From: a virus
DNA: 64,000 nucleotides
Reading direction: 5' to 3' (one strand)
Virus record (IMG/VR): IMGVR_UViG_3300010885_050098
Location: 12,358-76,357 of that record
The translations under genes and the position numbers were made by a program. Below the pieces are notes generated by a model. The model did not search any database, had not been told where the DNA came from, and worked only from the letters and a program-made list of their open reading frames with translations. Below, one piece after another: positions 1 to 64,000 of the stretch (within the stretch, counting starts at the first letter, position 1; each line of letters starts with the position of its first letter).

Positions 1-27
1 ACTCATCAAACTGGCTTGAATCCGATT

Positions 28-321
28 TCATTTTTCGTTTTCTTTTTTACCAGCGCGACGTTTATTTTCTTTAGCGGTGTTTTTACTGCGTGAGATGGCA
101 CGAAGGTTGCTTGACTTGTCATTGCTGTGATTGTTGTCTTTGTGATCCACGGTAATGTCTTTAGATTTGATTTTTCCGTTTTTAGACTCGTAATCAGCGC
201 GGGCTTTATTTTTTGAAGTAGTAACCCATTTACCATCTACTTTTTTCTTGTAGACATAAATAGGGCGTCCTCCATTAGCGTCAGAGCCCTTGTAAGGTCC
301 AAACTTCTTTGTTTCAGCCAT
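28..321 (-). CDS. small HNH endonuclease-like protein
   Basis: TVDHKDNNHSNDKSSNL motif typical of HNH_3-type domains. Confidence 0.7.
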   Translation of the reverse strand: MAETKKFGPYKGSDANGGRPIYVYKKKVDGKWVTTSKNKARADYESKNGKIKSKDITVDHKDNNHSNDKSSNLRAISRSKNTAKENKRRAGKKENEK

Positions 322-599
322 TATTCGTTTCCGTATCTGCTTTTCCGACTACGATCAAGCCAATGCTTAGCATCTGCTCCCATACGAAGTCCTTTAGCGC
401 TTACTGGCATTTCGCCCATGGTCTTAACTTCATCTGTTGTCATCTGTGGATTTAAACCAATAATGTATCCGCCACGATCGGCATCAGATTTTACATGTGA
501 TTGCTCTTGTTCTTTAGCGCGATTCCACAATGCTGTCTGGTCTTCACCTCTGCGAAATACTACTTGACGCTTAGGGTCATTTGCTCTGTCTTTAGCCAT
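321..599 (-). CDS. hypothetical protein with N-terminal DRANDPKR motif
   Basis: ORF overlapping the next gene by 1 nt; motif shared with 24859..25062. Confidence 0.7.
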   Translation of the reverse strand: MAKDRANDPKRQVVFRRGEDQTALWNRAKEQEQSHVKSDADRGGYIIGLNPQMTTDEVKTMGEMPVSAKGLRMGADAKHWLDRSRKSRYGNE

Positions 600-608
600 G
601 TTTAAACC

Positions 609-734
609 TTACTTTGATTTTGGATAAGTATCAAGTACGGCAGCAATTCTACCGTCTTTACGAATACGAACAATCTTTCCATCTTTAATTTGGATTGGGT
701 TAAAACGAACTTTAGGCTTAAGTCCCTTAGTCAT
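609..734 (-). CDS. small basic hypothetical protein (41 aa, MTKGLKPKVRFNPIQIKDGK...)
   Basis: Read manually; fills the gap between neighbours with a TAATG overlap. Confidence 0.55.
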   Translation of the reverse strand: MTKGLKPKVRFNPIQIKDGKIVRIRKDGRIAAVLDTYPKSK

Positions 735-946
735 TATATTCCCCTTCCACTTTTGTTTAAAGCATCTGTTGCTTGAGTTGAAACTTGATATCTACCATAA
801 CTAGCACGAGGACCTGAGTACATGCCCTTCTCTACCTTGCGAGTTCCGTAAAACTCTTGAGCACGCTTGCTATTAGCATTTTTACCAAAAGCGCGTTCTT
901 CGCGAGTTTTACCTAATGCTGGATCAAACATTTGACTTATCTTCAT
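734..946 (-). CDS. small basic hypothetical protein
   Basis: ORF in a tightly packed minus-strand run. Confidence 0.6.
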   Translation of the reverse strand: MKISQMFDPALGKTREERAFGKNANSKRAQEFYGTRKVEKGMYSGPRASYGRYQVSTQATDALNKSGRGI

Positions 947-1133
947 CCATTTGAACTTCTTTTCCAGGATTAGCTAACGCACGATCTTCAGAAGGTGCTT
1001 CAGTAACTGGTTTTACAAGTTTAGATTGAATAGGACCAAAAGGAGATTTAGCCGCCATGGCGTCTTGATTTTTTCTTTCTTTCTTTTGTTCAAAACTAAC
1101 TACGTTATCAAACTGCCCTTGTGATGGATTCAT
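924..1133 (-). CDS. hypothetical protein (N-terminal MNPSQGQF)
   Basis: ATGA overlap with upstream gene; N-terminus resembles 23191..23682. Confidence 0.6.
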   Translation of the reverse strand: MNPSQGQFDNVVSFEQKKERKNQDAMAAKSPFGPIQSKLVKPVTEAPSEDRALANPGKEVQMDEDKSNV

Positions 1134-1474
1134 GACTTCTTCTTTGCACGACGAGCATTAGAGCCTTTATTAGGATTCCACTGTGCCCATGTAATAAAGT
1201 CTTTACGGCGCTTTTCTGCACCTTCAGCGCTATCGGCAACACCAGCTCCGCCTTGTGGCATATTAGCCCTCCACTTTGAAACAACCTCATCACGAGCTGG
1301 GGTGTTAGCGGAAGTTGCCGTAGTTGGTTCTGTATTAAATTCTTTTAGGCGTTCATTTGCATTTGCAATTCGATTAGGGTTTTGCTTAGCCCATGCCGCA
1401 AATTCAGCACTAGATGCACCCTCGGGTGGACGGGAGGCTTTCCAATCCTTATTATCTTTACGCTCTTTAGCCAT
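1130..1474 (-). CDS. basic hypothetical protein
   Basis: Leaderless start (TAAACT-6 nt-ATG). Confidence 0.65.
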   Translation of the reverse strand: MAKERKDNKDWKASRPPEGASSAEFAAWAKQNPNRIANANERLKEFNTEPTTATSANTPARDEVVSKWRANMPQGGAGVADSAEGAEKRRKDFITWAQWNPNKGSNARRAKKKS

Positions 1475-1483
1475 AAGTAAAGT

Positions 1484-1705
1484 TTATATGTCTAAAGGCT
1501 GGTCGTATGTCTTAAGGGCTTTAGAAAACATACTTAGAACATCCCAATATACGGATTCGTGTTTTGTAAAGAAATGAAGCCCAATTACTTTTGTATCAGT
1601 TATAGAAGGTAAACAACCGTTATTGTAGTCTTTGTACAGCAGTTTTCTAAGGGCGCCGATTTCATCGTCCCTATCTTCTTGATCCATAAGCCAAACCATA
1701 AACAT
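1484..1705 (-). CDS. YozE/SAM-like small protein
   Basis: FxxWLxxQxxRDDxIG pattern; start moved to 1705 because the longer ORF overlaps the tRNA and TACCCT-7 nt-ATG precedes 1705. Confidence 0.5.
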   Translation of the reverse strand: MFMVWLMDQEDRDDEIGALRKLLYKDYNNGCLPSITDTKVIGLHFFTKHESVYWDVLSMFSKALKTYDQPLDI

Positions 1706-1727
1706 GGAATACAGGGTAGAGCATTTG

Positions 1728-1798
1728 CTCCCAGACATGGACTCGAACCACGATTAGATGCTCCAGAGGCACCCGTCCTGCCATTAGACGATCTGGGA
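1728..1798 (-). tRNA. tRNA-Gln(CTG)
   Basis: Acceptor TCCCAGA/TCTGGGA, anticodon arm GGTGC-CTCTGGA-GCATC, T-loop GTTCGAG. Confidence 0.92.
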
Positions 1799-1802
1799 CT
1801 AT

Positions 1803-2375
1803 TTAGATGACTTTTTGCACTTTTTTCATATGACCAAGATGTACCGTAGGGTCAAGCCAGATATCAAAACCCTGGTCAACTATTTTTTTACAAAACGCTG
1901 CATCTTCGCCCTCAATATCATCGAGCACGGTTGGGGTAAACTTTAGTTCAGTCATGTTTTTCATAACATGAGCCTTAACCGCAAAAAACCCCATACCCGC
2001 ATATTTTATTTTAAATAAATCTTTTGTTACACAAACCGTGTAACCCTCAACAAAGCCCTCGTAAGTTGCGGCAGCAATTTGTCCCTCCCTCATAAAATAA
2101 CATCCAGATACAGCATCTTTATCAGATTCATAGAGTTTTACTACATCTTCAGGTTTCCAAACAATATCGGAGTCAATCCAAAAATAAACCTTGCATTCTT
2201 CATCTTTGGCTATATCAAATGTAATCTCACGAGCAACGGCTACGTGTGAAGAGAACTCTCCGTAAAAAGCCCAAGTAATCCCTTTACTCTCAAGAACTTG
2301 AATAGTTTTAAGCATGCTCTTTAGATAAAGCATCTCTACGTTAGGACCCGGTGTCAAGAACACGATATCTACCAT
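1803..2375 (-). CDS. GT-A fold glycosyltransferase
   Basis: WIDSD (DxD), GMGF, GED and GH motifs. Confidence 0.75.
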   Translation of the reverse strand: MVDIVFLTPGPNVEMLYLKSMLKTIQVLESKGITWAFYGEFSSHVAVAREITFDIAKDEECKVYFWIDSDIVWKPEDVVKLYESDKDAVSGCYFMREGQIAAATYEGFVEGYTVCVTKDLFKIKYAGMGFFAVKAHVMKNMTELKFTPTVLDDIEGEDAAFCKKIVDQGFDIWLDPTVHLGHMKKVQKVI

Positions 2376-2396
2376 TTACTTCTCCTTTTTCTTGGG

Positions 2397-2469
2397 CTGT
2401 CCCACTTGGGCTCGAACCAAGGACCTAGCGATTAACAGTCGCTCGCTCTGCCAACTGAGCTATGGGACA
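2397..2469 (-). tRNA. tRNA-Asn(GTT)
   Basis: Acceptor TGTCCCA/TGGGACA, D-arm AGCTCAGTTGGCAGAGC, anticodon arm AGCGA-CTGTTAA-TCGCT, GTTCGAG. Confidence 0.95.
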
Positions 2470-2514
2470 TCAAGCACTTAGCTTAACGCGGGCAAATATA
2501 GGTGCGATACACCC

Positions 2515-2637
2515 TTAACTGATTCGGCAATCTTCGCAGACTCGTTCTGGTATTCCATAGACGATTACTGTCTTGCAATTGTCAGCCCAATTACCACAGG
2601 TACTGCAGTAGGCTTTCTCTGTCTTTGTTTGTTGCAT
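2515..2637 (-). CDS. small Cys-rich (CxxC...CxxC) protein, 40 aa
   Basis: Read manually: MQQTKTEKAYCSTCGNWADNCKTVIVYGIPERVCEDCRIS. Confidence 0.5.
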   Translation of the reverse strand: MQQTKTEKAYCSTCGNWADNCKTVIVYGIPERVCEDCRIS

Positions 2638-2654
2638 ATTGGCCGCTTTGCAGA

Positions 2655-2858
2655 TTAAGCGTTACGAAGGATCGATGCAGCATCTTCATACGCTTCTGCA
2701 ATGACCTCTAGTGCTTCTAATGCGGCTGGATGATTGTCATGCAAATTCCACTCAATGACTTTATACATCTCATCGGCAATTCCATCAAAATCTTCTGCTG
2801 TCATGTTAATGACATTGGTTGAACCGGCCTTAAGCCAATTCCTAAACTTATTCCACAT
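2655..2858 (-). CDS. hypothetical protein
   Basis: AGGAGG RBS upstream. Confidence 0.65.
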   Translation of the reverse strand: MWNKFRNWLKAGSTNVINMTAEDFDGIADEMYKVIEWNLHDNHPAALEALEVIAEAYEDAASILRNA

Positions 2859-2902
2859 AGTTCCTCCTAAGGATCTAAACGGAATAGTACTACAGAATGA
2901 AA

Positions 2903-3277
2903 CTAGTCGTTTTCATCAATCTTTGGGGTTTTAACTGACATCGGCTTGTTTCTTGCACGATCTTGCGCTGGGCTTATAACTCTGTCAAAAACAACTGATT
3001 CAGGCATGTCACTAGAGACTCGATTGAACTGACGAGACTGTGTCTTAATCTGACGAGGTTCAGCCTCACCGGGCGCAGTCTGCATCAATGCAGCCAACTC
3101 ATCACGAGAAAAATCTTTAGTAGGGCGATTAGCAATCTTTTCTGAAGCGGCTAATCCTTCAGCAATTTCTGCAGGTTTTAATTTAGCTTCACGGCTTCCT
3201 CCACCTTTACCCATAGGGGCAACCTTCTTGCCTTTAAGGGGAGGGAGTTTCTTGTAGCGTTCCTGCTTTTTAGCCAT
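2903..3277 (-). CDS. basic hypothetical protein
   Basis: Leaderless start TACTCT-6 nt-ATG. Confidence 0.65.
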   Translation of the reverse strand: MAKKQERYKKLPPLKGKKVAPMGKGGGSREAKLKPAEIAEGLAASEKIANRPTKDFSRDELAALMQTAPGEAEPRQIKTQSRQFNRVSSDMPESVVFDRVISPAQDRARNKPMSVKTPKIDEND

Positions 3278-3289
3278 GTATAAAGAGTA

Positions 3290-3547
3290 CTAGAGAGGTT
3301 CCCCATTTTTGCACGATTCGCATGTGTACTGCTTAGATCCGCAAATTCTCATTCCGCAGTCGTAGTACCACTGACCCATATCTTCAACTTCTAGGGCTTT
3401 ACCCATGGATTGAATTAAGTTTTGAAGTTGTATGGACATACCTGAATGGATCAACTTATCTTCAGGAAGTAGGGTTTGGTAATCCTCTGAATCAAGTTTG
3501 TCGTAAGCGGCAGAAAAGATTCCAGCAATTTTGTCTAAATCAATCAT
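3290..3547 (-). CDS. hypothetical protein with C-terminal Cys cluster
   Basis: ORF; first gene of the leftward unit. Confidence 0.55.
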   Translation of the reverse strand: MIDLDKIAGIFSAAYDKLDSEDYQTLLPEDKLIHSGMSIQLQNLIQSMGKALEVEDMGQWYYDCGMRICGSKQYTCESCKNGEPL

Positions 3548-3752
3548 TAAGGGTATTCACATCTCGATAGGGGCAGAAGGTATCTGCAAGTTTACATTTC
3601 AGTTTAGGGTCACATACCTTGCAGACATTCTGCAAATCGTCACAATAGCAAGTACAGCACTCTGGATCAGTACAACAATTACAATCTGCCATGGGGAGAA
3701 CATAGCAGGCGGGCTACTGTGTGGCAAATTTCCCCATGTTAGTATTCCCCCT

Positions 3753-4637
3753 ATGAGAGAAGTACAGCCATGTGGGACCGAGGCGGGCTATAAGCGCCAT
3801 AAGTACTACAAGGAAGAAAAGTGTCAACCATGTAAGGATGCTCACAACATCTACCGCAGAGCCCACTACAACAAGGATTCAAACGCGGTAGCGGGTAGAA
3901 AATACAAGGAAAAAACAAACGCGCCTAAAAAACTAAAGAAAGCTAGAAAAGCTCTCCTTATCGATCTTTACAAGTTAATCGAAGTCAAGAGGTACAAGGA
4001 GTACCTTCAAATTAAAGAACGAGCTAAGGCTGTTGGTTATCCTCCAATTATCATCACAGATCGCGAGCCTAAAGAATCTAGAGAAGAAATTACAGAAAGA
4101 GCCAATGCTAGACGTCAAGCGCAGATTGAGCGTTCAATTGCTATCAAAACTAAACGAGCAATTGCTAGAGCAGAACAAGAAGAGATTTTAAAGCAAAAAC
4201 GTGCTGAGCGAGTTAAAAAGAAAAACCAGCATGGTGTTGCCATGGGTGACTACGATAGGTGTAGAAAATTAAACGGTATTGCGTGTGATCCGTGTAAAGC
4301 CTATGTTGCTAAATATATGCGAGAGTATGCTCGTAAGAATCCTGAGAAGACTCGTGAGTGGAGCAGGGGTCAAAACAGAAGACGTGATAAGCGAATTCAA
4401 GCAAATGGCTTTGAGTTTTACAATACTGATGATGTTCTTCGCAAATGGGGCTATGACTGCCACATCTGCAATGAGCCAATCGATTTCAAGGTTTCACGGC
4501 AATGCGGCGATCCCGGTTGGGAAAGAGGACTGCATTTGGATCACGTATTGCCAATTAGTAAAGGTGGAGCTGACGTGCTCGAGAATGTAAAACCTGCACA
4601 TGCCAAGTGCAATGTCTACAAACGCGATCTCGTGTAA
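3753..4637 (+). CDS. HNH endonuclease with two N-terminal Cys/His (CGT..Y.RH..C..C) modules
   Basis: C-terminal CHIC...LDHVLPISKGG...N...AH..CN; start at ATG 3753 supported by TAGTAT-7 nt-ATG. Confidence 0.8.
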   Translation: MREVQPCGTEAGYKRHKYYKEEKCQPCKDAHNIYRRAHYNKDSNAVAGRKYKEKTNAPKKLKKARKALLIDLYKLIEVKRYKEYLQIKERAKAVGYPPIIITDREPKESREEITERANARRQAQIERSIAIKTKRAIARAEQEEILKQKRAERVKKKNQHGVAMGDYDRCRKLNGIACDPCKAYVAKYMREYARKNPEKTREWSRGQNRRRDKRIQANGFEFYNTDDVLRKWGYDCHICNEPIDFKVSRQCGDPGWERGLHLDHVLPISKGGADVLENVKPAHAKCNVYKRDLV

Positions 4638-4752
4638 CGATGCGCGGCTACTGTATAGACCAAAAATACGTCACCAGTTTTTGATACCTGGTGCCCCCCG
4701 CTCTCGGGCGTGTCGTTTAAGGGTGGGGGGGTCTGCTGGGGGGTAGACCAGC

Positions 4753-4768
4753 TCGAACACCTGTTCGA
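4753..4768. promoter_or_regulatory. LexA SOS box (TCGAAC-N4-GTTCGA)
   Basis: TCGAACACCTGTTCGA, exact actinobacterial consensus. Confidence 0.85.
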
Positions 4769-4778
4769 ATAACTATCT

Positions 4779-4861
4779 TGCAAACTCTATTGACCCGACC
4801 CTATGCGCTCGCGTATGTTTCTCCTATCGCACACAAGTGCGAACGAACCGCAAAGGGGCTG
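4779..4861 (+). promoter_or_regulatory. cassette promoter 1: TGCAAACTCTA box, -35 TTGACC, -10 TATGTT, 5' hairpin, AAAGGGGCTG RBS
   Basis: Same architecture recurs at 5965, 6565, 7271, 8014, 8744, 9530, 10877 and 12707. Confidence 0.8.
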
Positions 4862-4864
4862 TAT

Positions 4865-5038
4865 ATGACACGCAAGGACTTCGAGTTAATCGCTCAAGTA
4901 ATCAAAGCACAACGCAAGCCACACAATGACACCGCAACACTCGACGAATTAACTCGCGAGTTTGCCTACGCACTAGCCGACACTAACCCACGCTTCGACA
5001 CTCACCGCTTCATCGAGGCTTGCAAGGTGAGCGCATGA
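4865..5038 (+). CDS. small phage protein (MTRKDFELIA...NPRFD..RF..AC)
   Basis: ATG follows the cassette RBS. Confidence 0.75.
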   Translation: MTRKDFELIAQVIKAQRKPHNDTATLDELTREFAYALADTNPRFDTHRFIEACKVSA

Positions 5039-5220
5039 AACTCAACCGACGAGGCGAGCGCGTTCTCGCGTTCTACATATTCTTCACAATGGCGCTGTTC
5101 GCTGGCGTTCTAGTAATGGGGGCAAACTTCCTACTTACTCATCACCAAGTAATCGACCAATCAACCTGCCACCAAACGGAGGACGGGTTGTCTTGCAAAT
5201 GGAATTGGGAGGCAAAATGA
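5035..5220 (+). CDS. small membrane protein
   Basis: ATGA overlap; one hydrophobic segment. Confidence 0.7.
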   Translation: MKLNRRGERVLAFYIFFTMALFAGVLVMGANFLLTHHQVIDQSTCHQTEDGLSCKWNWEAK

Positions 5221-5561
5221 CACAAGGAACCGAATTCAGAAAGGCGCAAGCCGAAGCACTAGCCAACCGCACCGCGTGTTGGATATGCAAGAACTACTTC
5301 GACCGCAAGGCAGGCGAGATGTCCTATCTCCTCGCTTATGTATTCGTCGGCAAAGTGGGAACTCTTGAACAAGAGATAACCGCTTACAACTTCGACAAGG
5401 TAGAAGACACTCGCAAGCCCGTCTTCGAGAAGCAATCTCACCTTGTCTGTAATCTGTGCGAGGAGAACCATGTTCTCGCCTACGCTGTGGAGAATATCTA
5501 CCCTAACGGCGGATACCACTCAACTCGCAAAGCAACCGACCTTCTATGGGATGAGGCGTAA
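5217..5561 (+). CDS. hypothetical protein with two CxxC motifs
   Basis: ATGA overlap, GGAGG RBS. Confidence 0.7.
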   Translation: MTQGTEFRKAQAEALANRTACWICKNYFDRKAGEMSYLLAYVFVGKVGTLEQEITAYNFDKVEDTRKPVFEKQSHLVCNLCEENHVLAYAVENIYPNGGYHSTRKATDLLWDEA

Positions 5562-5824
5562 TGAAACGCGAGGACTTAGAGAAAATGATTCACTTCATGG
5601 CTGGCGGAGTAGAAACCGCAGACGAGATCAAATTCGTAGATAAACACCTCGAAGGCTTTAACACCTTCCTACTGGATATGACTACTCACCGATTGGTTCA
5701 AGCTGGGATTGAGCTCGAGGAAGCTCAGTCCATGCTGCAAGGCCTGGTTCAAGTGAGCCGCATGCTCGGAGCTTCTCAGTTCCAAGAGTTCGTGCAGTTT
5801 CATCAAATCGTAGACCAAATATAA
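5561..5824 (+). CDS. hypothetical protein
   Basis: TAATG overlap; followed by a terminator. Confidence 0.7.
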   Translation: MKREDLEKMIHFMAGGVETADEIKFVDKHLEGFNTFLLDMTTHRLVQAGIELEEAQSMLQGLVQVSRMLGASQFQEFVQFHQIVDQI

Positions 5825-5828
5825 ATAG

Positions 5829-5866
5829 AAGGGCGTCCGCTGATCCTGGCGGGCGCTCTTTTTTTA
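5829..5866 (+). terminator. intrinsic terminator
   Basis: GGGCGTCCGC...GCGGGCGCTC stem plus T-run. Confidence 0.75.
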
Positions 5867-5885
5867 TGCGCCGCGCCGGGGCGCC

Positions 5886-5946
5886 AAATGTTTGTGTTGG
5901 AACCCGCCCTCCCTGTTCCTAATCCCTAAAGGGAAGGGGGAGAGAC
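5886..5946 (+). repeat. intergenic repeat element copy A (ATGTTTGTGTTG-CCCnCCCnCCC-hairpin-GAGAGA)
   Basis: Homologous copies at 7168, 7935, 8654, 9447 (inverted), 10784 and 12200. Confidence 0.85.
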
Positions 5947-5964
5947 GCCGGGCAGAAATTGGTC

Positions 5965-6049
5965 TGCAAACTCTATTGAATATGTCGGTGGTAGATGATT
6001 GAGTTCTCTCATGGCAAGCAACAAGGCAAGCCATTATAGATTGGGGCTG
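5965..6049 (+). promoter_or_regulatory. cassette promoter 2
   Basis: TGCAAACTCTATTGAAT ... GGGGCTG RBS. Confidence 0.75.
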
Positions 6050-6051
6050 TT

Positions 6052-6522
6052 ATGGGTCTTGATATGTATCTCCACGCTAAGAAGTATGTTAGCGGTTGGT
6101 CGCATGAGAAGGATACGAGCGAGTACCAAAGACTACGCGCTCTTTATCCTGAAGTCGAGATTGACGAGGGTTCTCCTTCGATTGAACTCGTCTTTACTGT
6201 TGGGTATTGGCGCAAGGCTAATGCCATTCATAGTTGGTTCGTTCAGAATGTCCAAGAAGGGCAAGATGATTGCAAGCCGTACTATGTTGAACCAACCGAC
6301 TTAATGAAGTTGAAGGAAGCATGCAGTTTGGAACTTCTAGTTCCTGCTGGTGGTGCTGGTGGTGGTGTTCTTGAACCTACTGCTGGTTTCTTTTTTGGTA
6401 ATGCCGAACGCGACGATTGGTATTACGAAAATCTTAATCGCACAATTCAGATTGTGGATAAGTGCCTAGCACTTCCGCAAGACGGCTGGCATTGGTCTTT
6501 CGAATATCAGTCTAGTTGGTAA
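6052..6522 (+). CDS. conserved phage hypothetical protein (MGLDMYL...YWRKANAIH...GFFFG family)
   Basis: Recognisable phage motif pattern; RBS present. Confidence 0.8.
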   Translation: MGLDMYLHAKKYVSGWSHEKDTSEYQRLRALYPEVEIDEGSPSIELVFTVGYWRKANAIHSWFVQNVQEGQDDCKPYYVEPTDLMKLKEACSLELLVPAGGAGGGVLEPTAGFFFGNAERDDWYYENLNRTIQIVDKCLALPQDGWHWSFEYQSSW

Positions 6523-6534
6523 TCCGTCGAAGGG

Positions 6535-6564
6535 AAGCGCCTCAGAAATGGGGCGCTTTTCTTT
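6535..6564 (+). terminator. intrinsic terminator
   Basis: AGCGCCTCA-GAAA-TGGGGCGCT plus T-run. Confidence 0.8.
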
Positions 6565-6646
6565 TGCAAACTCTATTGTATTTATTCAGTAGATGATTTA
6601 AGTTTCTCTTATCAGCGCAAGTCGCGTTGATATTTTCTTAGGGGGT
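6565..6646 (+). promoter_or_regulatory. cassette promoter 3
   Basis: TGCAAACTCTA-TTGTAT-17 nt-TAAGTT; hairpin ATCAGCGC/GCGTTGAT. Confidence 0.75.
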
Positions 6647-6650
6647 TAGC

Positions 6651-6902
6651 ATGGCAAACGATTTTTGGAATAAGTATTACGGCTCTTTCGTTGGAGCAAA
6701 GATTGTGAAGTTCGTTGGCATGAATACTGAGGACGATATGGGAGATGGTTTCCCTGAGTTCGAAGTCAAGTTCGCAGATGGCGAGATTGGGATTATCTCT
6801 ATCTCACAAGACCCTGAAGGTAATGGTGGCGGATTTATATTCGGCTTAGCATTACCACAAGACCACCCACAAGGTGGGGAAGTGAGGACACTCAATGCCT
6901 AG
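6651..6902 (+). CDS. hypothetical protein (QDPEGNGGG motif)
   Basis: Follows promoter and RBS. Confidence 0.75.
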   Translation: MANDFWNKYYGSFVGAKIVKFVGMNTEDDMGDGFPEFEVKFADGEIGIISISQDPEGNGGGFIFGLALPQDHPQGGEVRTLNA

Positions 6903-7083
6903 ATTAGAAATCGGTGACAAGTATGTCACTCAGAAGTCGGGTGTCGAAGGGATTATCCTTGAGATAGTCCCGAACGATACTGGATCCGTTCGCTTGCGGT
7001 TGGTAACACCTGCCCTTGAAACTCGTTGGACAACCTATGTCCCCGAGCGATTGGGACAAGTAAAGGTTTCATCAGCCCCCTGA
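6895..7083 (+). CDS. small beta-rich (SH3-like) protein; paralogue of 24859..25062
   Basis: Shared GDxYxTxxSGVxGxIxEIVPNxTG...RWTT. Confidence 0.75.
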   Translation: MPRLEIGDKYVTQKSGVEGIILEIVPNDTGSVRLRLVTPALETRWTTYVPERLGQVKVSSAP

Positions 7084-7088
7084 TTGAA

Positions 7089-7117
7089 AACTCCTGAGCA
7101 TGAGTTAAAAGTGCTCA
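7089..7117 (+). ncRNA. predicted compact H-type RNA pseudoknot
   Basis: S1 AACTC/GAGTT, S2 TGAGCAT/GTGCTCA, 1-nt L1, AAAA L3. Confidence 0.55.
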
Positions 7118-7121
7118 ACCA

Positions 7122-7168
7122 AAAAGCTCGTGGATCCTGGCACCGCGCCGGGAGCTGCGAGCTTTTTT
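7122..7168 (+). terminator. intrinsic terminator containing GGATCCTGGC
   Basis: AAAAAGCTCG...CGAGCTTTTTT. Confidence 0.7.
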
Positions 7169-7230
7169 GTTTGTGTTGAGACCCACCCTCCCTGTCTCTG
7201 ACTTACTTCGTAAGGGAGTTGTTGGAGAGA
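7168..7230 (+). repeat. intergenic repeat element copy B
   Basis: TGTTTGTGTTG-AGA-CCCACCCTCCC ... CTTAC-TTC-GTAAG ... GAGAGA. Confidence 0.85.
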
Positions 7231-7244
7231 TGCCGGGCGCAAGC

Positions 7245-7260
7245 TCGAACAGATGTTCGA
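7245..7260. promoter_or_regulatory. LexA SOS box
   Basis: TCGAACAGATGTTCGA, exact consensus; same offset to the TGCAAAC box as at 4753. Confidence 0.85.
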
Positions 7261-7270
7261 AAAAATAGTT

Positions 7271-7350
7271 TGCAAACTCTATTGAAAGTAGGAGAGCGAG
7301 CGCATAATGTTCTACCTATCAGCGCAAGGTGCGTTGATTGAAAGGGGCTG
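7271..7350 (+). promoter_or_regulatory. cassette promoter 4
   Basis: TGCAAACTCTA-TTGAAA-17 nt-TAATGT; hairpin; AAAGGGGCTG. Confidence 0.8.
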
Positions 7351-7354
7351 TAAA

Positions 7355-7810
7355 GTGCTAACGAATAAACAAGCACTTCAGGCTTATACGGAAATCGTAG
7401 AAGCCTACGCAAGCAACGAACCCTTGCCGACTACTTCGGTGAATATGTTCGTTGAAAGTATCAAAGACTTACAAGTCCGCGATTATCTCCTAGGTCATGC
7501 TCCAACGACCTTCGGTGCTCAGGGTGCGATTGAATTCGTAACCTCTATCCTTCCGCTAGTAGATGAGGGCGCTCGCGCTCCCTTCTACACTGTATTGTCT
7601 GCCTTCTATTATGAGGCTGGCGATAGCGAACTCGCGTTCGTATCATTAGTTCAAGCACAATTGCTTGACCCACAATATGCTCTAGCAAAATTGTTTGAGC
7701 GTGTTTACAAGGCTGGTTGGCCAGCCACCGCACTCGCGCAATTGCGCGTTGAACTTCACCCAAAGGTTGCAGAAACCTTTGAGGTTGAAACCGAGTTGGA
7801 GTTCGCGTAA
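7355..7810 (+). CDS. DUF4192-like helical protein
   Basis: D.QVRD...AP..T..A..Y..G...LA...L..A...DP.Y.LA.L pattern; GTG after RBS. Confidence 0.6.
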   Translation: MLTNKQALQAYTEIVEAYASNEPLPTTSVNMFVESIKDLQVRDYLLGHAPTTFGAQGAIEFVTSILPLVDEGARAPFYTVLSAFYYEAGDSELAFVSLVQAQLLDPQYALAKLFERVYKAGWPATALAQLRVELHPKVAETFEVETELEFA

Positions 7811-7821
7811 CTTCAGCCCCG

Positions 7822-7856
7822 AAGCCCCTCGGCAGAAATGCCGGGGGGCTTTTTTA
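7822..7856 (+). terminator. intrinsic terminator
   Basis: AAGCCCCTCGGCA-GAAA-TGCCGGGGGGCTT plus T-run. Confidence 0.8.
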
Positions 7857-7934
7857 ATTTCCGGATCCTGGCGCCGGCAGCTGAGATCCAGGCAGCTGTT
7901 TTTTTAGGGCGCCAAATAATATTTCCCGATGCCT

Positions 7935-7997
7935 AATGTTTGTGTTGGACAGCCCTCCCACCCTGTCTAACCCTTTCAGGGAATTAGGAGGAGAGAG
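7935..7997 (+). repeat. intergenic repeat element copy C
   Basis: AATGTTTGTGTTGG...CCCTCCCACCC...CCCT-TTC-AGGG...GAGAGA. Confidence 0.85.
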
Positions 7998-8013
7998 TTG
8001 CCCAGGAATAGTT

Positions 8014-8094
8014 CGCAAACTCTATTTACAAGTGGGTGCGCTGCGTGGGAGAGTTCATCTGTTGGAGAAGCCAAGTATCCGACAAGAAGGGCTG
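8014..8094 (+). promoter_or_regulatory. cassette promoter 5
   Basis: CGCAAACTCTATTTACA ... TGTTGGA/TCCGACA hairpin ... AAGGGCTG. Confidence 0.7.
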
Positions 8095-8099
8095 TTGAT

Positions 8100-8516
8100 A
8101 TGGCTAGGGCTATGTCTGTGAAAGTGCCAACCGCAAAAGTAATTGCCGCGTTGGAAGCAAGACTCGTAAAGACTCAAACCGAGTGGGACAATCGGGGCGA
8201 GGCTGAAGCAAAGTTCCAAGATGAACACAAGGCTTGGAGTGAAGAAATGAAGAAGTGGGCTGTTGCTCGCATCTCTAAAGCAGAGAATCTTCGTGCTAAT
8301 TATCGTTCGTGGAGTAATCAAGTCAATATCGACTTTGACCTCTCTACCAAAGATGGGGACTTCCCTATCGAGCCAAATCGCGAACACGAAAGTCGTGCGG
8401 AGTGGCAAGTCAAGGCTGAGGTTGAGGAAATCACCAACGCTCTAAATATCTTGCGTATGACTGACGAGGAATATGTAAATGCCTCGACTATGAAGTCAAT
8501 CTCGCAATATCTATAA
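8100..8516 (+). CDS. hypothetical protein
   Basis: ATG at 8100 follows the cassette RBS. Confidence 0.75.
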   Translation: MARAMSVKVPTAKVIAALEARLVKTQTEWDNRGEAEAKFQDEHKAWSEEMKKWAVARISKAENLRANYRSWSNQVNIDFDLSTKDGDFPIEPNREHESRAEWQVKAEVEEITNALNILRMTDEEYVNASTMKSISQYL

Positions 8517-8653
8517 GTAATCGAAACAGGGGCAGTTTGCGGGAGTTCTAGCCCAATGTCGTAAGTAAGAACCCGCACCTAGCAAGCGGCAGGGCCTGGG
8601 GCAACCCGGGCTCTGTCTGCCGCTGCCCAGGATCCAAGCGGCGCGGATCGCGC

Positions 8654-8709
8654 AAATGTTTGTGTTGGCCCTCCCACCCCGTTTATAGGGAGTATGTATG
8701 TAAGAGAGA
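8654..8709 (+). repeat. intergenic repeat element copy D
   Basis: AAATGTTTGTGTTGG-CCCTCCCACCCC...GAGAGA. Confidence 0.85.
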
Positions 8710-8743
8710 CTCAGCTGCCCGGTGGATCCTGGCAAAACTAGTC

Positions 8744-8810
8744 TGCAAACTCTATTTACACGAGCACGGCCAGCATGAGAGAGTTCGCCTACACCTCACG
8801 AAAGGGGCTG
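8744..8810 (+). promoter_or_regulatory. cassette promoter 6
   Basis: TGCAAACTCTATTTACA ... AAAGGGGCTG. Confidence 0.75.
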
Positions 8811-8817
8811 TTTACAT

Positions 8818-9360
8818 ATGGGTTATTACATTGACCTAACTGATGCCGATTGGGAAATTCCCGAAACCGCAGAAGTGCTAGAGGCGTTGAAAGAAATGCC
8901 TACCAAATATCACGCCATTAAACGTGGCGGTTCATCTAATGGAGAATCTTGGTTCTCATGGATGAGCGACGAAAGTATCCTCAACGCAGAGAGTGCGGAG
9001 AGAATATTCAACGACCTAGGGTTCGAGACTACGTCAACCGACGGTAGTTTTAAACTCGATGGTTACTCCAGCAAAACGGGCCAAGAAGATTTATTCTTGG
9101 CGGTCGTTGCCCCATTCTGCAAAACAGGTTCATACGTGGAATTCCGCGGTGAAGATGGAGCCGAATGGCAATACTCAGTACGTGATGGTGTCATGCAATA
9201 TTCAGAAGTTGCTCGTCACTTTCCCGAACCGCATCCGTGGCGCTACTCCCACTTCCAATTCGATGACGGTAAGACTCAGTCTTTCGCAATCGATATCACA
9301 AAACCTCTTCCAGAAGGGGTCCATAACGGCCACGATAAATACATCAAGGCCACAGTTTAA
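8818..9360 (+). CDS. conserved phage hypothetical protein (MGY...GEDG..W)
   Basis: Follows cassette RBS; ends before a terminator. Confidence 0.75.
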   Translation: MGYYIDLTDADWEIPETAEVLEALKEMPTKYHAIKRGGSSNGESWFSWMSDESILNAESAERIFNDLGFETTSTDGSFKLDGYSSKTGQEDLFLAVVAPFCKTGSYVEFRGEDGAEWQYSVRDGVMQYSEVARHFPEPHPWRYSHFQFDDGKTQSFAIDITKPLPEGVHNGHDKYIKATV

Positions 9361-9378
9361 AAGCTGAAAAAGCTGAAT

Positions 9379-9425
9379 GCTCTCACCGGGATCACCCTAG
9401 CGGATCCTGGTGGGAGCTTTTTTTA
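9379..9425 (+). terminator. intrinsic terminator containing GGATCCTGG
   Basis: GCTCTCACCGGGATC...GATCCTGGTGGGAGC plus T-run. Confidence 0.75.
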
Positions 9426-9446
9426 TTTAATAAATATCCCAAAGAG

Positions 9447-9470
9447 GGGAGGGTGGGCCGACACAAACAT
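9447..9470 (-). repeat. intergenic repeat element copy E (inverted)
   Basis: Reverse complement is ATGTTTGTGTCGGCCCACCCTCCC. Confidence 0.85.
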
Positions 9471-9529
9471 CTGGCTTTGGGTAATAAAGGCAAACGGAGC
9501 CCTCGGAGAGAGAGCGCGAAAAAATTCTT

Positions 9530-9607
9530 TGCAAACTCTATTTACACGGAGAGACTGAGCACGTAATGTTCTCCTTGTAAGCGGAAGTACCGATTACAGA
9601 AGGGCTG
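9530..9607 (+). promoter_or_regulatory. cassette promoter 7
   Basis: TGCAAACTCTA-TTTACA-17 nt-TAATGT; hairpin; AAGGGCTG. Confidence 0.8.
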
Positions 9608-9610
9608 AAA

Positions 9611-9856
9611 ATGCGTTCTCTAAGAGAGATTGCAATTGAAATTGAAAGAGAGTGTGCTGATAAGCAATGGTATTACTATGCCGAAGCCTACGTCACTCCA
9701 ATGAAGTCGCTTGAATCGCTGAGCGAGCGCTACTACGAAGATAGTGCTGAATCTATCGTCATGTATGCACTTGCTAATCTCACCTCATGGCGGGGTGATA
9801 CAGCTCGCCGAATCAAGGCCGAGCTCAACGCAATGCTGAAGGGGGTAAGCGCATGA
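9611..9856 (+). CDS. conserved small phage protein (MRSLREIA...YAEAY...Y.LANL..WRG..A.RIKAEL)
   Basis: Follows RBS. Confidence 0.75.
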   Translation: MRSLREIAIEIERECADKQWYYYAEAYVTPMKSLESLSERYYEDSAESIVMYALANLTSWRGDTARRIKAELNAMLKGVSA

Positions 9857-10227
9857 GCGAATTAACCACGCTCAGCTGCACCGAGCTTATAGCTCGTATC
9901 GAATCACTTGAGAATGGCATAACTAACTATAGTCGCCAGCTCTCACGTATTACCGAAGGCCTAACCGCCGATAGTTGGTACCGCTCTGAGGTGGAAAAAT
10001 CCACCGTGCTATCAGAGCTCTGCGAGATCCTGGGTGTTCAACCTACTCAGACCGTCTCCATCACCGCAACCCTTACGGTTTGCATGTCACACGAAGTGCC
10101 GCTCGATGAGCTGGAAGACTTCGATGCAGACCAATTGGTCTCAGACCAACTTTCTATCGATGTCTACGGTGGAGATACCACCCTCGACGATTGGTCGGTA
10201 GAGAGCGCTGATTGGGAAGAGCAATGA
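9853..10227 (+). CDS. acidic hypothetical protein
   Basis: ATGA overlap; D/E-rich C-terminal half. Confidence 0.75.
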   Translation: MSELTTLSCTELIARIESLENGITNYSRQLSRITEGLTADSWYRSEVEKSTVLSELCEILGVQPTQTVSITATLTVCMSHEVPLDELEDFDADQLVSDQLSIDVYGGDTTLDDWSVESADWEEQ

Positions 10228-10460
10228 ACGTAGCTCCATCCCAAGACCTCATGACTCGCTTCAAGGTTCAGGCGGCCATCACGGCCGCTTGGACTGAGTA
10301 TGGCGAGCTGTACGAAGCTGAAGAGGCCGGTGGCTTCTCCGACGCTATGGAATCGATGGAGAGAAAATATGCAGAAGGTGTAGCTGAAGGGCTCAGCTCT
10401 GCATACTTCATGATTTATAACGAATCGTTCCCACCATCGGAGGATGAAAGTGCCATATAA
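10224..10460 (+). CDS. acidic hypothetical protein
   Basis: ATGA overlap at 10224. Confidence 0.65.
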   Translation: MNVAPSQDLMTRFKVQAAITAAWTEYGELYEAEEAGGFSDAMESMERKYAEGVAEGLSSAYFMIYNESFPPSEDESAI

Positions 10461-10737
10461 CCCAAGAGCTGAAAGAGAAGCGGCGATCCTGGCATACACG
10501 GATGAAGACCGGGATGCGATGGACGATACCAACCCGGTTACTCATGCAGAGACTGGCCCTAACCGATTCCATCTCATGTCTCTATTCTTCTCAGATACTG
10601 ACGGTGTTCAGATTCAAGAGGATATGGAGCTCAATGAGATAACCGTTACCTACTTCAATGACGCATTAGTTAGCGAGGAGATTACGGAAGGCCCGATGTA
10701 TGACTGGGCCATCGAGCAATACAACGGCTGGATTTAA
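10444..10737 (+). CDS. acidic hypothetical protein
   Basis: Overlapping ORF followed by a terminator-like hairpin. Confidence 0.65.
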   Translation: MKVPYNPRAEREAAILAYTDEDRDAMDDTNPVTHAETGPNRFHLMSLFFSDTDGVQIQEDMELNEITVTYFNDALVSEEITEGPMYDWAIEQYNGWI

Positions 10738-10783
10738 ACGAGGCCCCTGCTGCGCTTGCGCGGTGGGGGTTTTGCCATGCCCG

Positions 10784-10840
10784 AAATGTTTGTGTTGAAG
10801 CCCACCCTCCCTCATTATGGGAAATATATATAAAGAGAGA
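10784..10840 (+). repeat. intergenic repeat element copy F
   Basis: AAATGTTTGTGTTG-AAG-CCCACCCTCCC...GAGAGA. Confidence 0.85.
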
Positions 10841-10850
10841 TCCCTGGCCG

Positions 10851-10866
10851 TGTGACGTAGCTCACA
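10851..10866. promoter_or_regulatory. CRP/GlxR box (TGTGA-N6-TCACA)
   Basis: TGTGACGTAGCTCACA, exact consensus, in the slot occupied by the SOS box elsewhere. Confidence 0.75.
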
Positions 10867-10944
10867 AGAGAGAGTCTGCAGACTCTATATACATTCGACG
10901 GTTGACGTGTCAATATACGGTTAGCAATAAAAGAAAGGGCTGTC

Positions 10945-11643
10945 ATGAAATTAAAACGTAGTAAGGACCGCAAGGTTGCGAATTCACTCACCGCGGGTGG
11001 AAACGTACGTATTGCGAATTCTTTCGGGCTACCGTCCGGGAGAGAGTACTCATGTCCGGGCGCCACTAGTATATGCGAACGCATATGTTATGCGGGCAAG
11101 CTTGAGAAGCTATATCCAGGCGTTAGAGAGAATCTCACACACAATTGGGATTTACTTAAGAATGCAGACCATGACACTATGGAGAATCTCCTAATGGAGA
11201 TGATCGAGGAATTCAAGGCCGAATGCGATAAGTGGAATGCGCCTAAGTCATTCCGTATCCATTGGGACGGGGATTTCTTTAATGGTGAGTACGCATTCGC
11301 GTGGAAACACGTCATCCTTAATAACCCGGATGTTAAATTTTGGGTATACACACGGGTAGAATCGGCCGCGTACATGCTTAAGGGCATGGAGAATCTTTCT
11401 CTCTATTTCTCCGGAGATAGCGAGAATTTCGAGGCCGCAGCACGGTTGAAAGAGCACGGGATATTAATCGCTAGTCTCGATGAGACTTTCGATCGGGCCC
11501 GTGGAGCGCTTAAACTTATTGGAGAGAAGTCTGCAATATGCCCTGAGCAACGTAAGCAAATACCTCTAAACGGAGCCTGCATTGCATGCGGGATTTGCGT
11601 AGAGGGTAAAGTCAATATATCGTTCTCGATATCTAAGAAATAA
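10945..11643 (+). CDS. Gp88-like (radical-SAM-related) phage protein
   Basis: FGLP...SCPGAT..C..ICYA, FRIH.DGDFF, FWVYTR, C-terminal CP..C..CG.C. Confidence 0.7.
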   Translation: MKLKRSKDRKVANSLTAGGNVRIANSFGLPSGREYSCPGATSICERICYAGKLEKLYPGVRENLTHNWDLLKNADHDTMENLLMEMIEEFKAECDKWNAPKSFRIHWDGDFFNGEYAFAWKHVILNNPDVKFWVYTRVESAAYMLKGMENLSLYFSGDSENFEAAARLKEHGILIASLDETFDRARGALKLIGEKSAICPEQRKQIPLNGACIACGICVEGKVNISFSISKK

Positions 11644-11652
11644 GGAGCAAGA

Positions 11653-11928
11653 ATGGGATCAACACTAGCAAGAGAGCTAGCGGGAGGAGATTTGGGCTTA
11701 GATCTACGGGCCCAGATCACCATCCAGCTACGTAGTAATCATTACCCACCGGTACCGTATGAGATGGTGGATCCATGCATGGATGCCATCGTGGCATATA
11801 ACGATGGAGACACCGATCTATTGATCGCGCTACCATCGCCGATTAAGTGGAAAGGCCAGGATCACGCACCGGCCTATGCAATAATTGAGTCGCATCACCT
11901 TAATGATTGGATCTCATATGAAGAGTAA
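11653..11928 (+). CDS. hypothetical protein (L.SNHYPPVP motif)
   Basis: AAGGAG RBS. Confidence 0.7.
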   Translation: MGSTLARELAGGDLGLDLRAQITIQLRSNHYPPVPYEMVDPCMDAIVAYNDGDTDLLIALPSPIKWKGQDHAPAYAIIESHHLNDWISYEE

Positions 11929-12010
11929 CCTGCAGATTAAGCTTGATGCGGCCGCTAAGGCCCTAGAGCCCATCCTATGGGAGACATTGGATGAGATTGA
12001 TGAAGAATGA
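11918..12010 (+). CDS. tiny acidic peptide (30 aa)
   Basis: Read manually: MKSNLQIKLDAAAKALEPILWETLDEIDEE. Confidence 0.45.
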   Translation: MKSNLQIKLDAAAKALEPILWETLDEIDEE

Positions 12011-12092
12011 ATTTCAAGAGCTGATGGATCGGGTCCTTAAGGAGGGGCTCGATCGCATCGATCAGCTAACTGAAGAAGAGTTGCTCTCCTAA
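12000..12092 (+). CDS. tiny acidic peptide (30 aa)
   Basis: Read manually: MKNEFQELMDRVLKEGLDRIDQLTEEELLS; terminator follows. Confidence 0.45.
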   Translation: MKNEFQELMDRVLKEGLDRIDQLTEEELLS

Positions 12093-12107
12093 CGGATCGA
12101 GCATCAC

Positions 12108-12151
12108 GGCGTCCATCCCCACACAGCCCGGGGTTGGGCGCCTTTTCTTTT
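12108..12151 (+). terminator. intrinsic terminator
   Basis: GGCGTCCA-TCCCC...GGGG-TTGGGCGCC plus T-run. Confidence 0.65.
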
Positions 12152-12199
12152 GGCGAGCGCCCATTTATTGTTTGGTTGTTTGCCTACACCCATATTTCC

Positions 12200-12254
12200 A
12201 AATGTTTGTGTTGACCCACCCTCCCCTTATCCCTTCGGGATAGGGTAAGAGAGA
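12200..12254 (+). repeat. intergenic repeat element copy G
   Basis: AAATGTTTGTGTTG-A-CCCACCCTCCCC...TATCCC-TTC-GGGATA...GAGAGA. Confidence 0.85.
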
Positions 12255-12276
12255 CATCGATGTCAATAGAGTCTGC

Positions 12277-12292
12277 TGTGATGGCCATCACA
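12277..12292. promoter_or_regulatory. CRP/GlxR box
   Basis: TGTGATGGCCATCACA, perfect palindrome. Confidence 0.75.
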
Positions 12293-12300
12293 TGGAGAGA

Positions 12301-12321
12301 GTTGAGTCGGATCGACTCAAG
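12301..12321. promoter_or_regulatory. HAIR-like operator (HspR site)
   Basis: GTTGAGT-N7-ACTCAAG versus consensus CTTGAGT-N7-ACTCAAG (13/14). Confidence 0.65.
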
Positions 12322-12492
12322 TTTTATGAGCCGGAATGAGCAATCTCGAAGAGAGAGAGAGGATCGAAGATCCTGGCACATTCATGCAGAGAGAGAGAGA
12401 AGAGAGAGAGGCATGCAAGCTCCGAAGGAGCTGGCTAGGCTACTGTCTCAGCATGCGAGACGATGAGCAGTCGTGCCACCAGGTCAAATGCT

Positions 12493-12508
12493 TGTTTCAC
12501 GTGAAACT
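12493..12508. promoter_or_regulatory. parS centromere site
   Basis: TGTTTCACGTGAAACT; contains the exact actinobacterial core GTTTCACGTGAAAC. Confidence 0.85.
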
Positions 12509-12679
12509 ATGCGTATATCTTCGATATTGCATATATCTTTGATCGCCATCTCAGGCTGTGGAGAGATTAAGGAAGCAGAGATAAGTAATTGGATATCTAT
12601 CTCTCTTATATCTCTCTCTTGAATATGCTCTCTCTAATTAAAACAAGGAAATGTAAAGGGCCGTATTTCCACAGGGCGC

Positions 12680-12695
12680 TGTGTTGTAAGTCACA
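12680..12695. promoter_or_regulatory. CRP/GlxR-like box (1 mismatch)
   Basis: TGTGT-TGTAAG-TCACA just upstream of TGCAAACTCAC. Confidence 0.55.
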
Positions 12696-12706
12696 TGGTA
12701 AATGTA

Positions 12707-12771
12707 TGCAAACTCACTTGCGCTAGATACTAGCTGAGGAGTAGGTTGGCCTCCTAAGCCAAACAAGGGAG
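12707..12771 (+). promoter_or_regulatory. cassette promoter 9
   Basis: TGCAAACTCAC-TTGCGC-18 nt-TAGGTT; AAGGGAG RBS. Confidence 0.65.
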
Positions 12772-12777
12772 AAAACT

Positions 12778-13026
12778 ATGGCTATAGATGCTAGAGAGAA
12801 AGTCCTATTGGATCTTCTTGAGAAAGGCTATGTACCCGGTATCAATGGTGAAGGCAGTGCAACATTAACCGTTAAGGGCTTTGTTGGTGCCAATATTGTC
12901 GCTGCTCGGGTTGCTCTACGAGAGTTACCTCGTCCATTGAGTGAGCAAGATATTGTTGAAATTATCGAGTTCCTGCAAACGGCAGAATCCTCACTAACTT
13001 ACCTAACTGATCCTGAGGATGACTAA
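12778..13026 (+). CDS. hypothetical protein
   Basis: RBS and promoter upstream. Confidence 0.7.
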   Translation: MAIDAREKVLLDLLEKGYVPGINGEGSATLTVKGFVGANIVAARVALRELPRPLSEQDIVEIIEFLQTAESSLTYLTDPEDD

Positions 13027-13199
13027 TGGCTTGGTGGATGAATTATATGAATACCACAATGGTATGTATTAACGGCTGTGGTGTATCGCGTTCATACGTC
13101 GGAGAAGAATTTGAATTAGCGGAATCATGTCCACAATGTAAAAAAGAAATGGAAGGGTTACGCATCCTAAAGAAGGGGATTACAAATGACACACAATGA
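13026..13199 (+). CDS. small zinc-ribbon-like protein
   Basis: Read manually; CINGC...CPQC; TAATG overlap. Confidence 0.5.
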   Translation: MAWWMNYMNTTMVCINGCGVSRSYVGEEFELAESCPQCKKEMEGLRILKKGITNDTQ

Positions 13200-13398
13200 A
13201 TTAATAGAGGCTGTAAATAGTCCAACGTATATGAGTAGTAGAACTTTAGAGCATCCGTATATTGCACTTCGTGCAGTGTTGGAAATACACGCTCCTTTTG
13301 AAAGCGGTGTATGCGGATGTGAAATTGATAATCCAGTTCTTTCTTACATGTATCCATGTGCAACCGTTCGCGCTATTGAAAAGGAGTTGTCAATATGA
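13186..13398 (+). CDS. hypothetical protein (H.P...C..C...YPC.T.RAI motif)
   Basis: Cys/His pattern common in actinophage small proteins. Confidence 0.65.
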   Translation: MTHNELIEAVNSPTYMSSRTLEHPYIALRAVLEIHAPFESGVCGCEIDNPVLSYMYPCATVRAIEKELSI

Positions 13399-13685
13399 CA
13401 ATAAACACATATGAAAAACTAAGACCAATTGCGGATGTATGGGCGTGGCAACATAAAGGAAACTGCGTTGGTAAAAACACTGAATTGTTCTTTTTAGAAA
13501 CAAGTGTCCGAGGGCCAAATAAAACTAGACAAGAAAACGAAGCAAAGGCAATTTGTAAAGGTTGCCCAGTTAAAAATGAATGTTTAAACCACGCTTTAAC
13601 TACTCCTGAATACTACGGTGTATGGGGCGGTTTAAGCGCCGATGAACGTTCTTTTTATAGCGCAAACCGAAGGGAAATTGCATGA
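13395..13685 (+). CDS. whiB: WhiB-family transcription factor
   Basis: W...C...FF...AK.IC..CPV...CL...GVWGG. Confidence 0.93.
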   Translation: MTINTYEKLRPIADVWAWQHKGNCVGKNTELFFLETSVRGPNKTRQENEAKAICKGCPVKNECLNHALTTPEYYGVWGGLSADERSFYSANRREIA

Positions 13686-14551
13686 AAGCAGTATCGTTAT
13701 TTGCAGGTGTAGGCGGGTTTGATCTCGCACTAGAACGAGCTGGTGTAACTGTTGTTGCATCATGTGAAATTGATAAGTACGCACAAAAGGTGTTGGCACA
13801 ACACTTTCCTAATTCAACAATAATCAACGATGTAAAGGATGTAACAGGTGATCAACTTAAACAACTCGGATTCGACGGTAGTGACGGAATTATTGTCGGA
13901 GGATTTCCATGCCAAGACTTGTCCGTTGCGGGAAAGCGAGCAGGACTCGCTGGATCTAGGTCAGGACTCTTCTGGGAAATCTGTCGCATCCTCGACGAAA
14001 CGAAAGCGAAGTGGTTCGTCCTCGAAAACGTCCCCGGTTTGCTGTCATCTAACGACGGACGAGATATGGGAACCGTCATCCAAGCGTTGGTTGAGCGCGG
14101 GTACGGGGTCAGTTACAGGATTTTGGACGCTCAGTACTTCGGAGTCGCCCAAAGACGTCGCAGAGTCTTCATTGTCGGATGTCTTGGAGATGACGGGCGA
14201 GCATCTGCAGAAGTACTCGCTCTCGTTGAAGGCATGCGAGGGCATCTTGAGACGAGCAACACGAAGAGGGAAAAAACTTCCCGAGGCTCTTCATCAAGCA
14301 CTGGAGAATCAGACAAGAAAATAGCACGCATGCGTGGCTTTGGTGACTACGAGTTAGATCATAAAGCAGGCGCATTAAAAGCACGTGATTGGAAAGATGC
14401 TACCGATCTTGTGTATCCCGAAGGAAATGTAGGAACTATAACTACAGCCTTTGGCGCAAAGAACTATTCAAATCACCAAGAACTCATGGAAGGAAGCGTG
14501 GTTGTATATGACGAACTGGTTCGTGAAAAGTCGCAGAGCGCAAAACGTTGA
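13682..14551 (+). CDS. C5 cytosine DNA methyltransferase, N-terminal part (motifs I-VIII)
   Basis: LFAGVGG, GGFPCQDLS, LENVPG, QRRRRVF. Confidence 0.92.
   Translation: MKAVSLFAGVGGFDLALERAGVTVVASCEIDKYAQKVLAQHFPNSTIINDVKDVTGDQLKQLGFDGSDGIIVGGFPCQDLSVAGKRAGLAGSRSGLFWEICRILDETKAKWFVLENVPGLLSSNDGRDMGTVIQALVERGYGVSYRILDAQYFGVAQRRRRVFIVGCLGDDGRASAEVLALVEGMRGHLETSNTKREKTSRGSSSSTGESDKKIARMRGFGDYELDHKAGALKARDWKDATDLVYPEGNVGTITTAFGAKNYSNHQELMEGSVVVYDELVREKSQSAKR
13848..14324 (+). CDS. nested +1-frame ORF, probable methyltransferase subunit (true start uncertain)
   Basis: C-terminal SSLSDVLE...KYSLSLKACEGILRRATRRGKKLP resembles the post-motif-VIII segment of phage C5 MTases. Confidence 0.55.
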   Translation: MINLNNSDSTVVTELLSEDFHAKTCPLRESEQDSLDLGQDSSGKSVASSTKRKRSGSSSKTSPVCCHLTTDEIWEPSSKRWLSAGTGSVTGFWTLSTSESPKDVAESSLSDVLEMTGEHLQKYSLSLKACEGILRRATRRGKKLPEALHQALENQTRK

Positions 14552-15059
14552 TGACTTTGAAACATGGGTTGAGGGGGCGGTTACTCCTACATTGAACGCA
14601 TTCGAAAACAATGGTGATACTCGCGCCACAGTTCTTATCTTCTACGGCAATCGTGTTGATGATATAAGAATGCAAGGCGCCGTAATCAATACATTACAAG
14701 CCCGCATGGGCACAGGTGGAAACAACATGCCTATGGTGGCAGTTACAGAACAGGATCAAGATATGGCACAAGCAGGTAACTTTGAGTTGTATGACTTTCC
14801 CAAGGAAGAAGTTGCTCCAAGTCTTAACGCTCTTCGTGCTAAAGACACACTTACATACGAAGAAGGAACTGTTGTAAGGCGGTTAACTCCACGTGAGTGC
14901 GAGCGCCTACAAGGATTCCCCGATGATTGGACTGCATCACAGTCTGATTCACAACGATATAAGCAAATGGGTAATGCTGTTGCAGTGCCTGTTGTTCAAT
15001 GGATAATAAGTGGATTGGTGGAAGTAAATGCAAGACTTAATGAAGAATCTAAAGGATAA
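14508..15059 (+). CDS. C5 methyltransferase C-terminal part (TRD-like repeats, motifs IX-X)
   Basis: RRLTPRECERLQGFPDDWT and YKQMGNAVAVPVV. Confidence 0.88.
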   Translation: MTNWFVKSRRAQNVDDFETWVEGAVTPTLNAFENNGDTRATVLIFYGNRVDDIRMQGAVINTLQARMGTGGNNMPMVAVTEQDQDMAQAGNFELYDFPKEEVAPSLNALRAKDTLTYEEGTVVRRLTPRECERLQGFPDDWTASQSDSQRYKQMGNAVAVPVVQWIISGLVEVNARLNEESKG

Positions 15060-15228
15060 GTGCATTGAGATTCATAATGCTGGTGGTATGGATGCTGTTG
15101 ATCGCTATCTTGATGAACACCACCGCTTAATTCCATGGGAGTCGTGCTTTGAGTGCGACGCCATAACGCCACGTGATCCACAGACACTTAAATGTTTCTT
15201 TGAGGAGGAACTACATGAAGAAGGATAA
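15028..15228 (+). CDS. hypothetical protein
   Basis: ORF in operon. Confidence 0.55.
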   Translation: MQDLMKNLKDKCIEIHNAGGMDAVDRYLDEHHRLIPWESCFECDAITPRDPQTLKCFFEEELHEEG

Positions 15229-15622
15229 GGTGAACCCATACGATTTTTGTTTTTGGGATCGTAATGGCAAAGCTATAACCATGAAACAATGGTGCATTGA
15301 ATCTAGTAGTAAGTATGCGTTTGCTAAAGAAAAACATACAAACGGTTTACGTATTCTTACAAAGTGGACAGGCGTTGACATGCCTGAATACGACTGGATG
15401 GTTAAAAACAGTTTCAGCGTGGTCAAATGGAAACCAAATTTTAGGCCTAAAGTTTTTGTTTCATATGTTTGGAACGAGGACGAGGAAATTGTTATCTCTA
15501 AACGATACGGAACAATCGAGCAAGCGTACGAAGGTCATCACAAGTTGATAGCGCAAGTTGAGGCTATGGACTTTGGGGTGTACCATTTTCCAGCAAACCA
15601 ATTGGAGGAAGTAAATGGCTAA
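15215..15622 (+). CDS. hypothetical protein
   Basis: GAGGAGG RBS before ATG 15215. Confidence 0.65.
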   Translation: MKKDKVNPYDFCFWDRNGKAITMKQWCIESSSKYAFAKEKHTNGLRILTKWTGVDMPEYDWMVKNSFSVVKWKPNFRPKVFVSYVWNEDEEIVISKRYGTIEQAYEGHHKLIAQVEAMDFGVYHFPANQLEEVNG

Positions 15623-15914
15623 AAAAGTTACACAGACGCTCACTGCTCACCTAGCAAAGAACACCATCTTTGATAAAGGCGGGGCTTGGCTTCTTAATAT
15701 CTCTATTCAAACTGAAGGTCATAACATTTATGATCTAAATACAAACACAGCATGGTCTAACCCATCAGCTGCAAAACGTTATCTTAAGTCAGTTGTACTT
15801 GATAACACCCCGCGCAAGTCAATTAAGATGGTTGTAACCACAAAGGATGCAACTACTGATAAGCCGATCACTATTGACGGCGAACTTACATACAAGGTTG
15901 ACGCGGGACTCTAA
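15615..15914 (+). CDS. hypothetical protein
   Basis: GGAGG RBS. Confidence 0.7.
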   Translation: MAKKVTQTLTAHLAKNTIFDKGGAWLLNISIQTEGHNIYDLNTNTAWSNPSAAKRYLKSVVLDNTPRKSIKMVVTTKDATTDKPITIDGELTYKVDAGL

Positions 15915-16039
15915 TGGTATTAGACCTAGGAACAATGATTGCAATCATCATTGCATTGTCTACATCATGTTTTGTAATGGTTCTATCTCTTTTAGAAAAT
16001 ACGCGTTTGCGTAAAATCATTAAACAGTTAACTAAATAA
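15914..16039 (+). CDS. small single-pass membrane peptide
   Basis: Read manually: MVLDLGTMIAIIIALSTSCFVMVLSLLENTRLRKIIKQLTK. Confidence 0.55.
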   Translation: MVLDLGTMIAIIIALSTSCFVMVLSLLENTRLRKIIKQLTK

Positions 16040-16080
16040 AAAATACCCCCAGTCCGCAATATGGCTGGGGGTATTTTTAT
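16036..16080. terminator. bidirectional terminator at the convergence point
   Basis: AAAAATACCCCCAGT...GCTGGGGGTATTTTT. Confidence 0.85.
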
Positions 16081-16086
16081 GCCTAT

Positions 16087-18123
16087 TTACTGGTTGTCTT
16101 TAATCAACCTAACTTCACATGCATCAGTTGTGCAATACATTTCACCAATAGCGTCCGCTGCCATGCCTGCGTACACTCCACTAAAATCGATCGGCATCAA
16201 TTTCATAGTTGCGTCTTCATACTTTTTTTCTGTAATTTGAGTGTAAGGCATTTGCGGATAAGTCTCGTTCCCCATTGGTAGGAAGGAAACGGTTTTGAGT
16301 TGTCCGTCAAACATATGTAGGACTGTTCCTACATCATCCTTTTCAGTCTCTGCGTTAAAGGATACGGTCACAGATACTGAGTTGTCTGACCAATGTCGTT
16401 GAGCTGTAGCGGCTAACGATACTTTCTCATAGATTGATACATCTTTTTCAGATCGTTTAGCCACGGATTTAATTGGGAAAAATACCACTGACGTAGTCTT
16501 TGGTGACTCACTTGCTTTCTCCACTCGGTAGTTTGCCATTCTAAATAATGGAAGCATTGGATCTTCATTACTAAATCGAATAGCACGATCAAAGTATTCT
16601 CCTCCCGGTGTCCAGTGAACGCCAGGGCTTTCACCGGCTAGGATTGAAACTGTTCCTGATGGCTTAACTGTTGTGGTCTTGATTGATTCACGAATACCAA
16701 GCCATTCTGAATAGGTAGTGTCGTACTTTTTAATGATTGCGTAACCTTCGTCCATCCAGTTACGTAAAACGGGTAATCCGTTGATATCCGCAAAGTTAGC
16801 TACGCCTGACATTGATGTTCCAATGCGACGGTTGCGCTGCATGATCGCGTTGGTCTCTTCCCAATGTGTTGGGAGCAGGGTTACAGTCTTGGCATATAAG
16901 TAAGCAAACTTAAGTGTGCGCTTGTAATCCTCTAGGTTGTCGTGACGATTAAGGTAGGTTTCTACCAGCGTACACATTTCAAATGACTCTAGTGATTGTT
17001 CAGCGCATGGGTTGTAACCAGATACACGCCAATCTTTATCGTTAGCGGGATCAATCAAACGGCCATACTTACGGCTCATGTCCATCCACACAACGCCTGG
17101 CTCACCATTGCTGGCAATACCATCGACAATTCCTGATAGATCAGCACCTACTGATGCTTCTACTGAGTTGTTACTCATCCAAGCCCAACCGGGGCTGGCT
17201 GGATCGTATGAGTTGCGCTCTGGGTATACAGATGCGTTCTTTAAATTTAGGAAATCTTTGTCATCAAGGCGACCAATCAAAAGTTCTGCAGAACGACGAA
17301 CGTTTCCGCTTACAACGCAAACGCCAATCATGTTGCCAATATCAGCAATATCTCGTCGAGTTAACGTTTGACCAGCACGGCCTTTAAACAGTTTATGAAT
17401 ATGGTTATGAAGTTTTAAAAGCGGTTCGTGTCCTGCTGCTGTTCCGCCGAAAGTTTTGATTGGTGTGCCTGACGGGCGGATTTGGCTGTAATCAAAGCCT
17501 GCAATCTTCTGATCTGGCCGTAGGTAAGAGCTGATGACGGTTGTGAGGGAGTCGACCCAACCTTCTCTGGTGTCTGGGATGACTGTAAGTGTTTCTGGTT
17601 CTCTTGGTTCATAGATGGTAAATTCCTTATCTGCACCTTTATCATCAAAGCCAACGCCTACTCCAAGCATTGATGCTTCCATGAGGAAGGCAAATGGTTT
17701 TGCGGGGTCGTTCTTCGTCATTGACGATGTGCTTACGAAAGCACAATTCTGTAGGGCGGCAGAATTCTTCTGCTCATTAACAATTGGGGTGCCCATTACC
17801 CAAAGCCCACGTCCCGGTGGTGTCCACTTCAAGTTAAACAATCGGTCATATGCTTCCTTAGCAGAAGCCTGAGCTCGTGAATCATTCCATGGAAGTCTGT
17901 TGGACTTGCAATGATCTTTCTGCAATGAATACATGCCGTTGATAACGCGCTCGCACACATCAACCCAAGTCTCTTTGGTGCCATCCTCTTTGAGACGGGA
18001 ATAGGTACGAAGGAAAGTAATCTCTCCCACCGAGTTTCCTGCTGCATCTTTATAACCCCAAGGAACGGTCTTGCCCTTGTATCCAGCTATAAATTCATCT
18101 GCTAGGCGGAAACTCAAATTCAT
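16087..18123 (-). CDS. nrdJ: class II (adenosylcobalamin-dependent) ribonucleotide reductase, monomeric RTPR type
   Basis: PPGRGLW, NPCAEQSL, TTVKPSGTVS, C-terminal CTTDAC. Confidence 0.93.
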   Translation of the reverse strand: MNLSFRLADEFIAGYKGKTVPWGYKDAAGNSVGEITFLRTYSRLKEDGTKETWVDVCERVINGMYSLQKDHCKSNRLPWNDSRAQASAKEAYDRLFNLKWTPPGRGLWVMGTPIVNEQKNSAALQNCAFVSTSSMTKNDPAKPFAFLMEASMLGVGVGFDDKGADKEFTIYEPREPETLTVIPDTREGWVDSLTTVISSYLRPDQKIAGFDYSQIRPSGTPIKTFGGTAAGHEPLLKLHNHIHKLFKGRAGQTLTRRDIADIGNMIGVCVVSGNVRRSAELLIGRLDDKDFLNLKNASVYPERNSYDPASPGWAWMSNNSVEASVGADLSGIVDGIASNGEPGVVWMDMSRKYGRLIDPANDKDWRVSGYNPCAEQSLESFEMCTLVETYLNRHDNLEDYKRTLKFAYLYAKTVTLLPTHWEETNAIMQRNRRIGTSMSGVANFADINGLPVLRNWMDEGYAIIKKYDTTYSEWLGIRESIKTTTVKPSGTVSILAGESPGVHWTPGGEYFDRAIRFSNEDPMLPLFRMANYRVEKASESPKTTSVVFFPIKSVAKRSEKDVSIYEKVSLAATAQRHWSDNSVSVTVSFNAETEKDDVGTVLHMFDGQLKTVSFLPMGNETYPQMPYTQITEKKYEDATMKLMPIDFSGVYAGMAADAIGEMYCTTDACEVRLIKDNQ

Positions 18124-18262
18124 TTTCAATCCTCTTCTCATCGTGGGAAACAGTAATTTTACTCAAGCGGACCATACACTTCATGGGGTGCTGCGGCAAC
18201 TTTTATGCTTGTTTAGCAAAGGTATAGATTCATGTCTAAAAACACGAACATATACGATATGT

Positions 18263-19723
18263 TTATTCTTCGATTGCTTGCTTAATTATCTTCGTAGTGT
18301 CATCTTCGCTAATCCCACCATTTGGGATTTCTTTTAAAATTTGAGCTTTCTCACCAAAAATTTGAGACAGCACTCCAGCGTTTCCTTGGCGTTCAACGGT
18401 CATTCTAATGAACTCCCGTGAGTCATCCAATTCCTTGGTTGTTTTAATCAATTTAAACAATCTATCAATCTCTTGTGAAACGTTTGGATCAGAGTATCCG
18501 CCGTTCATTTCTTCAGCAAAACGCATAAAAGCGACTCTTTGACCCTGCATTTCAATAACTGCATTGATCAAACTCTTAAGTTGTTCTTTAGTCTTTACCT
18601 CAATTGGTAGCTTAAATGCACAAGTGTTTTGTGGTTTAAAAGCTGGGCAATTTGATGCAATAAAACATGTATCGCACTGACGTAAACTGGTGTCATGTGA
18701 TCGAATAACGGGTACATCTTTGAGGACATCATTACCATCCTCATCGCGTTCAACAATCGTCTTAACATCGAATCCAAAGACGGGTAAGTTGCCCATTTCC
18801 TCTGGATTTCGAGGCTGAACTTTCCGCATCTCTACCCCCAACCTATCCGATACAACGGGGGTTGTTTCCGCGTAATCATCACCGGCTGGATCTTCGAACA
18901 TATCGGATATGTTGCCCATTTTACTTAACCTTATCTCTAGTTCATTGAACGACCATACGGCCAATTTACAAACTTCTTGTGCATCATCATTTACAATCTT
19001 GTCGAACTCTAACCCAGCTTTTTCATAAATTGCTTTATGCCTAGATCGAGCTTGTTCTTTCATACTCTTGGGGTATCGAACTAGCCTAGTTCCATCCCAA
19101 ACAATCGTTTCGCCTCTAGTCATTGGGGAAAGCCACGCTAGGGTTGAGGCGGTCTCCACGGGCACTTGACGAAGGTTATCGGGTCTAGCCGTACCCATGG
19201 CATGAAACCTAGTTCCGTTGGTCCGTATGAGCCCCTGAGCGGTTCCAGGGAGCCACACAGCGTCTTCCAAAGCCTCTCCGGGAAGGGCAATGTCTAAATA
19301 CCTATCGGTAAGCTCTTGCAGTCCTTTCTTACCAGACTCGTGTGACCAGACTGGAAGGAACTTGGCTGGGGGCATTGCCGCCCAAACTGTCTCCCTCTGA
19401 TCTCTAACAAAGTCAGGGCTAACCTGAAAATGGTTAATCTCAGTGAACTGGGTAATTCTCTCAATATTGTTCATTATAAACTCTTCATAATCTGCGGCAA
19501 ATTCTTCAAGTTCGGTTCTAGTAATTTCTTGGGTTCTTGGGATGCCTGGGTGAACCAGTATTTCCATATCCTCAGGAAAATAATTCTTCAATAGGTACAG
19601 TTTAGTTTTGGGAAGACCGCGTTTAGTTAACCGCCAGTAGCTGACACCAACGTATTTAGCACCCGCTGATCCTAAAAGGACGCGGTTGCTAGGGACCTCA
19701 GCCCCTAGGTAAATTATCTTCAC
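18263..19723 (-). CDS. TGT/DpdA-like barrel protein fused to a Cys4 domain
   Basis: RFHAMG...L...P..TAST.AW....RG pattern like TGT-family phage proteins; CDTC...CPAF...C. Confidence 0.45.
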   Translation of the reverse strand: MKIIYLGAEVPSNRVLLGSAGAKYVGVSYWRLTKRGLPKTKLYLLKNYFPEDMEILVHPGIPRTQEITRTELEEFAADYEEFIMNNIERITQFTEINHFQVSPDFVRDQRETVWAAMPPAKFLPVWSHESGKKGLQELTDRYLDIALPGEALEDAVWLPGTAQGLIRTNGTRFHAMGTARPDNLRQVPVETASTLAWLSPMTRGETIVWDGTRLVRYPKSMKEQARSRHKAIYEKAGLEFDKIVNDDAQEVCKLAVWSFNELEIRLSKMGNISDMFEDPAGDDYAETTPVVSDRLGVEMRKVQPRNPEEMGNLPVFGFDVKTIVERDEDGNDVLKDVPVIRSHDTSLRQCDTCFIASNCPAFKPQNTCAFKLPIEVKTKEQLKSLINAVIEMQGQRVAFMRFAEEMNGGYSDPNVSQEIDRLFKLIKTTKELDDSREFIRMTVERQGNAGVLSQIFGEKAQILKEIPNGGISEDDTTKIIKQAIEE

Positions 19724-20166
19724 TTACGTTCGTCTTCCAAGTACATGTCGGCCTGTTTATTAAGTTCATTTGTTATATCAGTCCAACTCTTGCGACCTTC
19801 AATGCTATCTGGTCGAAACTTGTGGTCTATATAAACTGGATCTAAGAACAACATAACCCTAAATCCATGCTCTAAAAGTTTGGCGGATAGTGTTGGATCA
19901 GAAGTTATTACGTAATCAATAGGGCCTTGGGCTCTGCACCATTCAGCCTGTCTAAACGGGTCTACTCCACCAGCGGGAACCTCAGCAATTAAGTTATCAA
20001 CTTTCAACATGTTATTGCTTTTAAGCCAATGGGTCGCTTTATCTTTATCGTGGCACAAGATAACAACAGCCATAGTTTGCTGCAGGGTGCGTACAAGGCG
20101 CATGCCTTCGCTAATTGGCACATGATTTTTTGCCAAAATGCCGTCTAAATAAACTAAAACTGCCAC
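19720..20166 (-). CDS. HAD-fold protein (degenerate motif I)
   Basis: VLVYLDGIL N-terminus, alpha/beta pattern. Confidence 0.45.
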   Translation of the reverse strand: MAVLVYLDGILAKNHVPISEGMRLVRTLQQTMAVVILCHDKDKATHWLKSNNMLKVDNLIAEVPAGGVDPFRQAEWCRAQGPIDYVITSDPTLSAKLLEHGFRVMLFLDPVYIDHKFRPDSIEGRKSWTDITNELNKQADMYLEDERK

Positions 20167-20190
20167 AGTTTATGCTCCGTATCTTACTAA

Positions 20191-21123
20191 TTAATTATTG
20201 TATGTAGCGGCTCTGCGTATCAAAGTCGAAACATTTGGTAACTCTATACCATAAGTAGCAGCAGCAAAATCTCTTGCGGACATGTCCGAAATTTCCTTTA
20301 ATCTACCTAAAGCTTGAACAATTCCTGATTCTTTTCCCGCTTGCCAACGGTAGTTGTTATAGTCAAGGTAGCCCTGACCTTCTTCGCTAAACGCTAACTT
20401 TCGTCCTTGATGTATATCTTCGTACAAAGCGGCCGCTTGATCAACCGCAAGTTTTAAAGCACGTTCGGAGTTAATACGCATTGCTGGATTAGTTGAAGAA
20501 TTAATTGCCGTTAAAGCGGTTGCGTATCTAGCAATAATTTCAGAAGCCGTACCTTTATCTCTTTCTAAACCTAAAGACCAGTCTTTACCAATTATTGGTT
20601 CTGTAATCGTTGGTTCAACTACCCAATTGTCATCAATAAGTGAGTATGCTGCGTAAGGTTTGATCTTTGTAATGTCTGTCTGAACGTTTACATAAAAAGT
20701 AAGTTCAAAAGAATCCATAAAGTTTGCCGTGTTTGGCCAAAGTTCTGTTCTAAATTCATCGTTAAACATGCTAGAAATTTCTTTATCGCTTAATCCAGAA
20801 TACTTTTGATTTGATTGTCTAAACTGGTTGTACTGAATACCTACTAAACAGTCTAAATCACCGGGATCTCTTTTAGCCGCCCACTGATGAGAAACGCCTG
20901 ATCCAGCAAGCCATACGTAAGTCCAGTCATAAGGGCTTTGGTATTTGCTAGATAAATGATTAAACAACGCTGTTAATACAGAGTTACGAACTGATGGGAT
21001 TAACTTTCCATCTCTAAATAAACGAGGATCTAAACCAATATCGGGTTTACTAAAATACGAGGTCTGCGCTGGCTCGATGTTCACGGGAACTGCCTTTGCA
21101 GCCAACGCCTCGTAAAAATCCAT
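20191..21123 (-). CDS. Pol-beta-superfamily nucleotidyltransferase
   Basis: WLAGSGVS...GDLDCLV and a third acidic residue (ELTFYV). Confidence 0.7.
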   Translation of the reverse strand: MDFYEALAAKAVPVNIEPAQTSYFSKPDIGLDPRLFRDGKLIPSVRNSVLTALFNHLSSKYQSPYDWTYVWLAGSGVSHQWAAKRDPGDLDCLVGIQYNQFRQSNQKYSGLSDKEISSMFNDEFRTELWPNTANFMDSFELTFYVNVQTDITKIKPYAAYSLIDDNWVVEPTITEPIIGKDWSLGLERDKGTASEIIARYATALTAINSSTNPAMRINSERALKLAVDQAAALYEDIHQGRKLAFSEEGQGYLDYNNYRWQAGKESGIVQALGRLKEISDMSARDFAAATYGIELPNVSTLIRRAATYNN

Positions 21124-21137
21124 AGTCTTATTCTAGG

Positions 21138-21704
21138 CTATTCGTACTGAATATGGGTGTGTATCTTCCCGCCAGAATAGATATCGTGTTTGCAAGCAAT
21201 CTCAATAGCCTTGCGTAATAGTTTTTCAACCGCTTCTGGTGACTTTGCTTTCTTGTACTCAAGGGCTTCAAGGGCTCCAAGAGCTACATCTCCACCACTA
21301 CCCGCGTAGTAAATACCGCGTTCTTCTCGATCCCATGAGTAATCATTAAAAATTGGATAAATTACTCCGCGCAAAGCAACGAGCAAATTGGAATCTTGAA
21401 ACGCTGCATCACCATCATCTTTAGCGTCATAACCGGCTTTAATAAAAGCCTCACGCATTGATGGAATAAATTTTTTAGTCATAAATGTATCTAAGTCTTC
21501 TGCGGCACGAGGTTTTGGGGGTTTCCACCCAAATTGAGTTATGTTTCCACCACGTGATGCACCAGATACGGCGATTAGGACATTGTTATTATTAACAATT
21601 TTTGAGGTGGCCAATTCCATAAAACGTCCATCTTCGTCAGAAGCACGGCTGTCGCAACCTATTACGGCCCAACCATCTCCTTGAACGGCAACAAGTGTTG
21701 TCAT
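21138..21704 (-). CDS. HslV/proteasome-beta-like Ntn protease
   Basis: N-terminal M-TT, DSRAS, K at about 33, GSG, D.YSGG. Confidence 0.8.
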   Translation of the reverse strand: MTTLVAVQGDGWAVIGCDSRASDEDGRFMELATSKIVNNNNVLIAVSGASRGGNITQFGWKPPKPRAAEDLDTFMTKKFIPSMREAFIKAGYDAKDDGDAAFQDSNLLVALRGVIYPIFNDYSWDREERGIYYAGSGGDVALGALEALEYKKAKSPEAVEKLLRKAIEIACKHDIYSGGKIHTHIQYE

Positions 21705-21722
21705 TCAAATCCCTCTCTGTAG

Positions 21723-22055
21723 TTACATCAAGTTTCGGTCTTGCAAAGCCTGTCGCATAGCCTCTGATGTTACTTGGCTTTCTGCTTTATTACTTTCGGA
21801 AAGCTTTGTTAACAGCATGTTTACTAGTTCATCTTTCTCAATAAAACGCGAAAGTTCACCTAAACCATATTTTACGTCACCTCGGTTAGCATCTCTACCC
21901 ACGCTAAAAGCTATAGATAAATCTGTAATTACACGCCATCCGCCATCCCAGTCTTTAACAACAATAAATGCGGTTTCAGCATCTGGGCGTGGTTCTTCGT
22001 TTGTTTCTTTAGGCGCTTCGTTAATAACTTCCGCGTCTTCAATCCAGTCTGTCAT
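21723..22055 (-). CDS. hypothetical protein
   Basis: ORF in operon. Confidence 0.65.
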   Translation of the reverse strand: MTDWIEDAEVINEAPKETNEEPRPDAETAFIVVKDWDGGWRVITDLSIAFSVGRDANRGDVKYGLGELSRFIEKDELVNMLLTKLSESNKAESQVTSEAMRQALQDRNLM

Positions 22056-22594
22056 TTGTATAGTCCTCTCTCTTTGTTGCTTTTCATCATGTTAAAACTT
22101 TTAACTGGGCAAAAATCGCATAAGAAAAACGATGGAAGTTTTTCATCCGATAGTCCTGCATCACGGCGTTCACGTTTCATTATGTCAACTTTAATGACCT
22201 TTGATCCAGATTTATAATCAGGACATTGTCCTTCTGGTCGCAAATGAACCTGAAAACATTTCATAGCGTCTGCTGAATAATTATCTTTAGCGGCATAAAT
22301 TTCTTTACCAAGACCTTCGCCGCCAAGACCGTTTAAAACTTGTGCGTGGATCTGTTTACGCCCAGTGTCGCTATTCCAAACCGCAAAATCAACGTCAAAC
22401 AAAACGCCTAGATGAGGTTGTGGGCGCTGGTGTTTTTCTAAAGCAAGCGCAAGAAAAGGGTTATCTTGTTGATGTTTAATTGGATAACGCTCATCAACTG
22501 GAACTTCTTCCATTGTAGAACAGTCTTTGCATGCCAAAATAAGGATGCGATGTTCGTCTTTTTTATTGGCTAACTCGCCTAGGTCAATTACCAT
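22052..22594 (-). CDS. Cys-containing hypothetical protein
   Basis: CKDC, CDFCP; leaderless start. Confidence 0.65.
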   Translation of the reverse strand: MVIDLGELANKKDEHRILILACKDCSTMEEVPVDERYPIKHQQDNPFLALALEKHQRPQPHLGVLFDVDFAVWNSDTGRKQIHAQVLNGLGGEGLGKEIYAAKDNYSADAMKCFQVHLRPEGQCPDYKSGSKVIKVDIMKRERRDAGLSDEKLPSFFLCDFCPVKSFNMMKSNKERGLYK

Positions 22595-22609
22595 GACCCG
22601 AATACTACA

Positions 22610-23191
22610 CTACCCGCGAGGGCGACCTACATTCACGCTTGATGAGGCTGTAGAACAACCACCTTCACCACACTCAGTAACACCGTTACCTTGTGTTTTA
22701 TTACAGCTTGGCCCCGTGCATGGAGTTTCCATACCTTTAGGAGTTCCGCGGTTCTGTCCGCGTAATGCGTGAAATCCTGCTCTAGCGGCCTCTAGACCAG
22801 CGCGGTTCTTACCAGTTTTTCCGTGATCAATGTAATCAGCAAGGTGTTTTGCCATGCCCGCATGAAGTGGGTTATCTGATTTTTGATATGGGGCTTCAAA
22901 CGCAGTTGCGTTGTTGCGTCCACCGGGAAGAACGGTGTTCTTTTCAATATCTGTTACTGCCGCACGAGTTCTAAGTATATTAGTATCTTCTGGTGCTGGG
23001 CTAGATTTAGGCTCAGACATAGCCCCAGAAATAGCGCTTGCTTGTTCTGGTCCTACGTTGCTTTTACGGCTAATTGCTTCATCCGCTGCGGCACGACGAG
23101 CGGCTTTTGTGCGTGAGTTTCCAGCACGAATAGTCGATAGTTCAGCAGCGCTTGGGCCCTTGCTAACTCCAAGGTCAATTTTCTTTGTCAT
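22610..23191 (-). CDS. hypothetical protein
   Basis: ORF in operon. Confidence 0.65.
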   Translation of the reverse strand: MTKKIDLGVSKGPSAAELSTIRAGNSRTKAARRAAADEAISRKSNVGPEQASAISGAMSEPKSSPAPEDTNILRTRAAVTDIEKNTVLPGGRNNATAFEAPYQKSDNPLHAGMAKHLADYIDHGKTGKNRAGLEAARAGFHALRGQNRGTPKGMETPCTGPSCNKTQGNGVTECGEGGCSTASSSVNVGRPRG

Positions 23192-23682
23192 TATTTAGCC
23201 TTTCCGCTGTCAATCTTAATAACTTCTGCTTTGTTATAGCCAAGCTTTTTGTTATATCCTATTTGACGATCAGCGCTTGCCATTTGAGCTGGGACGTTTT
23301 GAGTTCTTTTCATGCGTAGATCAGAAGCATTGTTAAATGATTTATTACGCGCTTCTTCTACGGTCTTTCCTTCACCAATAGCTGAAACCTTTTTAGGCCC
23401 AGATTTTTTTGCTGGGGAAATTACGGTTTGAGCGCGGTAAGTATCATTCTTTCCGTCGTCTGAATCGTCTGCAATACGCTGTACCCAAGCCGATGATTGG
23501 TTAGGGGTTCCGTTGTTGCGATGCTTTAATTGAACCGATTCGCGATCAACTGGGTTTTCTGAGTCGTAGTCAGTATCGTTATCATTTGATTTGTAAACGC
23601 GTTCCATTTTAGATGTGTCAACGCCTTCCTTAGGAAGGACGCGCACATTACTTGTAGGAAACTGACTAGAACTTGGATTCAT
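23191..23682 (-). CDS. hypothetical protein (N-terminal MNPSSSQF)
   Basis: TAATG overlaps. Confidence 0.65.
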   Translation of the reverse strand: MNPSSSQFPTSNVRVLPKEGVDTSKMERVYKSNDNDTDYDSENPVDRESVQLKHRNNGTPNQSSAWVQRIADDSDDGKNDTYRAQTVISPAKKSGPKKVSAIGEGKTVEEARNKSFNNASDLRMKRTQNVPAQMASADRQIGYNKKLGYNKAEVIKIDSGKAK

Positions 23683-23891
23683 TAGTTTGAACCTGGGTTA
23701 ACCTTTGCGGCTTCTTCTGAGTTAATAAATCCGTAGTTCATGTATGGATGTAATCCAGCGCGGTTCTTAACCACAATCTGGTCACCCATGCCTGCTGCTA
23801 CTTCTGTGTTTGGGCGGCGCTGGCGGTATTTACCTTCAGTTGCGCCCTTATCAAGTGATGCGTTCTGTGAACGAGCTACACGTACTGTCAT
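23682..23891 (-). CDS. hypothetical protein
   Basis: ORF in operon. Confidence 0.6.
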   Translation of the reverse strand: MTVRVARSQNASLDKGATEGKYRQRRPNTEVAAGMGDQIVVKNRAGLHPYMNYGFINSEEAAKVNPGSN

Positions 23892-23893
23892 AG

Positions 23894-24106
23894 TTATTTG
23901 TACCTTCTCTTTTTTGGAGGATTTGCGTTTTGAACATCAGAACCAGATGCTACAACTCTACTGTGCTTTGGGTCGTTAACAAAGGTTTCCATAGCCTCAT
24001 TAGTATCTGGTGCTGTGTGAATCATTGATCCGCGATATCCGCCACGTTTACCGTAGGCGTCAAAAATAACACGATTAGGATTATTTGATTGATCCTTTGC
24101 ACTCAT
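23894..24106 (-). CDS. hypothetical protein (MSAKDQSNNPNR...)
   Basis: ATGA overlap at 24106. Confidence 0.6.
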   Translation of the reverse strand: MSAKDQSNNPNRVIFDAYGKRGGYRGSMIHTAPDTNEAMETFVNDPKHSRVVASGSDVQNANPPKKRRYK

Positions 24107-24336
24107 GCCATTCTGCCCTTCACTAAGTTTGCACTTTTGCGACGTTTGCATTGTGGGCATAGTCCATTTGAGTGCATTGCCTCGACAGGGTTCATGGTGA
24201 GCCCGCATTCGATGCATGGTTTAGACCCATTGTAGTAGGTTTTCTTCAAATCTTGTTGCGTTTCTAACGATACATCTGACATTCCTGACATACCTTCGCC
24301 AGTTGAGTCGGTCAATAGACCAGGATCTTTAGACAT
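24103..24336 (-). CDS. zinc-finger-like hypothetical protein
   Basis: CIEC...CPQC. Confidence 0.6.
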   Translation of the reverse strand: MSKDPGLLTDSTGEGMSGMSDVSLETQQDLKKTYYNGSKPCIECGLTMNPVEAMHSNGLCPQCKRRKSANLVKGRMA

Positions 24337-24530
24337 TAATCTGTCTCCTTGCTTAATCCAGCTCTACGATGAGTTAAAGATTCATCTTTTAAAGACGAGG
24401 AGCCGGGCCATGAACCGTAACCTAAATCATCGGCTTCATTTTTTGTAATTTTTCCTGTTACATAGGCTTTAAGAACGTCAACCTGTGCTGGACGAATTCC
24501 AAGGTTAAAATCACTTTTATTACGTGGCAT
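24336..24530 (-). CDS. hypothetical protein
   Basis: Coupled overlaps. Confidence 0.55.
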   Translation of the reverse strand: MPRNKSDFNLGIRPAQVDVLKAYVTGKITKNEADDLGYGSWPGSSSLKDESLTHRRAGLSKETD

Positions 24531-24859
24531 TAGACCTGTCCTAACGTATTACGGCTAGTTGACTCTGTTGTAGTCGCTTCGCCTGAAAAATCTTTACGGG
24601 TAGCCGCTCTACCAGTAAGTTCAATAATATCTTCAATCCCGTACTCTGTTTGGGTGTAACCATACTTATCTGGAAACATCTCAATTTGAGGCAAGTTTGG
24701 GCGAACCCAGAGCTGTATATCCTCAGAACTCATAGTAATTGAGGCTACGGCTTGATGAATTAAACGTGAGTGGTTGCTTTCAAAAGGTCCAATGTAATCT
24801 TGTGGCTGTTCATTCCAAGGTTTACGGCCATAAACGCCATCTGCAAATTTACCTGACAT
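24530..24859 (-). CDS. hypothetical protein
   Basis: Coupled overlaps. Confidence 0.6.
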   Translation of the reverse strand: MSGKFADGVYGRKPWNEQPQDYIGPFESNHSRLIHQAVASITMSSEDIQLWVRPNLPQIEMFPDKYGYTQTEYGIEDIIELTGRAATRKDFSGEATTTESTSRNTLGQV

Positions 24860-25062
24860 TATTCATCCTTTGATGGAATGTGGGTTGTCCAACGATCTTT
24901 TCCGTCGTCTAACTTTAATCTAATTCTGCTGGTACCAGTTTTATTTGGAACAATTTCTTCAATTTTTCCTTTAACACCAGAACTGTGTGTTGTGTATATG
25001 TCACCCAATTTAGGTGGTGTATATTTTCTTTTAGGATCGTTAGATCTATCTGGTGCGGGCAT
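24859..25062 (-). CDS. SH3-like small protein with DRSNDPKR N-terminus
   Basis: Paralogue of 6895..7083. Confidence 0.7.
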   Translation of the reverse strand: MPAPDRSNDPKRKYTPPKLGDIYTTHSSGVKGKIEEIVPNKTGTSRIRLKLDDGKDRWTTHIPSKDE

Positions 25063-25063
25063 A

Positions 25064-25603
25064 TTATTTCCAAGCTGGTCTCATGCGACCCCATTGATCA
25101 GCGCGTTTTCTATTTATTACGCCAGGGGAATCACTTTTTACAGTTGGTCCCGCTTTTCCATCATTAGGTAGATGTGGTGCTGGAACTAATTCAACTTCAT
25201 CACGATTCTTTTTAGTTTGAATAACACTACCAACTTGAACGCCTTTCATTTGGCGTTTAATTCCGCGATCAGGTTCAAATCCTGATGGGTAATAGTAATC
25301 ACTTGGATCAACACGTTCACCGCGGTGAACACCACGCTGGTAAGATTTTTGCCCAATACGATTTTTCATTCCATCTAACACACGATCAGATGTTGAACTT
25401 GGACGCCCACGATCATCACGACGTGAACGAATTGTTCCTAAATAACCATCTGGGTATTCTGCGGAAGGTTGTCGACCAACGCCCATGCGTGAAGTATCAA
25501 GCTCGGAACGAGCAACAGGTACGCCACCTCCACCGTATGTAGTGTTGGTGCCATACATGCCACCTGCGCCAAGTGATTGGACGTTTTGGTGAAGATTAGG
25601 CAT
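25064..25603 (-). CDS. conserved hypothetical protein (AEYPDGYLGTI...YQRGVH.GER)
   Basis: Leaderless start TACACT-6 nt-ATG. Confidence 0.7.
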   Translation of the reverse strand: MPNLHQNVQSLGAGGMYGTNTTYGGGGVPVARSELDTSRMGVGRQPSAEYPDGYLGTIRSRRDDRGRPSSTSDRVLDGMKNRIGQKSYQRGVHRGERVDPSDYYYPSGFEPDRGIKRQMKGVQVGSVIQTKKNRDEVELVPAPHLPNDGKAGPTVKSDSPGVINRKRADQWGRMRPAWK

Positions 25604-25617
25604 ACGCTAAGTGTAAG

Positions 25618-26790
25618 TTAGCGAACCCCGCCAAGTACGGTTAACTCCTTGCGAGGATCAAAACCTTCTCCAACAACCATTGAAATGATTCCGGGTGCTG
25701 ACTCAAGTCCTGACTTATCTCTAAACCAAGCGGATCCGCCATCCATTGCTGGGTTTTGTACAAACAAACGTGGTCCAACGCTTTGTGCACGGTAATGGTG
25801 ATAATGACCAACGTTAAGAATGTCAGCGTTTGCTACGGAACAACGTCCCATAATTTGACCTGCCCACCATTTAACCATGTCTCTAGCTTGGTGTCCGTGA
25901 GCCATTCCATACATAGCACCGCTTAAGTTAACTGTAAGTGTGCTGTCATCTGAGGCTGGGAATCTAAACTCAACGCGATCTTTAAGAAAATCGTTCTCAG
26001 CGCAAATGTCTGCAACTGATGCAACAACCTCAATCTGCCATGAATCTTCTGGGCGACCAACAAGGAATCGTTGAACCTCATCGTGGTTGCCCGGTACTAC
26101 TGGAACAATAATTTTTTCTGCAAGTGGGGCCATTGCTTTGATCTGCGCCATAAGAACGCGACGTCCTACGCGCACCTGCTCTGATACACCAATGTCATGG
26201 CGACCCATTACTTTACCTTTTTGACTTGTCATACCTTCAATGCAATCGCCAAGTTGTGGCAATGCAATTTGGTTAATTCCATATTTAGTTGCTAAATACT
26301 TATGACGTTCTACTGACTCATCTAATGACTTAAGCATTCTGTCAATAATTGCGGGTGTGTCATCTTTACCGTATTGGGTATCACCAACGCTATACACGGC
26401 AGTTAAATCACCTTTAAAATGTTCAACCTTTTCTGGCTTCCAATTATTTACTTGCTCTAAAAGTTTTTCTTGATCGTAATCCGCTTGACCGTGTGGGTGA
26501 ACTGGAACTACGTTTACTCTGAATGACTCTAGCCAATCTCCGTCATATTTTTGCCAACGTGATCGACGATGTGAAATAACAGCCCACTCGGCTGGATCTA
26601 AGTTTGCTTCTCTTAAAATTTCTTCGGCTCCGGGAGTATTGCCATCGGGCCTTGGCGTTGAAATAACAAAACCGCCGTCTGTTCCTATTTCAGAACGTGG
26701 TCTCCACGCATCTGGAATATCTTTTACTACGTTATCTGATCCTTCGTTTCCTGCTTTTATAAATTCGCTAAATTCATCCTTTAGAGCCAC
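25618..26790 (-). CDS. metallophosphoesterase (Mre11/SbcD-like)
   Basis: GDTQ, GDCIEG, PGNHD, HGH, GHYH motifs. Confidence 0.85.
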   Translation of the reverse strand: MALKDEFSEFIKAGNEGSDNVVKDIPDAWRPRSEIGTDGGFVISTPRPDGNTPGAEEILREANLDPAEWAVISHRRSRWQKYDGDWLESFRVNVVPVHPHGQADYDQEKLLEQVNNWKPEKVEHFKGDLTAVYSVGDTQYGKDDTPAIIDRMLKSLDESVERHKYLATKYGINQIALPQLGDCIEGMTSQKGKVMGRHDIGVSEQVRVGRRVLMAQIKAMAPLAEKIIVPVVPGNHDEVQRFLVGRPEDSWQIEVVASVADICAENDFLKDRVEFRFPASDDSTLTVNLSGAMYGMAHGHQARDMVKWWAGQIMGRCSVANADILNVGHYHHYRAQSVGPRLFVQNPAMDGGSAWFRDKSGLESAPGIISMVVGEGFDPRKELTVLGGVR

Positions 26791-26998
26791 ATGAACACCA
26801 TTTATTTCTGTGAGATTTGAATGCAGTTATTTTGGGAAATTTTTCATCTTTTCCATATAAAAATCTGTGCAAACTCGCTGTGGAGGCTGAATCATTTGCA
26901 AGCAGTAAATCAAAGTCTTTACGTAATTCTTCATCTTTGTCAGACAACCAATTAGCAACAGAGCAATAATTTCTTGCGTTAGGCGGGGTTCTTTCCAC
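26774..26998 (-). CDS. small Cys/His protein
   Basis: C...HR..WCSC. Confidence 0.55.
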   Translation of the reverse strand: MERTPPNARNYCSVANWLSDKDEELRKDFDLLLANDSASTASLHRFLYGKDEKFPKITAFKSHRNKWCSCGSKG

Positions 26999-27080
26999 AA
27001 GCCTATTTAATCACAACCGTGTAATTCCCACAAATGAGAAAGCCCCCCTTTACGTCGGGGGGCGGACGCCTAGTAACTAA

Positions 27081-27410
27081 CTAGGATTGGCTGTTAATGC
27101 CGTCGCGAAAGTTAGGCGCGGTTCTTTTAACAGCTGCCTGAAACAAACGACCGTTACCCTGAGTTGCCCCAGCTTCTGGTGATTTATATGCAGGAATCTT
27201 TGCAGTGATGCCGTATGCGGCTCCACTTGTTGCTTTTACGTTTTTACGAGCGCCAGTTGTTCCGCCCGCTCCACCTGAAGCAGTGTTCTTCTTTTTTACA
27301 AGCGTACCCGTTGTTTCACCTGATGCATTGCGTGCTTTTGTTCCAACACCGTCTACCGGTGTTGTTGAAGCAGGCGCAATAGGCGCTGGGTTCTTTATTG
27401 AATCTGTCAT
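27081..27410 (-). CDS. basic low-complexity hypothetical protein
   Basis: AAAGGA RBS; terminator-like hairpin downstream. Confidence 0.65.
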   Translation of the reverse strand: MTDSIKNPAPIAPASTTPVDGVGTKARNASGETTGTLVKKKNTASGGAGGTTGARKNVKATSGAAYGITAKIPAYKSPEAGATQGNGRLFQAAVKRTAPNFRDGINSQS

Positions 27411-27457
27411 TTAGTTTCCTTTGGCCAAAGGGGTTGGTAAATTAAAATGTAGCACTA

Positions 27458-27733
27458 TTAACTAGTTTTTACTTCGAATACGATGGCTGAAATTTGACCA
27501 TCATGGCTTTCAATACTGGCAAAACCGGGTACGCAAACTAGATCGATACCTCGTGGCGCTGTATAACCACGTGCGATTGCAATAGCTTTTACGGCCTGAT
27601 TAACGGCTCCAGCACCTACTGCACGGATCTTGCATCCACGAGTCTCATAGACGCTGTGGGCGATGGCTGAGGCCACCGACTGAGGGTTAGAACCTGCACC
27701 TACACGTAGGATGTTCTCTTCTTGCTCTGACAT
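27458..27733 (-). CDS. spoVS: SpoVS-family (Alba-like) protein
   Basis: LRV...S.P.SVA.AIA...IRAVGAGAVNQAVKAIAIARG..AP.GIDL. Confidence 0.9.
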   Translation of the reverse strand: MSEQEENILRVGAGSNPQSVASAIAHSVYETRGCKIRAVGAGAVNQAVKAIAIARGYTAPRGIDLVCVPGFASIESHDGQISAIVFEVKTS

Positions 27734-27784
27734 ATTATGCTCCTAGGGTTACGAATTATGTTCTCCTAGGGAAAAGTATGGGGT

Positions 27785-28006
27785 CTAGACCAAGTTTGGT
27801 CTGTCCAAAGGGGTAGGAGCTTTGGCGTAAGTTCCGCACAAAGAGCACTCCATATCAAGCAAATATTGGGACAGTTCATAGTCCTGAAAACTGGCTTTAA
27901 TGTTCCAAAGGGTGGATTCACATACAGGACATTCATGATGGATCTCATCGGCATGATCCATATTGCCCGTGTAATCGGGTTTTAATTCCCTAACTGACCT
28001 AGCCAT
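27785..28006 (-). CDS. zinc-ribbon protein
   Basis: CPVC...CSLCG...APTP. Confidence 0.6.
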   Translation of the reverse strand: MARSVRELKPDYTGNMDHADEIHHECPVCESTLWNIKASFQDYELSQYLLDMECSLCGTYAKAPTPLDRPNLV

Positions 28007-28229
28007 TGGCTTCTTTACGAAGTTTCTCTAAGAGTTCTTCGTTAGTTTTCATTTCTTTTTCAATAAGGGAACGTTCTTCTTCAGACAACTTATCTTTATT
28101 AACCTCATAAAATTCGTTTCCGGCTTTAACCCCAGTCTCAAAAATGGTTAACTGCATAATACGACGTTGCTGAATAAAATCTTGTTGTTCCGCAATCCTA
28201 AGAGCAATCTTTTCTTGTCGTTTACTCAT
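27999..28229 (-). CDS. hypothetical coiled-coil protein
   Basis: ORF in operon. Confidence 0.6.
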   Translation of the reverse strand: MSKRQEKIALRIAEQQDFIQQRRIMQLTIFETGVKAGNEFYEVNKDKLSEEERSLIEKEMKTNEELLEKLRKEANG

Positions 28230-28362
28230 CTACGTTTTCCTTTGCCCAGTCTATCCACTCAAACATTAAGTCATTAACATCAATAGTTTCAGAAAAACCT
28301 AATTCATGTAAATGCTCAATAAAATCGTCATCCGCTACCAATATCGGTAAGTTGTTAGTCAT
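28222..28362 (-). CDS. small acidic protein (46 aa)
   Basis: Read manually; ATGA overlap. Confidence 0.5.
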   Translation of the reverse strand: MTNNLPILVADDDFIEHLHELGFSETIDVNDLMFEWIDWAKENVDE

Positions 28363-28523
28363 GCTTTACCGCCCCATCCTCCACCTTTAAAATGAATTGC
28401 AGGCGGTGTAAATACTTTGGTTAAAGTTACATTACATCTTTCACATTTTGGAAACGGATTATCCGTAACCAAAATCTCTACAACCGTCTCACAGTTTACG
28501 CATTTAAAATCAAATCTTGGCAT
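28359..28523 (-). CDS. FmdB-family zinc-ribbon protein
   Basis: Read manually: MPRFDFKCVNC...CERC...KVFTPPAIHFKGGGWG. Confidence 0.75.
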   Translation of the reverse strand: MPRFDFKCVNCETVVEILVTDNPFPKCERCNVTLTKVFTPPAIHFKGGGWGGKA

Positions 28524-29095
28524 TATTTTTCTCTACTATCTGCGGTCTGTAATTTGTCATAGATTTCTTTTTCATAAGCCATCTTACCCTTTCCTGAGGC
28601 AATGTGCGCTAAGCCATATGAATCAGCGGCATTATCATCAGAAAATTCTACATTCCATTTCTTAAACACGTTTAGAAGCATTTGATTTTTTTGAATGCCG
28701 TTACCGCGTCCAGTAACGTATTTCTTTAAAGAAGTGGGAGCAACGATCAATGGGTAGTTTCCTTTACCAATGTTGTCCATTTCGTAAAGGGCAAGTTTTA
28801 CAGCACCCCCTAGTTCTCCTGATTGGGCTACCCCAAATTCACGACCATAAGCGTAACCTTCCATAGCAACATCTTTTACAACGCCCCTAACAACAGCATC
28901 AGAAAGTGTGCTCCTAAGATGTTCTTGTATTTCGGAAAGCCTTGAAACACCGCCACTATCAAATTTGGCAACTGTTGTTTCGTAAGAACTATCTGAACCT
29001 AAAATAGTTATAGCAAATCCACTATAGGACTGATCAATCCCAACATACAAATCAACTTCATTTGAATAACCCGGACCAAAAGTTTTTAATCTCAT
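28523..29095 (-). CDS. RuvC-like Holliday junction resolvase
   Basis: VGIDQSYSG, MEGYAY, DDNAADSYGLA. Confidence 0.8.
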   Translation of the reverse strand: MRLKTFGPGYSNEVDLYVGIDQSYSGFAITILGSDSSYETTVAKFDSGGVSRLSEIQEHLRSTLSDAVVRGVVKDVAMEGYAYGREFGVAQSGELGGAVKLALYEMDNIGKGNYPLIVAPTSLKKYVTGRGNGIQKNQMLLNVFKKWNVEFSDDNAADSYGLAHIASGKGKMAYEKEIYDKLQTADSREK

Positions 29096-29589
29096 GGGAA
29101 CATCCGAGTACTGCGATTTACCTGTCCGTTTGATGTTCGTCGGGTTAGTTCTCGGCTAGTCAATTGAGTGTTGCGCTCTACGTTACCAACCATAACTTCA
29201 ATTAATTTTTTGTAAGCGTACTTGGCGTTTAATGCCTCACGTAAATGAATAATTTCTGGATCAGAAGCCATACGAGCTTTCATAATTGTTACAGTTTCTT
29301 TTTTATTAGCTTCGTACGCTGAAATATAATTTTTACTTTCCGCAAAATCTAATGCGTGATCAGCATTTTTTTCGTCTATCAAAGCGCAGGCGTATTGAGC
29401 TGATAAAAAGTTAGCGTAAGAAGTTAACTCACCAAATAAATGCATGAGACCTTCGTCATCTAGCGTTGTTATATCTGTTGGCATATTAGGAACTTGCAAT
29501 TCCATTTTTGTGTGGAATTGGAAACCCTGCAATTGCAGGTTATCAATTACTGGTTGACTGGTACCAGCATTAATCGCTAACTCGCTCAT
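29092..29589 (-). CDS. helical hypothetical protein (possible recombination mediator)
   Basis: Position between nuclease genes; start at MSELAIN. Confidence 0.55.
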   Translation of the reverse strand: MSELAINAGTSQPVIDNLQLQGFQFHTKMELQVPNMPTDITTLDDEGLMHLFGELTSYANFLSAQYACALIDEKNADHALDFAESKNYISAYEANKKETVTIMKARMASDPEIIHLREALNAKYAYKKLIEVMVGNVERNTQLTSRELTRRTSNGQVNRSTRMFP

Positions 29590-30433
29590 CCTTCTCCTCC
29601 TTGTAATCGCTGCATTTGCCACAGCCTGTAACACCGCTAATGTTACATATAGGAGGGGTACCTTTGTCAATTGCTGCAATTATGTTAGCCGCTGCTTCAA
29701 ATAATTCGGAAATGCCCCAATCACTTTTTTGTATTACAAACTCTTTATGTTCATGCAAACCCTTTGCTTCATATAAAAGTAAAGCTTCTTGAGGAGCATC
29801 TGGCTGTCCCATAAGTTCTAACAATTTCATATAAATCTGCGCCTGGTGAATATGTTCTAAGAACGGAGCTTTAATTGCAGCCCACATTTTCTTAAAATCT
29901 CCGTTATGTTCATAAGCAATGTCCGGCGCGTACCACCGAATACTTCCCTCGCCAATAGTCTTAACTTCTAAAAGTAATGGATCTCCAAAATTAACCAGCC
30001 AACCATCAGCTTTACCTGAAATTCGAAGCGGATCAAAAAATACAGGAACCTCATTGTATTTAGTTCTACAACCACCTTGCACATGTTCGCTATGTAAACC
30101 AAACCATTCAAGATCGTGGGTGTAACAGTACCAAAGACCTTTTATTTGATCCATTTCTTTAAACCAAGTTTGAAACATATCGTGAGTAGCGTGACCAGTT
30201 CCAAAAATTGAAGCGCGTCGAAGGCTCATTACATCTGGTTTTGGTGTTTCTCCCTTTAACCAAAAGTACTGTGCTCTATGACACCAACTAGCGGAAGCCA
30301 TCTCTGATGGATGAATAACGGTTGTTGAACGAGGATCTTGAGGTTTAGAAATAAGGTGACGTTCTACCGCTCCTAAAACTCTGGTGCCTTTACCGGCATC
30401 TAAAAAGGCTTTCAATGCACCAGTTGGTTTCAT
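29570..30433 (-). CDS. Cas4-like PD-(D/E)xK exonuclease
   Basis: HPSE..C, ISGKADG...LEVKT, Q..IYM, C-terminal Cys trio. Confidence 0.8.
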   Translation of the reverse strand: MKPTGALKAFLDAGKGTRVLGAVERHLISKPQDPRSTTVIHPSEMASASWCHRAQYFWLKGETPKPDVMSLRRASIFGTGHATHDMFQTWFKEMDQIKGLWYCYTHDLEWFGLHSEHVQGGCRTKYNEVPVFFDPLRISGKADGWLVNFGDPLLLEVKTIGEGSIRWYAPDIAYEHNGDFKKMWAAIKAPFLEHIHQAQIYMKLLELMGQPDAPQEALLLYEAKGLHEHKEFVIQKSDWGISELFEAAANIIAAIDKGTPPICNISGVTGCGKCSDYKEEKDERVSD

Positions 30434-30756
30434 TTCTTTTTTACCCATTCCTCTAATGTTTTTCCATGTTTAGTGGCTTTACGTTTAAGAGCGTTACGCT
30501 CTCTATGAGATAAGCCACCCCATATACCGTGTTGTTCGTCGTTCCCGTCAGCATAAAGTAAACACTCTAGGCGCACGGGACATTCTGCCTTACCATCCTT
30601 GCCAAAGCAAACTGCCTTAGCTTTATCAGCAATGGGTTTATATAGTTTTTTATCTCGTGGCGGAAACCAATAATCTGTTTCTGGGTTTTCGCACATGCCA
30701 CGACACTTGGCTTGATAGCGCCACTTTTCTACACCTTCGTCTTCGTACAAGAGCAC
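30430..30756 (-). CDS. whiB: second WhiB-family transcription factor
   Basis: W...AKC...AKAVC...CPVR.ECL...GIWGGLS.RER. Confidence 0.88.
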   Translation of the reverse strand: MLLYEDEGVEKWRYQAKCRGMCENPETDYWFPPRDKKLYKPIADKAKAVCFGKDGKAECPVRLECLLYADGNDEQHGIWGGLSHRERNALKRKATKHGKTLEEWVKKK

Positions 30757-31067
30757 TCCAATATGGATTGGCGCAGCTCCAGAAAATCATCTTCCGTTAG
30801 CATTATGTAGTTTTCACCGTTTAGATGAAACCCGAGGACTGGGGTACGGCCATCAATAATTGCTTCAGTAACAATTTTTTCTAAAACCGCAGCCTTAACG
30901 GATACGGAAGCTTTGCCCGTCCACTTATGCTCTATGAGCAAATCTGCGGAACGAACATCGCCTTTACGACTCCAAAATGCTCCGCTGGCTGCTGTTCGTT
31001 TGCCACCGACTGCTTTTGCAAGTCTATCCTCGTGCTTCCTTGACTCCTTTTGTCCTTTACTCTTCAT
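30729..31067 (-). CDS. Hjc-like PD-(D/E)xK resolvase
   Basis: E...A...SGA...KGDV...IEHK. Confidence 0.7.
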   Translation of the reverse strand: MKSKGQKESRKHEDRLAKAVGGKRTAASGAFWSRKGDVRSADLLIEHKWTGKASVSVKAAVLEKIVTEAIIDGRTPVLGFHLNGENYIMLTEDDFLELRQSILECSCTKTKV

Positions 31068-32142
31068 CTTCGTCTGCGACTACTACGTACTTAGACCCAG
31101 CTCGGACTACTTCAAGAACATCCTTCTCCAGTGTTTCACGGAGGTCGATCTCCTCCTTGATGGAACTAACCATAGCATCAGATCCTTGCCACTGCCTTTG
31201 CTCACCATTGAAGGTGTAGCGGTAGTAAGCACCAGCTCGTGTAATAACCTTATTAATAATGCCCATAGCCACAATTTCTTTGGCAAAATCGTATTCGCCA
31301 GCAGGAACAGTTCCGCCATCGGCAAAATAAAAGTCCATAAAAGCAACCTGTGATGGAGGGGCTGATTTATTCTTTAAAGTTCTAGCCTTAATAGTTTGAC
31401 CTACACGGCGCTTAGAATCTCCTGTACCAACCTCAATCCACTCGTCGCGCTTAACTTCAACGCGGGTAAAGTAACTGTAGTTCTTTCCCTTACCGCCTGG
31501 GGTAGTGCGTGGATCTCCATACATAACTCCAACACGATCACGCCATTGATTAATCATAATTCCAATAAATGGACGTTCTTCTTCTGTAAGACTGCGCTTT
31601 GATGATTTGCCAACCTTACGAAAAAATTTATTGGTTAAGAGCGCCCCTCGTCCAACGGTGAATTCATCCATTTCTTTTTGATCTTCCGCGCTAGGAACGA
31701 GAGCAGGAAGGGAGTCGATAACAATACAATCAACAGACTTGCTTTCGATGAGTTGAATAACCGCTTCATAAACTTCCTCCATGATATTTGATTCAATGAC
31801 AAACAGGCGGGATACGTCTACCCCACATAATTCAGCGTATGTAGGAACCCATTGCTCTGCAGCAACCCATACCGTTGTAAATTCAGGGTTCTTCTTTTGA
31901 TTTGCTGCAATTGTTTTAAATGCAAGTGCAGTCTTACCGTTAGATTCTTCTCCAACAATTTCATGCCATTGATTAATTGGCCAGCCACCACCAAGTGCAA
32001 CGTCAAGTGAAAGTGAACCCGTGGGGAATCGTTCTGACAAGTCTCTAATATCTGATCCAAGAACAATAGTGTCTTGACCAAACTTCTTATTTAGTTTTGC
32101 AATTACTCGTAATACTTCCGTGTTATGCGCCATTGTTTTCAT
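31057..32142 (-). CDS. recA: RecA-like recombinase
   Basis: PTGSLSLDVALGGG, GEESNGKT, IVIDS, INQ.R, TPGG. Confidence 0.93.
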   Translation of the reverse strand: MKTMAHNTEVLRVIAKLNKKFGQDTIVLGSDIRDLSERFPTGSLSLDVALGGGWPINQWHEIVGEESNGKTALAFKTIAANQKKNPEFTTVWVAAEQWVPTYAELCGVDVSRLFVIESNIMEEVYEAVIQLIESKSVDCIVIDSLPALVPSAEDQKEMDEFTVGRGALLTNKFFRKVGKSSKRSLTEEERPFIGIMINQWRDRVGVMYGDPRTTPGGKGKNYSYFTRVEVKRDEWIEVGTGDSKRRVGQTIKARTLKNKSAPPSQVAFMDFYFADGGTVPAGEYDFAKEIVAMGIINKVITRAGAYYRYTFNGEQRQWQGSDAMVSSIKEEIDLRETLEKDVLEVVRAGSKYVVVADEDEE

Positions 32143-32513
32143 TATCCCAATTTCCCGATGATTGTTGTTGGATTCCATCCGCCTGTTGCTACTTGCACTG
32201 CTGGTACAGCAGGTCCTGAAGCCTGTGGGCCACCAGTAATTCCTTTACCTAAACCACTACCGCTTTGAACAATTGGATAACCGCAATCATAACAACGCGC
32301 TTTAGTTCCTTCAATTGATCCGTAGTTTCCACTTCCGCAACCGGGGCATCTTGATGCATTTGCTGATGCTGTTGGGCGAGCGCCTTGTTGTGGTTGAGAC
32401 GGTGGTGTGTACGCCATTGGGATCTGCGACGGAGGTAAAGGCATCTCTTGTCTTGGTTGCGGTGACTGTGGTGCCTGTCCTGCAAGTTTATTTGCCCACC
32501 AATTAGTGCTCAC
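32142..32513 (-). CDS. Pro/Gln-rich protein with zinc ribbon
   Basis: CPGCGS...CYDCGYP. Confidence 0.6.
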   Translation of the reverse strand: MSTNWWANKLAGQAPQSPQPRQEMPLPPSQIPMAYTPPSQPQQGARPTASANASRCPGCGSGNYGSIEGTKARCYDCGYPIVQSGSGLGKGITGGPQASGPAVPAVQVATGGWNPTTIIGKLG

Positions 32514-32952
32514 GTAGTTCTCCTCTGATTGCGTTGGTGCTAATAATACCTAATTCTAACGCGGATGCAAAAGCCGAGACTAAGGCTGAGTACCCTACCT
32601 GGCGGTACATCTCTTCAATATGTTCGCGTTCACTCTTAAGAGTTTCCTCATCAATTTGGTTAGTTTCAACATAATGATCAAATTGAAGGTTAGCTATTGA
32701 TTGTGCATTTATATCCGTAATAGTTTCTAAAAATGGCATTAAAGGAAGTACGCGAGAAAGCCGAAGATCACTTGCTTCTTCTTCTAAATAATTACCCTCT
32801 TCGCTGACGGGAACCATGCCCGCGGACTCAGACAAAACGTTTGGCTCTTCAAGTCCAGCATCATAGAAATACCATCTTGCTAAAGCATTCAAAGGAATTT
32901 CTGTTATTCCATGTTCTGGGTGTGGTTTTTCTTTTTTCCAAAATTTCCATGT
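32503..32952 (-). CDS. hypothetical protein
   Basis: ORF coupled to polA. Confidence 0.6.
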   Translation of the reverse strand, partial: TWKFWKKEKPHPEHGITEIPLNALARWYFYDAGLEEPNVLSESAGMVPVSEEGNYLEEEASDLRLSRVLPLMPFLETITDINAQSIANLQFDHYVETNQIDEETLKSEREHIEEMYRQVGYSALVSAFASALELGIISTNAIRGELREH

Positions 32953-34907
32953 CATTTGGCCTCTCCCCATCGCTGAACGGTCTTAACGTCAGCAATCAAT
33001 GGAACATCCAACATCTGAATACCTTCCATTGCTTCTTTAATGGCGTTCTCCGTCTCCTCAACTAAAGCGTCGGGGGTCAAGGTCACTAGTTCATCGTGAA
33101 CTGTAAGTATTAGTTTAGCCCCTTTGGGGATTAGTGCATGGGCTCGAACCATGGCTAGTTTAATGATGTCCGCAGCCGATCCTTGGATCTTGGTATTAAA
33201 CGCCTGGCGTTCCGCACCAGCCCTATCGTACTTATCTGCTGAGTTCATTTCTGGCAAATACCGACGTCTTCCCATGATAGTTGTTACATAAGGAACGGGC
33301 TTTTCTTTGTCACCAAGTTTCCTAGTAGATACAAGGACTTTAAATTTGTAAGAGTTAATGGAGGGAAACCGCTCAGAAAATCGGTCAAGAAGATCTCTGG
33401 CCTCTTGTTTTGTGCAATCAATTGAACGAGCAATCTTGTCGGGACCAACACCGTATGACATTGCAAGAACAAGAACCTTGCCAGCCTTACGGTCTACTCC
33501 CATTTCATTACCAACCGTTGTGTAAATATCTCCGCCGTCCATGTAGTTTTGCATCATAATTGGGTCTTTTGAAAATGAAGCAATAACTCGCGGTTCAATC
33601 TGTGAGTAATCGGCTACAACTAGTTTGTAACCTTCTGGCGCTTTGAATAAATTTCTGATGGATTTTCCGTGCGTTGTATGCGGAGCTGGGACGTTTTGTA
33701 AGTTTGGGTTACGACTTGAGAATCGGCCAGTCTCTGCACCATGCTGAATGAAATCTCCGTGTATGTGGCCGTTGATGAGTAAACTATTTTTGTGCTCACG
33801 TTTTACTTTACCTCCAGTAGTACGGGTTACCTCTCCACCTAGATAAGGCACCACGTAAGTTGTATGTAGTTTATTTAAATCTGAATAAGTAAGCAAAGCG
33901 TCTACTAGCGGGTCGCTTCCCCTATGGGCTTCTAAAGCCTCAGCAGATACGGAATCTCCGCCTTTAGCGGTAGTTATCTTTGACTTAAGTCCTCTACCAC
34001 CCTCTGATTTAGAACCGTAAAGGATCTGTTGTTTTTCTGGGTTTGAGTTAAGGTTAAATTGTTTTCCAGCAATTTTATAAATTTCAGCTTTGGCTGTTTC
34101 AATATCAGCCTTTAAAGTCTCGTCTAATTCTTCTAACGCTTCCATGTCAATTGGTGCTCCGGACAATTTCATATCGCAAAGAACCTTTAGAACATCCATC
34201 TCAAGTTTCATAACGTTTGTTACTTTATTTTCTTCTAATTTACCTATAAGGATTTTCCATAAAAGAAATGTGTATTTAGCGTCAAGGTAAGCGTAATTAG
34301 CAACCTCGGTAAATGAATATTTTTCCACCTCTGCCCCAACGCCCTTTTCCATCTCAAAGCCTAACTCGCGCTTTAAACACGCTGCTAAACCGCAATTATT
34401 TTTGTTTCTATTATCATAAAGAAAAGAGGCAATCATGGTGTCAAAGTAAGGGCCTACAGGATAATTGCCACCGTAATATTTAGCCACTGAAGTTAAATCA
34501 AATACCAAGTTGTGACCTATTTTTAGAATTTTGTCGTTAAACATAAGAGGTTTAAGGGAAGTAAAAACCTCTGCTGGAAATAACTGTGTCGGTGGTTCAG
34601 CAAAAACTTTTGTTGCTTTTTTAGAATCTCGTGAGTAATCACTGGGCCTAGCTTGCAACCCTTGCTCTACGCGTTTTTCTCCTTGGCCAGTTAAAGGATA
34701 GAGCGTATCCACAAGGTCGCCATTAGGATGACCCATAGGAATGACATCGCAACGACCGTGAGTAGAAAGACTAATCCAGAGTACTTCATTAACAGGCGTA
34801 TCGCCTCTACGTTCTCCGACTGTTTCCACATCGTAAGCAAATGCATCTTGTTCAAGGTAGTAAGCAACCACTTCATCTAATTGATCTTGGGTTGTAATTA
34901 TATTCAT
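32952..34907 (-). CDS. polA: family A DNA polymerase with 3'-5' exonuclease
   Basis: DVET, HNLVFD, TGRFSS..PNLQN, DYSQIE, K...LAMSYG, VHDE. Confidence 0.93.
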   Translation of the reverse strand: MNIITTQDQLDEVVAYYLEQDAFAYDVETVGERRGDTPVNEVLWISLSTHGRCDVIPMGHPNGDLVDTLYPLTGQGEKRVEQGLQARPSDYSRDSKKATKVFAEPPTQLFPAEVFTSLKPLMFNDKILKIGHNLVFDLTSVAKYYGGNYPVGPYFDTMIASFLYDNRNKNNCGLAACLKRELGFEMEKGVGAEVEKYSFTEVANYAYLDAKYTFLLWKILIGKLEENKVTNVMKLEMDVLKVLCDMKLSGAPIDMEALEELDETLKADIETAKAEIYKIAGKQFNLNSNPEKQQILYGSKSEGGRGLKSKITTAKGGDSVSAEALEAHRGSDPLVDALLTYSDLNKLHTTYVVPYLGGEVTRTTGGKVKREHKNSLLINGHIHGDFIQHGAETGRFSSRNPNLQNVPAPHTTHGKSIRNLFKAPEGYKLVVADYSQIEPRVIASFSKDPIMMQNYMDGGDIYTTVGNEMGVDRKAGKVLVLAMSYGVGPDKIARSIDCTKQEARDLLDRFSERFPSINSYKFKVLVSTRKLGDKEKPVPYVTTIMGRRRYLPEMNSADKYDRAGAERQAFNTKIQGSAADIIKLAMVRAHALIPKGAKLILTVHDELVTLTPDALVEETENAIKEAMEGIQMLDVPLIADVKTVQRWGEAK

Positions 34908-34973
34908 AGTTATCCCCTAAAAGCCTAGGAAGTGCTGGGGGGATCATCCAGCACCTCCTAGACACCTATTTAG

Positions 34974-35648
34974 TTAAAGCAGGCTCTCTGCAATTTCAAG
35001 AAGTGCTGCGTGCGAATCCTCGCGGATTTCAGAACGCTCGAACGGTTTGAAATTAACAAGTGCTCCTTCAACTTCGGCTTCGTTAAGTGCCCAATCTTCT
35101 GCAAGATCGCGACCCTTAACTGCCATGAGGTTGTACACAGTCTGTTGCTTTTGCCCTGTGCGACTTAACGCCCAGTAATTACGAGTCAATGGACCCTGAG
35201 GTGAAAACTCACCGGCATGCAACGTCTTGTACAAACGTGGGGTGGCAATTAACATCTGACGCTGGTATGGCTTAGCGGTCAGGTTAACAATAGTGAACGC
35301 ACGCTTTGTTTCAGGCTTGTCACCAAGCTTTAAGCAAAGAGGGCAGTTGTCGCCAATGCAAACATAAGAACGACGTCCTTCTGTTTTTTCCTTAAGGAAA
35401 TGCTGGCGGTAGTTAGCAAATGGTCCAGTTTGATCAATGAAACGAACTAACTGAAAAGTTTCAGAATGCTTGTACTCGGTCGGAAATTCCGCCAAGTTTG
35501 TTACTAGTTTTTCAGCGGCATCCCAACCTGATTGAACGGCTGTTGATGTGCTTGTTGTTTGAACTGGACGAGCCTCAATAGTCGATGCTTCGTCTTCTAC
35601 TTGACCGTATGCTGTTGCATCGGGTGCTTCTGTTTGGTTTACGCCCAT
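34974..35648 (-). CDS. gp32-like single-stranded DNA-binding protein
   Basis: QH...C...CPLC zinc motif; context next to the polymerase. Confidence 0.6.
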   Translation of the reverse strand: MGVNQTEAPDATAYGQVEDEASTIEARPVQTTSTSTAVQSGWDAAEKLVTNLAEFPTEYKHSETFQLVRFIDQTGPFANYRQHFLKEKTEGRRSYVCIGDNCPLCLKLGDKPETKRAFTIVNLTAKPYQRQMLIATPRLYKTLHAGEFSPQGPLTRNYWALSRTGQKQQTVYNLMAVKGRDLAEDWALNEAEVEGALVNFKPFERSEIREDSHAALLEIAESLL

Positions 35649-35680
35649 GGGCGGTTTTCTCCTTTTCGCAGTTATGCAGT

Positions 35681-36133
35681 TTACGCAGTTTCCTCGGCAC
35701 GGGCTTGTTCCCATGCTTCGGCTATTTCGTCAGTAATTCTACTGTACTTTACCCAGTCTATTCGCTTTGCGTGCAAAACGCCAAACTTAGTAAAGACTTT
35801 GATCGCCGAATCGATCATAGATCTACTGTACAAACGCCTTCCAGCTCGCTCTTTGCCGTTCTTATCCGTTTTAGTCGGTAAGCGGTAAGGAGATGTTGGA
35901 AGGTGTCCTTCATTCATCCATAACTTTAGTGTGATGATTGGACGACCTAACGCCTCTGACAACGCACCTATGGTGAACAAATCTATTTCTTTTCCGTTTG
36001 GTAATAACGTACTTCGGGGATTTGAATCCCAAGTTGTAGATTTTGGTTCTACAACTTTTTCTTTACGTCGTTTTCTTTTACTACCGGGGTAATAAAGATC
36101 TCCAAACGTTTGCTCTATAAAATCTTCTGTCAT
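35681..36133 (-). CDS. MerR-like HTH DNA-binding protein
   Basis: FTIGALSEALGR...TLKLW...G.LP...RLYS. Confidence 0.7.
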   Translation of the reverse strand: MTEDFIEQTFGDLYYPGSKRKRRKEKVVEPKSTTWDSNPRSTLLPNGKEIDLFTIGALSEALGRPIITLKLWMNEGHLPTSPYRLPTKTDKNGKERAGRRLYSRSMIDSAIKVFTKFGVLHAKRIDWVKYSRITDEIAEAWEQARAEETA

Positions 36134-36519
36134 AGTAGGAACGCGTAAGTTACCTTTGTTGGGAACATTTGGTCAACTTCAGCTTCTGTTATTTGATCTT
36201 TGTAAACAGCAGCCATGATTGCATCTTCTTGCAAAACTTCTACAACTTTAATGCACTCTTGGTAAATGCCTTTTTCTTTAAGAAGGTTAATAGCAAATTC
36301 TTCATTAAGCGCTCTAGATTCTTTACGTTGATTTGTAATCTTTATATCGTTACCAAGTTCAAGAACAATATGACCACGTCCGTCTACTTCACCGTTTTCG
36401 GCAACAGCAGACTTAAGTCTATTTTTGATTTCGGTTTGGCGTTCCGTTAGGAACTTGATTTGCTCTTTAAGAGCTATGTATTGCTGTGCCTCATTGGTAA
36501 GGCTTTTAATGTCTGGCAT
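36130..36519 (-). CDS. hypothetical protein
   Basis: First gene after the promoter at 36551-36573. Confidence 0.7.
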   Translation of the reverse strand: MPDIKSLTNEAQQYIALKEQIKFLTERQTEIKNRLKSAVAENGEVDGRGHIVLELGNDIKITNQRKESRALNEEFAINLLKEKGIYQECIKVVEVLQEDAIMAAVYKDQITEAEVDQMFPTKVTYAFLL

Positions 36520-36550
36520 GAGATCCCTCTCTGTAGTGGTTGGAATCTAT

Positions 36551-36573
36551 ACCATACCCGAGGGGACTGACAA
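36551..36573 (-). promoter_or_regulatory. RecA-NDp (PafBC-type) promoter, overlapping a possible SigA promoter
   Basis: TTGTCAG-TCCCCTCGGG-TATGGT fits TGTCRG-N10-TANNNT. Confidence 0.6.
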
Positions 36574-36589
36574 ATCTAGGAAAACACGC

Positions 36590-36736
36590 CTAGTCGGCTT
36601 TAGAGTATTCCTCTAGTGCGTTAATAATCACGCTTGTTACGGTTACGCCCTCTTTAGCCGCTTTGTACTGAACCTTTTTCCAAAGGTCATCGGCCACACG
36701 GATCGTACGTGTAGGGGTCTTAGGTGCGTTAGGCAT
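36590..36736 (-). CDS. ribbon-helix-helix DNA-binding protein
   Basis: Read manually: MPNAPKTPTRTIRVADDLWKKVQYKAAKEGVTVTSVIINALEEY; leaderless start. Confidence 0.75.
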   Translation of the reverse strand: MPNAPKTPTRTIRVADDLWKKVQYKAAKEGVTVTSVIINALEEYSKAD

Positions 36737-36745
36737 CCCTCAATT

Positions 36746-38338
36746 TTAGACTGATTTGCTGAGCAAGAACTGGTTAAGGCTAGTCAAACTGAAGTCTATT
36801 CCTCCGGCCTCATTTATACCTTCTCCATCTAAAACAGCGCTTGCAACAGCGTTTTTATGCTGCAACATCTCATGCTGTCGAACTTCTATTGAACCCTCAA
36901 CTAAAAAATCTTGAATAACAATGCTGGGCCATTTTGATGATGCTCGGACTATTCGTCCATTGCGTTGTGTTGCCCCGCCAGACGACCAAGGTAAGTCATA
37001 ATTGACAAGAAGATTAGCAGCTGGGAGGTCAACGCCATACCCGCCAGCATCAGAACTAACGAGGACACGGACAGATGGGTCTGTGTTAAGGGCAATTTTA
37101 TTTTCTTCTTTAGTTTTGGCATCAAGTCTCCCTGTATATGTTTTAGTTCCGTACTCCGACAGTGCTTCGGCAATCATGTCAGTCATATCTACATACGTTG
37201 CAAATATAACTACTTTGTTTTCTTCGTTTTGATCTAAAAATTCTTTAACGTATTGAATTAAAGCGTTTAGTTTAGGTGACTTGTCTACTCCTTCTAGGTA
37301 ACCGCCCTCTACTAATTCATTTGCATAAGAAGATCCTTCACCCGAAACCGTATTGTATTTTTTGGCACTGGTTCTTAATAGATCTGGGTGGGAGCAAAGC
37401 ATCTTTAAACACCCAACTTTAGACATAATCTTTCCGCGCCATTCGTTCTCTTGAGCGCTACCACTACCACTTTGAACCCCGTAGTGAGCAAAAATGTTAA
37501 AGTTATTACCAAACAGTGCGGTTGCTTCTACTAAATCGTCTAGTAAGTCTTTTCTAATTTTGTCGTATAACTTTGCGTTTCGTCGATCGAGCGGGATGAG
37601 AAACGGTTCATTATGGATGGAATCTGGTAGGTAAGGCGCAACGTCTGAATCTTTTTGTGACTTTCGGACACTTGCTTCTTTAAGGCGCTCATTAAGAGTA
37701 GGCAAATTACGATAACGCTGAACTCCGCCCCAATTATTACGAACAATAAATGCTGAATCAAAGATATCAAACCTTCCTAATACGGAGTCATCAACAAATT
37801 GCATAATGCTAAATAACTCTTCGGGTTTACCATTTTCAATAGGTGTTCCAGTAAGGGCAAACTTAAAAGGGGCGTTTGCCATTTTCTTTACTGCTTTAGA
37901 TCGTTTTGATCTAAAAGATTTAATTGCTGTTGCTTCATCGCAAATAATAAAACCTCTTGGTAATTTTTTTACTAAATTCCAATCGTTGACAACTTGTTCA
38001 TAGTTCATAATCACGTAATCAACTTTTGACTCTTTCCAATTAAAAGCCTCTTCATACTGCTCAAGTCTTTTTTTTGGTGTTCCATCAATAACTAATGCTT
38101 TTGAAGTTCCCCCAGTAAATTTTTCAATTTGATTAGCCCATTGATATTTAAGGCTAGATAAACAAATGACCATGCCTGGTTCTTTAATATCACCGCTGTC
38201 CATGAGTTGTTCAATTGCAGCAATTGTAAGAACGGTTTTACCCAACCCAAGGTCATAAGCAACCAGCACCTTATGCCGGTCAACCATCTTGTTTACTGCT
38301 TCGGGTTGGTAAGGAAGCAAAGTTCCTTTAAAAGTCAT
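36746..38338 (-). CDS. SNF2-family helicase
   Basis: GLGKT, DEAT, LTGTPIEN, QRNGRIVR. Confidence 0.88.
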   Translation of the reverse strand: MTFKGTLLPYQPEAVNKMVDRHKVLVAYDLGLGKTVLTIAAIEQLMDSGDIKEPGMVICLSSLKYQWANQIEKFTGGTSKALVIDGTPKKRLEQYEEAFNWKESKVDYVIMNYEQVVNDWNLVKKLPRGFIICDEATAIKSFRSKRSKAVKKMANAPFKFALTGTPIENGKPEELFSIMQFVDDSVLGRFDIFDSAFIVRNNWGGVQRYRNLPTLNERLKEASVRKSQKDSDVAPYLPDSIHNEPFLIPLDRRNAKLYDKIRKDLLDDLVEATALFGNNFNIFAHYGVQSGSGSAQENEWRGKIMSKVGCLKMLCSHPDLLRTSAKKYNTVSGEGSSYANELVEGGYLEGVDKSPKLNALIQYVKEFLDQNEENKVVIFATYVDMTDMIAEALSEYGTKTYTGRLDAKTKEENKIALNTDPSVRVLVSSDAGGYGVDLPAANLLVNYDLPWSSGGATQRNGRIVRASSKWPSIVIQDFLVEGSIEVRQHEMLQHKNAVASAVLDGEGINEAGGIDFSLTSLNQFLLSKSV

Positions 38339-38882
38339 ACGAACTCATCCTAGTTTGTATAAGAACTTTAAGATCATCAAGGGAACCATTATTTACAAAT
38401 ATTTGATTTACGGGATAACCATCCATTTCAGATTCTGAAACGTGATCATTTGTAGCATCAGTTCCTAGGCGTTTAATGCGCCAAATTTGTCCGCTAAATT
38501 CTTGAATCCATTTAGCTTCATTTTCAAAACGTACATCAGATACAACAACTTTGTCTTGTGGTGCTACATCTGATAATGCTTGATAAATCCAAAATTTATC
38601 ACCAAACACTTTGCGAGCGCCTACGCCGGTGTCTTGAAGCAAACGTCGGACTTCTGGAAACTCAACTTTTAACCTGTCCCAACCATAGGTGTCAACCATG
38701 TCTTGTAGTCGGTAATTAATTATGTTGTTTCCGTAGCCTTTGGGAATCAACGGATCCATTTCATAAATAAGATCACGAATAGGGTCTGCAAAAGCAATAC
38801 GTTTATAACCATAGTTTTCAACAAGAATGTTGGCAACAGTATCTTTGCCTGACTGTGCATAACCAGAAAGTCCAATAATCAT
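38328..38882 (-). CDS. deoxynucleoside monophosphate kinase
   Basis: IIGLSGYAQSGKDT, R.LLQ..G, SDVRFENE, H.SE. Confidence 0.88.
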   Translation of the reverse strand: MIIGLSGYAQSGKDTVANILVENYGYKRIAFADPIRDLIYEMDPLIPKGYGNNIINYRLQDMVDTYGWDRLKVEFPEVRRLLQDTGVGARKVFGDKFWIYQALSDVAPQDKVVVSDVRFENEAKWIQEFSGQIWRIKRLGTDATNDHVSESEMDGYPVNQIFVNNGSLDDLKVLIQTRMSSYDF

Positions 38883-39070
38883 TTGCAAACCGAACAATAA
38901 AAAGGAGTACGCATATGTTCTTCGGGAATAATTATATTTTGTGAACATTTACTGCACTTGGCGTGAATTAACCCGTGTTTTTCTAAATCGTAAAGACTTA
39001 ACGTTATGGAACGTGTGTAATAAATTTTAGTTGCATACCACGTACACAAAATTAAAAATATAGTCATCAT
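38879..39070 (-). CDS. small zinc-finger protein
   Basis: CSKC...CSVC. Confidence 0.5.
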   Translation of the reverse strand: MMTIFLILCTWYATKIYYTRSITLSLYDLEKHGLIHAKCSKCSQNIIIPEEHMRTPFYCSVCK

Positions 39071-39996
39071 GAAAGTGCCCTCTCCCCGTGCAACGCGTGT
39101 TTTGCGTGTTCTATTCCATAGACTATCTCAGCCTTGCTCATTCCGCCAATATCCTTGATTCCGGTACTGGCATAATCAAAAAACCAGCACTCAAACCACA
39201 TATCCACAGATTTTTTAAGAAAATCTTGAGACGCGCTTCGCCCAGCTTCGTCATTATCCATGGCCACAATGATTCGATCCGCGCCTTTAATTACATTTAA
39301 CTGCTCTTTAGACACTGCGGTGCCGTAAGTAGAAACGCCTCCCATAACCCCTACAGAAGCCATACGAGCCACATCTAAAGGTGATTCAACTACTACCATC
39401 AAACCGCCTGTGTATTGCTGATAGCCGAACAATGAATGGCTTTTTTGAATACCTGTGGGGTAATTTCTAAAGTAACGGCCATGCGTTCCTTTTTCTTGCC
39501 ACCCCATTAATTTTCCTGCCATATTACGAATAGGAAGAATCCAACACTCTTTACGGGGGTCGTACAAGATTCCGTACAACTCGGCTGCCTCTGTTGTTAT
39601 TCCACGACCAATAAGTAATTCTTTTGGTGGTGTTACATAAGCGGCAAGATTTGCTTCGGTGATATCACTTGATATCTCTTCTACTTTTGGCTTTGGATTA
39701 AGCGCTCGCTCTAAACGAATTGAAAGATCGCTAACAGTTGTTTTAACCCACTCATCAGCTTGATCCATGGGAATGCCGTTAACATATGAAACAAGGTACT
39801 GCAGTCCCCCACGGAATCCACAAGAGAAACAGTTATGCGCCCCGGTATCGGCGTTAATTGACCAAGATGGGTTGTGGTCTTCTTTACCAGTTCGATCTAA
39901 ATGACCTGGGCATAACCCTTTTACCTCAGAACCGCGGGCTCCGTAAGTTTCGACACCAAGACCTTTAAGAAAATCTTCCATCTCTTCTACTGTCAT
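39067..39996 (-). CDS. DNA primase (zinc finger plus Toprim)
   Basis: CPGH...CFSC, VES.LD, DNDEAG. Confidence 0.88.
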   Translation of the reverse strand: MTVEEMEDFLKGLGVETYGARGSEVKGLCPGHLDRTGKEDHNPSWSINADTGAHNCFSCGFRGGLQYLVSYVNGIPMDQADEWVKTTVSDLSIRLERALNPKPKVEEISSDITEANLAAYVTPPKELLIGRGITTEAAELYGILYDPRKECWILPIRNMAGKLMGWQEKGTHGRYFRNYPTGIQKSHSLFGYQQYTGGLMVVVESPLDVARMASVGVMGGVSTYGTAVSKEQLNVIKGADRIIVAMDNDEAGRSASQDFLKKSVDMWFECWFFDYASTGIKDIGGMSKAEIVYGIEHAKHALHGERALS

Positions 39997-41237
39997 GCAT
40001 CTTCACCTGACATCTCACGGAAGGTACCTTCGTCCCATGCCCATGTTAAGAATGTAGACCCTGGGCCTGAGTTACGGCTTGCAAGAACACTAAGGATACG
40101 AGTTTCATCAACACTGTCTTCTGGCTTCTCTAAACCAAACAAAACGTCTGCATCTTGGAAGAATGAAGATGAGTAACCAATTGAGTTAGCGGTTAGTCGA
40201 CCACCCTTGCCTTTTTTCCAATCAAGTGACTGTGTTGTAATAATGATAGGAATTTTAAAACTTTGAGCCAAACGTTTAAAACCACGAGTTAAATTGGTTA
40301 ATGCTTGTGGTGTGTTTTGCTCACCAGTTTGCTCATCTGTCATCAAGTACATGCCGTCAATAAATAAAATGCTTGGGTGGTGTAACTGAAGTTTGGCAGT
40401 AACGCCGGACAAAGTTGATCCTGAAGATGAGTCAACAAGCCAAAACTTTTCTTTATCTTCTCTCATGCGGTTAACAACAAGTTTTTGATACCGCGCCTCT
40501 TCATCGGGACGTAAAGTTCCTGTGATTAAGCGCTGGTGCGAAATACGAGCACGCATTGAGTCATATCGGTCTTCTTGCTCACGGTTGCTCATTTCAAATG
40601 AATAGAACATTGGTTTTACTTCAGACTGGGTGTGCACGTTAATTGCAATCTGCATCGCAACAGTTGATTTACCTGTCTTTGGGGTTGCTGTAATAACAAT
40701 TAATTGTTCGTTTTGCAATCCGTTAGTAACCTTATCAATTGTAGGAAAACCTGTTGGGTAACCAAGTAAACCGTCTGGCAATAACTTACGTTCTTGGTAA
40801 CGCGCCCATCGTCGATCAAGTTCTTTGTCATTAGTAATATCAATGTCGTTAGTTTCGCTAAAGCCAGCCTCGTCCATCTTAAGAACACCGGCTTGAAGAA
40901 CTTGTAGAGCGCCTTCGTGATCTTGATCGTGGTCAATCTTTTCAATAGCGTCACGAATTATGTTAGTTGTATAAATCTTACGGCGAGCTGAGGAAAGAGA
41001 ATCAATTAAGTAGTCAACGCTATCGCTTACCTGTATTACTTCATAAGAAGGATAGTTATCTTTAACGGCCTCAAGACTTGGGCATTCGCCATAACGTGCG
41101 TAATGCTCTCGTACAAAAATCCAAATCTTTTTATCGGCTTCGTCTGAAAACCAAGACTGAGTAACGTTACGATCAAATAGGGGAGTTAAGTCGCGGTCAG
41201 TAAGGGCTTTACTAAGTAACTTCTTTTCATTGTTCAT
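39993..41237 (-). CDS. dnaB: DnaB-like replicative helicase
   Basis: PTGF..ID, ATPKTGKST, SFEM, FIDGMYLM, QDAD. Confidence 0.88.
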   Translation of the reverse strand: MNNEKKLLSKALTDRDLTPLFDRNVTQSWFSDEADKKIWIFVREHYARYGECPSLEAVKDNYPSYEVIQVSDSVDYLIDSLSSARRKIYTTNIIRDAIEKIDHDQDHEGALQVLQAGVLKMDEAGFSETNDIDITNDKELDRRWARYQERKLLPDGLLGYPTGFPTIDKVTNGLQNEQLIVITATPKTGKSTVAMQIAINVHTQSEVKPMFYSFEMSNREQEDRYDSMRARISHQRLITGTLRPDEEARYQKLVVNRMREDKEKFWLVDSSSGSTLSGVTAKLQLHHPSILFIDGMYLMTDEQTGEQNTPQALTNLTRGFKRLAQSFKIPIIITTQSLDWKKGKGGRLTANSIGYSSSFFQDADVLFGLEKPEDSVDETRILSVLASRNSGPGSTFLTWAWDEGTFREMSGEDA

Positions 41238-41644
41238 AGTCGCGCTAGATCCATTCCCCAGTGTCCGTATCGTAATATTCTTTCAGGCTTATCAATCACC
41301 CCGAGCAGTTCAGGTCGATATGGTAACTGACTAATCAAAAATTCCATAGATTCGTAAGCAACACAATGTCTAAATGGGTTAGTCCCGTATTTATCCATTG
41401 TTTCCATTACAACCTCTAATTCTTCCTGCTTAAGTTCAAAAGATGCAAGTTCAAGAACATATGGGGTTTGAACTGCCCACAAAAACAGTCTGCTTAAAAC
41501 TTCTTTTTTAAAAGAAACCTTTTTGCGTGTTCGTTTGATAAGTTTATACTTACGTGGCAGTTCTTCCAACTCGGTCATAATGAACACGTCAGTGGTCACT
41601 ATTACCCGTTGAGGTATTGAGTTGCTTAAATCCCCGTATTGCAT
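41234..41644 (-). CDS. conserved hypothetical protein (possible HAD-like fold)
   Basis: MQYGDLSN start; replication-operon context. Confidence 0.55.
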   Translation of the reverse strand: MQYGDLSNSIPQRVIVTTDVFIMTELEELPRKYKLIKRTRKKVSFKKEVLSRLFLWAVQTPYVLELASFELKQEELEVVMETMDKYGTNPFRHCVAYESMEFLISQLPYRPELLGVIDKPERILRYGHWGMDLARL

Positions 41645-41645
41645 T

Positions 41646-41957
41646 TTAAAATACTTCAATCTTTGCAAATTTAATTACAAATTTCCGAAATTCTTCCGTA
41701 GATTCTTTTGCTCTTTCTGCATCTTCTTCTGTAGCTCGTTTAGATATCTCCAATGGGTAATTGCCATTATTGGAATCTATGCGTGCTTTAACAAAACGTG
41801 TGTGTTTACAAAGGGATCTACCTTTAAACCCAGAACAATTGCAATGCAAAGTTCCGTCGGCACTTGATGTTACTTCAAATATATTTGGCCCCGGGGAAGC
41901 CGTTGGACTCAAAAAAACTTGGATTAACCTAACTTCATCCACTGCTCCGCCTTTCAT
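41646..41957 (-). CDS. SWIM zinc-finger protein
   Basis: CNC.GF..R..CKH. Confidence 0.75.
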   Translation of the reverse strand: MKGGAVDEVRLIQVFLSPTASPGPNIFEVTSSADGTLHCNCSGFKGRSLCKHTRFVKARIDSNNGNYPLEISKRATEEDAERAKESTEEFRKFVIKFAKIEVF

Positions 41958-42634
41958 TTTCTTAGGTCCCCTTCCGTAGATTGTAAATCAATGTTAAAGA
42001 ACGCTTCATGGGCAAAACTACCAGTTGCTTCCCCATACCAAGTAGCCCAGTTTTCTAGGGGTATATTGGAGGTAACGATGGTTGGCAATCCATTATTAAA
42101 CCTAGTCCTTAAAATGTGATGGAGCATGTTTTTATTCCAGCCACTATTGCTGGTGTGCTCTCGACCCACATCGTCTAAAACCAATAGCTTAACATTTCTA
42201 TTTTCGTCATTAGATTCGCCCATAATTCCTGCGTATAACAACTCCCGTGACTCTTCTACGTATTCGCCCATCATTTCTCCTTTAAGATCTAACAAACCTG
42301 CGTAGGTTATAAAGTAACAAGGTCGAACATCGTTTAATGAAAATACATCAAGAGAAAAAGTTCTTAAAGCCTCTTGAATAACGGCCGCGACAAGAGTTGT
42401 TTTTCCGTGACCTGGCGCTCCATACAAAGCAAGACCTTTGCCACAGTTACGGTTACCAATAGCGTTAATGACATCGCCTTTGCCAACCTTAGAAATCCAT
42501 AATTGAATATCTTCAATATCCTCAGGAGAAATTGCTACGCAATCTGAGAGTTCCCAACCAAGAAGATGTTTTGGAATACCAGCAGAACGTATCCAAGTGT
42601 TGCGCCGTAACTTTAACTCATCTAATTTAAACAT
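41954..42634 (-). CDS. DnaC/IstB-like AAA+ helicase loader
   Basis: GAPGHGKT, LLVLDDVGRE, R...GLPTIVTSN. Confidence 0.85.
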   Translation of the reverse strand: MFKLDELKLRRNTWIRSAGIPKHLLGWELSDCVAISPEDIEDIQLWISKVGKGDVINAIGNRNCGKGLALYGAPGHGKTTLVAAVIQEALRTFSLDVFSLNDVRPCYFITYAGLLDLKGEMMGEYVEESRELLYAGIMGESNDENRNVKLLVLDDVGREHTSNSGWNKNMLHHILRTRFNNGLPTIVTSNIPLENWATWYGEATGSFAHEAFFNIDLQSTEGDLRK

Positions 42635-43538
42635 CGTTCTCCTTCAATGCTTTACGGGCTTTGTCTCTAGCTTTGCGGGCAACCTCTTGGGACTGTTCTG
42701 TAGGAAGGGACATTACGACCTGCCCAACCAAACTGCCAAATCGGCTTACGTAAAGTCGCCACAGAACCTCGGCATCTTTGTATTCGCTTATAGAAATCTG
42801 TTTAAAAAACAAATCCATAACCGCAACTTCAATTTCTCCGTTAGTCCCAAGCCTATTGCGTAAACCGCCAAGTGCGCCAGAGAACTGACTCTGCGTAACT
42901 TTCCACGGCTCGATGTTCCAGTACTGCTCAATCCTGTCGGCAAACTCAAAGCACACGTCTGGAACGGACCACTCCGACTTTAAAAGTTCGGATCTTCTAC
43001 CAAAACGTTTTTTACCAAGGTCGCGTTTTTTATCTACATAGTCAGACGCTCTCTTTGCTTTAGCTTTTTCTTTATCAGCCTTAGCGTCGGCTTTGTAGTC
43101 TTCGTCCCCGGAACCCGGAGAAAACAATCCGCCCCATCCACTCATGTTTTTAACCTCGAACTCTTCTGTCTCTAAGTTTACTTTCGACTTTGTCGAAACC
43201 ATATTTTTACTTATAACAGTAGAAATAGTATTTCTGCTTATATGCTCATTACTGATATCAGAAGTCACGTTATGTGACTCCACAAGTTGTGCCTTCACAC
43301 TGCCAAAAAAAGCTCTGTTTGCTTTTTCTGTCAGGATTGAAACAGTCATGATTCTGTTTCCAATGCGTTGTCTAGTGGTGCGAATGTACTCGTTTTCACG
43401 AAGTTCTTTCAGACCACTAAGCGCTGACCGACGACCCACTCTGAAATGAACCATCATTGATTCAGCTGATATGTTTATATCGTGTTGGTGGATTGCCAAA
43501 AGAAACCCATAGGCTTTTGCCGAAAGATCTCCCGTCAT
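42627..43538 (-). CDS. putative replication initiator with N-terminal HTH
   Basis: LSAKAYG...GLKELRENEYI; upstream of the loader. Confidence 0.55.
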   Translation of the reverse strand: MTGDLSAKAYGFLLAIHQHDINISAESMMVHFRVGRRSALSGLKELRENEYIRTTRQRIGNRIMTVSILTEKANRAFFGSVKAQLVESHNVTSDISNEHISRNTISTVISKNMVSTKSKVNLETEEFEVKNMSGWGGLFSPGSGDEDYKADAKADKEKAKAKRASDYVDKKRDLGKKRFGRRSELLKSEWSVPDVCFEFADRIEQYWNIEPWKVTQSQFSGALGGLRNRLGTNGEIEVAVMDLFFKQISISEYKDAEVLWRLYVSRFGSLVGQVVMSLPTEQSQEVARKARDKARKALKENDV

Positions 43539-44125
43539 CCTGAAATACCGTACTTCTCAAGAACCTCGGTCACGGCCTTGGCCACAGCCTTGCCTATAGC
43601 TTTAGAAAGATCTTCGCTTACTATGACTGGCAGGGTATTGGTTTCTTGCGGTGTCTCAACAACCTCAACGGGCTCCTTAGAAGCCTCCTGAGGGGTCTCA
43701 GGCAGGTTTCCAGCCGAGATCTCTAGTAATCCCTTACAAAGGTCGTATGACGGCACAGAAGCGTCTTTGAGGCTTGAATGCAAAGATGCTGTAAAAACAT
43801 CTGCCTCATCCCAAAACATAAATGCCGTAGCCCACTCACCCGAAACCGCGTCAACGGTTGCCTTAATTGGATCGGGGTCGTTTACAAGACTCGAACTAGT
43901 GATGCTCATAAGAACCGCGCCCTCGGGGGCTATTACGGTTGTTGATATGTCTAATTCTGACGCAAGTTGATGCGCCCATACTTGCCCTTGACTTGGACGG
44001 TCTTTAAAAGGCAATAGCAAAATAAAATCTTTGCCGTTACCCCTAAAGTAATCTTCTAATAGTGCTTCTACGTTTACTCTTGTGGTTTCGCCGTTACCAG
44101 CTACAACCAAATGTTTTGATCCCAT
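43535..44125 (-). CDS. hypothetical protein
   Basis: AGGAGG RBS; SigA-like promoter TTGCCG-18 nt-TAATAT upstream. Confidence 0.7.
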   Translation of the reverse strand: MGSKHLVVAGNGETTRVNVEALLEDYFRGNGKDFILLLPFKDRPSQGQVWAHQLASELDISTTVIAPEGAVLMSITSSSLVNDPDPIKATVDAVSGEWATAFMFWDEADVFTASLHSSLKDASVPSYDLCKGLLEISAGNLPETPQEASKEPVEVVETPQETNTLPVIVSEDLSKAIGKAVAKAVTEVLEKYGISG

Positions 44126-44182
44126 GTAATCCTCCTAGGCGGGGGATATTACACAGGTTTAAAAGTTTGCGGCAAATCCGCT

Positions 44183-46477
44183 CTATAAAGAGTCTGGGGA
44201 ACCTAAAATTAAGTTAAAACTAGTCCCAATAGGAAGATATTTTGGCAAAGTGGCTATTAAACGTTTTTCTACCGCCACTCGATTTTTGTAATAATGGGCT
44301 CGGCTTTGAGCAACCGTTCCTTCCCACAAAAGGTCAGTCGATTCACTAAATCCCCTTGACCCATCAAAAAATGAACCCATTGAAGAAGATCTTTCAAATA
44401 AAACAGAGTCAATCCAAATATTTTGCCCAACAACCGGATTAGTCCATTCAAAAATTGCTTTTGCATAAACAGCGTTAGTTGGAGCCAACACTGTTGAATA
44501 AATTCTATTAAAATCTAATTTTAAATCTTGAATATACGGCTGTAAATTTAAATCGTTTCCTGAAGTTAGCGGAATATTATCTCCAGTAATTACAATTTGT
44601 ATTTCATTTTCTAAAACAGCGGTTACTTGGTAAGAACCGTCAAAATTGTAAGTTACAGGTGCGCCGTTCTGATCAACACTATTAAACTGAAAATGAACTA
44701 ACCGCATATTTTCACCAGCAACAATACTGGTTCTTTCTTCAAGAGTTACGTACAAAGTATTGTTTGTTCTATAAAAAGAAACTACTTTATAAAATTCAGT
44801 CAAGTTGGAATAGTTATCGTGCTCTGTTGATATTAACGTTTGACTTGCGTCATACCACTCAACGTCAAAACCACCAATATAATCATTTTCAAAAGTTCCC
44901 GTAAAAGCTGTTCTTACATATCCGCTAAGTGTGTACCATTCATCGCCAATTACTTTAATATAATCATTGTAGGTAAGCAGGATAGAAGAACCAGATCCTG
45001 AATAAGCCACTTTTGCGGCCCCTACGCTTCCAGTTGCTGTTTCTGTTAAAGAGTTATCAATCGTCACAGAAGAGTTTGTTGAAACCCACGGGGTTGTGGT
45101 TATTTCAAAACAAGGGTTTCCAAGTAAATTGATTCTATTTGCTTTAAGAATTACATCAATTCCTCTAGCATCCGCAAAATAGGTTGATCCTTCAGAACTT
45201 TGTTCAAATTGAGCAGCATCAAAATAATGAACTTCTCCACTTGAAGCACCTTCAATTCTTAAATACGGAACAGCAAACCAAGCATTTTCTGGAGATGTGC
45301 TTGATGCCTCTACACGCGTACCCCAAAGTGTTGTTGTATTTGTTTTAAATTCTTCACCGGCTCGCGATATTTCAACAGAATCTCGGTCATACCAAATAAT
45401 GTCTGCGTAAATTTTTCTTCCCGTAGTTTCCGCTTTTGAAAATATGGAAAAAACATAAGACAAGTTTGGGCTAACTGGTATTCCTTTTGTTTTTGGATTT
45501 GTTTTTCCGCAAGCAAATTCAAGATCACCGGCACTAGAGGCTGTAACTTTTAAACTTCCATTTTCACTGTTTGCAAACCCCGAGGTTGCAAGAACAGGGC
45601 TTTCATAAGGAGTTATTACACTGTAGTTAACTTGTAAAAGTGTTGCTTTTGCAATGTTTAACCAAGAACCAACACTGTACTCAAAAGAAGAATCGTTAAT
45701 GTTTAACATTATATTTTTGTTTGCCGCTACTTCAGAATCCCAGCCAGTAAACGATTTTACAAAATCTTTAATGCCTTGCAAAGATCCTTTTTTCTTATTA
45801 ATTAAAGATGCATTTTTAAGAAGAATTCTTGTTTGTTGAACACCAAGTTCAGGCTCATATTGAAGCCCAAATTGTTCAAGCATTAGAGGCAGTAATTCTA
45901 CAGGTATGGTGGATGCGTCGTAAACATTTTTAACCAATTCCGCATACGTCTTTGTAAAATCATAATAAGTCTCAAAAATAGATAAAAAGTTTTTTAAATC
46001 AGAGTTTTCATTTGCTTCAGTTAAAGTTTTATAATTATCTGTTTGGTATACAGCGGGCAAAAGTTGAAAAAAATCGTTACCGTTATCAAATTCTTTTGGA
46101 GAAATGGAAGAAGCATTTCCAGCTTTAATCCAATACTCCTCTTGAATTGAAAACACAAATATTGAATAAAAATAAACTATGCCTTCAACCAAACCAATAT
46201 TTGAAGGAGTTTGCCCTTTATCAATATATTCATTTATTGCATTTTCTTTTAAAAGCTCAATTAAAATATCTCCATCATCTGAGGCAATGGGATACCCATA
46301 TCTATTTCTTACTAAACGAACTTTGCTCCAATCACCAGTTGGGGTAGCCCAACTTAAATTAATAGCAGCATAGTTATATGGCTTAGCAATAAATGGGGTT
46401 GCGTCAAAATCAACAAGCGCTAATACTCCAGCGCCGTATCGTCCAATCCCATAAATGTCTGTGCCATAACGTGCCAT
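44183..46477 (-). CDS. baseplate/tail protein (P2 gpI-like domain plus carbohydrate-binding-like domains)
   Basis: LLPAVY...KKGSLQGI...TGW; repeated N.L.N..FE...W modules. Confidence 0.7.
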   Translation of the reverse strand: MARYGTDIYGIGRYGAGVLALVDFDATPFIAKPYNYAAINLSWATPTGDWSKVRLVRNRYGYPIASDDGDILIELLKENAINEYIDKGQTPSNIGLVEGIVYFYSIFVFSIQEEYWIKAGNASSISPKEFDNGNDFFQLLPAVYQTDNYKTLTEANENSDLKNFLSIFETYYDFTKTYAELVKNVYDASTIPVELLPLMLEQFGLQYEPELGVQQTRILLKNASLINKKKGSLQGIKDFVKSFTGWDSEVAANKNIMLNINDSSFEYSVGSWLNIAKATLLQVNYSVITPYESPVLATSGFANSENGSLKVTASSAGDLEFACGKTNPKTKGIPVSPNLSYVFSIFSKAETTGRKIYADIIWYDRDSVEISRAGEEFKTNTTTLWGTRVEASSTSPENAWFAVPYLRIEGASSGEVHYFDAAQFEQSSEGSTYFADARGIDVILKANRINLLGNPCFEITTTPWVSTNSSVTIDNSLTETATGSVGAAKVAYSGSGSSILLTYNDYIKVIGDEWYTLSGYVRTAFTGTFENDYIGGFDVEWYDASQTLISTEHDNYSNLTEFYKVVSFYRTNNTLYVTLEERTSIVAGENMRLVHFQFNSVDQNGAPVTYNFDGSYQVTAVLENEIQIVITGDNIPLTSGNDLNLQPYIQDLKLDFNRIYSTVLAPTNAVYAKAIFEWTNPVVGQNIWIDSVLFERSSSMGSFFDGSRGFSESTDLLWEGTVAQSRAHYYKNRVAVEKRLIATLPKYLPIGTSFNLILGSPDSL

Positions 46478-46480
46478 TTT

Positions 46481-46954
46481 TTATCCAAAAATGCTTTCAA
46501 TAATAAGGCGTGTAATTTCAGGTGAAGATACCGCGGATGCAGTCAATGTTCCATCTGAAGAAACATTAGCAACAATGGTTCCCGTTCCTGATTTCCAATT
46601 TTGAAGGTTTGCACTTTGTGATGTTGCGCCTCTGACGGTAAACCCAACGTTTGTTGCAATTGCGTTAGTAATTGTTTCGTTTCCAGTACGTTTAATGTAT
46701 TGAGTATGCGCGTCCGAAACAATTCCTGTTTCTATATTGGCTAAACGTGCAGTTAACGTGCTAAATGAGGTTGCGTTGGTAGCAAATGTTCCACTAGCGG
46801 AAGGAGAAGTAGAGAGCGCTGGACTTACACCAATAGCGCTTTGAATAGCAATAACTTCTTCTTGCAAACCATTTGGATCTGAAGCATCAATGATGTCAAG
46901 CGTATTTCTTTTGGTTGAAAACGATCTAACCGATGCTGGATAACTTGCTGTCAT
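46481..46954 (-). CDS. tail/baseplate structural protein
   Basis: Position; MTASYP...N.LQEEVIAI. Confidence 0.55.
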   Translation of the reverse strand: MTASYPASVRSFSTKRNTLDIIDASDPNGLQEEVIAIQSAIGVSPALSTSPSASGTFATNATSFSTLTARLANIETGIVSDAHTQYIKRTGNETITNAIATNVGFTVRGATSQSANLQNWKSGTGTIVANVSSDGTLTASAVSSPEITRLIIESIFG

Positions 46955-46962
46955 TTTTTCTC

Positions 46963-48429
46963 CTATGCAATTCCGCCGCTAACGGTTACAGTAATTGTAC
47001 CCGCCTCAGGCAACTCGTCTACTGCGAATACCGCGTCTGAAGTACCGCTTTGTGCCCCGTCTGCTCGGGCTAACAAAATTGGTGTTGCGTAAGAAACTCC
47101 CGGTGTTGCCGATAACGCACTTAAAACATAACTTAAAGAAATTCTTTCTTTAAAGCTAACGTTGTCAAACGCTAAAATTTCGTTGAGTGCTTTTACGGCG
47201 TTTATTTGTACAGTAGAGTTTTTCCATTGTGGAAGGGCAACAACTACAACTTCAATATTTAAAGGAACAAATGTGGGTGGAAAAATTGTTACGGAAACTC
47301 CTGGTGGCATTTTAGGAGTTATAAATTCAATAATTTTATTTGATAAAGCCGTAAAAACTTCTGTTAATTCGTTTTCAGAAGTAAGTCCTCTATCTCCAAA
47401 AGGAGCCACATATAAATTAATACTGTTTGAAACTTCGGCGTCTGCAATTGCTTTTGCAACACCAGATATTTGAACAGCAATGGCCGCATAATCGTCTAAA
47501 GAAACGGCTCTATTACCAGCAGACAACGTTAATGGAGCATTGGTTCTAATAGATTCAATAGATTCTGGATCAGTTCCGCCAGATGCGGCAGATACGTTAA
47601 TCACACTTAACCCAGCTTGATAATTTGTTAAAATATTTTTAATAGTTGTTGCTGCAACATTTCCAACAACCCCACCACCGACTCGATAAGTTGCGTAAAT
47701 TTGAGCATTAGTTGCCGGAACTCGTCCGCCAACTCCGTCGCCAAATTCAATAAATGTATTTCCATTTGCGTCTGTATATGAAACAAAAACAGCGTCGCTA
47801 TTTCCGTATTCAACTAGGTATTGAACATGTCGATAGGGCGTATTGTTTACCTGAACAGAAATGCTGTCTTGAATAACTGGGGTTTCGTCTAACTGAAATA
47901 TTTGATTTGCGGTTCCAGTAGATGTACCAACTAATTCAGAAGTAACTGTATATCCTTGAGTTGCTGTTACAGAAACTCCACTAGGACTAGTTGTATTTGG
48001 GGTTACAACAAGATCCTCATCTGTTTCAAAAATAACTTGAGTAGAAGTTCCATTAACAATGGTTGTGCTTCCAATTTGAGTTCCAGCAACCACCGTTATA
48101 TTTGAAGAAGTTGAGTTTTTAAAAGTTAAAGTTACAGTAGACGGAGTTGTGTCTGTTGGTGTATAGCCCAACATTTTAGCAATTCTTAAAATGCTTTCTT
48201 TTTGACTAGCTGTGCTAATAAAAGCTTCGTTTGCGGCTCGATCTATGTAATAGTGCAAAACATCAGACGCATAAGAAAACGCTTCTAACATTGCAATACC
48301 TAAATCACCAGGATCTCGACTGGTCCATTTTGGGGCAAGTTGTGGAATAAGGTTAATTAAGTCTTCTCGAATAGACGCGTAATCTCTAGAGGTGTAATCA
48401 ATTTGAGGAACGTAGTTAATATCAGCCAT
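46963..48429 (-). CDS. baseplate wedge protein (gpJ/T4 gp6-like)
   Basis: DYTSRDY, FGDGV.GR.P, GG.DPES, RAVSLDDY. Confidence 0.88.
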   Translation of the reverse strand: MADINYVPQIDYTSRDYASIREDLINLIPQLAPKWTSRDPGDLGIAMLEAFSYASDVLHYYIDRAANEAFISTASQKESILRIAKMLGYTPTDTTPSTVTLTFKNSTSSNITVVAGTQIGSTTIVNGTSTQVIFETDEDLVVTPNTTSPSGVSVTATQGYTVTSELVGTSTGTANQIFQLDETPVIQDSISVQVNNTPYRHVQYLVEYGNSDAVFVSYTDANGNTFIEFGDGVGGRVPATNAQIYATYRVGGGVVGNVAATTIKNILTNYQAGLSVINVSAASGGTDPESIESIRTNAPLTLSAGNRAVSLDDYAAIAVQISGVAKAIADAEVSNSINLYVAPFGDRGLTSENELTEVFTALSNKIIEFITPKMPPGVSVTIFPPTFVPLNIEVVVVALPQWKNSTVQINAVKALNEILAFDNVSFKERISLSYVLSALSATPGVSYATPILLARADGAQSGTSDAVFAVDELPEAGTITVTVSGGIA

Positions 48430-48431
48430 TT

Positions 48432-48842
48432 TTATAACTCCTCAATTAGAACGCCTGTTCGGGTAAATGTCCCGCTTTTTACCCTAGCTACTGTAGTTGT
48501 TTTTTCTCCGCTTGGTAATACATAGTTTATCGAAATAACTAGCGCATTGTCTGTTAATTCGCCAGCTTCTATTGCCGATGTTACGGATAATAGTTTTAGA
48601 TCAGGCAACCATTGGCCAAAGGCTGACGCTACGGTTAACTCTGCTTCTTTTAAAGCAACATCTTCTGGCTCAAAAACAAGGCCTGTTGCTCCACTACCAT
48701 ATGAATGACGCATAACTCTTTCGCTAGGTCTGGTAAAAATAGCACTTAAAACCCTATCAGACCATATTTTTCTTTCATTAATCGTGGTGTTTACTCCACC
48801 AGATTCATTAAAGTTAAAAGGTAAAGAAATTGCTTGTCCCAT
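48432..48842 (-). CDS. gp25-like baseplate protein
   Basis: T.P.ERVMR..YG motif. Confidence 0.8.
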   Translation of the reverse strand: MGQAISLPFNFNESGGVNTTINERKIWSDRVLSAIFTRPSERVMRHSYGSGATGLVFEPEDVALKEAELTVASAFGQWLPDLKLLSVTSAIEAGELTDNALVISINYVLPSGEKTTTVARVKSGTFTRTGVLIEEL

Positions 48843-49355
48843 TTAAAACACTCCAATCCAAACAGGGAAATTAGGGTCTCCGCCTTCAAACATAGCCCAG
48901 ACACCTTGTTCAAGTTTAGGGACTAGTCGGTGCGGAGTATGTTCTGCGGTCGTATTAACTTCTTGATTATCATTCCATTTTTCATTTTCATCAACGTCAA
49001 GAATGTGGTCGTGAAAAAGTTTGCCACTATTTCCTGAATGTGCTGCATGAGTTAGTGTTTGTGTTGCGCTAAAACTGTGGCTGTGTGCAGGAGAGCCACC
49101 ACTGCCCGTAGACCCAGAAACTGAAACACTATGACTTGTGTGTGTATTTAGTAACGCAGCCACTTCTGAAGCCAAATGAGGTAGATGGTCTGGATGATTA
49201 GCGTTACTTAAAACAGGCAAACAAGGCCAAGCCCAATCACTAAGACCCTCACCCAAAACTTGAGGAACTTGTAAACGAATCCTATTTTTTTCCAAAGGAT
49301 CGTCAACATCCATACAGATACCTCGGTATATACCAAAAAATTTATTATCAGTCAT
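48843..49355 (-). CDS. gp5 OB-fold baseplate spike protein with a His-rich insertion
   Basis: GIYRG...DP...RI...VP...WA.P; VW.MFEGGDPNFPVW.G. Confidence 0.75.
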   Translation of the reverse strand: MTDNKFFGIYRGICMDVDDPLEKNRIRLQVPQVLGEGLSDWAWPCLPVLSNANHPDHLPHLASEVAALLNTHTSHSVSVSGSTGSGGSPAHSHSFSATQTLTHAAHSGNSGKLFHDHILDVDENEKWNDNQEVNTTAEHTPHRLVPKLEQGVWAMFEGGDPNFPVWIGVF

Positions 49356-50688
49356 TTTTTGCGTTCCTTGCGTGCGACAAAACAACTGGCGATGGGGAAG
49401 ATCTTTTTACCGTAGTTTTCATATCTTTAACAGAGTTTTTCCATTTGTTAGGGACAATTACTTTTTTTGCAACCAATGGTCTAGGTCGGTTATTTACGGT
49501 TCCAAATCCTACAGGATTTTTACTTGACACGCCCACACCTTTTTTTAAAACAGTGACTGGTTTTTTATTGGTTTGTTTCACCCCTGGCGTAATTTTTCTT
49601 TTACCGGTGTTAGTTGGCGCACCAATTGCCGGGGAATTTGGGTGCGAAACGTCTTGTCCCAAAGAATCGGTTCCTAAATGTAAAATTGTTGTGTATTTAT
49701 GGTTTAGCAAAGTGTCTAACGTTATTCTGTGTTCTGTTTTTAAAACAGTCCAAAACCCACTGTGTTCCGGCCCAACTCCGCCAAAATATACTGGCGCATC
49801 TGGGTGCAAATCTGGGGTTCCAAGAACCTCAGCAATAGCTTTATACGGATAACGAACACGTTCATCAGCAGACTCAGATTCAGATTTTGCAATTTCATAA
49901 TTATTTGCCACTGTAACTGCGTCAAAACGATCAAAAAATTCTGGTTCAAAATTACTTCTTGTTGCTTTAGGTCGTTTTTGGTTTGTTACTTGTATAAGTT
50001 GACCAGTAAATTTATCTACACCACTAACCGCAACGGCAGCTTTGTGCTCACCATCTTGATTTAAAGTTTCTCCAACAATAGGTGTAAAAGAGTACAAAGT
50101 AGATCCACTTGGGTTTGCTTGATCTCCCATAAAAAAAGACAAAGCGCTATCTTTAAGTTCGTTATATATTTTTGTAACGGGGTGAAAATATACCTCTGTG
50201 TTTTGAACCCTAAAGCTATAACCGCATTTACGCGCTAAATCTTTAATAAATTCAAGGTCGCTACGCCCCGCTTGAGAAATTTGATCAAAAATACGTGGAT
50301 GATCTGTTACATCAAAAGCAAATCCATGAAAAGAGGCAATATCTTTAACAACATCTGAAGCGGAAACATTTCTATAAACTTTTTGTTTTTGTTGTTTTAA
50401 ATGGTAAGAAGCGCCAATAATTCCAAGTTCAATAGATTTACTTCCCGGAGTATTGTAGTTTTTAACGTGATAAATGTACCCGTTAAAAGTTTTAGAAGAA
50501 TTACTACCCGTTAAATTAAGTTCAACTGGAGTTCCTTGTTTTAATGAATTATGGGCAACGTCCCAATCTTTAAATTTAACAATAGCTAATTCATGCGCCC
50601 CGCGTTCTTGATAAAAAACAAAATCAGAAACTCTTCCGACAGGGGAAGATTTAGATGCGGGAAAAGATACGTCAATAAAATCAAACAC
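49348..50688 (-). CDS. baseplate hub (gp27/gpD-like)
   Basis: F.GYI, Q...SD.EF...LA...GY, G.P.L...V...GVG...SG.W.V. Confidence 0.75.
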   Translation of the reverse strand: MFDFIDVSFPASKSSPVGRVSDFVFYQERGAHELAIVKFKDWDVAHNSLKQGTPVELNLTGSNSSKTFNGYIYHVKNYNTPGSKSIELGIIGASYHLKQQKQKVYRNVSASDVVKDIASFHGFAFDVTDHPRIFDQISQAGRSDLEFIKDLARKCGYSFRVQNTEVYFHPVTKIYNELKDSALSFFMGDQANPSGSTLYSFTPIVGETLNQDGEHKAAVAVSGVDKFTGQLIQVTNQKRPKATRSNFEPEFFDRFDAVTVANNYEIAKSESESADERVRYPYKAIAEVLGTPDLHPDAPVYFGGVGPEHSGFWTVLKTEHRITLDTLLNHKYTTILHLGTDSLGQDVSHPNSPAIGAPTNTGKRKITPGVKQTNKKPVTVLKKGVGVSSKNPVGFGTVNNRPRPLVAKKVIVPNKWKNSVKDMKTTVKRSSPSPVVLSHARNAKND

Positions 50689-50962
50689 GAGGTATCCTTA
50701 AAACAGTTCCAGCAGGTATATTTGATGGATCTTCAATTTCAGGGTTGTTGTCTAAAATATACCACCAAAGGTCTGTTTTTCTGTAAAAATTATACGAAAC
50801 AAGGTCTAGTCGATCTTGTTCTTGCCAAATGTACTCGCTGTATGTAATTGTTCCAATATTAGGAAATTCATAAAAAACAATTGGGTTTTCATCACCATCT
50901 GGATACACAGAGATAAAATCAATTGTTGAATACTCATACCTAGATCCTTGGTAAATACTCAT
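50681..50962 (-). CDS. LysM/gpX-like baseplate protein
   Basis: DRLD.VS..FY....WW.I.D.NP......G..LRIP. Confidence 0.8.
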   Translation of the reverse strand: MSIYQGSRYEYSTIDFISVYPDGDENPIVFYEFPNIGTITYSEYIWQEQDRLDLVSYNFYRKTDLWWYILDNNPEIEDPSNIPAGTVLRIPRV

Positions 50963-52044
50963 TGTGTAGCCCCCGGTGCATTATTTCCCGTGTTTGTAAA
51001 ATCTTGTCCAGCAGAGGCCATTAAATTCATTGAAATAGAAACATCTGTTCTAATTGGGGTCATATCTTGACTAAAACCAACATGATTTACGCTCAATGAC
51101 AATATATATCCAATATATGACAAAGGACCAATGTCTACGCGCAAAAGGGTTGCCGCTAAATAACCAATATCGGAAGTTCTTCTTCCAGAGGCGTTGTGCC
51201 ACCCATCCCCGTTAACCGCTTTGTACAAATACTCTAAATCTGCAACAGTTCCCAGCTCCATAAGATCTTTAATTTTTTTAACTTTCTCAGTGGCAGCGCT
51301 ATCTCCTAGACCAGTTGCATAATAAGGAAGCAAATCAGTAAAGACGTTTGGATCAGTAGTACTGGCTTTGTAAACACCTTTTCCAGTTTTGTCATTAAAT
51401 GTTGGAAGAGCAGCGTAATCTTTTTTTAGTAAATGCCTAGCTGCCGCAAAATCATTTGTTCTATCTAATCGTAAATTAAAACTAATGGTTTCACCGCTAG
51501 GGAACGCTCCAGCAACACCCACAAATCGGTCATTTACGTTAGGAGTAACATCTGTGTTTAATGAAACCCCAGTTGTGTAACTATCAGGGTTCCAAATAAA
51601 TTGAAAACCAAAAGTTCTATCAGCCAATTCTTTTCTAGGATCTTTTCCAGTTGCATCAACCATTGTTGAATCAACGGACGCATACCACCAAAGTCTTCCT
51701 CTGCGGTATTGTTCTACGTCTCCAAGAGCATTAGAAGTTCCCTCATTAATTATTTCAGGTTTTACAGGAAGGCTCCATGTGTGAGGGGGCAAGTTCCATT
51801 TGTAAGCAGAAAGTTCTGGTCTTTTAATAAGTTTTGAATCTTCTACTACGGTTCCTTTTTTTGAAGGTTTTGAAGGTTTTGTTGTTTTTGGTTTTGGCGC
51901 AGCGTAATAAGAGGGGGTTGGTATAGGTTTAACTAAGCCAGTGCTTCCAAAACCAGAGACACCCCAAAGAGGATTACCATTTGGTACAACAGGAATTTTT
52001 GATGTTCCTTTTTTTGAGCCACCACTTACACTTGGTTTTGTCAT
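50959..52044 (-). CDS. tail tube initiator-like protein
   Basis: FQF.WNP; position between tape measure and LysM genes. Confidence 0.55.
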   Translation of the reverse strand: MTKPSVSGGSKKGTSKIPVVPNGNPLWGVSGFGSTGLVKPIPTPSYYAAPKPKTTKPSKPSKKGTVVEDSKLIKRPELSAYKWNLPPHTWSLPVKPEIINEGTSNALGDVEQYRRGRLWWYASVDSTMVDATGKDPRKELADRTFGFQFIWNPDSYTTGVSLNTDVTPNVNDRFVGVAGAFPSGETISFNLRLDRTNDFAAARHLLKKDYAALPTFNDKTGKGVYKASTTDPNVFTDLLPYYATGLGDSAATEKVKKIKDLMELGTVADLEYLYKAVNGDGWHNASGRRTSDIGYLAATLLRVDIGPLSYIGYILSLSVNHVGFSQDMTPIRTDVSISMNLMASAGQDFTNTGNNAPGATQ

Positions 52045-54272
52045 TATGCCTCCACTGCATGCCGTCTTAAGTTATTTTCGTCAAACACTTCTGTAACAGC
52101 TTTTTTAATATCATTTCGATCATAAGTTCCCGGAGGAAAATGCAAAGCTATGTTGACTCCACCGTAGTTTACCGAATTACCCTCAGATGACGCTTTACGA
52201 GAAGTAAACCCTGGCGCACCAGTAATTCCGGGGCCACCGCTTCCTTGTGATATTGCAAGATTACCCGCACCACCAGTAATTTTAAGTCCTAGTCCGTGTA
52301 CTGGGTGTGAGGTAGTGCCAGTAGAGCCCGGAGCACCACCAATACTGTTTCCAATATCACCAGCACCCGCAAGATAATTTAACGGGTCAATTGATTGGTT
52401 ATGATCACGTACTTCAAAGTGAAGGTGAGGACCAGAGGAGTTACCAGTATTTCCGCTGTACCCAACTACATCGCCAGCTTTAATTTTATCTCCGGGTTTT
52501 GCAACAATAGAAGATAGGTGACCGTAGTAAGTCATTTTTCCATCTTCGTGTTCAATTTTACCGTAAGTTCCAAATCCACCCGGATCATCTGGATGTTGTT
52601 GTACAACTCCATCTTTTGCTGCATAAACAGGCGTACCTATTCCAACACCGTAATCAACACCGCCATGAGGTTTACCCCAACTTGCATTACGTCCTTGGTT
52701 TGTTCTTATGTAACGAGTTATTCCAAAAGGACTAGTAATTGGTGGGTTATTATTTAAAGGCATAGATAGACCAGCTTGGTCGTTTCCATTTTCTCCACCA
52801 CCATCAGGAACAACTGGGTTTGACAGAGTTCCCATTGCTCCACCTGCGGTTCCAGCAACTGCTCCCCAAGGTCCAGCAGTAACAAGACCAGTTAGTGCAC
52901 CTTGCCCAGTATCAAACGCCATATTGCCGTATTTATGGAGCCACTCGGGTCCGCCAACTTTATTCAACATTTTTTGAAGTACTTCTAAACCACCATAAAC
53001 TGCCGCGCCCTTAAATATTTTTCCAAAAAGTCCTTTTGCTCCGCCACCAGTTAAAGAACTTTTCATAGAGGAAAATGCGTTAGCACCACCCTTAGTTCCC
53101 ATAAAACTTCCAATAATTCCGGGAAGCGCCCCCATTCCCCCGCCCATTGCTCCGTTACCACCAGTAGCAAACGTATCTGCAAAACCTTTTCCAGTAAGAA
53201 CCGCTTGAAGAGCTTTTGAATGTTCTACTAATTGAGCAAATTTTTCATTAAGAGTTGTAAGAGCCGCATTAGCCGCATCAAAACCTTTAAGTAATGGTGC
53301 AGCAGACGCTTCAATTCCTTTAAGCGCTGCAGCATTTCTTTTGCTTGCACTTTCTGTATGTGGGGTAATTGCGCCAGAAGCCAGCAGTTCGTCTTTAGAT
53401 AAACCTCTACCAGTTGCTTTTTGCATCATTGCAGCAATTACGCCTTGACGAAGAATTGGGTCATTACCAAAGTATTGATCCATCATTGAAGCTAAAGCAT
53501 TACCTGGTTGTAAAGACATTGCAAGGTCTTGTTTAGTAATTCCGCCCGAACCGCTTTTGCCTCGGTTTAATGTTGCCCACAACTGATTAGCAATTTCTTC
53601 AGGTGCTTTCATAAGCCCATCAGCGCCACGAACGTTAACACCAATCATCTTAAGCATGTTTACGTTACGGCCTTGGTTAAGCGCTGCCATAGCTTGCATA
53701 CCGCCAGCTACACCAACACCGGGCATTAAGTTAGAGAACGTTGCGGCACCACTAGCAACTGTTCCAAAGTTTTTAAGGCCAGGAAGTAAACCTTGAGTTG
53801 CGCCAGTCATTGCTGCGCGAGCTGCATCTAAAGGATCAGTAACTGTTCCTTGAGCAGCCATTTTGTTCATAGTTCCATAGGCATCTTTTCCGCCATAAAA
53901 ACCAAATTGAGAACGAAGAGTGTCAGCGGTAAATGCTTGTTGAACTGAAGGCATTGCTTGTAGACCAAGGGCAGCGCCCTTACCTACAACGTTCATTACC
54001 TGACGAAGTACGCTAGGACCGCCACCTGTTCCATCGTTTTCGGCAGGGGTGTTTGTTCCAGTAGAACGACTTGAAGTATCAAATAGTTGAGAACCACCGC
54101 CACCAGGGAATGCTCCCTTAATATTTTTGGCGATATCGGCGCTAAGTTGCTTAGTTTTTTCGAGTTCGGTGTTTAATTTTTTGAACGCCGAAGTTAGGTC
54201 TGCAACTAATTCAGTCTTGCGACTAAATAAATTACCAGACCCGCCGGTTCCCATTGAACGACTAATGTCCAA
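52044..54272 (-). CDS. tape measure protein with M23 peptidase domain
   Basis: Ala/Gly-rich helical body; HGGVD...YGHL...GNTG.SSGPHLHFEVR. Confidence 0.85.
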   Translation of the reverse strand: MDISRSMGTGGSGNLFSRKTELVADLTSAFKKLNTELEKTKQLSADIAKNIKGAFPGGGGSQLFDTSSRSTGTNTPAENDGTGGGPSVLRQVMNVVGKGAALGLQAMPSVQQAFTADTLRSQFGFYGGKDAYGTMNKMAAQGTVTDPLDAARAAMTGATQGLLPGLKNFGTVASGAATFSNLMPGVGVAGGMQAMAALNQGRNVNMLKMIGVNVRGADGLMKAPEEIANQLWATLNRGKSGSGGITKQDLAMSLQPGNALASMMDQYFGNDPILRQGVIAAMMQKATGRGLSKDELLASGAITPHTESASKRNAAALKGIEASAAPLLKGFDAANAALTTLNEKFAQLVEHSKALQAVLTGKGFADTFATGGNGAMGGGMGALPGIIGSFMGTKGGANAFSSMKSSLTGGGAKGLFGKIFKGAAVYGGLEVLQKMLNKVGGPEWLHKYGNMAFDTGQGALTGLVTAGPWGAVAGTAGGAMGTLSNPVVPDGGGENGNDQAGLSMPLNNNPPITSPFGITRYIRTNQGRNASWGKPHGGVDYGVGIGTPVYAAKDGVVQQHPDDPGGFGTYGKIEHEDGKMTYYGHLSSIVAKPGDKIKAGDVVGYSGNTGNSSGPHLHFEVRDHNQSIDPLNYLAGAGDIGNSIGGAPGSTGTTSHPVHGLGLKITGGAGNLAISQGSGGPGITGAPGFTSRKASSEGNSVNYGGVNIALHFPPGTYDRNDIKKAVTEVFDENNLRRHAVEA

Positions 54273-54283
54273 TTAACTAACTC

Positions 54284-54434
54284 CTACCTACGTCTTCCAG
54301 CTCGCTGGATCCAATTACTGCGTTCTCTAAAAGACAATGATCGGATATCCGTCAAAGTCCATCCAGTAAAGTGCCGAGTTAGTGCTTCAAATTGGTCCAA
54401 TAAGTTTACGTAATCTTCGTTTTTATACTCGAAA
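54284..54434 (-). CDS. +1-frame extension of the tail chaperone (gpE'/gpGT-like)
   Basis: YKNEDYVNLLDQFEALTRHFTGWTLTDIRSLSFRERSNWI; entered at TTT-CGA. Confidence 0.65.
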
Positions 54435-55217
54435 CAATGCAGACAAGGTCAGAGGAAGATCAACAGATTCTCCACATGCCTCGCATGCCTTCTTCACCTC
54501 CCCAAGGCGTGGGCCCGGGTTGCGCTCTAGAATTTCGTCTACAAGTTTTTCACGATCTTTCCAACTGAGTTTTAGAACCGTTGACGCTCCAATTGAAGGA
54601 TTTCCATTAACCGACCCTACGCACCCAGCCAATAAAATTGTATTAAGTTCCGCTGCCGTTTTGTCAGAGTTCTCTAACAATTTTCTTTGGGTTGACCCAG
54701 TAGGTAAACCCACAACAACGGGACCAAGTTTGGATTCGTAAATCCAAGTTCTATCTTCAACGGGATCTTTTAAATCTTTAATTGGTATATCTTTGTTAAG
54801 ATCAATTAATGTTGAAGTTGGTGTCTTGCAATGAGGGCAAGTAATGTCAAAACCAATTTCACTTCCAAATGTTGCTCGACGTATTCCAATAAGAATTGCG
54901 TCTCGATCACCTGACAAGAGGGTATCTAAATCCTCTTTAGAAGCTGGTTCCATTCCAAGGCTTACTAAGCCTCTTTGTAACATTGTTGCTAATGCACGAC
55001 CCGTACTACCAGAACGAGCAATAGATTCCTCGTCTGCGCCATTTAGTTCTCTTACCTCTGCGTACTTAACCAAGGCGCCTTCCCGGTTTACAAATCCTCC
55101 GGGAAGAACAACCTCGGTATCAGAAGGAGCTTTTGTAATAATTTCTACTACAGGCTCTTCTTCAAATTGTCTAGCAGCTTTAGCAATTAATGCTGGATCT
55201 GAAATTAATTCTGCCAC
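54423..55217 (-). CDS. T4 gp26-like hub/tail assembly chaperone
   Basis: LPGG...RELNG.DE...GDRD.IL..IR..TFG; two CxxC motifs. Confidence 0.75.
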   Translation of the reverse strand: MAELISDPALIAKAARQFEEEPVVEIITKAPSDTEVVLPGGFVNREGALVKYAEVRELNGADEESIARSGSTGRALATMLQRGLVSLGMEPASKEDLDTLLSGDRDAILIGIRRATFGSEIGFDITCPHCKTPTSTLIDLNKDIPIKDLKDPVEDRTWIYESKLGPVVVGLPTGSTQRKLLENSDKTAAELNTILLAGCVGSVNGNPSIGASTVLKLSWKDREKLVDEILERNPGPRLGEVKKACEACGESVDLPLTLSALFRV

Positions 55218-55242
55218 GATTTATACTCCTTGTTTGTGTTGG

Positions 55243-55845
55243 TTAAGCTGGAAGTTTGTTGAAATTGTCATCTGTGAAGAACACAGAAAGTCCTTCATGA
55301 ACAAGTCCAATAGTCTCCACCATAATGTTGTTTCCACCTGCGTCAAGGTCAGAATAGTTCAAAGTTGAAATCCATGCGTTATGAATATGGAATCCCATTC
55401 TTGACTTGTTTGATCCGCCGAGGCCTGTAGTTGTAGCATTTGCGTTACTTGCCGCTGGGTGGTCTAGTACGTAGACCTTTAGGTCGCAACGAAAATCGTT
55501 ATTACCTAGAGCAATTCCATCTCCTGCCGCAGCAGCAAATAGGTGCTTCATCCAATCGATAGCCTGAGAGTTCTTATAGATAACCCCACGATTAAGTGAA
55601 ATTGGGTTAAATGTTGTCATTCCAGGAATCTGGTGAATGGTGGTGTTGTATCCACCTTCACGGTAAGCAATTGACTGGGTGTTAATTCCCAATCCAGTTA
55701 CGTTAGTAAAACCACCACTGAATCCAGTGATCTTGGTATTTACCAGTGATCCTTGCTGAGGCGCAAGGAATTCAACGTAGAACCGAAACGAACGAAGTGG
55801 ATCGGTTGCTACGCTAGAAAAGCGATTGATTACGCTGTCTGTCAT
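55243..55845 (-). CDS. tail tube protein (T4 gp19-like)
   Basis: DPLR.FRF.V, YREGG, PG...F..I.L.RG, E...LVHEG. Confidence 0.9.
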   Translation of the reverse strand: MTDSVINRFSSVATDPLRSFRFYVEFLAPQQGSLVNTKITGFSGGFTNVTGLGINTQSIAYREGGYNTTIHQIPGMTTFNPISLNRGVIYKNSQAIDWMKHLFAAAAGDGIALGNNDFRCDLKVYVLDHPAASNANATTTGLGGSNKSRMGFHIHNAWISTLNYSDLDAGGNNIMVETIGLVHEGLSVFFTDDNFNKLPA

Positions 55846-55860
55846 TTTTCTCTATCTCCT

Positions 55861-57351
55861 TTACGCCACAGTGACGGTTGAGCCACCGTCAAACTGGCCG
55901 ATCTTGATTACTACGAATTCAGCAGGGCGCTGTAGTGCAACACCGATTTCAATGTTAACAACACCGTTATCGATTGAAGACTGTGGATTTGTCTGTGCGT
56001 CACACTTTACGAAGAAAGCTTGACTTGGGTTTGCTCCACGAAGACCGCCTTGACGCCAAAAATCAAGAAGCAAACCTTCGCAGGCAGCTATGATTTGACG
56101 CCATAGTTTAGCATCGTTTGGTTCAAACACGGCAAAGGTTGTTAGGTCCGTCAATGACTTACGAAGGTAAATCAAAGTACGACGAACTGGGACGTACTTA
56201 TCTACGTAAGTTCCGCGAAGTGTACGAGCACCCATAACAACAATGCCTGAGCCGGTAACAAATTTAATTGCGTTAACGGCAAATGCAGAACTGTTCATTG
56301 TGTCTAGTTCTGAACTCTTTAATGTAGGAACAGATACTGCACCAGCAACTCTTGCCGCTAATCCAGCAGGAGCCTTGAATACTCCACGAGATGCATCTGT
56401 GCTTGCATAGATACCCGCAATTGCTCCACCAGGGAATGCCTTGGCTGTTACACCAGAAACAGTACTTGTTGGATCTTTAATAACAATGTATGGGTAGTAA
56501 GAAGCAGCATATGAACTTGCTGTGTAAGTCTCAGCAAGAGACATTTGAGCACCAACAGAGTTTAACTGAGGGTCAACGATAACAAATACATCGCCACGTA
56601 GAGCAGCGTAAGAAATAAGAACGTTTACAGCACTTGTTGATGAAACTCCCGGAGCATTAAGAATTAATGAGTTAGGAATAATATCAAAAGCGTTTACATC
56701 GCCAGCAATTACTGACTCAGTAACTGCAGTTCCATTAGCACCAGTTGCAAGTGGTTGTGTAATGATTACCGCAGGAAGTCGGTTTAACCCAACTTCATCT
56801 GAACCAAGATCTGTTGTTACAATGTACTTTGATTGACTATTAATAACACTAACAAGGTAGCGTTCATCATTTGCTCCCATTGTTAAATCAGTAAAACGTT
56901 CAACAATATCTGCAGAGGTTACTCCTCCATAAAATACTGTTACATCTACCGCTGCACCAGCAGTAGCATTAGAAATACTTACGTTAATGTTGTTTCCCCA
57001 TGTTCCTACGTTTGCCGCAGAAATGGTTAATCCTGATGCTGGCGAAGCTCCTCGGTCATTAACATCACGAGTAGCAGATTGAGCACCTGTTCCAACAGAA
57101 CGGCGAACATAACATGCTCCGCCACCATTTGAAAAGAACAAAAGAACAGCAATATGCAAAGTATTTTGAGTTCCAAATCCACCGTACAAATTGGTGAACT
57201 GTGACCAGGATGTAATCAGAGTTGGTTCAATTGGTCCTCGATCCGAAGCTCCAATAAAAGCCGCCACTGACTGTGCGTTTGGTCCTACTGCTGGCGGTAG
57301 TGGGTTGAGGGTTTCCTCAACGTACACACCAGGGCGAAGGTATGCAGTCAT
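55861..57351 (-). CDS. contractile tail sheath protein
   Basis: PGVYVEE, GVFKAPAG, GARTL, VFEPND..LW, PAEFV. Confidence 0.95.
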   Translation of the reverse strand: MTAYLRPGVYVEETLNPLPPAVGPNAQSVAAFIGASDRGPIEPTLITSWSQFTNLYGGFGTQNTLHIAVLLFFSNGGGACYVRRSVGTGAQSATRDVNDRGASPASGLTISAANVGTWGNNINVSISNATAGAAVDVTVFYGGVTSADIVERFTDLTMGANDERYLVSVINSQSKYIVTTDLGSDEVGLNRLPAVIITQPLATGANGTAVTESVIAGDVNAFDIIPNSLILNAPGVSSTSAVNVLISYAALRGDVFVIVDPQLNSVGAQMSLAETYTASSYAASYYPYIVIKDPTSTVSGVTAKAFPGGAIAGIYASTDASRGVFKAPAGLAARVAGAVSVPTLKSSELDTMNSSAFAVNAIKFVTGSGIVVMGARTLRGTYVDKYVPVRRTLIYLRKSLTDLTTFAVFEPNDAKLWRQIIAACEGLLLDFWRQGGLRGANPSQAFFVKCDAQTNPQSSIDNGVVNIEIGVALQRPAEFVVIKIGQFDGGSTVTVA

Positions 57352-57383
57352 AAATTAATCTCCTTTTTAAGATTGTTTTAGGG

Positions 57384-58010
57384 TTATAACGAGTAAAAGT
57401 CCAGATTGTTATTACTAAGGGGTTGGATGTCGACTTGTTCTACTGGTGTGGATGAAATTGAATCGTTTCCGATTGTCATTTCACTTACCACTCTGATATT
57501 AAAGACGTTTCTAAAGAGACGTCTTCCATCCTCGATAGTGTCGCGCTTTACGAACCCTTCGAGAAACATATGTCTAGCTACGGCAGTGCCATCTTCATTA
57601 TCGCTAGGTATTACTAAGTGACCGTATTTTCCCGGTACTTTTTTGTTCATCATTTCAAAAATAATTGTTCTATCGTGACGTGGGTTACGTGAGTAACTGC
57701 TGACTTGATAATAAAGGTCATATACTTGTGGAGCATAGTAAGAGTAAGTGGTACGCCCATCAGATACAACAGATCCTCTATTAGTATCGTCCATCCAAAA
57801 ACCAGAACTTTGTCTGTCATTTGCTGGTTGAACGTCGTAAAGTTCAATAACCATATATGGATATTCTTGTTGGCGAAGTTCTAGATCCGGGTATCCAAAC
57901 CAAACTTTTACTGGACGGGTAGGCTCTTTTAGATCAGAGACGGTAATTCCTTGAAGAAGGCTTTTTAGCGCCTTGTCTTCAGCAAATAAAAATGTTCCAT
58001 TTTGAGTCAT
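57384..58010 (-). CDS. tail terminator/neck protein
   Basis: Position upstream of sheath; YP...I.LYD...D. Confidence 0.55.
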   Translation of the reverse strand: MTQNGTFLFAEDKALKSLLQGITVSDLKEPTRPVKVWFGYPDLELRQQEYPYMVIELYDVQPANDRQSSGFWMDDTNRGSVVSDGRTTYSYYAPQVYDLYYQVSSYSRNPRHDRTIIFEMMNKKVPGKYGHLVIPSDNEDGTAVARHMFLEGFVKRDTIEDGRRLFRNVFNIRVVSEMTIGNDSISSTPVEQVDIQPLSNNNLDFYSL

Positions 58011-58318
58011 GGCAAAATTCCTTTTGCAAATAAATCGTTTAAAACGTCTTCCGCTATAGCGTTAACAACCATTGGTTCAACAGAATCAATGAGGGGTCTA
58101 AGCACAGAATTAGGGGCTTGTCCTTCAGATCCATATTCGCTATTAAAAAGATTATCTGAATGGGAACGCTTGTAGACTAAATTAATTTTTCCGCGTTTTG
58201 CTTCAAAGTTGATAGGTTCTTCCCAGCCCTTTTTTTGTAACTCAACCTGAAGAATGTCATCTAAATTTTCAGAGACTTCTTTGGCTATTTTTTGGGCGCG
58301 TTTAGTAAGGGAACTCAC
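58007..58318 (-). CDS. hypothetical (neck-region) protein
   Basis: EYG...P...LRP motif. Confidence 0.5.
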   Translation of the reverse strand: MSSLTKRAQKIAKEVSENLDDILQVELQKKGWEEPINFEAKRGKINLVYKRSHSDNLFNSEYGSEGQAPNSVLRPLIDSVEPMVVNAIAEDVLNDLFAKGILP

Positions 58319-58467
58319 TTCTTCTTCTTACCCTTAAACACTAGATATCCTGCCACGATGGTTGCGTACCCTTGCAAAGTTTTATTGCTATCGGGCGCAT
58401 TATCCGTTATTCCCTCGATAAAATCGGGAATGGTTGGACCGACGATCCACGGTTTATTGTTGGCCAT
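58315..58467 (-). CDS. small protein (50 aa)
   Basis: Read manually; AGGAGG RBS; GTGA overlap. Confidence 0.5.
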   Translation of the reverse strand: MANNKPWIVGPTIPDFIEGITDNAPDSNKTLQGYATIVAGYLVFKGKKKK

Positions 58468-58552
58468 CGCACATCCTCCTGTAGGAGTCGCAGTTATCTA
58501 AAGCAAAGGGTAGAACGGCTCCCCGCATGGGAGTTACTCCAATAGTAAATGA

Positions 58553-58574
58553 AAAAGCCCCCTTTCGGGGGCTA
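58553..58574 (-). terminator. intrinsic terminator
   Basis: AGCCCCC-GAAA-GGGGGCT-TTTT. Confidence 0.85.
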
Positions 58575-58579
58575 AGTCA

Positions 58580-58771
58580 TTACTTCTTCTTAATTTTCCT
58601 AGCTAACGCTTTATCTAACTTGGCGTCTTCTTTGCGAGATGGCTTCTTTTTATCCATCTTAGCGTCAGCCTTTTTAAACTTAGACTTTTGACCAGAGGTC
58701 ATGCCTTTCATTGCTTTTGCGTCTTGCTTCTTATCTGCTTTCATTGCTGAACAACCACATGTAGCGCACAT
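58580..58771 (-). CDS. Lys-rich small protein with N-terminal CxxCGC
   Basis: MCATCGCSAMKADKKQD... Confidence 0.65.
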   Translation of the reverse strand: MCATCGCSAMKADKKQDAKAMKGMTSGQKSKFKKADAKMDKKKPSRKEDAKLDKALARKIKKK

Positions 58772-58938
58772 TATTTCTTCTTCTTTCGTAGGGCGGCTAG
58801 GTCAGCCGCATCAATTTTCTTTGGATCTCCCGCTTTACCCGCAATCTTCTTTTGCTTTGGTGAGAGGGTCTTAGCGCCTTTTTTGCAGGCACCCTTACAG
58901 TTTGGCTTTGAACAGCCGCAACCACATGATTTGCACAT
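58771..58938 (-). CDS. Lys-rich small protein with N-terminal CxxCGCGC
   Basis: Read manually: MCKSCGCGCSKPNCKGACKKGAKTLSPKQKKIAGKAGDPKKIDAADLAALRKKKK. Confidence 0.65.
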   Translation of the reverse strand: MCKSCGCGCSKPNCKGACKKGAKTLSPKQKKIAGKAGDPKKIDAADLAALRKKKK

Positions 58939-58947
58939 ATTTTTTCC

Positions 58948-59517
58948 TTACTCTGGGTTTGTTGTTGGGTGGGGGTCTGGAAGAGAAACAGAAGCATAGT
59001 TTTGGAATTGCTCATCATTGATAAGTTCCTCCGGCATTACTTGTAGCATTCTAATGGTAAACAAAGTTCCGCGGTCATTTAAGTAACCTTCAGGCTGTAC
59101 GTGATAAGGGCGGTAAACCTGTCCCTGCCAAATAGCGCGGTAACGGTTTACATCTGAAATTTTAGCAATAAAGTGACCACGAGAATCAAAAAGTTCTGGG
59201 CTAACGTCTTGCAAATCATCCACGTTAACAGTTAAGTTAAGCATGTCAGCGTTATAAAAACCGCGCTCACTAGCTGGAACGTTTCCTTGGATTAAGTCCG
59301 CAGAAATGACGTTAAGGTCGTGTGGACCAATCCACACTCTTCCGCCCAAACCAGCATCTATGTCGTAAACAGGATCAATAGTAGAAGACGCGGCGTCAAA
59401 AATCCACCATTCCGCCACGGTACCAAAGGGATTGGTAGCATCATAAGAAATGCCATCGCCAATTTCGTTTAGTTCAAAGTCAACGGTAAATCTTCCGCCC
59501 GGCTCAAACGCACGCAT
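58948..59517 (-). CDS. head-tail connector/neck-like protein
   Basis: Structural-region position. Confidence 0.5.
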   Translation of the reverse strand: MRAFEPGGRFTVDFELNEIGDGISYDATNPFGTVAEWWIFDAASSTIDPVYDIDAGLGGRVWIGPHDLNVISADLIQGNVPASERGFYNADMLNLTVNVDDLQDVSPELFDSRGHFIAKISDVNRYRAIWQGQVYRPYHVQPEGYLNDRGTLFTIRMLQVMPEELINDEQFQNYASVSLPDPHPTTNPE

Positions 59518-59526
59518 TAAAACCCC

Positions 59527-60573
59527 TTATGATTTGTAGAATACAAGGTTACTCTGCAGCCGTTCATCTGTCGGGCTTAGTTCTGCCGCTTTTTCTCCAT
59601 ATTCAATCGCTTTATCTTTTAGGCCCAATTTGAAAGCGGCAATTGCGGCGTAATCCCATGGGGCAGAACTCCAAGCAAACTCTTCGCACAAATATTCTAA
59701 AGGTTTTTTGGTTATGGCTAAAGCCCGTTCAGCATAGATAAGGGACTCTTCCCACATAAAAAATTCATAGCAATGTCTAGCCATATCTACAAGGGCTTCC
59801 CGTCTTTCTGGGGCCTCATTTATTGCCTTAAGAAGCCACTCTTTTCTTTCATCCCCGTTAGACATTTTTGCTATGTAACGCATAGACGCTGCTCGTTCTG
59901 GTTTCCATACAGCTCTAGGGAGGCTTAGGTGTCGTTTAAATTCTTCTTTAGCTTTTTCATGTTGATTATAAAAATACAGTTCTCTAGCGTAATAAAAAGC
60001 ATTTCGATCATCATTTAAATCTTCATTAACCGCTTGTTCAAGCAGGGGAAGATACTGGGATCTAGGTTTGCTGTTATCAGCGTGGTGATGGATTTCTAAA
60101 TCAATCCAATGCTCAGAAGGAACTATGCGATCAGGAAGTAAAACTTCATGTACTGGGTGTTTCCACCGGTAACCATGACGTGAGTGGATTTTATCTCCAC
60201 CGTATTGAAGCGACGGGCTTCCGTCAGCATTCCAATTCCAAGTATATTTATATCGAGGTCTTGTTGTTTGTGTTGGCACAGATTCTAAATGTGTACGCCA
60301 CCCAGCAATAAGTACTTCATCCATATCAAGGGCAATACAATAATCAATATCGTTTGGAAGGCATGCAAGACTTGCGTTTCTAGCGTCATCAAATCGCCAA
60401 GGTTTAATAGAGATATCAACTACATTGATGCCAAGACTTTTAGCAAGGGCAACAGTGCCATCAGTAGAACCAGTGTCAGCAATAAGTAGGTAGTCAGCTT
60501 CTTTAGCGGATTCATACCATTCCTTAACAAATTGTTCTTCATTCAAAGCAATTGTGTAAACGGCTATTTTCAT
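59527..60573 (-). CDS. GT2 glycosyltransferase with C-terminal TPR repeats
   Basis: IALNE, DTGSTDGT, FDDARN, LDMDE, VHE; helical repeats. Confidence 0.85.
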   Translation of the reverse strand: MKIAVYTIALNEEQFVKEWYESAKEADYLLIADTGSTDGTVALAKSLGINVVDISIKPWRFDDARNASLACLPNDIDYCIALDMDEVLIAGWRTHLESVPTQTTRPRYKYTWNWNADGSPSLQYGGDKIHSRHGYRWKHPVHEVLLPDRIVPSEHWIDLEIHHHADNSKPRSQYLPLLEQAVNEDLNDDRNAFYYARELYFYNQHEKAKEEFKRHLSLPRAVWKPERAASMRYIAKMSNGDERKEWLLKAINEAPERREALVDMARHCYEFFMWEESLIYAERALAITKKPLEYLCEEFAWSSAPWDYAAIAAFKLGLKDKAIEYGEKAAELSPTDERLQSNLVFYKS

Positions 60574-60583
60574 AGCGCACATA

Positions 60584-60706
60584 CTACTCTGAATCTGCTG
60601 GGGCTACTAAATCGTAGCCAATAACCTCTCCAGTTGCTTCATCTTTAACTTCAAATTTTTCAAACCCAGAAGCATCTACGCCTAAGCTTTTCTTAATAAC
60701 TGTCAT
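60584..60706 (-). CDS. small protein (40 aa), possible fibre-associated
   Basis: Read manually; ATGA overlap with the fibre gene. Confidence 0.45.
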
Positions 60707-61878
60707 GTTAATCTACCCCAGTATCCATTAGTAATATCTTTTAAAGGTGTTGCAGTACTTGGCAAATCAGATTGACCAACAATGTAGCCTCTCATTACTG
60801 GATCTAATGTGTTAAGAATAGAAGGCGGATAACCAAAAGCCAAATAGCCGGTTCCGGGAGTTGTTGCTACAACTAGTACCGCTAAGCCATATCGAACTCC
60901 AGCAGTTAAAGTAACCGTGGTATTTAAGTTTCTTGTATAAACTGTGTTTCTAGTGGTAAATAAAGAGGTATCGTTTACTGTATACCCAAGGCGAGTTGCG
61001 GTGGTTTCATCAAATGAATAGATACCAATCTTTGCTGTGGTAACCCCAGATGTTGCGGTTCCAGCAGATGCTACAGACACGGTGGTAACTGCTTTTGTTT
61101 CTAGTGGAGTAAAGAAAGTCCAGTAAACGGTTCCGCTATCAAAAGTTGCTGCTCGGTTGTCGTATCTAGGCGATACTTCAATAGCGTTTGCGGAAAAATC
61201 AAAACGTTTTCTAACAATTGCTGTTTGAGAGTAGCGAGCATCGTTTGTTGTGTTTTCAGCGCTTTGATCAAACGATATAGTTTTTGTTCCGCTGTTATAA
61301 AGAATTGGGCCAGTAACATTTTGTACATAGGCTGGGCCTGTAGCACCTGTTGGTCCTTGTGGACCTGTTGGGCCCGTAACAGTTGATGCTGCGCCTGTAG
61401 GGCCAGTTGGGCCAGTTACAGATGGGCCAGTTGGTCCAGTTGCTCCCGTAGGACCAGTTACCGTGCTAGCAGGGCCTGTAGCGCCCGTAGGGCCTGTTGG
61501 TCCAGGTACTGTAGAAGGTTGAGTTGATACAGGTCCTGTGGCTCCTGTTGGACCCGTAGGGCCTTGAATACCAGTTGGGCCAGTCACCAATGATGGTGCG
61601 CCCGTTGGACCAGTAGGTCCTTGAATTCCCTGTGGACCAGTTGGTCCCATTGGACCCGTTACGTTAGAAGCCGCACCTGTAGGACCGGTTGATCCCTGTG
61701 GGCCTGTTGGTCCAGTAGTACCAGAGGAGTAAACAAGGGTGTTCCAAGCGGTAACACCGTTACCAACTTTAAACTTACCAGTGTCGTATTCATAACCTGC
61801 TTCACCTTGAGCAAGAATTGGATTATACAAAGTCCAGTTTGCTGCTGTGTCGCGTCTGAATTGAATCTTAGTTGCCAT
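60703..61878 (-). CDS. collagen-like fibre protein with Mtd_N-like N-terminal domain
   Basis: [11 protein letters not shown]...NP.LAQGE.GYE.DT...K.G.G...WN.L; (GPT)n repeats. Confidence 0.85.
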
Positions 61879-62246
61879 TAGCCGTTAGCTCCTCCAGCAG
61901 TAATTGTAATGCTTCCACCGTAAACAGTGTTTGAAACTCCACCATCAACGTTTGCTGCTTCAGGGCCAGTTGGTCCTGATGACCCAATAGGACCTGTTGG
62001 TCCAGTAGGACCCGTAGGTCCAGCAACAGTAGATGTTGGTCCTGTAGATCCAGTAGGTCCTGTAGGACCTGTTGGTCCAATTGGACCCGTATCCCCAATT
62101 GGTCCAGTTGGACCTGTTGGTCCTAGTTGACCTTGAATACCTTCAGAAACAAGAAGTTTCCATACGTAACCGTCCCAGTACCAAGTTGTACCGTTAACGG
62201 TAAATTGTTGGTCTAGAAATGGTTCATCAGGAAAGTTAATTGCCAT
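61878..62246 (-). CDS. short collagen-like protein
   Basis: MAINFP...W.WDG..W followed by (GPT)n. Confidence 0.8.
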
Positions 62247-62968
62247 TACTCAATAGCGCCCTTTTCATCCTTTTCTTGCATTTCAATCAAACCTCTTTCA
62301 ATGTCTTGCATAAGAGCTTGATCCTCTACCCAGTGATTTTGAATCAATTTTTCGTAATTACCGTCAAATTTAATCTCTCCTATGTTACCAAAATTAGCGG
62401 TTTTTTCTACGTTAATGTCAACACCGGCTTTAATAAGCGCTTGGCAAAAACCGACATATCCTGGGGTATAGAACCCGTTTTCAATTTTAGGAGTAAAGAA
62501 AAAATTAAAAGTTCCGTCAGAAGAACTTGGGGAATGCTCAGCAGCCTTTACCAAGGCTTCTTTTGAAACATAACAAGCCTGCATGTTTACGTATTCTGCT
62601 TTGAGGCTTTCTCCTTGGATGTCTTGATCTTCAAGAAGCTTAACGTTGTACACCTCTTCAAAAGTAACTGCTTCTGGGAATACTCCAGACATAATGTCTT
62701 TATCGTGGTCAATTAGAGAAGAAAGGGTTTTGGAAGACCAAGATAGGTTTGGTGATAGAAATATTACCCCGTCTACAATGTCAGAAGATTTTACGCGATT
62801 AGCAATAAGATTTGCGTTCATTTCTATAATTGAATTACTAGACTCAAAATCAACAAAAAAATTAACATCAGCGTCAAAGGCTGAGTAAACTGATCCAACC
62901 AAAGATTTTACAAAGTCGGGATGAATGTTTTTATCTACTAGTGGTACTCCAATTACAATTTTTTTCAT
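62246..62968 (-). CDS. degenerate GT-A fold glycosyltransferase-like protein
   Basis: Layout like 1803..2375, but the DxD and GED motifs are replaced. Confidence 0.5.
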
Positions 62969-63033
62969 ATTTTTCTCCATAAAGTAGGAAAGGCAGGCTA
63001 CGAGTATAGCCTGCCTCTCTTATTACTGATAAT

Positions 63034-63348
63034 TTACTTTTTAGCTGGTGCTTCTTCTACCGTATCTTCAACAACACCTACGTTGTTTTCACCAACAGAT
63101 TTCAACCCAATTTCTAGGGTTTCTTGCTCTTGTTCGTAAGCTCCCAAAGCGTGCTTTAGATTAGCTTCGCGCTCTTCGTCAGCAGCGTATTGCTTAATGG
63201 CTTCCTTAGCCCATTCTTCAGCACGTGCTTTTGACTCAAACGCATCATAACCTTCGGTAGCAGGGTCATCAGTCTGCACTACGCAAACTGAGCCCTCACG
63301 GAAGATAGTTACTGTCTTGTCCTTATTGACTTCATATGTATATGACAT
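63034..63348 (-). CDS. hypothetical protein
   Basis: AAGGAG RBS. Confidence 0.65.
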   Translation of the reverse strand: MSYTYEVNKDKTVTIFREGSVCVVQTDDPATEGYDAFESKARAEEWAKEAIKQYAADEEREANLKHALGAYEQEQETLEIGLKSVGENNVGVVEDTVEEAPAKK

Positions 63349-63359
63349 TAGTTATCTCC

Positions 63360-64000
63360 TTATGAGTTCTTGTCGTCAGTTAACGTTGCTGATGGCAGTG
63401 GGTCGCGGACAATGTAAATCATGTCATTGAACCAAACCGAGTTTACAGCATCATAGTCATGGTGACCGTAAATAATTTCTACACCAGCAACACACGCTTT
63501 ATTACTTGCGTATTCTGTAGAGTTACCTGAAATTGTTGTAGATGAGGCAGGTGTCCACTGTGGCGCTGGGCAAGTATCGATTGGCAAGTGTGAACCAATA
63601 ATACGAGGATCGGATGTGTATAGATTGTTTAGATCAAACACGTAGTAACTGTCAGCAGATACGTTAGGGCAGATAGCATAGTTGTTATCGCGCCATACGT
63701 GTGGTGAGCCGTAGTACTGTCCACCGTTTTGTGGGTTAGGGTTTGGAGTTGTGTAAACAATTCTCCAACCTGTCTGAAGTGTTGTAAATGGTGTCTGACC
63801 GGTCTTGTATGAGTATTGACGTAGAGTACGTCCGTCCCAGAACAGTGTTCCTTCAGGGATACCAAGGATGTTACGAGGACCTACGCCCCATGCAACGATT
63901 TGGTTATTACGTGAAGGTGAACCAGATGCGTTAGAAATGTTACGAGTCTGACGAGCGTTATCTGTTGGTTGTACGTCAGCAGTCCATGTGTAATCGGTAA
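63360..64000 (-). CDS. 5'-truncated large (probably structural) protein
   Basis: Frame is open from the window edge to the stop at 63360. Confidence 0.7.
   Translation of the reverse strand, partial: TDYTWTADVQPTDNARQTRNISNASGSPSRNNQIVAWGVGPRNILGIPEGTLFWDGRTLRQYSYKTGQTPFTTLQTGWRIVYTTPNPNPQNGGQYYGSPHVWRDNNYAICPNVSADSYYVFDLNNLYTSDPRIIGSHLPIDTCPAPQWTPASSTTISGNSTEYASNKACVAGVEIIYGHHDYDAVNSVWFNDMIYIVRDPLPSATLTDDKNS

Follow-up and report, generated by a model that had tools for sequence, protein, structure and literature searches.

Promoter-terminator cassettes that mediate gene shuffling are already known as PeSLs (promoter-early stem-loop regulatory cassettes) of T4-like phages, where they have been proposed to act both in expression control and as portable homology (Arbiol et al. 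2010, PMC2839356; Comeau et al. 2014, PMC4122927). The locus described here resembles them in its repeated, predicted host-sigma-type early promoters and stem-loop terminators, in the concentration of these parts in a hyper-variable region beside ORFans, and in motifs that bound insertions, deletions and replacements between relatives. It differs in phage lineage and host phylum, in the distance of 100-250 nt between promoter and terminator with an element (E) and a host-regulator slot in between, in a promoter box that is lineage-specific whereas E is family-wide, and in a much shorter spacer identity within one genome. A preceding sequence-only reading of this DNA had not recognised the multi-part spacer; its promoter-terminator shuffling cassettes correspond to the known PeSLs, and what is new here is the 60-base folded spacer element E, previously undescribed.

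In the SPO1 host-takeover module and the T5 pre-early region, numerous small early genes are grouped into several short operons, and strong early promoters and terminators recur. The present locus likewise has clustered, putatively early small genes in short operons with repeated promoters and terminators, and to our knowledge neither a shared structured spacer element nor an interchangeable host-operator slot has been described for SPO1 or T5. The units also recall lambdoid morons (Hendrix), being composed of promoter, gene and terminator, each looking independently transcribable with a terminator at its end; morons are, however, single scattered insertions with unrelated control sequences, whereas nine units stand here in a row and reuse the same parts.

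Anatomy of the cassette array

The source phage is a ~95-kb myovirus of freshwater actinobacteria, and the window, i.e. the whole stretch analysed, covers 64,000 nt of IMG/VR record IMGVR_UViG_3300010885_050098 (positions 12,358 to 76,357). The array at 4.7-12.8 kb of the window, described earlier as about nine small self-contained gene units reusing promoters, terminators and a spacer element, was confirmed as a real observation, the parts lying 1-3 nt from the positions first given (Table 1). It comprises eight gene units and nine promoters, all in the same register, and its anatomy together with the statistics of the parts bears out that the units are separate promoter-cargo-terminator cassettes with common parts.

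The box GCAAACTCTATT has seven exact matches, all on the + strand between 4780 and 9542, and none elsewhere in the 76-kb genome; at up to two mismatches there are 21 matches vs 8.0 expected, a number reached in 0 of 100 shuffles. All nine promoters share the register of box, -35 (TTGACC, TTGAAA or TTTACA), 17-18 nt spacer, TAnnnT-like -10 and TCTC, and are predicted to be of host-sigma type with a genome-specific 12-nt box. Each phage lineage has its own repeated box. Searches for an integrase, a Y1 transposase or a sigma factor found none. Strong hairpins lie 3' of all eight units, the 125-nt post-stop segments folding to -39 to -55 kcal/mol, with T-runs at 7/8 of them, the exception being c5. 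The motif GATCCWGG is frequent (13 matches vs 2.3 expected, 11 of them within 5842-12376), whereas AAGGGGCTG, counted earlier among the recurring parts, is exact in 3 places only and alone no more common than chance (14 vs 11.5 expected at one mismatch or fewer).

Different spacers carry different operators. Nanopelagicaceae genomes are enriched in the LexA-type palindrome (36 of 41 genomes, ~60 sites vs 11 control sites), which lies there upstream of a DUF6504-dnaE2-like operon, and the LexA-type box is a real host motif. CRP/GlxR-type sites come after 56 of 115 E copies in the phage family.

Table 1. Features of the array and its surroundings, in window positions
Feature	Position	Strand	Remarks
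HNH endonuclease gene	3531..4637	+	left border of array; Pfam HNH 4e-8
Inverted C-tract motif CCCCCCCACCC	4721..4731	-	without 11-mer; upstream of first promoter
LexA-type SOS box TCGAACACCTGTTCGA	4753..4768	.	5' of P1; regex
P1	4780..4819	+	box GCAAACTCTA, -35 TTGACC, 18-nt spacer, -10 TATGTT
Cargo unit 1, c1a-c1d	4865..5824	+	four small ORFs; no Pfam family
Terminator hairpin	5827..5884	+	T7 run, then short GC hairpin
E copy 1	5889..5946	+	arm GGAAC/GTTCC, loop CCGCCCTCCCT, hairpin CCCTAAAGGG, then GAGAGA
P2	5966..6005	+	promoter register
Cargo c2	6052..6522	+	most widespread cargo family among relatives
Terminator T2	6533..6564	+	adjoins P3; spacer without E
P3	6566..6605	+	promoter register; no E in preceding spacer
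Cargo c3a, c3b	6651..7083	+	
Terminator T3	7121..7167	+	contains GGATCCTGG; T-run merges into 11-mer of E
E copy 2	7168..7231	+	arm GAGAC/GTCTC; variant also present in at least 6 other contigs, with other genes on either side
LexA-type box TCGAACAGATGTTCGA	7245..7260	.	between E copy 2 and P4
P4	7272..7311	+	promoter register
Cargo c4	7355..7810	+	DUF4192 C-terminal part
Terminator hairpins T4a, T4b	7821..7907	+	
E copy 3	7937..7997	+	arm GGACAG/CTGTCT, closing pair G-T
P5	8015..8054	+	promoter register
Cargo c5	8100..8516	+	
Hairpins after c5	8530..8653	+	no T-run; high-depth hairpin 8522-8572 among them
E copy 4	8657..8710	+	short form without arm
P6	8745..8784	+	promoter register
Cargo c6	8818..9360	+	phrog_38862, unknown function
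Terminator T6	9379..9425	+	stem with GGATCCTGG; T7 run
Inverted E core, TGTTTGTGTCG G CCCACCCTCCC	9447..9470	-	one mismatch
P7	9531..9570	+	promoter register
Cargo c7a-c7d	9611..10737	+	
Terminator T7	10739..10774	+	
E copy 6	10787..10841	+	
CRP/GlxR-type site TGTGACGTAGCTCACA	10851..10866	.	between E copy 6 and P8
P8	10878..10917	+	variant box GCAGACTCTATA, two mismatches
Cargo c8a, c8b, two 30-aa ORFs	10945..12092	+	c8a: GP88 family, PF17338
Terminator T8	12125..12160	+	
E copy 7	12203..12255	+	short form; hairpin CCTTATCCC/GGGATAGGG; right border of array; commonest variant in phage family
Inverted promoter box GCAGACTCTATT	12265..12276	-	one mismatch; faces back into array
CRP-type site TGTGATGGCCATCACA	12277..12292	.	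beside inverted promoter box
P9	12708..12747	+	variant box GCAAACTCACTT, two mismatches; serves next block (WhiB, DNA methylases)
UvsX/RecA-like recombinase gene	31057..32178	-	phrog_97, 6e-56; candidate engine of exchange

Folding, spread and polarity of element E

E recurs in the spacers as six direct copies and one inverted copy, and is a sharply bounded element of 55-65 nt, in which TGTTTGTGTTG is followed by a covarying stem with the C-tract loop CCCNCCCNCCC, then by another hairpin and GAGAGAG, its 11-mer being invariant. In each direct copy of Table 1 TGTTTGTGTTG is followed by CCCNCCCNCCC, and the latter has 8 matches, all within 4721-12225, vs 0.19 expected. The copies within the source genome all differ. 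E folds: across 51 copies its stem 1 has 29 different arms, and 180 of 194 pairs are Watson-Crick vs 121 in a dealt control. In a 15-row alignment 98.7% of the stem 1 cells were paired, both sides had changed in 21 cells, and the covariation score was 0.758 vs 0.241 when shuffled (0/500 reach 0.758) and at most 0.185 in slid controls; the sense strand of this alignment has three G-U pairs and zero A-C pairs. The second hairpin has 30 G-T vs 15 A-C pairs. A conserved linear box followed by a hairpin with variable stem and conserved loop resembles lambda nut and HK022 put, but E lies past terminators and ahead of promoters, not in a transcript leader, and in the genomes searched its 11-mer does not count among the host rrn-leader words. 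E stands outside the predicted transcripts, and an RNA role would need read-through.

The element is not private to the source phage and is spread family-wide, having been found in 60 IMG/VR stretches (115 distinct class-1 copies, 38 contigs), the contigs being mostly myoviruses of 70-98 kb that encode WhiB. No Rfam family corresponds to it, and cultured phages lack it. Nor is it a motif of host genomes: in 185,579 species genomes just 3 short metagenome-bin contigs contain it, and in 60 Nanopelagicaceae genomes the 11-mer is about as frequent as expected by chance. E is placed a median of 99 nt past the previous co-directional ORF and 181 nt ahead of the next, and in 91 of 117 copies the end of a strong hairpin lies no more than 8 nt upstream of it.

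E is also strand-polar. Outside the array the 11-mer is over-represented (3 extra copies vs 0.056 expected, on the strand antisense to late genes), an excess that is not predicted by a promoter/terminator model alone. In eight genomes such extra copies point the same way as the array by 22 to 1, whatever the local gene direction; many are located in coding regions, and codon choice there prefers the same strand ~3 to 1. In relatives some E-related forms are palindromic, with the terminal inverse CCAACACAAACA.

Reassortment among relatives

Cargo, promoters and E variants are reassorted among relatives. The cargo families are common to them, but their order and operon combinations differ, and identical E variants are placed between different genes in different phages. 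These variants are 92-100% identical across lineages while their flanks are at background identity: among 205 same-variant pairs from different contigs both 60-nt flanks were at background in 159, in which similarity stops exactly at the two ends of E, the upstream flank alone was shared in 15 and the downstream alone in 4. Such near-identity could reflect selection rather than exchange. As the relatives have a scrambled rather than a fixed order, with similarity stopping at the E ends, the earlier proposal of gene shuffling via the spacers withstands the comparison. The companion proposal, that spacers are recombination points, is not supported for exchange within one genome, as the spacers there have only 14-17 identical bases in common, a poor substrate for RecA-type exchange between the phage's own cassettes. 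Breaks of adjacency also fall inside operons, c1a-c1d, c4-c5 and c1d-c2 being adjacent without a spacer in relatives.

Interpretation of the array

Our verdict is that the locus is a PeSL-like early hyperplastic region of a new phage family and includes one new, structured boundary element (E), which is strand-polar and of unproven function; the overall interpretation of the sequence-only reading is thereby partly supported. The best explanation, to which we assign a probability of about 0.5 as a whole, would be a PeSL-like cassette array in which E is polar boundary and portable homology at once, the stretch being an early, hyper-variable arm in which autonomous, moron-like transcription units stand in a row. 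A unit consists of a predicted host-sigma-type promoter with its 12-nt box and optional LexA-type or CRP-type sites, then a 5' stem-loop and strong ribosome-binding site ahead of 1-4 small ORFs, and ends in a hairpin terminator; E, common to the whole phage family, lies between the terminator and the next promoter. The system may work as the PeSL cassettes do in T4-like phages: each newcomer gene would receive insulated, host-wired early expression from the spacers, and E would stop or mark rightward traffic as a polar boundary. Near-identical between co-infecting relatives but varying among the spacers of a single genome, E could furnish portable homology, at which general recombination by the UvsX-like recombinase and exonuclease might swap neighbouring cargo between phages with no deletion of cassettes within one genome. 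The phage RecA invoked earlier does exist as a UvsX/RecA-like recombinase gene, beside which the phage carries an exonuclease gene.

A lesser and on the whole unlikely possibility is that E is only a transcription-boundary signal, such as a fail-safe factor-dependent terminator or insulator, a sense-strand 3'-end element or a polar roadblock on the DNA to RNA polymerase moving rightward, and that the shuffling is ordinary phage mosaicism not using E. This would suit the constant location of E directly past terminators and co-oriented with early genes, the sense-strand G-U without A-C pairs of its stem and the G-T bias of its second hairpin, the solo 11-mers on the same strand, which would meet antisense (rightward) transcription only, and the breakpoints inside operons. 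It leaves unexplained the 92-100% identical variants with background flanks between different genes as well as the palindromic forms, and neither a termination factor nor an E-binding protein could be found.

The strictly constant position and orientation of E, the dissimilarity of its copies within the source genome and an 11-mer and loop invariant across a diverged family, which point to function, make it doubtful that E is a selfish miniature mobile element inserting between terminators and promoters with the cassette look as a by-product. MITEs and REP/REPINs are likewise short structured intergenic repeats after genes, and the ends of E, at TGTTTGTGTTG and GAGAGAG, are sharp and adjoin unrelated flanks; one variant occupies several sites within a single genome (four copies in the L008/L036 contig), and related forms end in inverse CCAACACAAACA like terminal inverted repeats. 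However, five genomes (four complete) contained no tyrosine recombinase or other integrase-family gene and no RAYT/Y1 transposase, and an HNH gene was present in just one of the five.

It is also quite improbable that E works at the DNA level as a polar signal akin to Chi or a nick site, which a nuclease or recombinase would recognise on one strand to yield recombinogenic ends at cassette borders. As with Chi and KOPS, the 11-mer is over-represented and nearly always on one strand genome-wide, the hairpin tolerates G-T pairs on that same strand, mosaic junctions lie at the E ends, and exonuclease and UvsX-like genes are at hand. Unlike a host Chi, the word is attached to a hairpin module and is not enriched in candidate host genomes; the coding location of many extra copies, with their ~3 to 1 codon preference, and the non-polar palindromic forms of relatives also speak against such a signal. 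An integron-like array recombining at a folded single-stranded site, suggested by small unrelated genes in a row split by an attC-like folded element with conserved ends and variable middle, is already close to refuted, as 0/5 genomes have an integrase-family gene, each cassette has its own promoter, E lacks the GTTRRRY attC core, and its variants are decoupled from both neighbours instead of travelling with one gene.

Cargo and neighbouring genes

The window cargo, putatively 'early' and 'anti-host', consists mostly of virus-only ORFans; an ArdC-like anti-restriction gene occurs only in the arrays of relatives. The HNH gene bordering the array on the left occurs only sporadically in the family, with a homologue in only one of five complete relatives. 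In a near strain a further rearrangement inside an operon, an 82-nt deletion at a 7-nt microhomology, removed one small ORF.

Architecture of the array

The genes between 4.7 and 12.8 kb of the window were all found to run rightward, in DNA with a G+C content of about 0.48 as compared with about 0.42 elsewhere. The promoter box GCAAACTCTATT was present in seven exact copies, all on the + strand from 4780 to 9542 and none elsewhere in the genome, and variant and inverted boxes were also located (see the table). Nine promoters (P1-P9) followed a common register of box, -35 (e.g. TTGACC, TTGAAA, TTTACA), spacer of 17-18 nt, TAnnnT-like -10 and TCTC, with a stem-loop and a G-rich ribosome-binding site 3' of these elements. 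The nine sites are predicted to be copies of a repeated sigma-70-like early promoter motif with a common 12-nt box. Strong hairpins followed all eight gene units (c1-c8), with T-runs in seven, and a distance of 100-250 nt, which takes in operator sites and the spacer element E (about 55-65 nt), separated these terminator hairpins (T1-T8) from the promoter that follows; T2 alone adjoined a promoter. A consensus promoter and terminator scan, which is insensitive here, recovered one of the nine promoters (P1) and few terminators. The array of promoters, hairpins and operator-type sites described in the sequence-only reading was thus confirmed with small corrections, such as the exact word AAGGGGCTG, which occurs only three times and by itself not above chance.

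Full E copies and all promoter boxes were confined to 4.7-12.8 kb, beside cargo that is mostly without a family. The Atlas look-alikes of c2 and c6 were virus-only hypothetical proteins. The arrays of relatives carried ArdC-like, MoxR/VWA and DUF932 cargo, families that are typical of plasmid leading regions. RNA contigs from two metatranscriptomes covered parts of c2, c3, c4, c5, c6, c7 and c8 and left the spacers uncovered, and DNA contigs of near strains ended in spacers; neither kind of contig can show starts, ends or absence.

Features located in the window and in related contigs
Feature	Position	Strand	Context
Variant promoter boxes	10878, 12708		
Inverted promoter box	12265		
Perfect TCGAAC-N4-GTTCGA boxes	4753, 7245		just upstream of promoter boxes
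Perfect TGTGA-N6-TCACA boxes	10851, 12277		just upstream of promoter boxes
WhiB-like regulator	13395-13685		
Solo copies of the 11-mer TGTTTGTGTTG	49056, 55231, 60265	+	within leftward-transcribed block
Long-hairpin form at the place of E	L015, L017, L025, L045, L053, L060 (e.g. L015:6793-6883)		more distant relatives
ArdC-like anti-restriction protein (ArdcN + zincin peptidase), MoxR-type AAA ATPase with VWA partner, DUF932	L064:3589-4539, L025:3176-4696, L042:6835-8754, L030:11840-12871		cargo of relatives' arrays

Fold and distribution of element E

The sequence-only reading had listed ATGTTTGTGTTG-CCCnCCCnCCC, a short hairpin and GAGAGA as separate parts of the spacers. These parts are real, and together they form one module, E. 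Through an exact-pattern scan of IMG/VR, which returned 60 stretches, we obtained after de-duplication 115 distinct copies in 38 contigs, with up to eight per contig. The copies were placed at a median of 99 nt after the preceding co-directional ORF and 181 nt before the following one, a strong hairpin ended within 8 nt upstream in 91 of 117 copies, and GAGAG followed the C-tract motif by 15-35 nt in most of them.

Among 51 copies, stem 1, formed by the bases that lead from the 11-mer to the C-tracts and the bases after these, had 29 different arms; 180 of its 194 pairs were Watson-Crick, as compared with 121 when the arms were dealt among copies. In a gap-free alignment of 15 rows, 98.7% of cells were paired and the three stem positions varying on both sides were all compensatory (21 cells). 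The covariation score was 0.758 against 0.241 in shuffles (none of 500 reached 0.758) and at most 0.185 with a slid partner. Read on the sense strand, the same alignment contained three G-U pairs and none of the A-C type; in the second hairpin, 30 G-T pairs stood against 15 A-C pairs. This compensatory pairing, together with the G-U/G-T excess, indicates single-strand folding of E, most likely in the sense strand. Both the 11-mer and its loop partner CCCNCCCNCCC (N never C) were invariant and unpaired. RNAalifold found no structure in 48 copies aligned with MAFFT, since the arms lose their register in that alignment, and it was replaced by the anchored pair counts.

Rfam covariance models recognized nothing on E, their sole matches being terminator look-alikes below threshold. 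The annotated phage collection gave chance matches only, with no counterpart in cultured phages, and a literature search for the 11-mer returned only unrelated primers. Among 185,579 species genomes E was absent apart from three short metagenome-bin contigs. A G-quadruplex or i-motif was rejected as the essence of E since a fourth C-tract within 12 nt was present in only 52 of the 115 copies.

In more distant relatives the position of E, from terminator to operators, is occupied by two further forms. One is a branched form of about 110 nt closed by the inverse CCAACACAAACA, and the other is a long hairpin with a perfect outer stem of 20-25 bp made of the 11-mer and its complement (TGTTTGTGTTGGG, CCCAACACAAACA), often flanked by DnaA boxes (TTATCCACA); comparison of sense and antisense pairing is uninformative for such long palindromic forms. 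E is family-wide and the promoter box is lineage-specific, each lineage having its own repeated word (e.g. CAAAGCCTATT, GGGTGTAGGTCT, GGGTGGCAGGTTT, GGCGTGTCG). The slot from E to the promoter differs in content between spacers and between phages, and after the 115 copies it held CRP-like sites in 56, CGACACGCC words in 27, GTTAT repeats in 18, DnaA boxes in 9 and LexA-like sites in 5.

Phage, relatives and host

The IMG/VR record, of which the window is bases 12358-76357, is 76 kb long and estimated to be 79% complete, its DNA is present in freshwater metagenomes, and complete relatives measure 96-98 kb with direct terminal repeats. Public freshwater runs contained near-identical strains, with word shares of 0.5-0.97. 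The annotated phage collection contained no close relative of the region. On the strand opposite to the array are encoded tail sheath, baseplate, DNA polymerase, helicases, ribonucleotide reductase, exonuclease and a UvsX/RecA-like recombinase. The WhiB-like regulator and the GP88 and DUF4192 cargo families indicate an actinobacterial host, and we infer the family Nanopelagicaceae. A weak hint in the same direction comes from a 'Candidatus Nanopelagicaceae' bin with seven copies of the 11-mer on one 7.3 kb phage-like contig that carries E (L068, G001 contig 44) and none in the other 1.3 Mb; the contig is a phage fragment within the bin.

The LexA-type palindrome was present in 36 of 41 Nanopelagicaceae genomes, at about 60 sites as compared with 11 for the control. 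The best conserved copy (TCGAACATATGTTCGA, L097:1501-1516) immediately precedes a DUF6504 gene and, behind it, a PHP/DNA_pol3_alpha (DnaE2-like) gene. Such an operon is a classic SOS unit, and the palindrome is positioned as expected for an SOS box. 'Host operator', as the spacer sites had been called from the sequence, is therefore a fair reading for the predicted LexA-type site.

Reassortment among relatives

The cargo families of the window recur in relatives at 30-82% amino-acid identity, in different orders and operon combinations. Unit c4 follows c3 in the window and c1 or c2 in three other lineages, and c1d, an ORF of unit 1, is elsewhere joined to c5, c2 or c4. The E copies formed 44 variant clusters, of which 16 had multiple members, and the same variant (median 92% identity in the variable part) was found between different genes. 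A GAGAC-armed variant, for instance, separates c3b from c4 in the window, c4 from c5 in two contigs and f45 from f12 in one further contig, and precedes c8a in another.

We compared the 60-nt flanks of 205 same-variant E pairs from different contigs. Both flanks were at background identity in 159 pairs (0.57 against 0.53 for random pairs), 27 pairs were simply near-identical genomes, and only the upstream flank was common in 15 and only the downstream flank in 4. E is therefore a sharply bounded island that starts with TGTTTGTGTTG and ends with GAGAGAG. Stem sequences vary freely from one variant to another but stay fixed within a variant even in diverged lineages, which recent phage-to-phage exchange would explain better than vertical descent alone.

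The proposal that cargo is shuffled at the spacers held in part. Relatives with identical order and no breakpoints in the spacers were not what we found, and the comparison speaks for an association of mosaic junctions with spacers, but not for an exclusive one, as gene adjacency is broken inside operons too. None of the relatives is close enough for base-level mapping of junctions. Spacers of the window's own genome have only 14-17 identical bases in common.

In a near-strain contig (run X4), 82 nt are skipped (11917-12000), and with them the 30-aa ORF c8c, which lies between ATGAAGA repeats at two start codons. This loss appears to have proceeded by 7-nt microhomology inside the operon, with caution since it is seen in a single contig aligned at 90% likeness.

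Copies of the 11-mer outside the array

Outside the array the 11-mer occurs in three exact copies against 0.056 expected, and this excess is strong in itself. The solo copies are always on the array strand, opposite to the genes there. Across eight genomes, 22 extra copies were co-oriented and 1 opposite, a polarity only modestly significant (about p = 0.01 by our own estimate) because codon composition favours the same strand by about 3 to 1. The one-strand excess fits a polar transcription boundary or another signal acting on whatever travels rightward, and it fits equally a Chi-type or nick-site signal that is recognized on a single DNA strand. A Chi-type word of the host is disfavoured: Chi and KOPS words resemble the 11-mer in being over-represented with strand polarity across the genome but are enriched in the host chromosome, whereas the 11-mer had 39 matches (20 for the control, about 36 by chance) in 60 genomes of Nanopelagicaceae, the probable host family. 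E as a mimic of the host rrn boxA or another host site was rejected on the same chance-level count and because the seven copies in the E-bearing bin are confined to its one phage-like contig.

One solo copy precedes by 1 nt the ribosome-binding site of a gene with its start at 55217(-), and one is inside a glycosyltransferase-like gene and conserved in the relative L085.

Proposed mechanism and known cassette systems

Host-takeover and anti-defence genes of phages are kept in early hyper-variable regions. To our knowledge, little is understood, except in T4-like phages, of how such genes are acquired and connected to regulation. The present array combines autonomous-looking units, a folded family-wide boundary element and host-type operator sites with reassortment of cargo, promoters and E. 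We give roughly even odds (about 0.5) to a joint reading in which the array would be an early hyperplastic region, each promoter would be fired by the host RNA polymerase, and terminators and E would maintain the independence of the units. Nearly the same in co-infecting relatives but different from spacer to spacer within one genome, E would serve as portable homology for the general recombination system of the phage, which would exchange neighbouring cargo from genome to genome while avoiding deletions within a genome. No phage sigma factor was found in five genomes.

By analogy, this mechanism would follow the logic of portable homology and expression control proposed for PeSLs, the promoter-early stem-loop cassettes of T4-like phages (PMC2839356, PMC4122927). 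PeSLs likewise have a repeated sigma-70-like early promoter motif, as predicted here, concentrated in a hyper-variable region beside ORFans. The array is set apart from them by its phage lineage, by terminators and promoters that do not generally form the compact motif of a PeSL, and by the added structured element E and operator slot. Indels and replacements between relatives are bounded by the motifs in PeSLs, and mini-circles arise there when neighbouring motifs recombine. In the array the order is scrambled and E is decoupled from its neighbours, but junctions also fall inside operons.

We consider it unlikely that E is instead a new kind of cassette boundary, strand-polar and folding as a single strand, which would mark the 3' end of early cassettes and direct recombination without an integrase; that its signal would be the invariant 11-mer and C-tract loop on a stem free to vary is similarly doubtful. 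If true, E would define an integrase-free counterpart of the integron in abundant freshwater phages, each cassette with its own host-wired promoter. Integrons have an integrase next to the array, whereas the tyrosine recombinase/integrase family PF00589 had no match in five phage genomes (four complete) with positive controls; their cassettes are promoterless and end in attC, whereas the units here each have a promoter and the attC core is absent from E. REP/REPIN and IS200/IS605-type elements have a cognate Y1 transposase, and the Y1 (HUH) family PF01797 had no match in the same five genomes. The nut/put sites are located in the transcript leader, downstream of the promoter and upstream of terminators, whereas E comes after terminators and before the promoter. 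The HNH gene at the left border of the array was rejected as a partner of E, being sporadic (one of five complete genomes).

The array represents a second, independent promoter-terminator cassette system, in uncultured phages, probably of the most abundant freshwater actinobacteria. It is cleanly layered into a family-wide structured boundary element, lineage-specific promoter boxes and a slot of host-regulator-type sites (LexA-type, CRP-type, DnaA boxes). With its many distinct copies, covarying stem and invariant single-stranded parts, E is a ready candidate for a new cis-acting signal and a practical marker for locating early regions and the borders of cassettes in phage contigs from metagenomes.

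Associated features of the window

The word GATCCWGG, in which GATC and CCWGG overlap, is about five-fold over-represented, with 13 occurrences where 2.3 are expected. Eleven copies are in the array (5842-12376), mostly in terminator stems and loops, and the word recurs in spacers of relatives. The phage encodes C5 DNA methylase genes at 13682-15059.

The last E is followed by a gene-poor stretch of 450 bp (12256-12707) with GA/TC runs, the inverted promoter box, a perfect CRP-type site and a parS-like palindrome GTTTCACGTGAAAC at 12494-12507. A hairpin in the c5 3' untranslated region (8522-8572; TGCGGGAGTTCT ... AGAACCCGCA, 18-nt loop) had no copy among the fetched relatives and no Rfam match. 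In each of two DNA runs and two RNA runs it was covered 10-60 times as deeply as its flanks, with loose ends to either side, and it must therefore be common to other abundant genomes.

A queuine tRNA-ribosyltransferase homologue (phrog_887) at 18263-19723 (-) suggests 7-deazaguanine modification of the phage DNA. Three TGT triplets are present within the 11-mer, and TGT is the motif read by tRNA enzymes of this family.

Follow-up and report, generated by a model that had tools for sequence, protein, structure and literature searches.

T4-type phages carry mobile regulatory cassettes known as promoter-early stem-loops (PeSLs; PMC2839356, PMC4122927), and binding sites for the host regulator CtrA in lytic phages of Alphaproteobacteria have led to the idea of 'lytic deferment' (PMC9437464). 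LexA controls P1 of GIL01 together with gp7 (PMC4551915, PMC6182141) as well as phage antirepressors (PMC3121763), and LexA and CRP jointly regulate the superintegron of V. cholerae (PMC3948777). In M. tuberculosis, whiB1 is activated by CRP bound at −58.5, which is a class I position (PMC2844151). The LexA site of M. tuberculosis is TCGAAC-N4-GTTCGA (PMC3381160), that of Streptomyces is similar (PMC9380542) and the GlxR site is TGTGA-N6-TCACA (PMC7999487).

The 64-kb stretch of DNA analysed here (the window) comes from an uncultured, apparently strictly lytic freshwater actinophage of about 96 kb that resembles myoviruses, and the cassettes described below lie in its probable early-gene region. 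Gene content, nearest relatives and metagenome source indicate that this phage infects low-GC freshwater Actinobacteria. Specifically, it carries two WhiB genes, an actinophage marker (PMC10202952), and a GP88-family gene; the closest phages in culture infect Streptomyces and share only about 40% DNA polymerase identity with it; and it is present in freshwater metagenomes of several studies. Given such a host and such distant phage relatives, M. smegmatis and C. glutamicum are surrogate hosts only. The first-pass annotation of this DNA had seen no integrase or repressor, and this extends to five genomes (the window phage plus four relatives, of which two are complete genomes of about 96 kb), in which we found no integrase and no HTH_Crp_2, cNMP_binding, LexA_DNA_bind or Peptidase_S24 domain. 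All five encode RecA.

About nine look-alike promoter cassettes are predicted to drive small, presumably early genes of the window phage (Table 1). Their promoter module opens with an A-rich spacer of 10 nt, then has TGCAAACTCTA and a −35 hexamer, which 17 nt separate from a TANNNT-type −10 element such as TAATGT; the module is followed by a 5′ hairpin and a AAGGGGCT ribosome site. A variable segment adjoins the module directly on its 5′ side. The 13-mer TGCAAACTCTATT has seven copies in the whole 76-kb record (one with a single mismatch), all on the + strand and between 4.7 and 9.6 kb of the window, with none in the reversed control, and a generic sigma-70 scan flags one of the nine promoters (cassette 1). 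Transcription starts were predicted from the alignment only, and box centres are counted from these predicted starts; an RNA contig (run X20) that begins at 7322, 5 nt past the predicted start of cassette 4, gives a weak hint in their favour.

Table 1. Promoter cassettes and associated features of the window (position 1 is its first letter)
Feature	Position	Strand	Details
Cassette 1 LexA-type box	4753–4768		TCGAACACCTGTTCGA (TCGAAC-ACCT-GTTCGA); perfect match; predicted centre about −64.5
Cassette 1 promoter module	4769–4819	+	10-nt spacer; alignment of nine modules
Cassette 1 promoter elements	4779–4789, 4790–4795, 4814–4819	+	TGCAAACTCTA, −35 TTGACC, −10 TATGTT
Cassette 1 operon, four small genes	4865–5824	+	4865–5038, 5035–5220, 5217–5561, 5561–5824; no Pfam family
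Cassette 2 promoter module	5965–6004	+	No operator upstream
Cassette 3 promoter module	6565–6604	+	No operator upstream
Cassette 4 LexA-type box	7245–7260		TCGAACAGATGTTCGA (TCGAAC-AGAT-GTTCGA); perfect match; predicted centre −64.5
Cassette 4 promoter module	7261–7310	+	Spacer AAAAATAGTT; alignment
Cassette 4 promoter elements	7271–7281, 7282–7287, 7305–7310	+	TGCAAACTCTA, −35 TTGAAA, −10 TAATGT
Cassette 4 gene	7355–7810	+	Stand-alone DUF4192 C-terminal-like protein, 151 aa, GTG start; PF13830, E 8e-11
Cassette 5 promoter module	8014–8053	+	CGCAAACTCTA; −35 TTTACA; no operator
Cassette 6 promoter module	8744–8783	+	No operator
Cassette 7 promoter module	9530–9569	+	−35 TTTACA, −10 TAATGT; no operator
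Cassette 8 CRP/GlxR-type box	10851–10866		TGTGACGTAGCTCACA (TGTGA-CGTAGC-TCACA); perfect match; predicted centre −64.5
Cassette 8 promoter module	10867–10916	+	Spacer AGAGAGAGTC; TGCAGACTCTA at 10877–10887
Cassette 8 promoter elements	10911–10916 (−10)	+	Weak −35 TATACA; −10 CAATAT
Cassette 8 gene	10945–11643	+	GP88-family protein; PF17338, E 6.6e-48
Non-coding panel	12262–12292		Inverted promoter-box copy (12262–12276, minus strand); perfect CRP-type palindrome (12277–12292)
Cassette 9	12680–12746	+	1-mismatch CRP-type box 12680–12695; 11-nt gap; TGCAAACTCAC; weakest part
Cassette 9 promoter elements		+	Weak −35 TTGCGC; −10-like GTAGGT

In cassettes 1, 4 and 8 a perfect palindrome closes the variable segment; it is of a kind predicted to be recognized by a host global regulator, LexA in the first two and CRP/GlxR in the third. 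Cassettes 2, 3, 5, 6 and 7 have no palindrome at this position, as reported earlier. By arithmetic, 64 kb should contain about 0.004 perfect 12-position palindromes, and the two LexA-type boxes are the only perfect matches in the window; allowing up to two mismatches raises the count to 9, against a mean of 2.13 in shuffled sequence. The corresponding expectation for a perfect 10-position palindrome is about 0.06. Loose CRP matches (up to two mismatches) are not enriched (21 against 31 expected), and thus only perfect boxes count as evidence. The near-CRP box of cassette 9, which the first-pass annotation had counted among the operators, has the gap described but is not significant by itself, and relatives, in which the orthologous gene comes after other genes, do not share it.

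A rescan reproduced all coordinates and gaps of that annotation: boxes ending at 4768, 7260, 10866 and 12695 leave 10, 10, 10 and 11 nt before TGCAAAC or TGCAGAC, which start at 4779, 7271, 10877 and 12707. Alignment of the nine modules reveals that the gap is semi-conserved in most cassettes (A-rich, then TAGTYT-like), the conserved module beginning about 10 nt upstream of TGCAAAC. The offsets are equal because the boxes adjoin this edge, and the exact 10 nt marks the 5′ edge of the promoter module rather than a measured rule of spacing between operator and promoter. Furthermore, an alignment of 44 nt shows the LexA cassettes 1 and 4 to be 86% identical, so that their equal offset does not constitute two independent observations. 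Neither this identity nor the semi-conserved gap had been noted before, nor had the second perfect CRP-type palindrome, which adjoins an inverted promoter box in the non-coding panel and does not lie at the 10-nt offset; relatives carry three tandem CRP-type boxes at the matching place. Palindromes of host type, HAIR-like and parS-like, also lie in the neighbouring panel; neither the window phage nor the four relatives encode a ParB homologue.

Perfect boxes lie far beyond chance and are conserved in relatives. The upstream element was found in 59 IMG/VR loci, and among 126 non-redundant related cassettes there are 52 perfect CRP-type boxes (shuffled mean 0.01), 4 perfect LexA boxes (0.00) and 10 DnaA-type boxes, TTATCCACA (0.14). 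All perfect CRP-type boxes of four genomes fall inside early regions (G001 7/7, G004 11/11, G006 3/3, window 2/2; reversed controls 0), and their consensus is TGTGA-Y-N-T-A-N-R-TCACA. CRP-type boxes accompany orthologues of cassettes 3 and 6 in G001, L203 and L227, homologues of the first gene of cassette 1 in L205 and L210, and GP88 genes in 6 of 6 orthologues, although in the relatives' GP88 cassettes the box adjoins the promoter box, 11 bp closer than in the window. Among relatives, nearly every early cassette has the CRP-type box as its default part, and the window phage seems to have lost it from most of its own.

LexA boxes are kept upstream of two particular early operons in the window and its relatives. 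The ACCT-spacer version is found at the first early cassette of the window, of G004 and of L207, and the L240/L251/L252 group has an identical box. The AGAT-spacer version precedes the DUF4192-like gene (orthologous proteins 72% and 48% identical) in the window, G001, L227 and L182/L225, with the 16-mer of cassette 4 unchanged in G001 and L227 and altered at one position in L182/L225.

The DUF4192-like cassette shows that the same orthologous gene can have different operator-like motifs in its variable segment: LexA only in the window, LexA and CRP in G001, CRP only in L258/L259, L177 and L203, and other motifs in some further relatives. Both boxes occupy one cassette, LexA upstream, in G001, L227, L182/L225, G004 and L207. 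The interchangeable slot of the first-pass annotation is therefore real as a variable segment, but its boxes are stacked as well as swapped rather than being strict alternatives. The phage groups compared share early genes and so are not independent lineages. Overall, the original observation stands and its interpretation is supported in part.

We slightly favour the explanation that host-regulator boxes, predicted to be bound by host LexA and CRP/GlxR, sit in a variable segment 5′ of the promoter module and are reshuffled among phages. Nearly all cassettes of any one phage carry one motif type, and some lineages use motifs without a known host factor, namely GGCGTGTCG and paired GTTAT repeats. 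Such lineage-specific motifs (CRP-type, GGCGTGTCG, paired GTTAT or TTATCCACA) at nearly all early cassettes are what regulator–site co-evolution would give if the palindromes were operators for unrecognized phage-encoded proteins, likeness to LexA and CRP sites being coincidence or mimicry. Binding could then be by small proteins made early or by one that enters with the DNA, and a new DNA-binding fold could hide among the early proteins, most of which lack a Pfam family. We regard this as unlikely, because three separate motif classes match the full published consensus of as many host global regulators, at 12/12 (LexA), 10/10 (CRP/GlxR) and 9/9 (DnaA) positions, because the cognate domains are absent from all five genomes and the parS-like palindromes have no phage ParB, and because early promoters have to fire ahead of any phage protein synthesis.

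From LexA box to −35 hexamer the distance varies among relatives (21, 33–34 and 46 nt), whereas the CRP-type box occupies two fixed spacings. In most cassettes the end of the CRP-type box lies 33–34 nt from the −10 element, giving a predicted centre of about −53.5; nine distinct cases of TCACA-N13-GTGTCG-N2-TTGACA place it at about −64.5, as in the window. The two positions are 11 bp apart, or one helical turn. The varying LexA distance, the similarity of the two LexA cassettes and the six of nine window cassettes that work without a box would all fit relics, in which case those left at −64.5 bind nothing of consequence and owe their equal offset only to the adjoining edge of a recently homogenised module; the LexA of M. 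tuberculosis is known to bind DNA with no regulatory consequence (PMC3381160). Yet all three boxes are perfect next to variable DNA that has diverged, the arms of the LexA box are fixed while each spacer type is separately conserved in relatives at 69–87% DNA polymerase identity, and no GP88 cassette has lost its CRP-type box. Relics are, in our estimation, quite improbable.

Hairpins and repeated modules abound in this region and cassette parts are clearly reshuffled among relatives, as might be expected if the palindromes acted as nucleic-acid structures or recombination points instead of operators, for instance by forming small hairpins in RNA that reads through them or by serving as crossovers when cassettes are shuffled. 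This seems very improbable: the stems would be only 5–6 bp, no Rfam family matches, fixed arms around a varying centre without compensatory change are the half-site pattern of protein sites, and fixed helical phasing to the −35 hexamer indicates a protein that binds DNA and acts on RNA polymerase.

If host regulators bind these boxes, the CRP-type box would be a class-I-type upstream activator site at which CRP/GlxR helps to recruit RNA polymerase, and the window phage would have swapped it in most cassettes for an A-rich spacer and better −35 hexamers. Matches to TTGACA are 3–5 of 6 positions in the window's seven cassettes without a CRP-type box and 2–3 of 6 in the CRP-bearing cassettes of G001; in the GTGTCG lineage, CRP-type boxes occur with perfect TTGACA hexamers, and thus a link between weak −35 and activator need is not general. 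The LexA box would be an add-on making two operons sensitive to host LexA occupancy and hence to DNA damage or RecA activity, the phage's own RecA included. LexA usually represses from sites other than near −64.5. A dimer centred there would leave the core promoter uncovered, and simple repression is therefore not the mechanism that first suggests itself; LexA would probably interfere with upstream activation by the C-terminal domain of the polymerase α subunit (α-CTD) or by CRP. Recombination between repeated cassette parts could then account for boxes being gained, lost and stacked.

Like PeSLs, the cassettes are repeated composites of promoter and terminator or stem-loop motifs that border small genes without a known function in a plastic early region and provide points at which related phages can exchange modules. 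However, phage lineage and host phylum are unrelated, the motifs differ, the window has a long conserved upstream element (TGTTTGTGTTG with a C-rich box, hairpin and GAGAGA), and PeSLs are not described with a variable slot for host transcription-factor sites. The CtrA phages are likewise non-temperate, with promoter-proximal sites for a host global regulator, proposed from comparative genomics, that would tie phage expression to host state. They use one regulator, often with a phage-encoded copy, whereas here CRP, LexA and, in relatives, DnaA-like sites share one modular position, and the phage itself encodes none of the cognate proteins.

In GIL01, the antirepressors and the superintegron, host LexA boxes wire promoters of mobile elements to DNA damage, as proposed here, and the superintegron adds carbon state through CRP. 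Those elements are temperate or integrated, with LexA overlapping the core promoter as a repressor; the window phage has no lysogeny genes, and the phage LexA boxes lie 21–46 nt upstream of −35, sometimes beside a CRP-type box. Finally, the cassettes resemble class I CRP promoters in having TGTGA-N6-TCACA upstream of −35 at fixed, helically phased distances and, in many box-bearing cassettes, a weak −35. Their predicted centres are −53.5 and −64.5 rather than −58.5 or −61.5, and unlike the scattered CRP regulon of cells, nearly every early phage promoter carries a site.

The sole long plus-strand block of the window, at 4.7–13 kb between two minus-strand blocks, contains nine look-alike early-gene promoter units (cassettes 1–9). 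Read 5′ to 3′, a cassette comprises a terminator-like hairpin, in most cases a conserved upstream element, a variable stretch (the slot), a promoter module, a 5′ hairpin and a AAGGGGCT ribosome site, followed by one to four small genes. The bipartite upstream element consists of TGTTTGTGTTG, a C-rich CCCACCCTCCC-type box, a hairpin with a stem that varies between copies, and GAGAGA. No Rfam family accounts for the cassettes in an Rfam search.

Alignment of the nine promoter modules on TGCAAAC reveals that conservation starts roughly 10 nt 5′ of this motif. Most modules carry an A-rich decamer with a TAGTYT-like end and then TGCAAACTCTA. The −35 hexamers (TTGACC, TTGAAT, TTGTAT, TTGAAA, TTTACA in three cassettes, TATACA and TTGCGC) stand 17 nt from a −10 of the TANNNT type, which is TAATGT in cassettes 4 and 7. 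The −10 hexamer occupies alignment columns 34–39, and the predicted start lies 46 nt after the T of TGCAAAC. A generic sigma-70 scan recognized the promoter of cassette 1 alone among the nine. Metatranscriptome contigs from three runs cover the early genes; starts, strands and levels are not readable from such contigs, a lack of RNA coverage carries no meaning, and their left ends, 5–16 nt past the predicted starts of cassettes 4, 6 and 7, give a weak hint.

A stem-loop is present in most cassettes right where the transcript is predicted to begin, between the −10 element and the ribosome site (cassettes 3 and 4 match at 91% over 22 nt). Relatives carry a stem-loop of different sequence at the equivalent position, and this structure may be a stabilizing hairpin. 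The longest open reading frame of the DUF4192-like gene in cassette 4 (167 amino acids), used by some database gene calls, begins with an ATG inside the predicted −10 element, whereas the orthologues and the ribosome site support a GTG start and a protein of 151 amino acids.

The first-pass annotation had proposed that LexA and CRP operators are interchangeable at an equal offset before TGCA(A/G)AC. Its coordinates for two perfect LexA boxes (TCGAAC-N4-GTTCGA) and a perfect CRP-type box (TGTGA-N6-TCACA) are exact, as are the gaps that separate the boxes from the promoter motif. Because conservation begins at this boundary, the exact 10-nt offset represents a conserved spacer length, with operators abutting the 5′ edge of the module. 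All three boxes are centred at about −64.5 relative to the predicted starts. A second perfect CRP-type palindrome, which that annotation did not use, directly adjoins an inverted copy of the promoter box, so that the window holds two perfect copies each of the LexA and the CRP/GlxR operator palindromes. By our own arithmetic, roughly 0.004 perfect LexA-type and 0.06 perfect CRP-type palindromes are expected by chance per 64 kb. Loose CRP-like matches show no enrichment (21 versus 31 expected), and evidential weight is therefore placed on perfect boxes only. The near-CRP box reported in addition is where it was said to be, but by itself is not significant and has no counterpart in relatives; it was rejected as a conserved site because the orthologous gene in relatives has other genes 5′ of it.

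Coordinates of features in the window, with the distance from each operator box to the promoter motif
Feature	Position	TGCA(A/G)AC start	Gap (nt)
Perfect LexA box	4753–4768	4779	10
Perfect LexA box	7245–7260	7271	10
Perfect CRP-type box	10851–10866	10877	10
Perfect CRP-type palindrome, in non-coding panel	12277–12292
Near-CRP box (1 mismatch)	12680–12695	12707	11
Conserved bipartite element after each terminator	5886–5945, 7165–7235, 7934–8000, 8654–8700, 10784–10840, 12200–12250
Conserved bipartite element, inverted copy	9435–9472
Stem-loops at predicted transcript 5′ end	4820–4850, 6008–6035, 6610–6632, 7317–7338, 9579–9600
DUF4192-like gene, ATG of longest reading frame	7307
DUF4192-like gene, GTG start	7355
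Short high-depth segment	8519–8572
GGATCCTGGCA-like motif	7128–7143, 8720–8735, 9397–9410, 10484–10494, 12364–12379
Non-coding panel	12200–12700
HAIR-like TTGAGT-N7-ACTCAA	12302–12320
parS-like GTTTCACGTGAAAC	~12493–12507
C-5 cytosine methylase gene	13682–14551

Relatives were retrieved by using TGTTTGTGTTG plus the C-rich box, which yielded 59 loci from about 45 IMG/VR records and 126 non-redundant cassettes; the upstream element is thus more deeply conserved than the promoter box. A promoter-box 15-mer returned only single chance matches in IMG/VR, and relatives found through DNA polymerase do not use the exact promoter box of the window, with matches at control level. The sole match to the combined upstream-box and promoter-box pattern, L113, was rejected as an unrelated chance hit. 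The relatives compared constitute one extended family, and the low-GC L240/L251 group was rejected as an independent lineage because it has early genes in common with the family. In some relatives, the upstream element is paired with an inverted CCAACACAAAC copy.

Motifs were counted in the segment from the upstream element to the first gene of these 126 cassettes and compared with the shuffled mean. Perfect CRP-type boxes were observed 52 times (shuffled 0.01), or 87 times if up to one mismatch is allowed (0.47), and perfect LexA boxes 4 times (0.00). The corresponding values are 32 for GGCGTGTCG (0.12), 22 for paired GTTAT repeats (0.15) and 10 for the DnaA-type box TTATCCACA (0.14). Genome-wide, perfect CRP-type boxes reside exclusively in early regions (7 of 7, 11 of 11 and 3 of 3 in the related genomes G001, G004 and G006, and 2 of 2 in the window), and reversed-pattern controls gave 0.

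The slot of a single gene can be wired in several ways. Upstream of the DUF4192-like gene, the window has a LexA box only; G001 and the related loci L227 and L182/L225 have LexA plus CRP-type boxes; L177, L203 and L258/L259 have CRP-type boxes only; L179, L200 and L221 carry GGCGTGTCG; and L204 and L234 carry paired GTTAT repeats. The GCAAGC flank that precedes the LexA box of the window is followed in L258/L259 by a CRP-type box instead. Between cassette 4 and G001, the LexA box and its immediate flanks are unchanged, and the 10-nt A-rich spacer stands where G001 has an 8-nt linker and a CRP-type box. Orthologues of cassettes 3 and 6 in G001, L203 and L227 carry CRP-type boxes and the window has none, L205 and L210 have such boxes 5′ of their homologues of the first cassette 1 gene, and cassettes of the GP88-family gene (cassette 8 in the window) keep the box in 6 of 6 cases. 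The window phage is thus derived, having lost the majority of its CRP-type boxes. The idea of an exchangeable slot therefore holds at the level of the phage family, in which one gene has differing boxes, but boxes also stack besides being swapped.

Other slot contents were also seen. In L180, L186, L197, L206, L211 and L223, the slot holds perfect DnaA-box-like 9-mers, up to three in about 60 nt and each just 5′ of TTGACA. Other lineages have GGCGTGTCG directly 5′ of the −35 hexamer, or the paired GTTAT repeats, and a TGACCAGTCA repeat is found too. A GGATCCTGGCA-like motif (repeat families D10–D13 and D16) recurs in or near terminators of the window and within the slot of cassette 6; the window also encodes a C-5 cytosine methylase.

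LexA boxes are conserved at orthologous promoters of some relatives, and other orthologues lack the box. A box with an AGAT spacer precedes the DUF4192-like gene in the window, in G001 and L227 (identical 16-mer) and in L182/L225 (1 mismatch), upstream of proteins that are 72% and 48% identical to that of the window. In the window, G004 and L207, the first early cassette has a box with an ACCT spacer, which recurs in identical form in L240/L251/L252. Fixed arms with a varying spacer are as expected for a LexA site, given the Mycobacterium tuberculosis consensus TCGAAC-N4-GTTCGA (PMC3381160) and a similar one in Streptomyces (PMC9380542). In relatives the LexA box adds to the CRP-type box rather than replacing it: it lies 7–8 nt upstream in G001, L227 and L182 and 19 nt upstream in G004, and in L207 CRP-type boxes occur on either side. 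One cassette of L200 (roughly 7590–7720) has three LexA-type boxes: a pair that overlaps by a single base lies 5′ of a TTGACT-N16-TAAGTT promoter, and the third box lies 3′ of it. A simple gene-calling rule yielded no first gene for this cassette.

The phage CRP-type box, with consensus TGTGA-Y-N-T-A-N-R-TCACA, is an ordinary CRP/GlxR-type site (GlxR consensus TGTGA-N6-TCACA; PMC7999487). In most relatives it adjoins the promoter box of the lineage and ends 33–34 nt before a −10-like element, with a predicted centre near −53.5. In the GGCGTGTCG lineage, nine distinct cases share TCACA-N13-GTGTCG-N2-TTGACA, such that the box ends 21 nt from the −35 hexamer and its predicted centre, about −64.5, equals that of the CRP box of cassette 8. 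The positions thus fall into two fixed classes 11 bp apart, or one helical turn, although their absolute values hang on predicted starts. Such phasing would be expected of an activator that binds upstream and has to be oriented towards RNA polymerase. In M. tuberculosis, whiB1 is activated by CRP bound at −58.5, which is a class I site (PMC2844151). In contrast, the distance from LexA box to −35 hexamer is 21 nt in the window and 33–34 or 46 nt elsewhere, without clear phasing, because its placement relative to the CRP-type box varies. Conservation of spacing in relatives is therefore borne out for the CRP-type box and not for LexA.

The −35 hexamers beside CRP-type boxes in G001 are poor (TTCGTG, TTAGCG and similar, with 2–3 of 6 matches to TTGACA). 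In the window, the seven cassettes without a CRP-type box match TTGACA at 3–5 of 6 positions, and the hexamers of the other two, which possess a box or near-box, are TATACA and TTGCGC. The trend does not hold throughout, because the GTGTCG lineage pairs the box with a perfect TTGACA.

The parent IMG/VR record is 76 kb long and encodes a sheath, a baseplate, family A DNA polymerase, class II ribonucleotide reductase, an SNF2 helicase, RecA and two tRNAs. Two WhiB genes, the GP88-family gene and the DUF4192-like gene point to an actinobacterial host, WhiB being a marker of actinophages (PMC10202952). The GC content of about 43% fits low-GC freshwater Actinobacteria as the host group, and the window sequence was found in freshwater metagenomes of several studies. 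The nearest cultured phages are Streptomyces phages, with a DNA polymerase identity of about 40%, and the INPHARED collection holds no near-identical phage. Closer relatives exist, with DUF4192-like proteins (P0121–P0125) that are 88–97% identical to that of the window; further scans of IMG/VR and metagenomes yielded only more distant ones. Searches for host genomes among genome contigs with the phage WhiB and a DUF4192-like alignment gave no match, no cellular homologue longer than the DUF4192-like protein itself was found, and RecA homologues all came from the phage family and offered no host clue. The absence of a visible integrase noted in the first-pass annotation extends to five family genomes, including two complete ones of about 96 kb that have terminal repeats; neither tyrosine nor serine recombinases were found in any of the five.

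Three of the motif classes agree, at every defined position, with the sites published for three global DNA-binding proteins of Actinobacteria. CRP-type helix-turn-helix (PF13545) and cNMP-binding (PF00027) domains are absent from the same five genomes, as are LexA DNA-binding and S24 peptidase domains. Host factors are favoured as the binders by these motif matches, by recurring HAIR-like and parS-like palindromes nearby, by the lack of phage-encoded cognate proteins and by the fact that early promoters have to act ahead of any phage protein. The same motif pattern would arise from a phage regulator specific to each lineage; mostly one motif type is present throughout each phage, and two slot motif types have no known host factor, both of which speak for such a regulator. 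On balance, binding by host factors is the better reading. Taken as a whole, with the directions of regulation that it implies, this host-factor account seems to us slightly on the probable side.

The direction of the LexA effect is much less certain. Repressing LexA sites typically overlap a −35 or −10 element or the start of the gene under their control. The LexA boxes of the window end 21 nt before the −35 hexamer, without core-promoter overlap on the predicted starts, and LexA at its predicted position would therefore not occlude the core promoter. Most economically, LexA would interfere with docking of the alpha-CTD or with CRP. An activating or purely architectural role is possible, because both positive regulation and silent binding are documented for M. 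tuberculosis LexA (PMC3381160).

Several further observations concern neighbouring sequence. The non-coding panel contains, besides its CRP-type palindrome, a HAIR-like repeat, a parS-like palindrome and long GA repeats. At the panel position, L176, L178, L187 and L227 have three tandem CRP-type boxes and then a HAIR-like repeat. The parS-like palindrome also occurs in L185 and L207, and ParB is absent from the five family genomes. Downstream of the cassette 5 gene, a short segment reaches a depth of up to ~220 versus ~4 around it in DNA and RNA runs, with unrelated sequence on either side in those high-depth contigs. ARAGORN and Rfam returned nothing there, and the pattern suggests a short element common to other organisms or phages of high abundance.

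We tentatively propose, while rating the full scheme somewhat short of an even prospect, that this large and abundant family of lytic freshwater actinophages uses plug-in early promoters, wherein one upstream position accepts sites for CRP/GlxR, LexA, DnaA and two or more unknown factors. Recombination between cassettes would stack or exchange the sites, and each operon or lineage would read its own host signal (carbon/cAMP, DNA damage or replication) although the phage encodes none of the regulators. If host CRP/GlxR and LexA act on the cassettes, a strictly lytic phage would tie its infection to the carbon status of the host and to DNA damage. The arrangement would be a natural form of modular promoter wiring in which a single chassis accepts exchangeable inputs from host factors, and dozens of natural variants are already at hand for comparison. 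Low-GC freshwater Actinobacteria rank with the most abundant bacteria of lakes, and to our knowledge very little is known of how their phages control gene expression. The boxes offer a sequence-based clue to host regulators in these hard-to-grow organisms.

A limited literature search, which is weak evidence, found no phage early-promoter array with a modular upstream position for differing host-factor sites. Individual elements have precedents. CtrA sites in alphaproteobacterial phages exemplify the use of a host global regulator by non-temperate phages (PMC9437464), LexA control is known in the temperate element GIL01 (PMC4551915), and joint control by LexA and CRP is known in the Vibrio cholerae superintegron (PMC3948777). 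The PeSL cassettes of T4-type phages (PMC2839356, PMC4122927) are alike in architecture and in likely evolutionary behaviour. As in PeSL cassettes, repeated promoter and stem-loop or terminator units flank small early genes (repeat families D1–D4, alignments and hairpins). Replacement of genes or modules between close relatives, with breakpoints at the repeats, may take place here too: one gene has different upstream modules in different phages, with flanks in common. However, PeSL cassettes belong to T4-type phages, whereas the window derives from an actinophage with WhiB and different motifs, which sets its cassettes apart from the PeSL class.

Follow-up and report, generated by a model that had tools for sequence, protein, structure and literature searches.

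A conserved non-coding region with CRP-type boxes and a host-type parS in a freshwater actinobacterial phage family

The gene-free stretch and its counterparts in related phages

The genome of an uncultured freshwater actinobacterial phage contains a stretch of about 680 nt without genes, flanked by an ORF that ends at 12092 and another that begins at 12778 of the window, the whole 64,000-nt piece of DNA that was analysed. Its sequence is identical in two independent DNA runs. The stretch closes a series of about nine early cassettes, each self-contained, whose ordinary spacers follow the order terminator, D2 box, small hairpin, GAGAGA, operator slot and promoter, and an operon-type block comes next. 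With 13 inverted-repeat centres (arms of at least 5 nt), as compared to 5.2 +/- 2.4 in 300 dinucleotide shuffles, none of which reached 13, it is the most palindrome-rich 676-nt segment in the 64 kb. All motifs that an earlier sequence-only reading had listed for it were found in place when checked. The features of the stretch and of the downstream operon are the following.

12126-12182, plus strand: GC-rich terminator-like hairpins and T-rich tail, following the 33-aa and 91-aa genes upstream (terminator scan)
12195-12228, plus strand: D2 box AAATGTTTGTGTTGACCCACCCTCCCC, one of seven early-arm copies of repeat family D2
12229-12246, plus strand: hairpin ATCCCTTCGGGATAGGGT, identical at about 100 related places (exact-pattern scans, viral and metagenome)
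12248-12253, plus strand: GAGAGA after the small hairpin
12253-12264, no strand: palindrome GACATCGATGTC, overlapping the leftward -35
12261-12276, minus strand: inverted promoter box, reverse complement GCAGACTCTATTGACA, with -35 TTGACA; distance to the centre of the first CRP box, 18.5 nt
12277-12292, no strand: perfect CRP/GlxR-type box TGTGATGGCCATCACA, between divergent -35-like hexamers
12302-12327, plus strand: terminator-type hairpin TTGAGTCG-GAT-CGACTCAA, then GTTTTAT (terminator scan)
12350-12361 and 12388-12410, plus strand: (GA)n microsatellite runs (GA runs overall 12248-12410)
12435-12445, plus strand: conserved motif CTAGGCTACTG, GGCTACT invariant over 14 lineages (alignment A1)
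12445-12461, no strand: variable palindrome slot, here GTCTC-N7-GAGAC (alignment A1)
12467-12482, plus strand: conserved core block GCAGTCGTGCCACCAG, CCA invariant and the next G in 13 of 14, at fixed spacing to GGCTACT (alignment A1)
12493-12507 (site 12493-12508), no strand: host-type parS TGTTTCACGTGAAAC, inner 14-mer GTTTCACGTGAAAC exact
12511-12543, plus strand: AT-rich direct repeat GCRTATATCTTYGAT, two copies (at 12511 and 12529)
12548-12582, plus strand: conserved inverted repeat ATCTC...GAGAT around AGCC..GTAGAGAYTAA
12600-12635, plus strand: (CT)n runs, the complement of the GA runs (inverted repeat I3 of 31 nt with 81% complementarity)
12642-12657, plus strand: conserved motif AACAAGGAAATGTAAA, in relatives AACAAGGAGAWGTAAA
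12680-12695, no strand: CRP-type box TGTGTTGTAAGTCACA, one mismatch, kept upstream of the downstream-operon promoter
12704-12747, plus strand: inferred D3-type promoter (repeat family D3, alignment of nine copies), with inferred elements GCAAAC 12708-12713, -35 TTGCGC 12718-12723 and -10 TAGGTT 12742-12747
12778-13026, plus strand: first gene of the downstream operon, 82 aa
13395-13685, plus strand: WhiB gene, downstream operon
13682-14551, plus strand: DNA methyltransferase gene, downstream operon

The sequence-only reading had proposed to judge the region by its conservation in related phages, and gene-free counterparts ("hubs") with the module order kept were indeed found: about 19 distinct related sequences, on viral and metagenome contigs of freshwater origin, carry one. 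Their neighbourhood is the same, with the 91-aa gene upstream and the 82-aa, WhiB and methylase genes downstream. A near-identity search against GenBank phages gave no match; judged by DNA polymerase, the closest cultured relatives are large Streptomyces phages. Near-identical relatives differ from each other solely by 2- or 4-nt GA/CT slippage, and translated matches to the stretch fall in several frames and on both strands, which places the conservation at the DNA level. A protein-coding reading was rejected because 2-nt slippage breaks frames and the translated hits are spread over several of them, so that the earlier call of non-coding DNA stands. The stretch reads as a non-coding, conserved control region. 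RNA contigs of two metatranscriptomes cover flanking genes only (12946-13125, and 11669-11970 from a relative) and are uninformative on the stretch.

Several places in this layout carry other modules in relatives. The slot at 12445-12461 holds a perfect CRP box, TTGTCGACAA or TGACCGGTCA, the place of the direct repeat at 12511-12543 holds ATATGCGTATAT or its reverse complement, and the slot of the 12680 box holds cGTGATGCAGGTCACA or TGTGAGTCAAGTCACA. Instead of GACATCGATGTC, relatives have a hub-specific palindrome, TGTCGACA, at other points of the region, and they share the order of GA before CT. The D2 box and GGCTACT were rejected as sigma-70-type promoters, their spacing to candidate -10 and -35 hexamers being too variable; for the remaining motifs, IdeR, NrdR, PHO and DnaA look-alikes were dismissed on visual inspection or after the DnaA-box scan.

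CRP-type boxes, the parS site and a terminator hairpin

Perfect TGTGA-N6-TCACA boxes occur twice in the window (12277 and 10851), against about 0.06 expected, and with the one-mismatch box at 12680 this phage has three CRP-type boxes in all. Over the loci of the phage family, 36 distinct perfect boxes compare with 0.2 expected, which upholds the assignment of these boxes to the CRP type in the sequence-only reading. The family-wide profile favours T/C after TGTGA and TA at the centre, in agreement with the GlxR consensus TGTGANNTANNTCACA, which comes from Corynebacterium and Mycobacterium (PMC4254451). Box centres lie 71-100 nt ahead of start codons and, in relatives, about 18.5 nt ahead of the -35, where distances to promoters use inferred -35 and -10 elements. 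The promoter-linked boxes of the present phage (10851 and 12680) are centred 29.5-30.5 nt before the -35, and the additional 11-12 nt relative to the other phages amount to about one helical turn. At the place of the 12277 box, relatives have homologous first boxes or box arrays, and L155, L182, L162, L018 and L025 also have the inverted GCAAAG..TTGACA to the left of their first box. Given these fixed distances to phage -35 elements, the CRP-type boxes have targets, contrary to the earlier view of sites clustered without their usual target genes. Family-wide, TGTGA-N6-TCACA appears to be the standard box upstream of predicted early promoters. GlxR/CRP-activated promoters of Corynebacterium and Mycobacterium (PMC4254451) share the 16-bp palindrome, the central TA preference and the position of the site upstream of the -35, whereas here the boxes are carried by phages, in places lined up back to back, and divergent -35-like hexamers share one of them.

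The use of the box varies within the family. In some relatives, arrays of 3-6 boxes stand back to back and lack a promoter at the usual distance, such as L024 4088-4200 and the three boxes that open the L019, L020 and L029 hubs. LexA-type boxes (TCGAAC-N4-GTTCGA) are found in CRP-box slots, two in the window vs 0.004 expected and seven in relatives vs 0.04, and in this phage the palindrome GTTTGCAAAC stands in place of most CRP-type boxes. Whole-window motif tests that allowed one or two mismatches (CRP, parS and HAIR) were non-significant alone; the weight of the motif case is carried by exact matches and by conservation in relatives.

The parS site matches 15 of 16 positions of the consensus TGTTNCACGTGAAACA (PMC7022226), and its exact 14-mer has a chance expectation of about 2e-4 per 64 kb by simple arithmetic. 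As exact 14-mer or 16-mer consensus, parS is present in five distinct hubs of four lineages, at three positions and in a single copy per genome, bearing out the ParB-site call made from the sequence; the L024 copy matches 16 of 16 positions and the L022 copy fits the N-containing consensus. L018 and L162 are 80% identical overall, and parS and its immediate flanks are unchanged between them. Across the four lineages, we regard parS as kept by selection, not chance. About half of the hub lineages are without parS, which makes it dispensable, and its slot in relatives is taken by small hairpins with unrelated stems (GTTTC/GAAAC, GTTCA/TGAAC, CTCTCT/AGAGAG and GGACC/GGTCC). In this phage alone, parS could be a structural hairpin variant that chances to read as parS. 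Among sampled genomes of the class, the 14-mer is present in 231 of 301 and its reversed control in none; excluding seven unpublished genomes from the sample, the count is 224 of 294. Many small genomes of the sampled class (1.2-1.5 Mb) do not carry the exact 14-mer.

The element GTTGAGT-CGGATCG-ACTCAAG at 12301-12321 agrees with HAIR (CTTGAGT-N7-ACTCAAG) at 13 of 14 positions and had been assigned to HspR. The same hairpin, however, occupies the cassette terminator position in L157, L198, L208 and L209, where it directly precedes the U-rich tract TTTGTTTGTGTTGG, and the T/G-rich 5' half of the D2 box corresponds to this terminator U-tract. In relatives the 3' arm drifts to GCTCAAG, GCTCAAC or ACTCAGC. 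Over ten aligned copies, all stem changes are G.U-compatible on the plus strand, bar two closing-pair U.U mismatches, pairing covers 97.5% of cells and is retained by the outer "spacer" bases. An HspR/HAIR operator was rejected, as the drifting 3' arm does not agree with an operator that keeps both arms, nor the terminator position with a repressed promoter. The "HAIR" element thus reads as a recurrent terminator hairpin of the phage family.

Searches for phage proteins that might bind these sites found no Crp-type HTH in this genome and five relatives (three of them 100% complete), and no ParB_N, AAA_31 (ParA-type), Phage_integrase (tyrosine) or Resolvase domain in this record and three 100%-complete relatives at Pfam sensitivity. 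Exact CRP-type and ParB host-type sites sit, in other words, in a phage family that appears to encode neither protein. All five small actinomycete genomes sampled encode a Crp-type protein; a search of species genomes with the phage WhiB, meant to identify the host, gave no match. Presence of the sites, non-coding nature, conservation, promoter-linked geometry and the lack of phage genes for the binders are directly established.

Alternative readings of the region

The sequence-only reading had favoured a decoy, in which the clustered sites of the replicating phage absorb host CRP, HspR and ParB and thereby disturb host regulons. Such titration would suit the arrays of 3-6 boxes away from promoters in L024 and in the L019, L020 and L029 hubs, and also the fact that the phages do not encode the binding proteins. 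But a genome of the present phage offers just three boxes of the CRP type, a single parS and a single HAIR look-alike, the last being a terminator hairpin, about half of the lineages do without parS, and the boxes hold a fixed geometry to -35 elements, like working operators. A decoy seems very unlikely to us. In view of conserved, exact host-protein sites whose proteins are not phage-encoded, the phage probably reads host state rather than serving as a decoy, and the evidence fits the host-state sensing platform that had been offered as the alternative. The palindromes might also be operators of phage-encoded DNA-binding proteins that resemble host consensus sites by convergence or mimicry. 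Most small early proteins have no recognisable family, and an undetected phage protein could read the same palindromes; the hub palindromes TGTCGACA, GACATCGATGTC and TGACCGGTCA fit no host site that the analysis could name, and the swap of GTTTGCAAAC for most CRP-type boxes resembles cases in which regulator and operator change together. Nevertheless, three independent exact host-consensus matches (CRP, parS and LexA) recur over lineages, three complete genomes have no Crp-type HTH or ParB_N, and early promoters have to fire ahead of phage protein synthesis; operators for the phage's own proteins are, on balance, unlikely.

Two further readings concern the physical state of the DNA. The region may act partly in single-stranded form, as a structured ncRNA or long leader, or as DNA hairpins at entry or replication, with GA pairing to CT around the core. 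The conserved GA-then-CT order and the 31-nt GA/CT complement point this way, as do folding z-scores of -2.5 (plus strand) and -4.1 (minus strand); moreover, the wobble-only drift of one hairpin and the co-varying small hairpins, which occupy the same place with unrelated stems in different lineages, hint that part of the region is single-stranded (RNA or ssDNA). Against this, RNAalifold returned no consensus structure from the 14-lineage core alignment, in part owing to one-base differences in hairpin length, no Rfam family matched, whether at the gathering threshold or with E <= 1, a promoter from which such an RNA could start was not found, and palindrome-rich DNA in general outfolds its shuffles on both strands, so that we assign the single-stranded reading a low probability. 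The stretch might finally be a physical boundary or dock, or a replication or partition region, at which the DNA is held via host proteins at the close of the early gene block that enters first. The model for this is the injection stop signal (iss) region of T5-like phages, with DnaA boxes within a 10-kb terminal repeat (Davison, bioRxiv 10.1101/866236). Like iss, the stretch is a long conserved piece of untranslated DNA in which repeats, inverted repeats, palindromes and boxes for host proteins abound, behind the first block of early genes, here closing the cassette array ahead of the operon-type block, and the kinship by DNA polymerase with large Streptomyces phages would fit as well. Unlike iss, it has no DnaA box (TTATCCACA or TTGTCCACA) up to one mismatch, and 18 related hubs have no perfect one. 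The terminal repeats on record for complete relatives turned out to be assembly overlaps of 114 nt, which do not mark the physical ends or any long terminal repeat, and contig depths over the stretch disagree between runs (8.7 then 4.1 in X2; 4.0, 6.5 and 2.5 in X3) and cannot reveal a repeat boundary. A dock of this kind is quite improbable.

A putative host-wired control region

Our preferred reading, to which we give about an even chance, is that the stretch is a host-wired control region made of an enlarged cassette spacer, CRP-coupled promoters, a putative ParB dock and an insulating terminator. An ordinary spacer would have been enlarged by about 450 nt of operator-type palindromes, small hairpins and GA/CT microsatellites, and placed between the conserved 91-aa gene and the WhiB/DNA methyltransferase operon. 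A host CRP/GlxR-type dimer should bind the TGTGA-N6-TCACA boxes, including the one at 12277 between divergent -35-like hexamers, and the 12680 box, about one helical turn farther out than in relatives, should act on the D3-type promoter. In this way the cAMP/energy state of the host would govern early transcription as well as entry into the WhiB operon; in sister cassettes, LexA-type boxes occupy the same slot. Loading of host ParB at the single parS may give access to the host partition machinery, or cause local silencing, in delayed or arrested infection, as may be compared with Spo0J in phi29. The "HAIR" look-alike would be the intrinsic terminator hairpin that insulates the units. Inference comes in with the identity of the binders, the direction in which they regulate and what the phage would gain biologically. 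The conserved core of about 250 nt (GGCTACT...CCAG...TACAG), hub-specific palindromes such as TGTCGACA and the GA/CT runs lie outside this model.

Two phage systems offer precedents. In the Bacillus phage phi29 (and Nf), host Spo0A boxes are found at early and late promoters, and five host-type parS sites are bound by Spo0J (PMC2731898). The present phage resembles phi29 in that no lysogeny or partition genes were found, in its sites for a host global regulator at promoters and in its host chromosomal parS. It differs in having CRP/GlxR-type boxes, plus LexA-type boxes in sister cassettes, rather than Spo0A boxes, and one parS, dispensable in half of the lineages, rather than five; its likely hosts are non-sporulating, and it is known from sequence alone. 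Pilus- and flagellum-specific phages of Alphaproteobacteria have intergenic regions rich in CtrA sites, interpreted as "lytic deferment", and CtrA binding has been shown experimentally (PMC9437464). Shared with these phages are large intergenic and promoter regions dense in sites for a master regulator of the host, a protein without a gene in the phage, and the reading as host-state sensing. The regulator and the host phylum differ, binding is experimental there and predicted here, and the sites are here one module among several, next to parS, further palindromes and microsatellites.

Freshwater Actinobacteria are among the commonest lake bacteria, and to our knowledge next to nothing is known about the timing of infection by their phages. 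If host CRP and ParB act on the sites described here, the early programme and the fate of the phage genome would be coupled to host nutrition and chromosome segregation, and the paradigm of phi29 and the CtrA phages would reach a new phylum and non-sporulating hosts. In a tentative extension, which we think possible though doubtful, a virulent freshwater actinophage family as a whole employs host CRP and LexA boxes as interchangeable operators of its early promoters, joined in some lineages by an orphan host parS; lysis would be postponed in starved, non-sporulating hosts and the genome partitioned by host ParABS until conditions improve, with the core and the GA/CT runs as a tunable spacer or switch. 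Moreover, the phage family represents a natural series of operator modules (CRP, LexA, parS and other palindromes) swapped in fixed slots, and would lend itself readily to work on the shuffling of cis-regulatory modules among phages.

Cassette architecture and the gene-free stretch

The IMG/VR record (76 kb, G+C ~45%) encodes a tail sheath, baseplate proteins, a family-A DNA polymerase, a DnaB-type helicase and a class II ribonucleotide reductase. Given this gene content, the polymerase kinship to large Streptomyces phages (its closest cultured relatives in the polymerase comparison, ~40% identity) and the freshwater metagenomes that make up the sequencing runs containing it, we therefore read the record as an uncultured freshwater actinophage. 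About nine self-contained cassettes occupy window 4.7–12.8 kb. They are ordered as terminator hairpin, D2 repeat box (AAATGTTTGTGTTGG..CCCACCCTCCC), small hairpin, GAGAGA, optional palindrome, and the promoter-type D3 box, in which GCAAACTCTA is fused to a -35 element (e.g. TTGAAA, TTTACA) followed after 17 nt by a -10 element (e.g. TAATGT); a leader, a AAGGGGCTGT-type ribosome site and a small gene complete the unit. Whereas D2 and D3 lie 81–108 nt apart in all other cassettes, they are separated by 509 nt in the gene-free stretch, which thus amounts to a single cassette spacer expanded by ~420–450 nt. The optional slot holds LexA-type boxes in two other cassettes and a perfect CRP-type box in one (10851). 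Actinobacterial LexA-type boxes number two in the window versus 0.004 expected and seven distinct ones in relatives versus 0.04 expected, where they occupy the same early-cassette slot (L022, L023, L024, L029, L153). L029 has a LexA box followed directly by a CRP box and then by the promoter.

Features in the window
12092 and 12778: end and start of the open reading frames flanking the gene-free stretch
4753-4768 and 7245-7260: LexA-type boxes TCGAAC-N4-GTTCGA, operator slot of other early cassettes
13395-13685: WhiB-type regulator gene

All motifs of the sequence-only reading were found in place by sequence inspection and motif scans, and the stretch was reproduced without differences in two independent DNA runs. 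It contains 13 inverted-repeat centres versus 5.2 +/- 2.4 in dinucleotide shuffles, with 0 of 300 shuffles reaching 13, and is the richest 676-nt window for inverted repeats across the 64 kb. Its proposed non-coding nature held: near-identical relatives differ solely by 2- or 4-nt changes within GA or CT runs, and translated similarity is spread over several frames on both strands. An Rfam search of the stretch matched no family. A 10-bp palindrome, GTTTGCAAAC, lies within the nine D3 copies (window 4776-12720) at the position of CTTTGC-(CRP box)-GCAAAG in relatives; its appearance suggests that the outer arms of that site fused once the box was lost. TTTGCAAA also resembles the corynebacterial RamB site.

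Homologous hubs and the 'HAIR' hairpin

Searches with the 232-aa gene flanking the stretch, and with the exact sequence of the 18-nt small hairpin, retrieved relatives with ~19 distinct homologous gene-free regions (hubs) from freshwater viral and metagenome contigs. The stretch is conserved in them, as are its modules and its neighbourhood: a 91-aa gene stands upstream, and genes for the 82-aa protein, WhiB and the methylase follow downstream. The common order runs from D2, small hairpin and (GA)n to one to four back-to-back TGTGA-N6-TCACA boxes, often a TTGAGTCG...CGRCTCAA hairpin, a long (GA)n, CGACATTAAATGTCGACAAA-type palindromes and TTAGGCTACTG; then follow a lineage-variable palindrome slot, GCAGTYGTGCCACCAGCTCTACAGCC, a small hairpin whose stem varies by lineage, ATATGCGTATAT, (CT)n, AACAAGGAGAWGTAAA, a CRP-type box, GCAAAG, promoter and gene. 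The variable slot contains a perfect CRP box, TTGTCGACAA or TGACCGGTCA in relatives and GTCTC-N7-GAGAC in this phage. All 14 aligned lineages share GGCTACT and CCA (nearly always CCAG) without change and at constant spacing.

Features in relatives
L157 3641-3690; L198 864-910; L208 3277-3320; L209 983-1030: hairpin before TTTGTTTGTGTTGG
L007 7353; L020 6738/6779; L024 5627/5662; L165 2239/2268; L182 11577/11609; others: palindrome (A/T)TGTCGACA(A/T)
Window 13682-14551 with L007, L019, L020, L030, L161, L182, L183: methyltransferase genes compared

The hairpin at 12302-12327 had been assigned to an HspR operator. Although 13 of 14 positions agree with the consensus, the assignment fails on comparison: in four relatives the same hairpin occupies a terminator position, directly before TTTGTTTGTGTTGG. 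Ten aligned copies of the hairpin keep 97.5% of their stem cells paired. Variation at four stem pairs is limited to G.U on the plus strand; the loop sequence is free to change, and downstream of the hairpin comes a T-run. We read it as a probable intrinsic terminator; an additional role as HspR site, despite the consensus match, seems improbable. Since the hairpin lies immediately 5' of TTTGTTTGTGTTGG, the T/G-rich 5' half (TGTTTGTGTTG) of D2, which is present in seven copies, is the terminator's U-tract; only the C-rich part of D2 (CCCACCCTCCC) and the hairpin after it still lack an explanation.

Nearly every related hub has one or two copies of the palindrome (A/T)TGTCGACA(A/T), which is almost absent from the 8–15 kb of flanking DNA; the window phage lacks it and carries GACATCGATGTC instead. 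The 18-nt hairpin ATCCCTTCGGGATAGGGT (window 12229-12246) recurs unchanged at ~100 sites among viral and metagenome contigs. Of the 65 distinct contexts that extend far enough downstream, about 24 lack a D2 box, CRP-type box or GA run in the vicinity, and the hairpin may therefore extend beyond this phage family. The first 193 methyltransferase residues are 83–91% identical between phages, neighbouring proteins only 40–67%, which points to unusually strong conservation or recent exchange.

CRP-type boxes and parS

The proposed CRP/GlxR sites gained support. Phage loci hold 36 distinct perfect boxes versus 0.2 expected, and their profile (A nearly excluded after TGTGA, TA favoured at the centre) is the GlxR consensus. 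Outside hubs, box centres precede start codons by 71–100 nt and the putative -35 by ~18.5 nt; the two promoter-linked boxes of this phage lie 11–12 nt further out than in relatives, a shift that keeps the same helix face. The first hub box, centred at 12284.5, lies between an inverted TTGACA, 18.5 nt to the left and recurring in five relatives, and a TTGAGT 17.5 nt to the right; it thus looks shared by a divergent promoter pair. No Crp-type HTH was found in this record or five relatives (three complete), and one is encoded in all five small actinomycete genomes sampled. The densest box array seen in the family (L024 4088-4200, equal to L026 869-980) has five to six back-to-back boxes with a 16–17 bp period, following D2 in an ordinary cassette upstream of a 232-aa-type gene.

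The parS match likewise recurs: the exact 14-mer or 16-mer consensus TGTTNCACGTGAAACA is found in five distinct hubs of four lineages, one copy per genome. It stands directly after the boxes in L018/L162 and L024 types, adjoins TGTCGACA near the promoter in L022, and takes the small-hairpin slot in this phage. It is intact between two hubs (L018, L162) otherwise 80% identical. Among 301 genomes sampled from the class, 231 contain the 14-mer (224 of 294 without seven unpublished ones) versus 0 for the reversed control. parS is absent from about half of the hub lineages, and no ParB, ParA-type ATPase, integrase or resolvase was found in this phage or the relatives searched. The stem of this phage's copy (GTTTC/GAAAC) is common to the plain hairpin of close relatives; taken alone, this copy could therefore be a hairpin variant. 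Nor is the perfect 16-mer a rarity among viral contigs in general: at least 119 IMG/VR contigs carry it. Several of these contain clusters of three to five copies and may represent plasmid-like elements or pieces of a host origin region.

A proposed host-wired control region

The sequence-only reading, whose interpretation is supported in part, had proposed a decoy titrating host repressors. Our best-supported reading is instead a host-wired control region. A T5-type injection-stop region, as a further comparison, seems an unlikely fit; the stretch has no DnaA boxes (up to one mismatch) and 18 hubs have no perfect one. The control-region reading leaves the conserved core, hub-specific palindromes and hypervariable GA/CT runs unexplained, and some of this DNA may function in single-stranded form. 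Host-regulator sites on phage genomes have precedents in phi29, which carries host Spo0A boxes plus host parS (PMC2731898), and in Alphaproteobacteria phages whose intergenic regions are rich in CtrA sites (PMC9437464). In the host-wired control region, a host CRP-type protein would act at promoters of the phage, the one for the WhiB/methylase operon among them, and in some lineages host ParB would load at parS.
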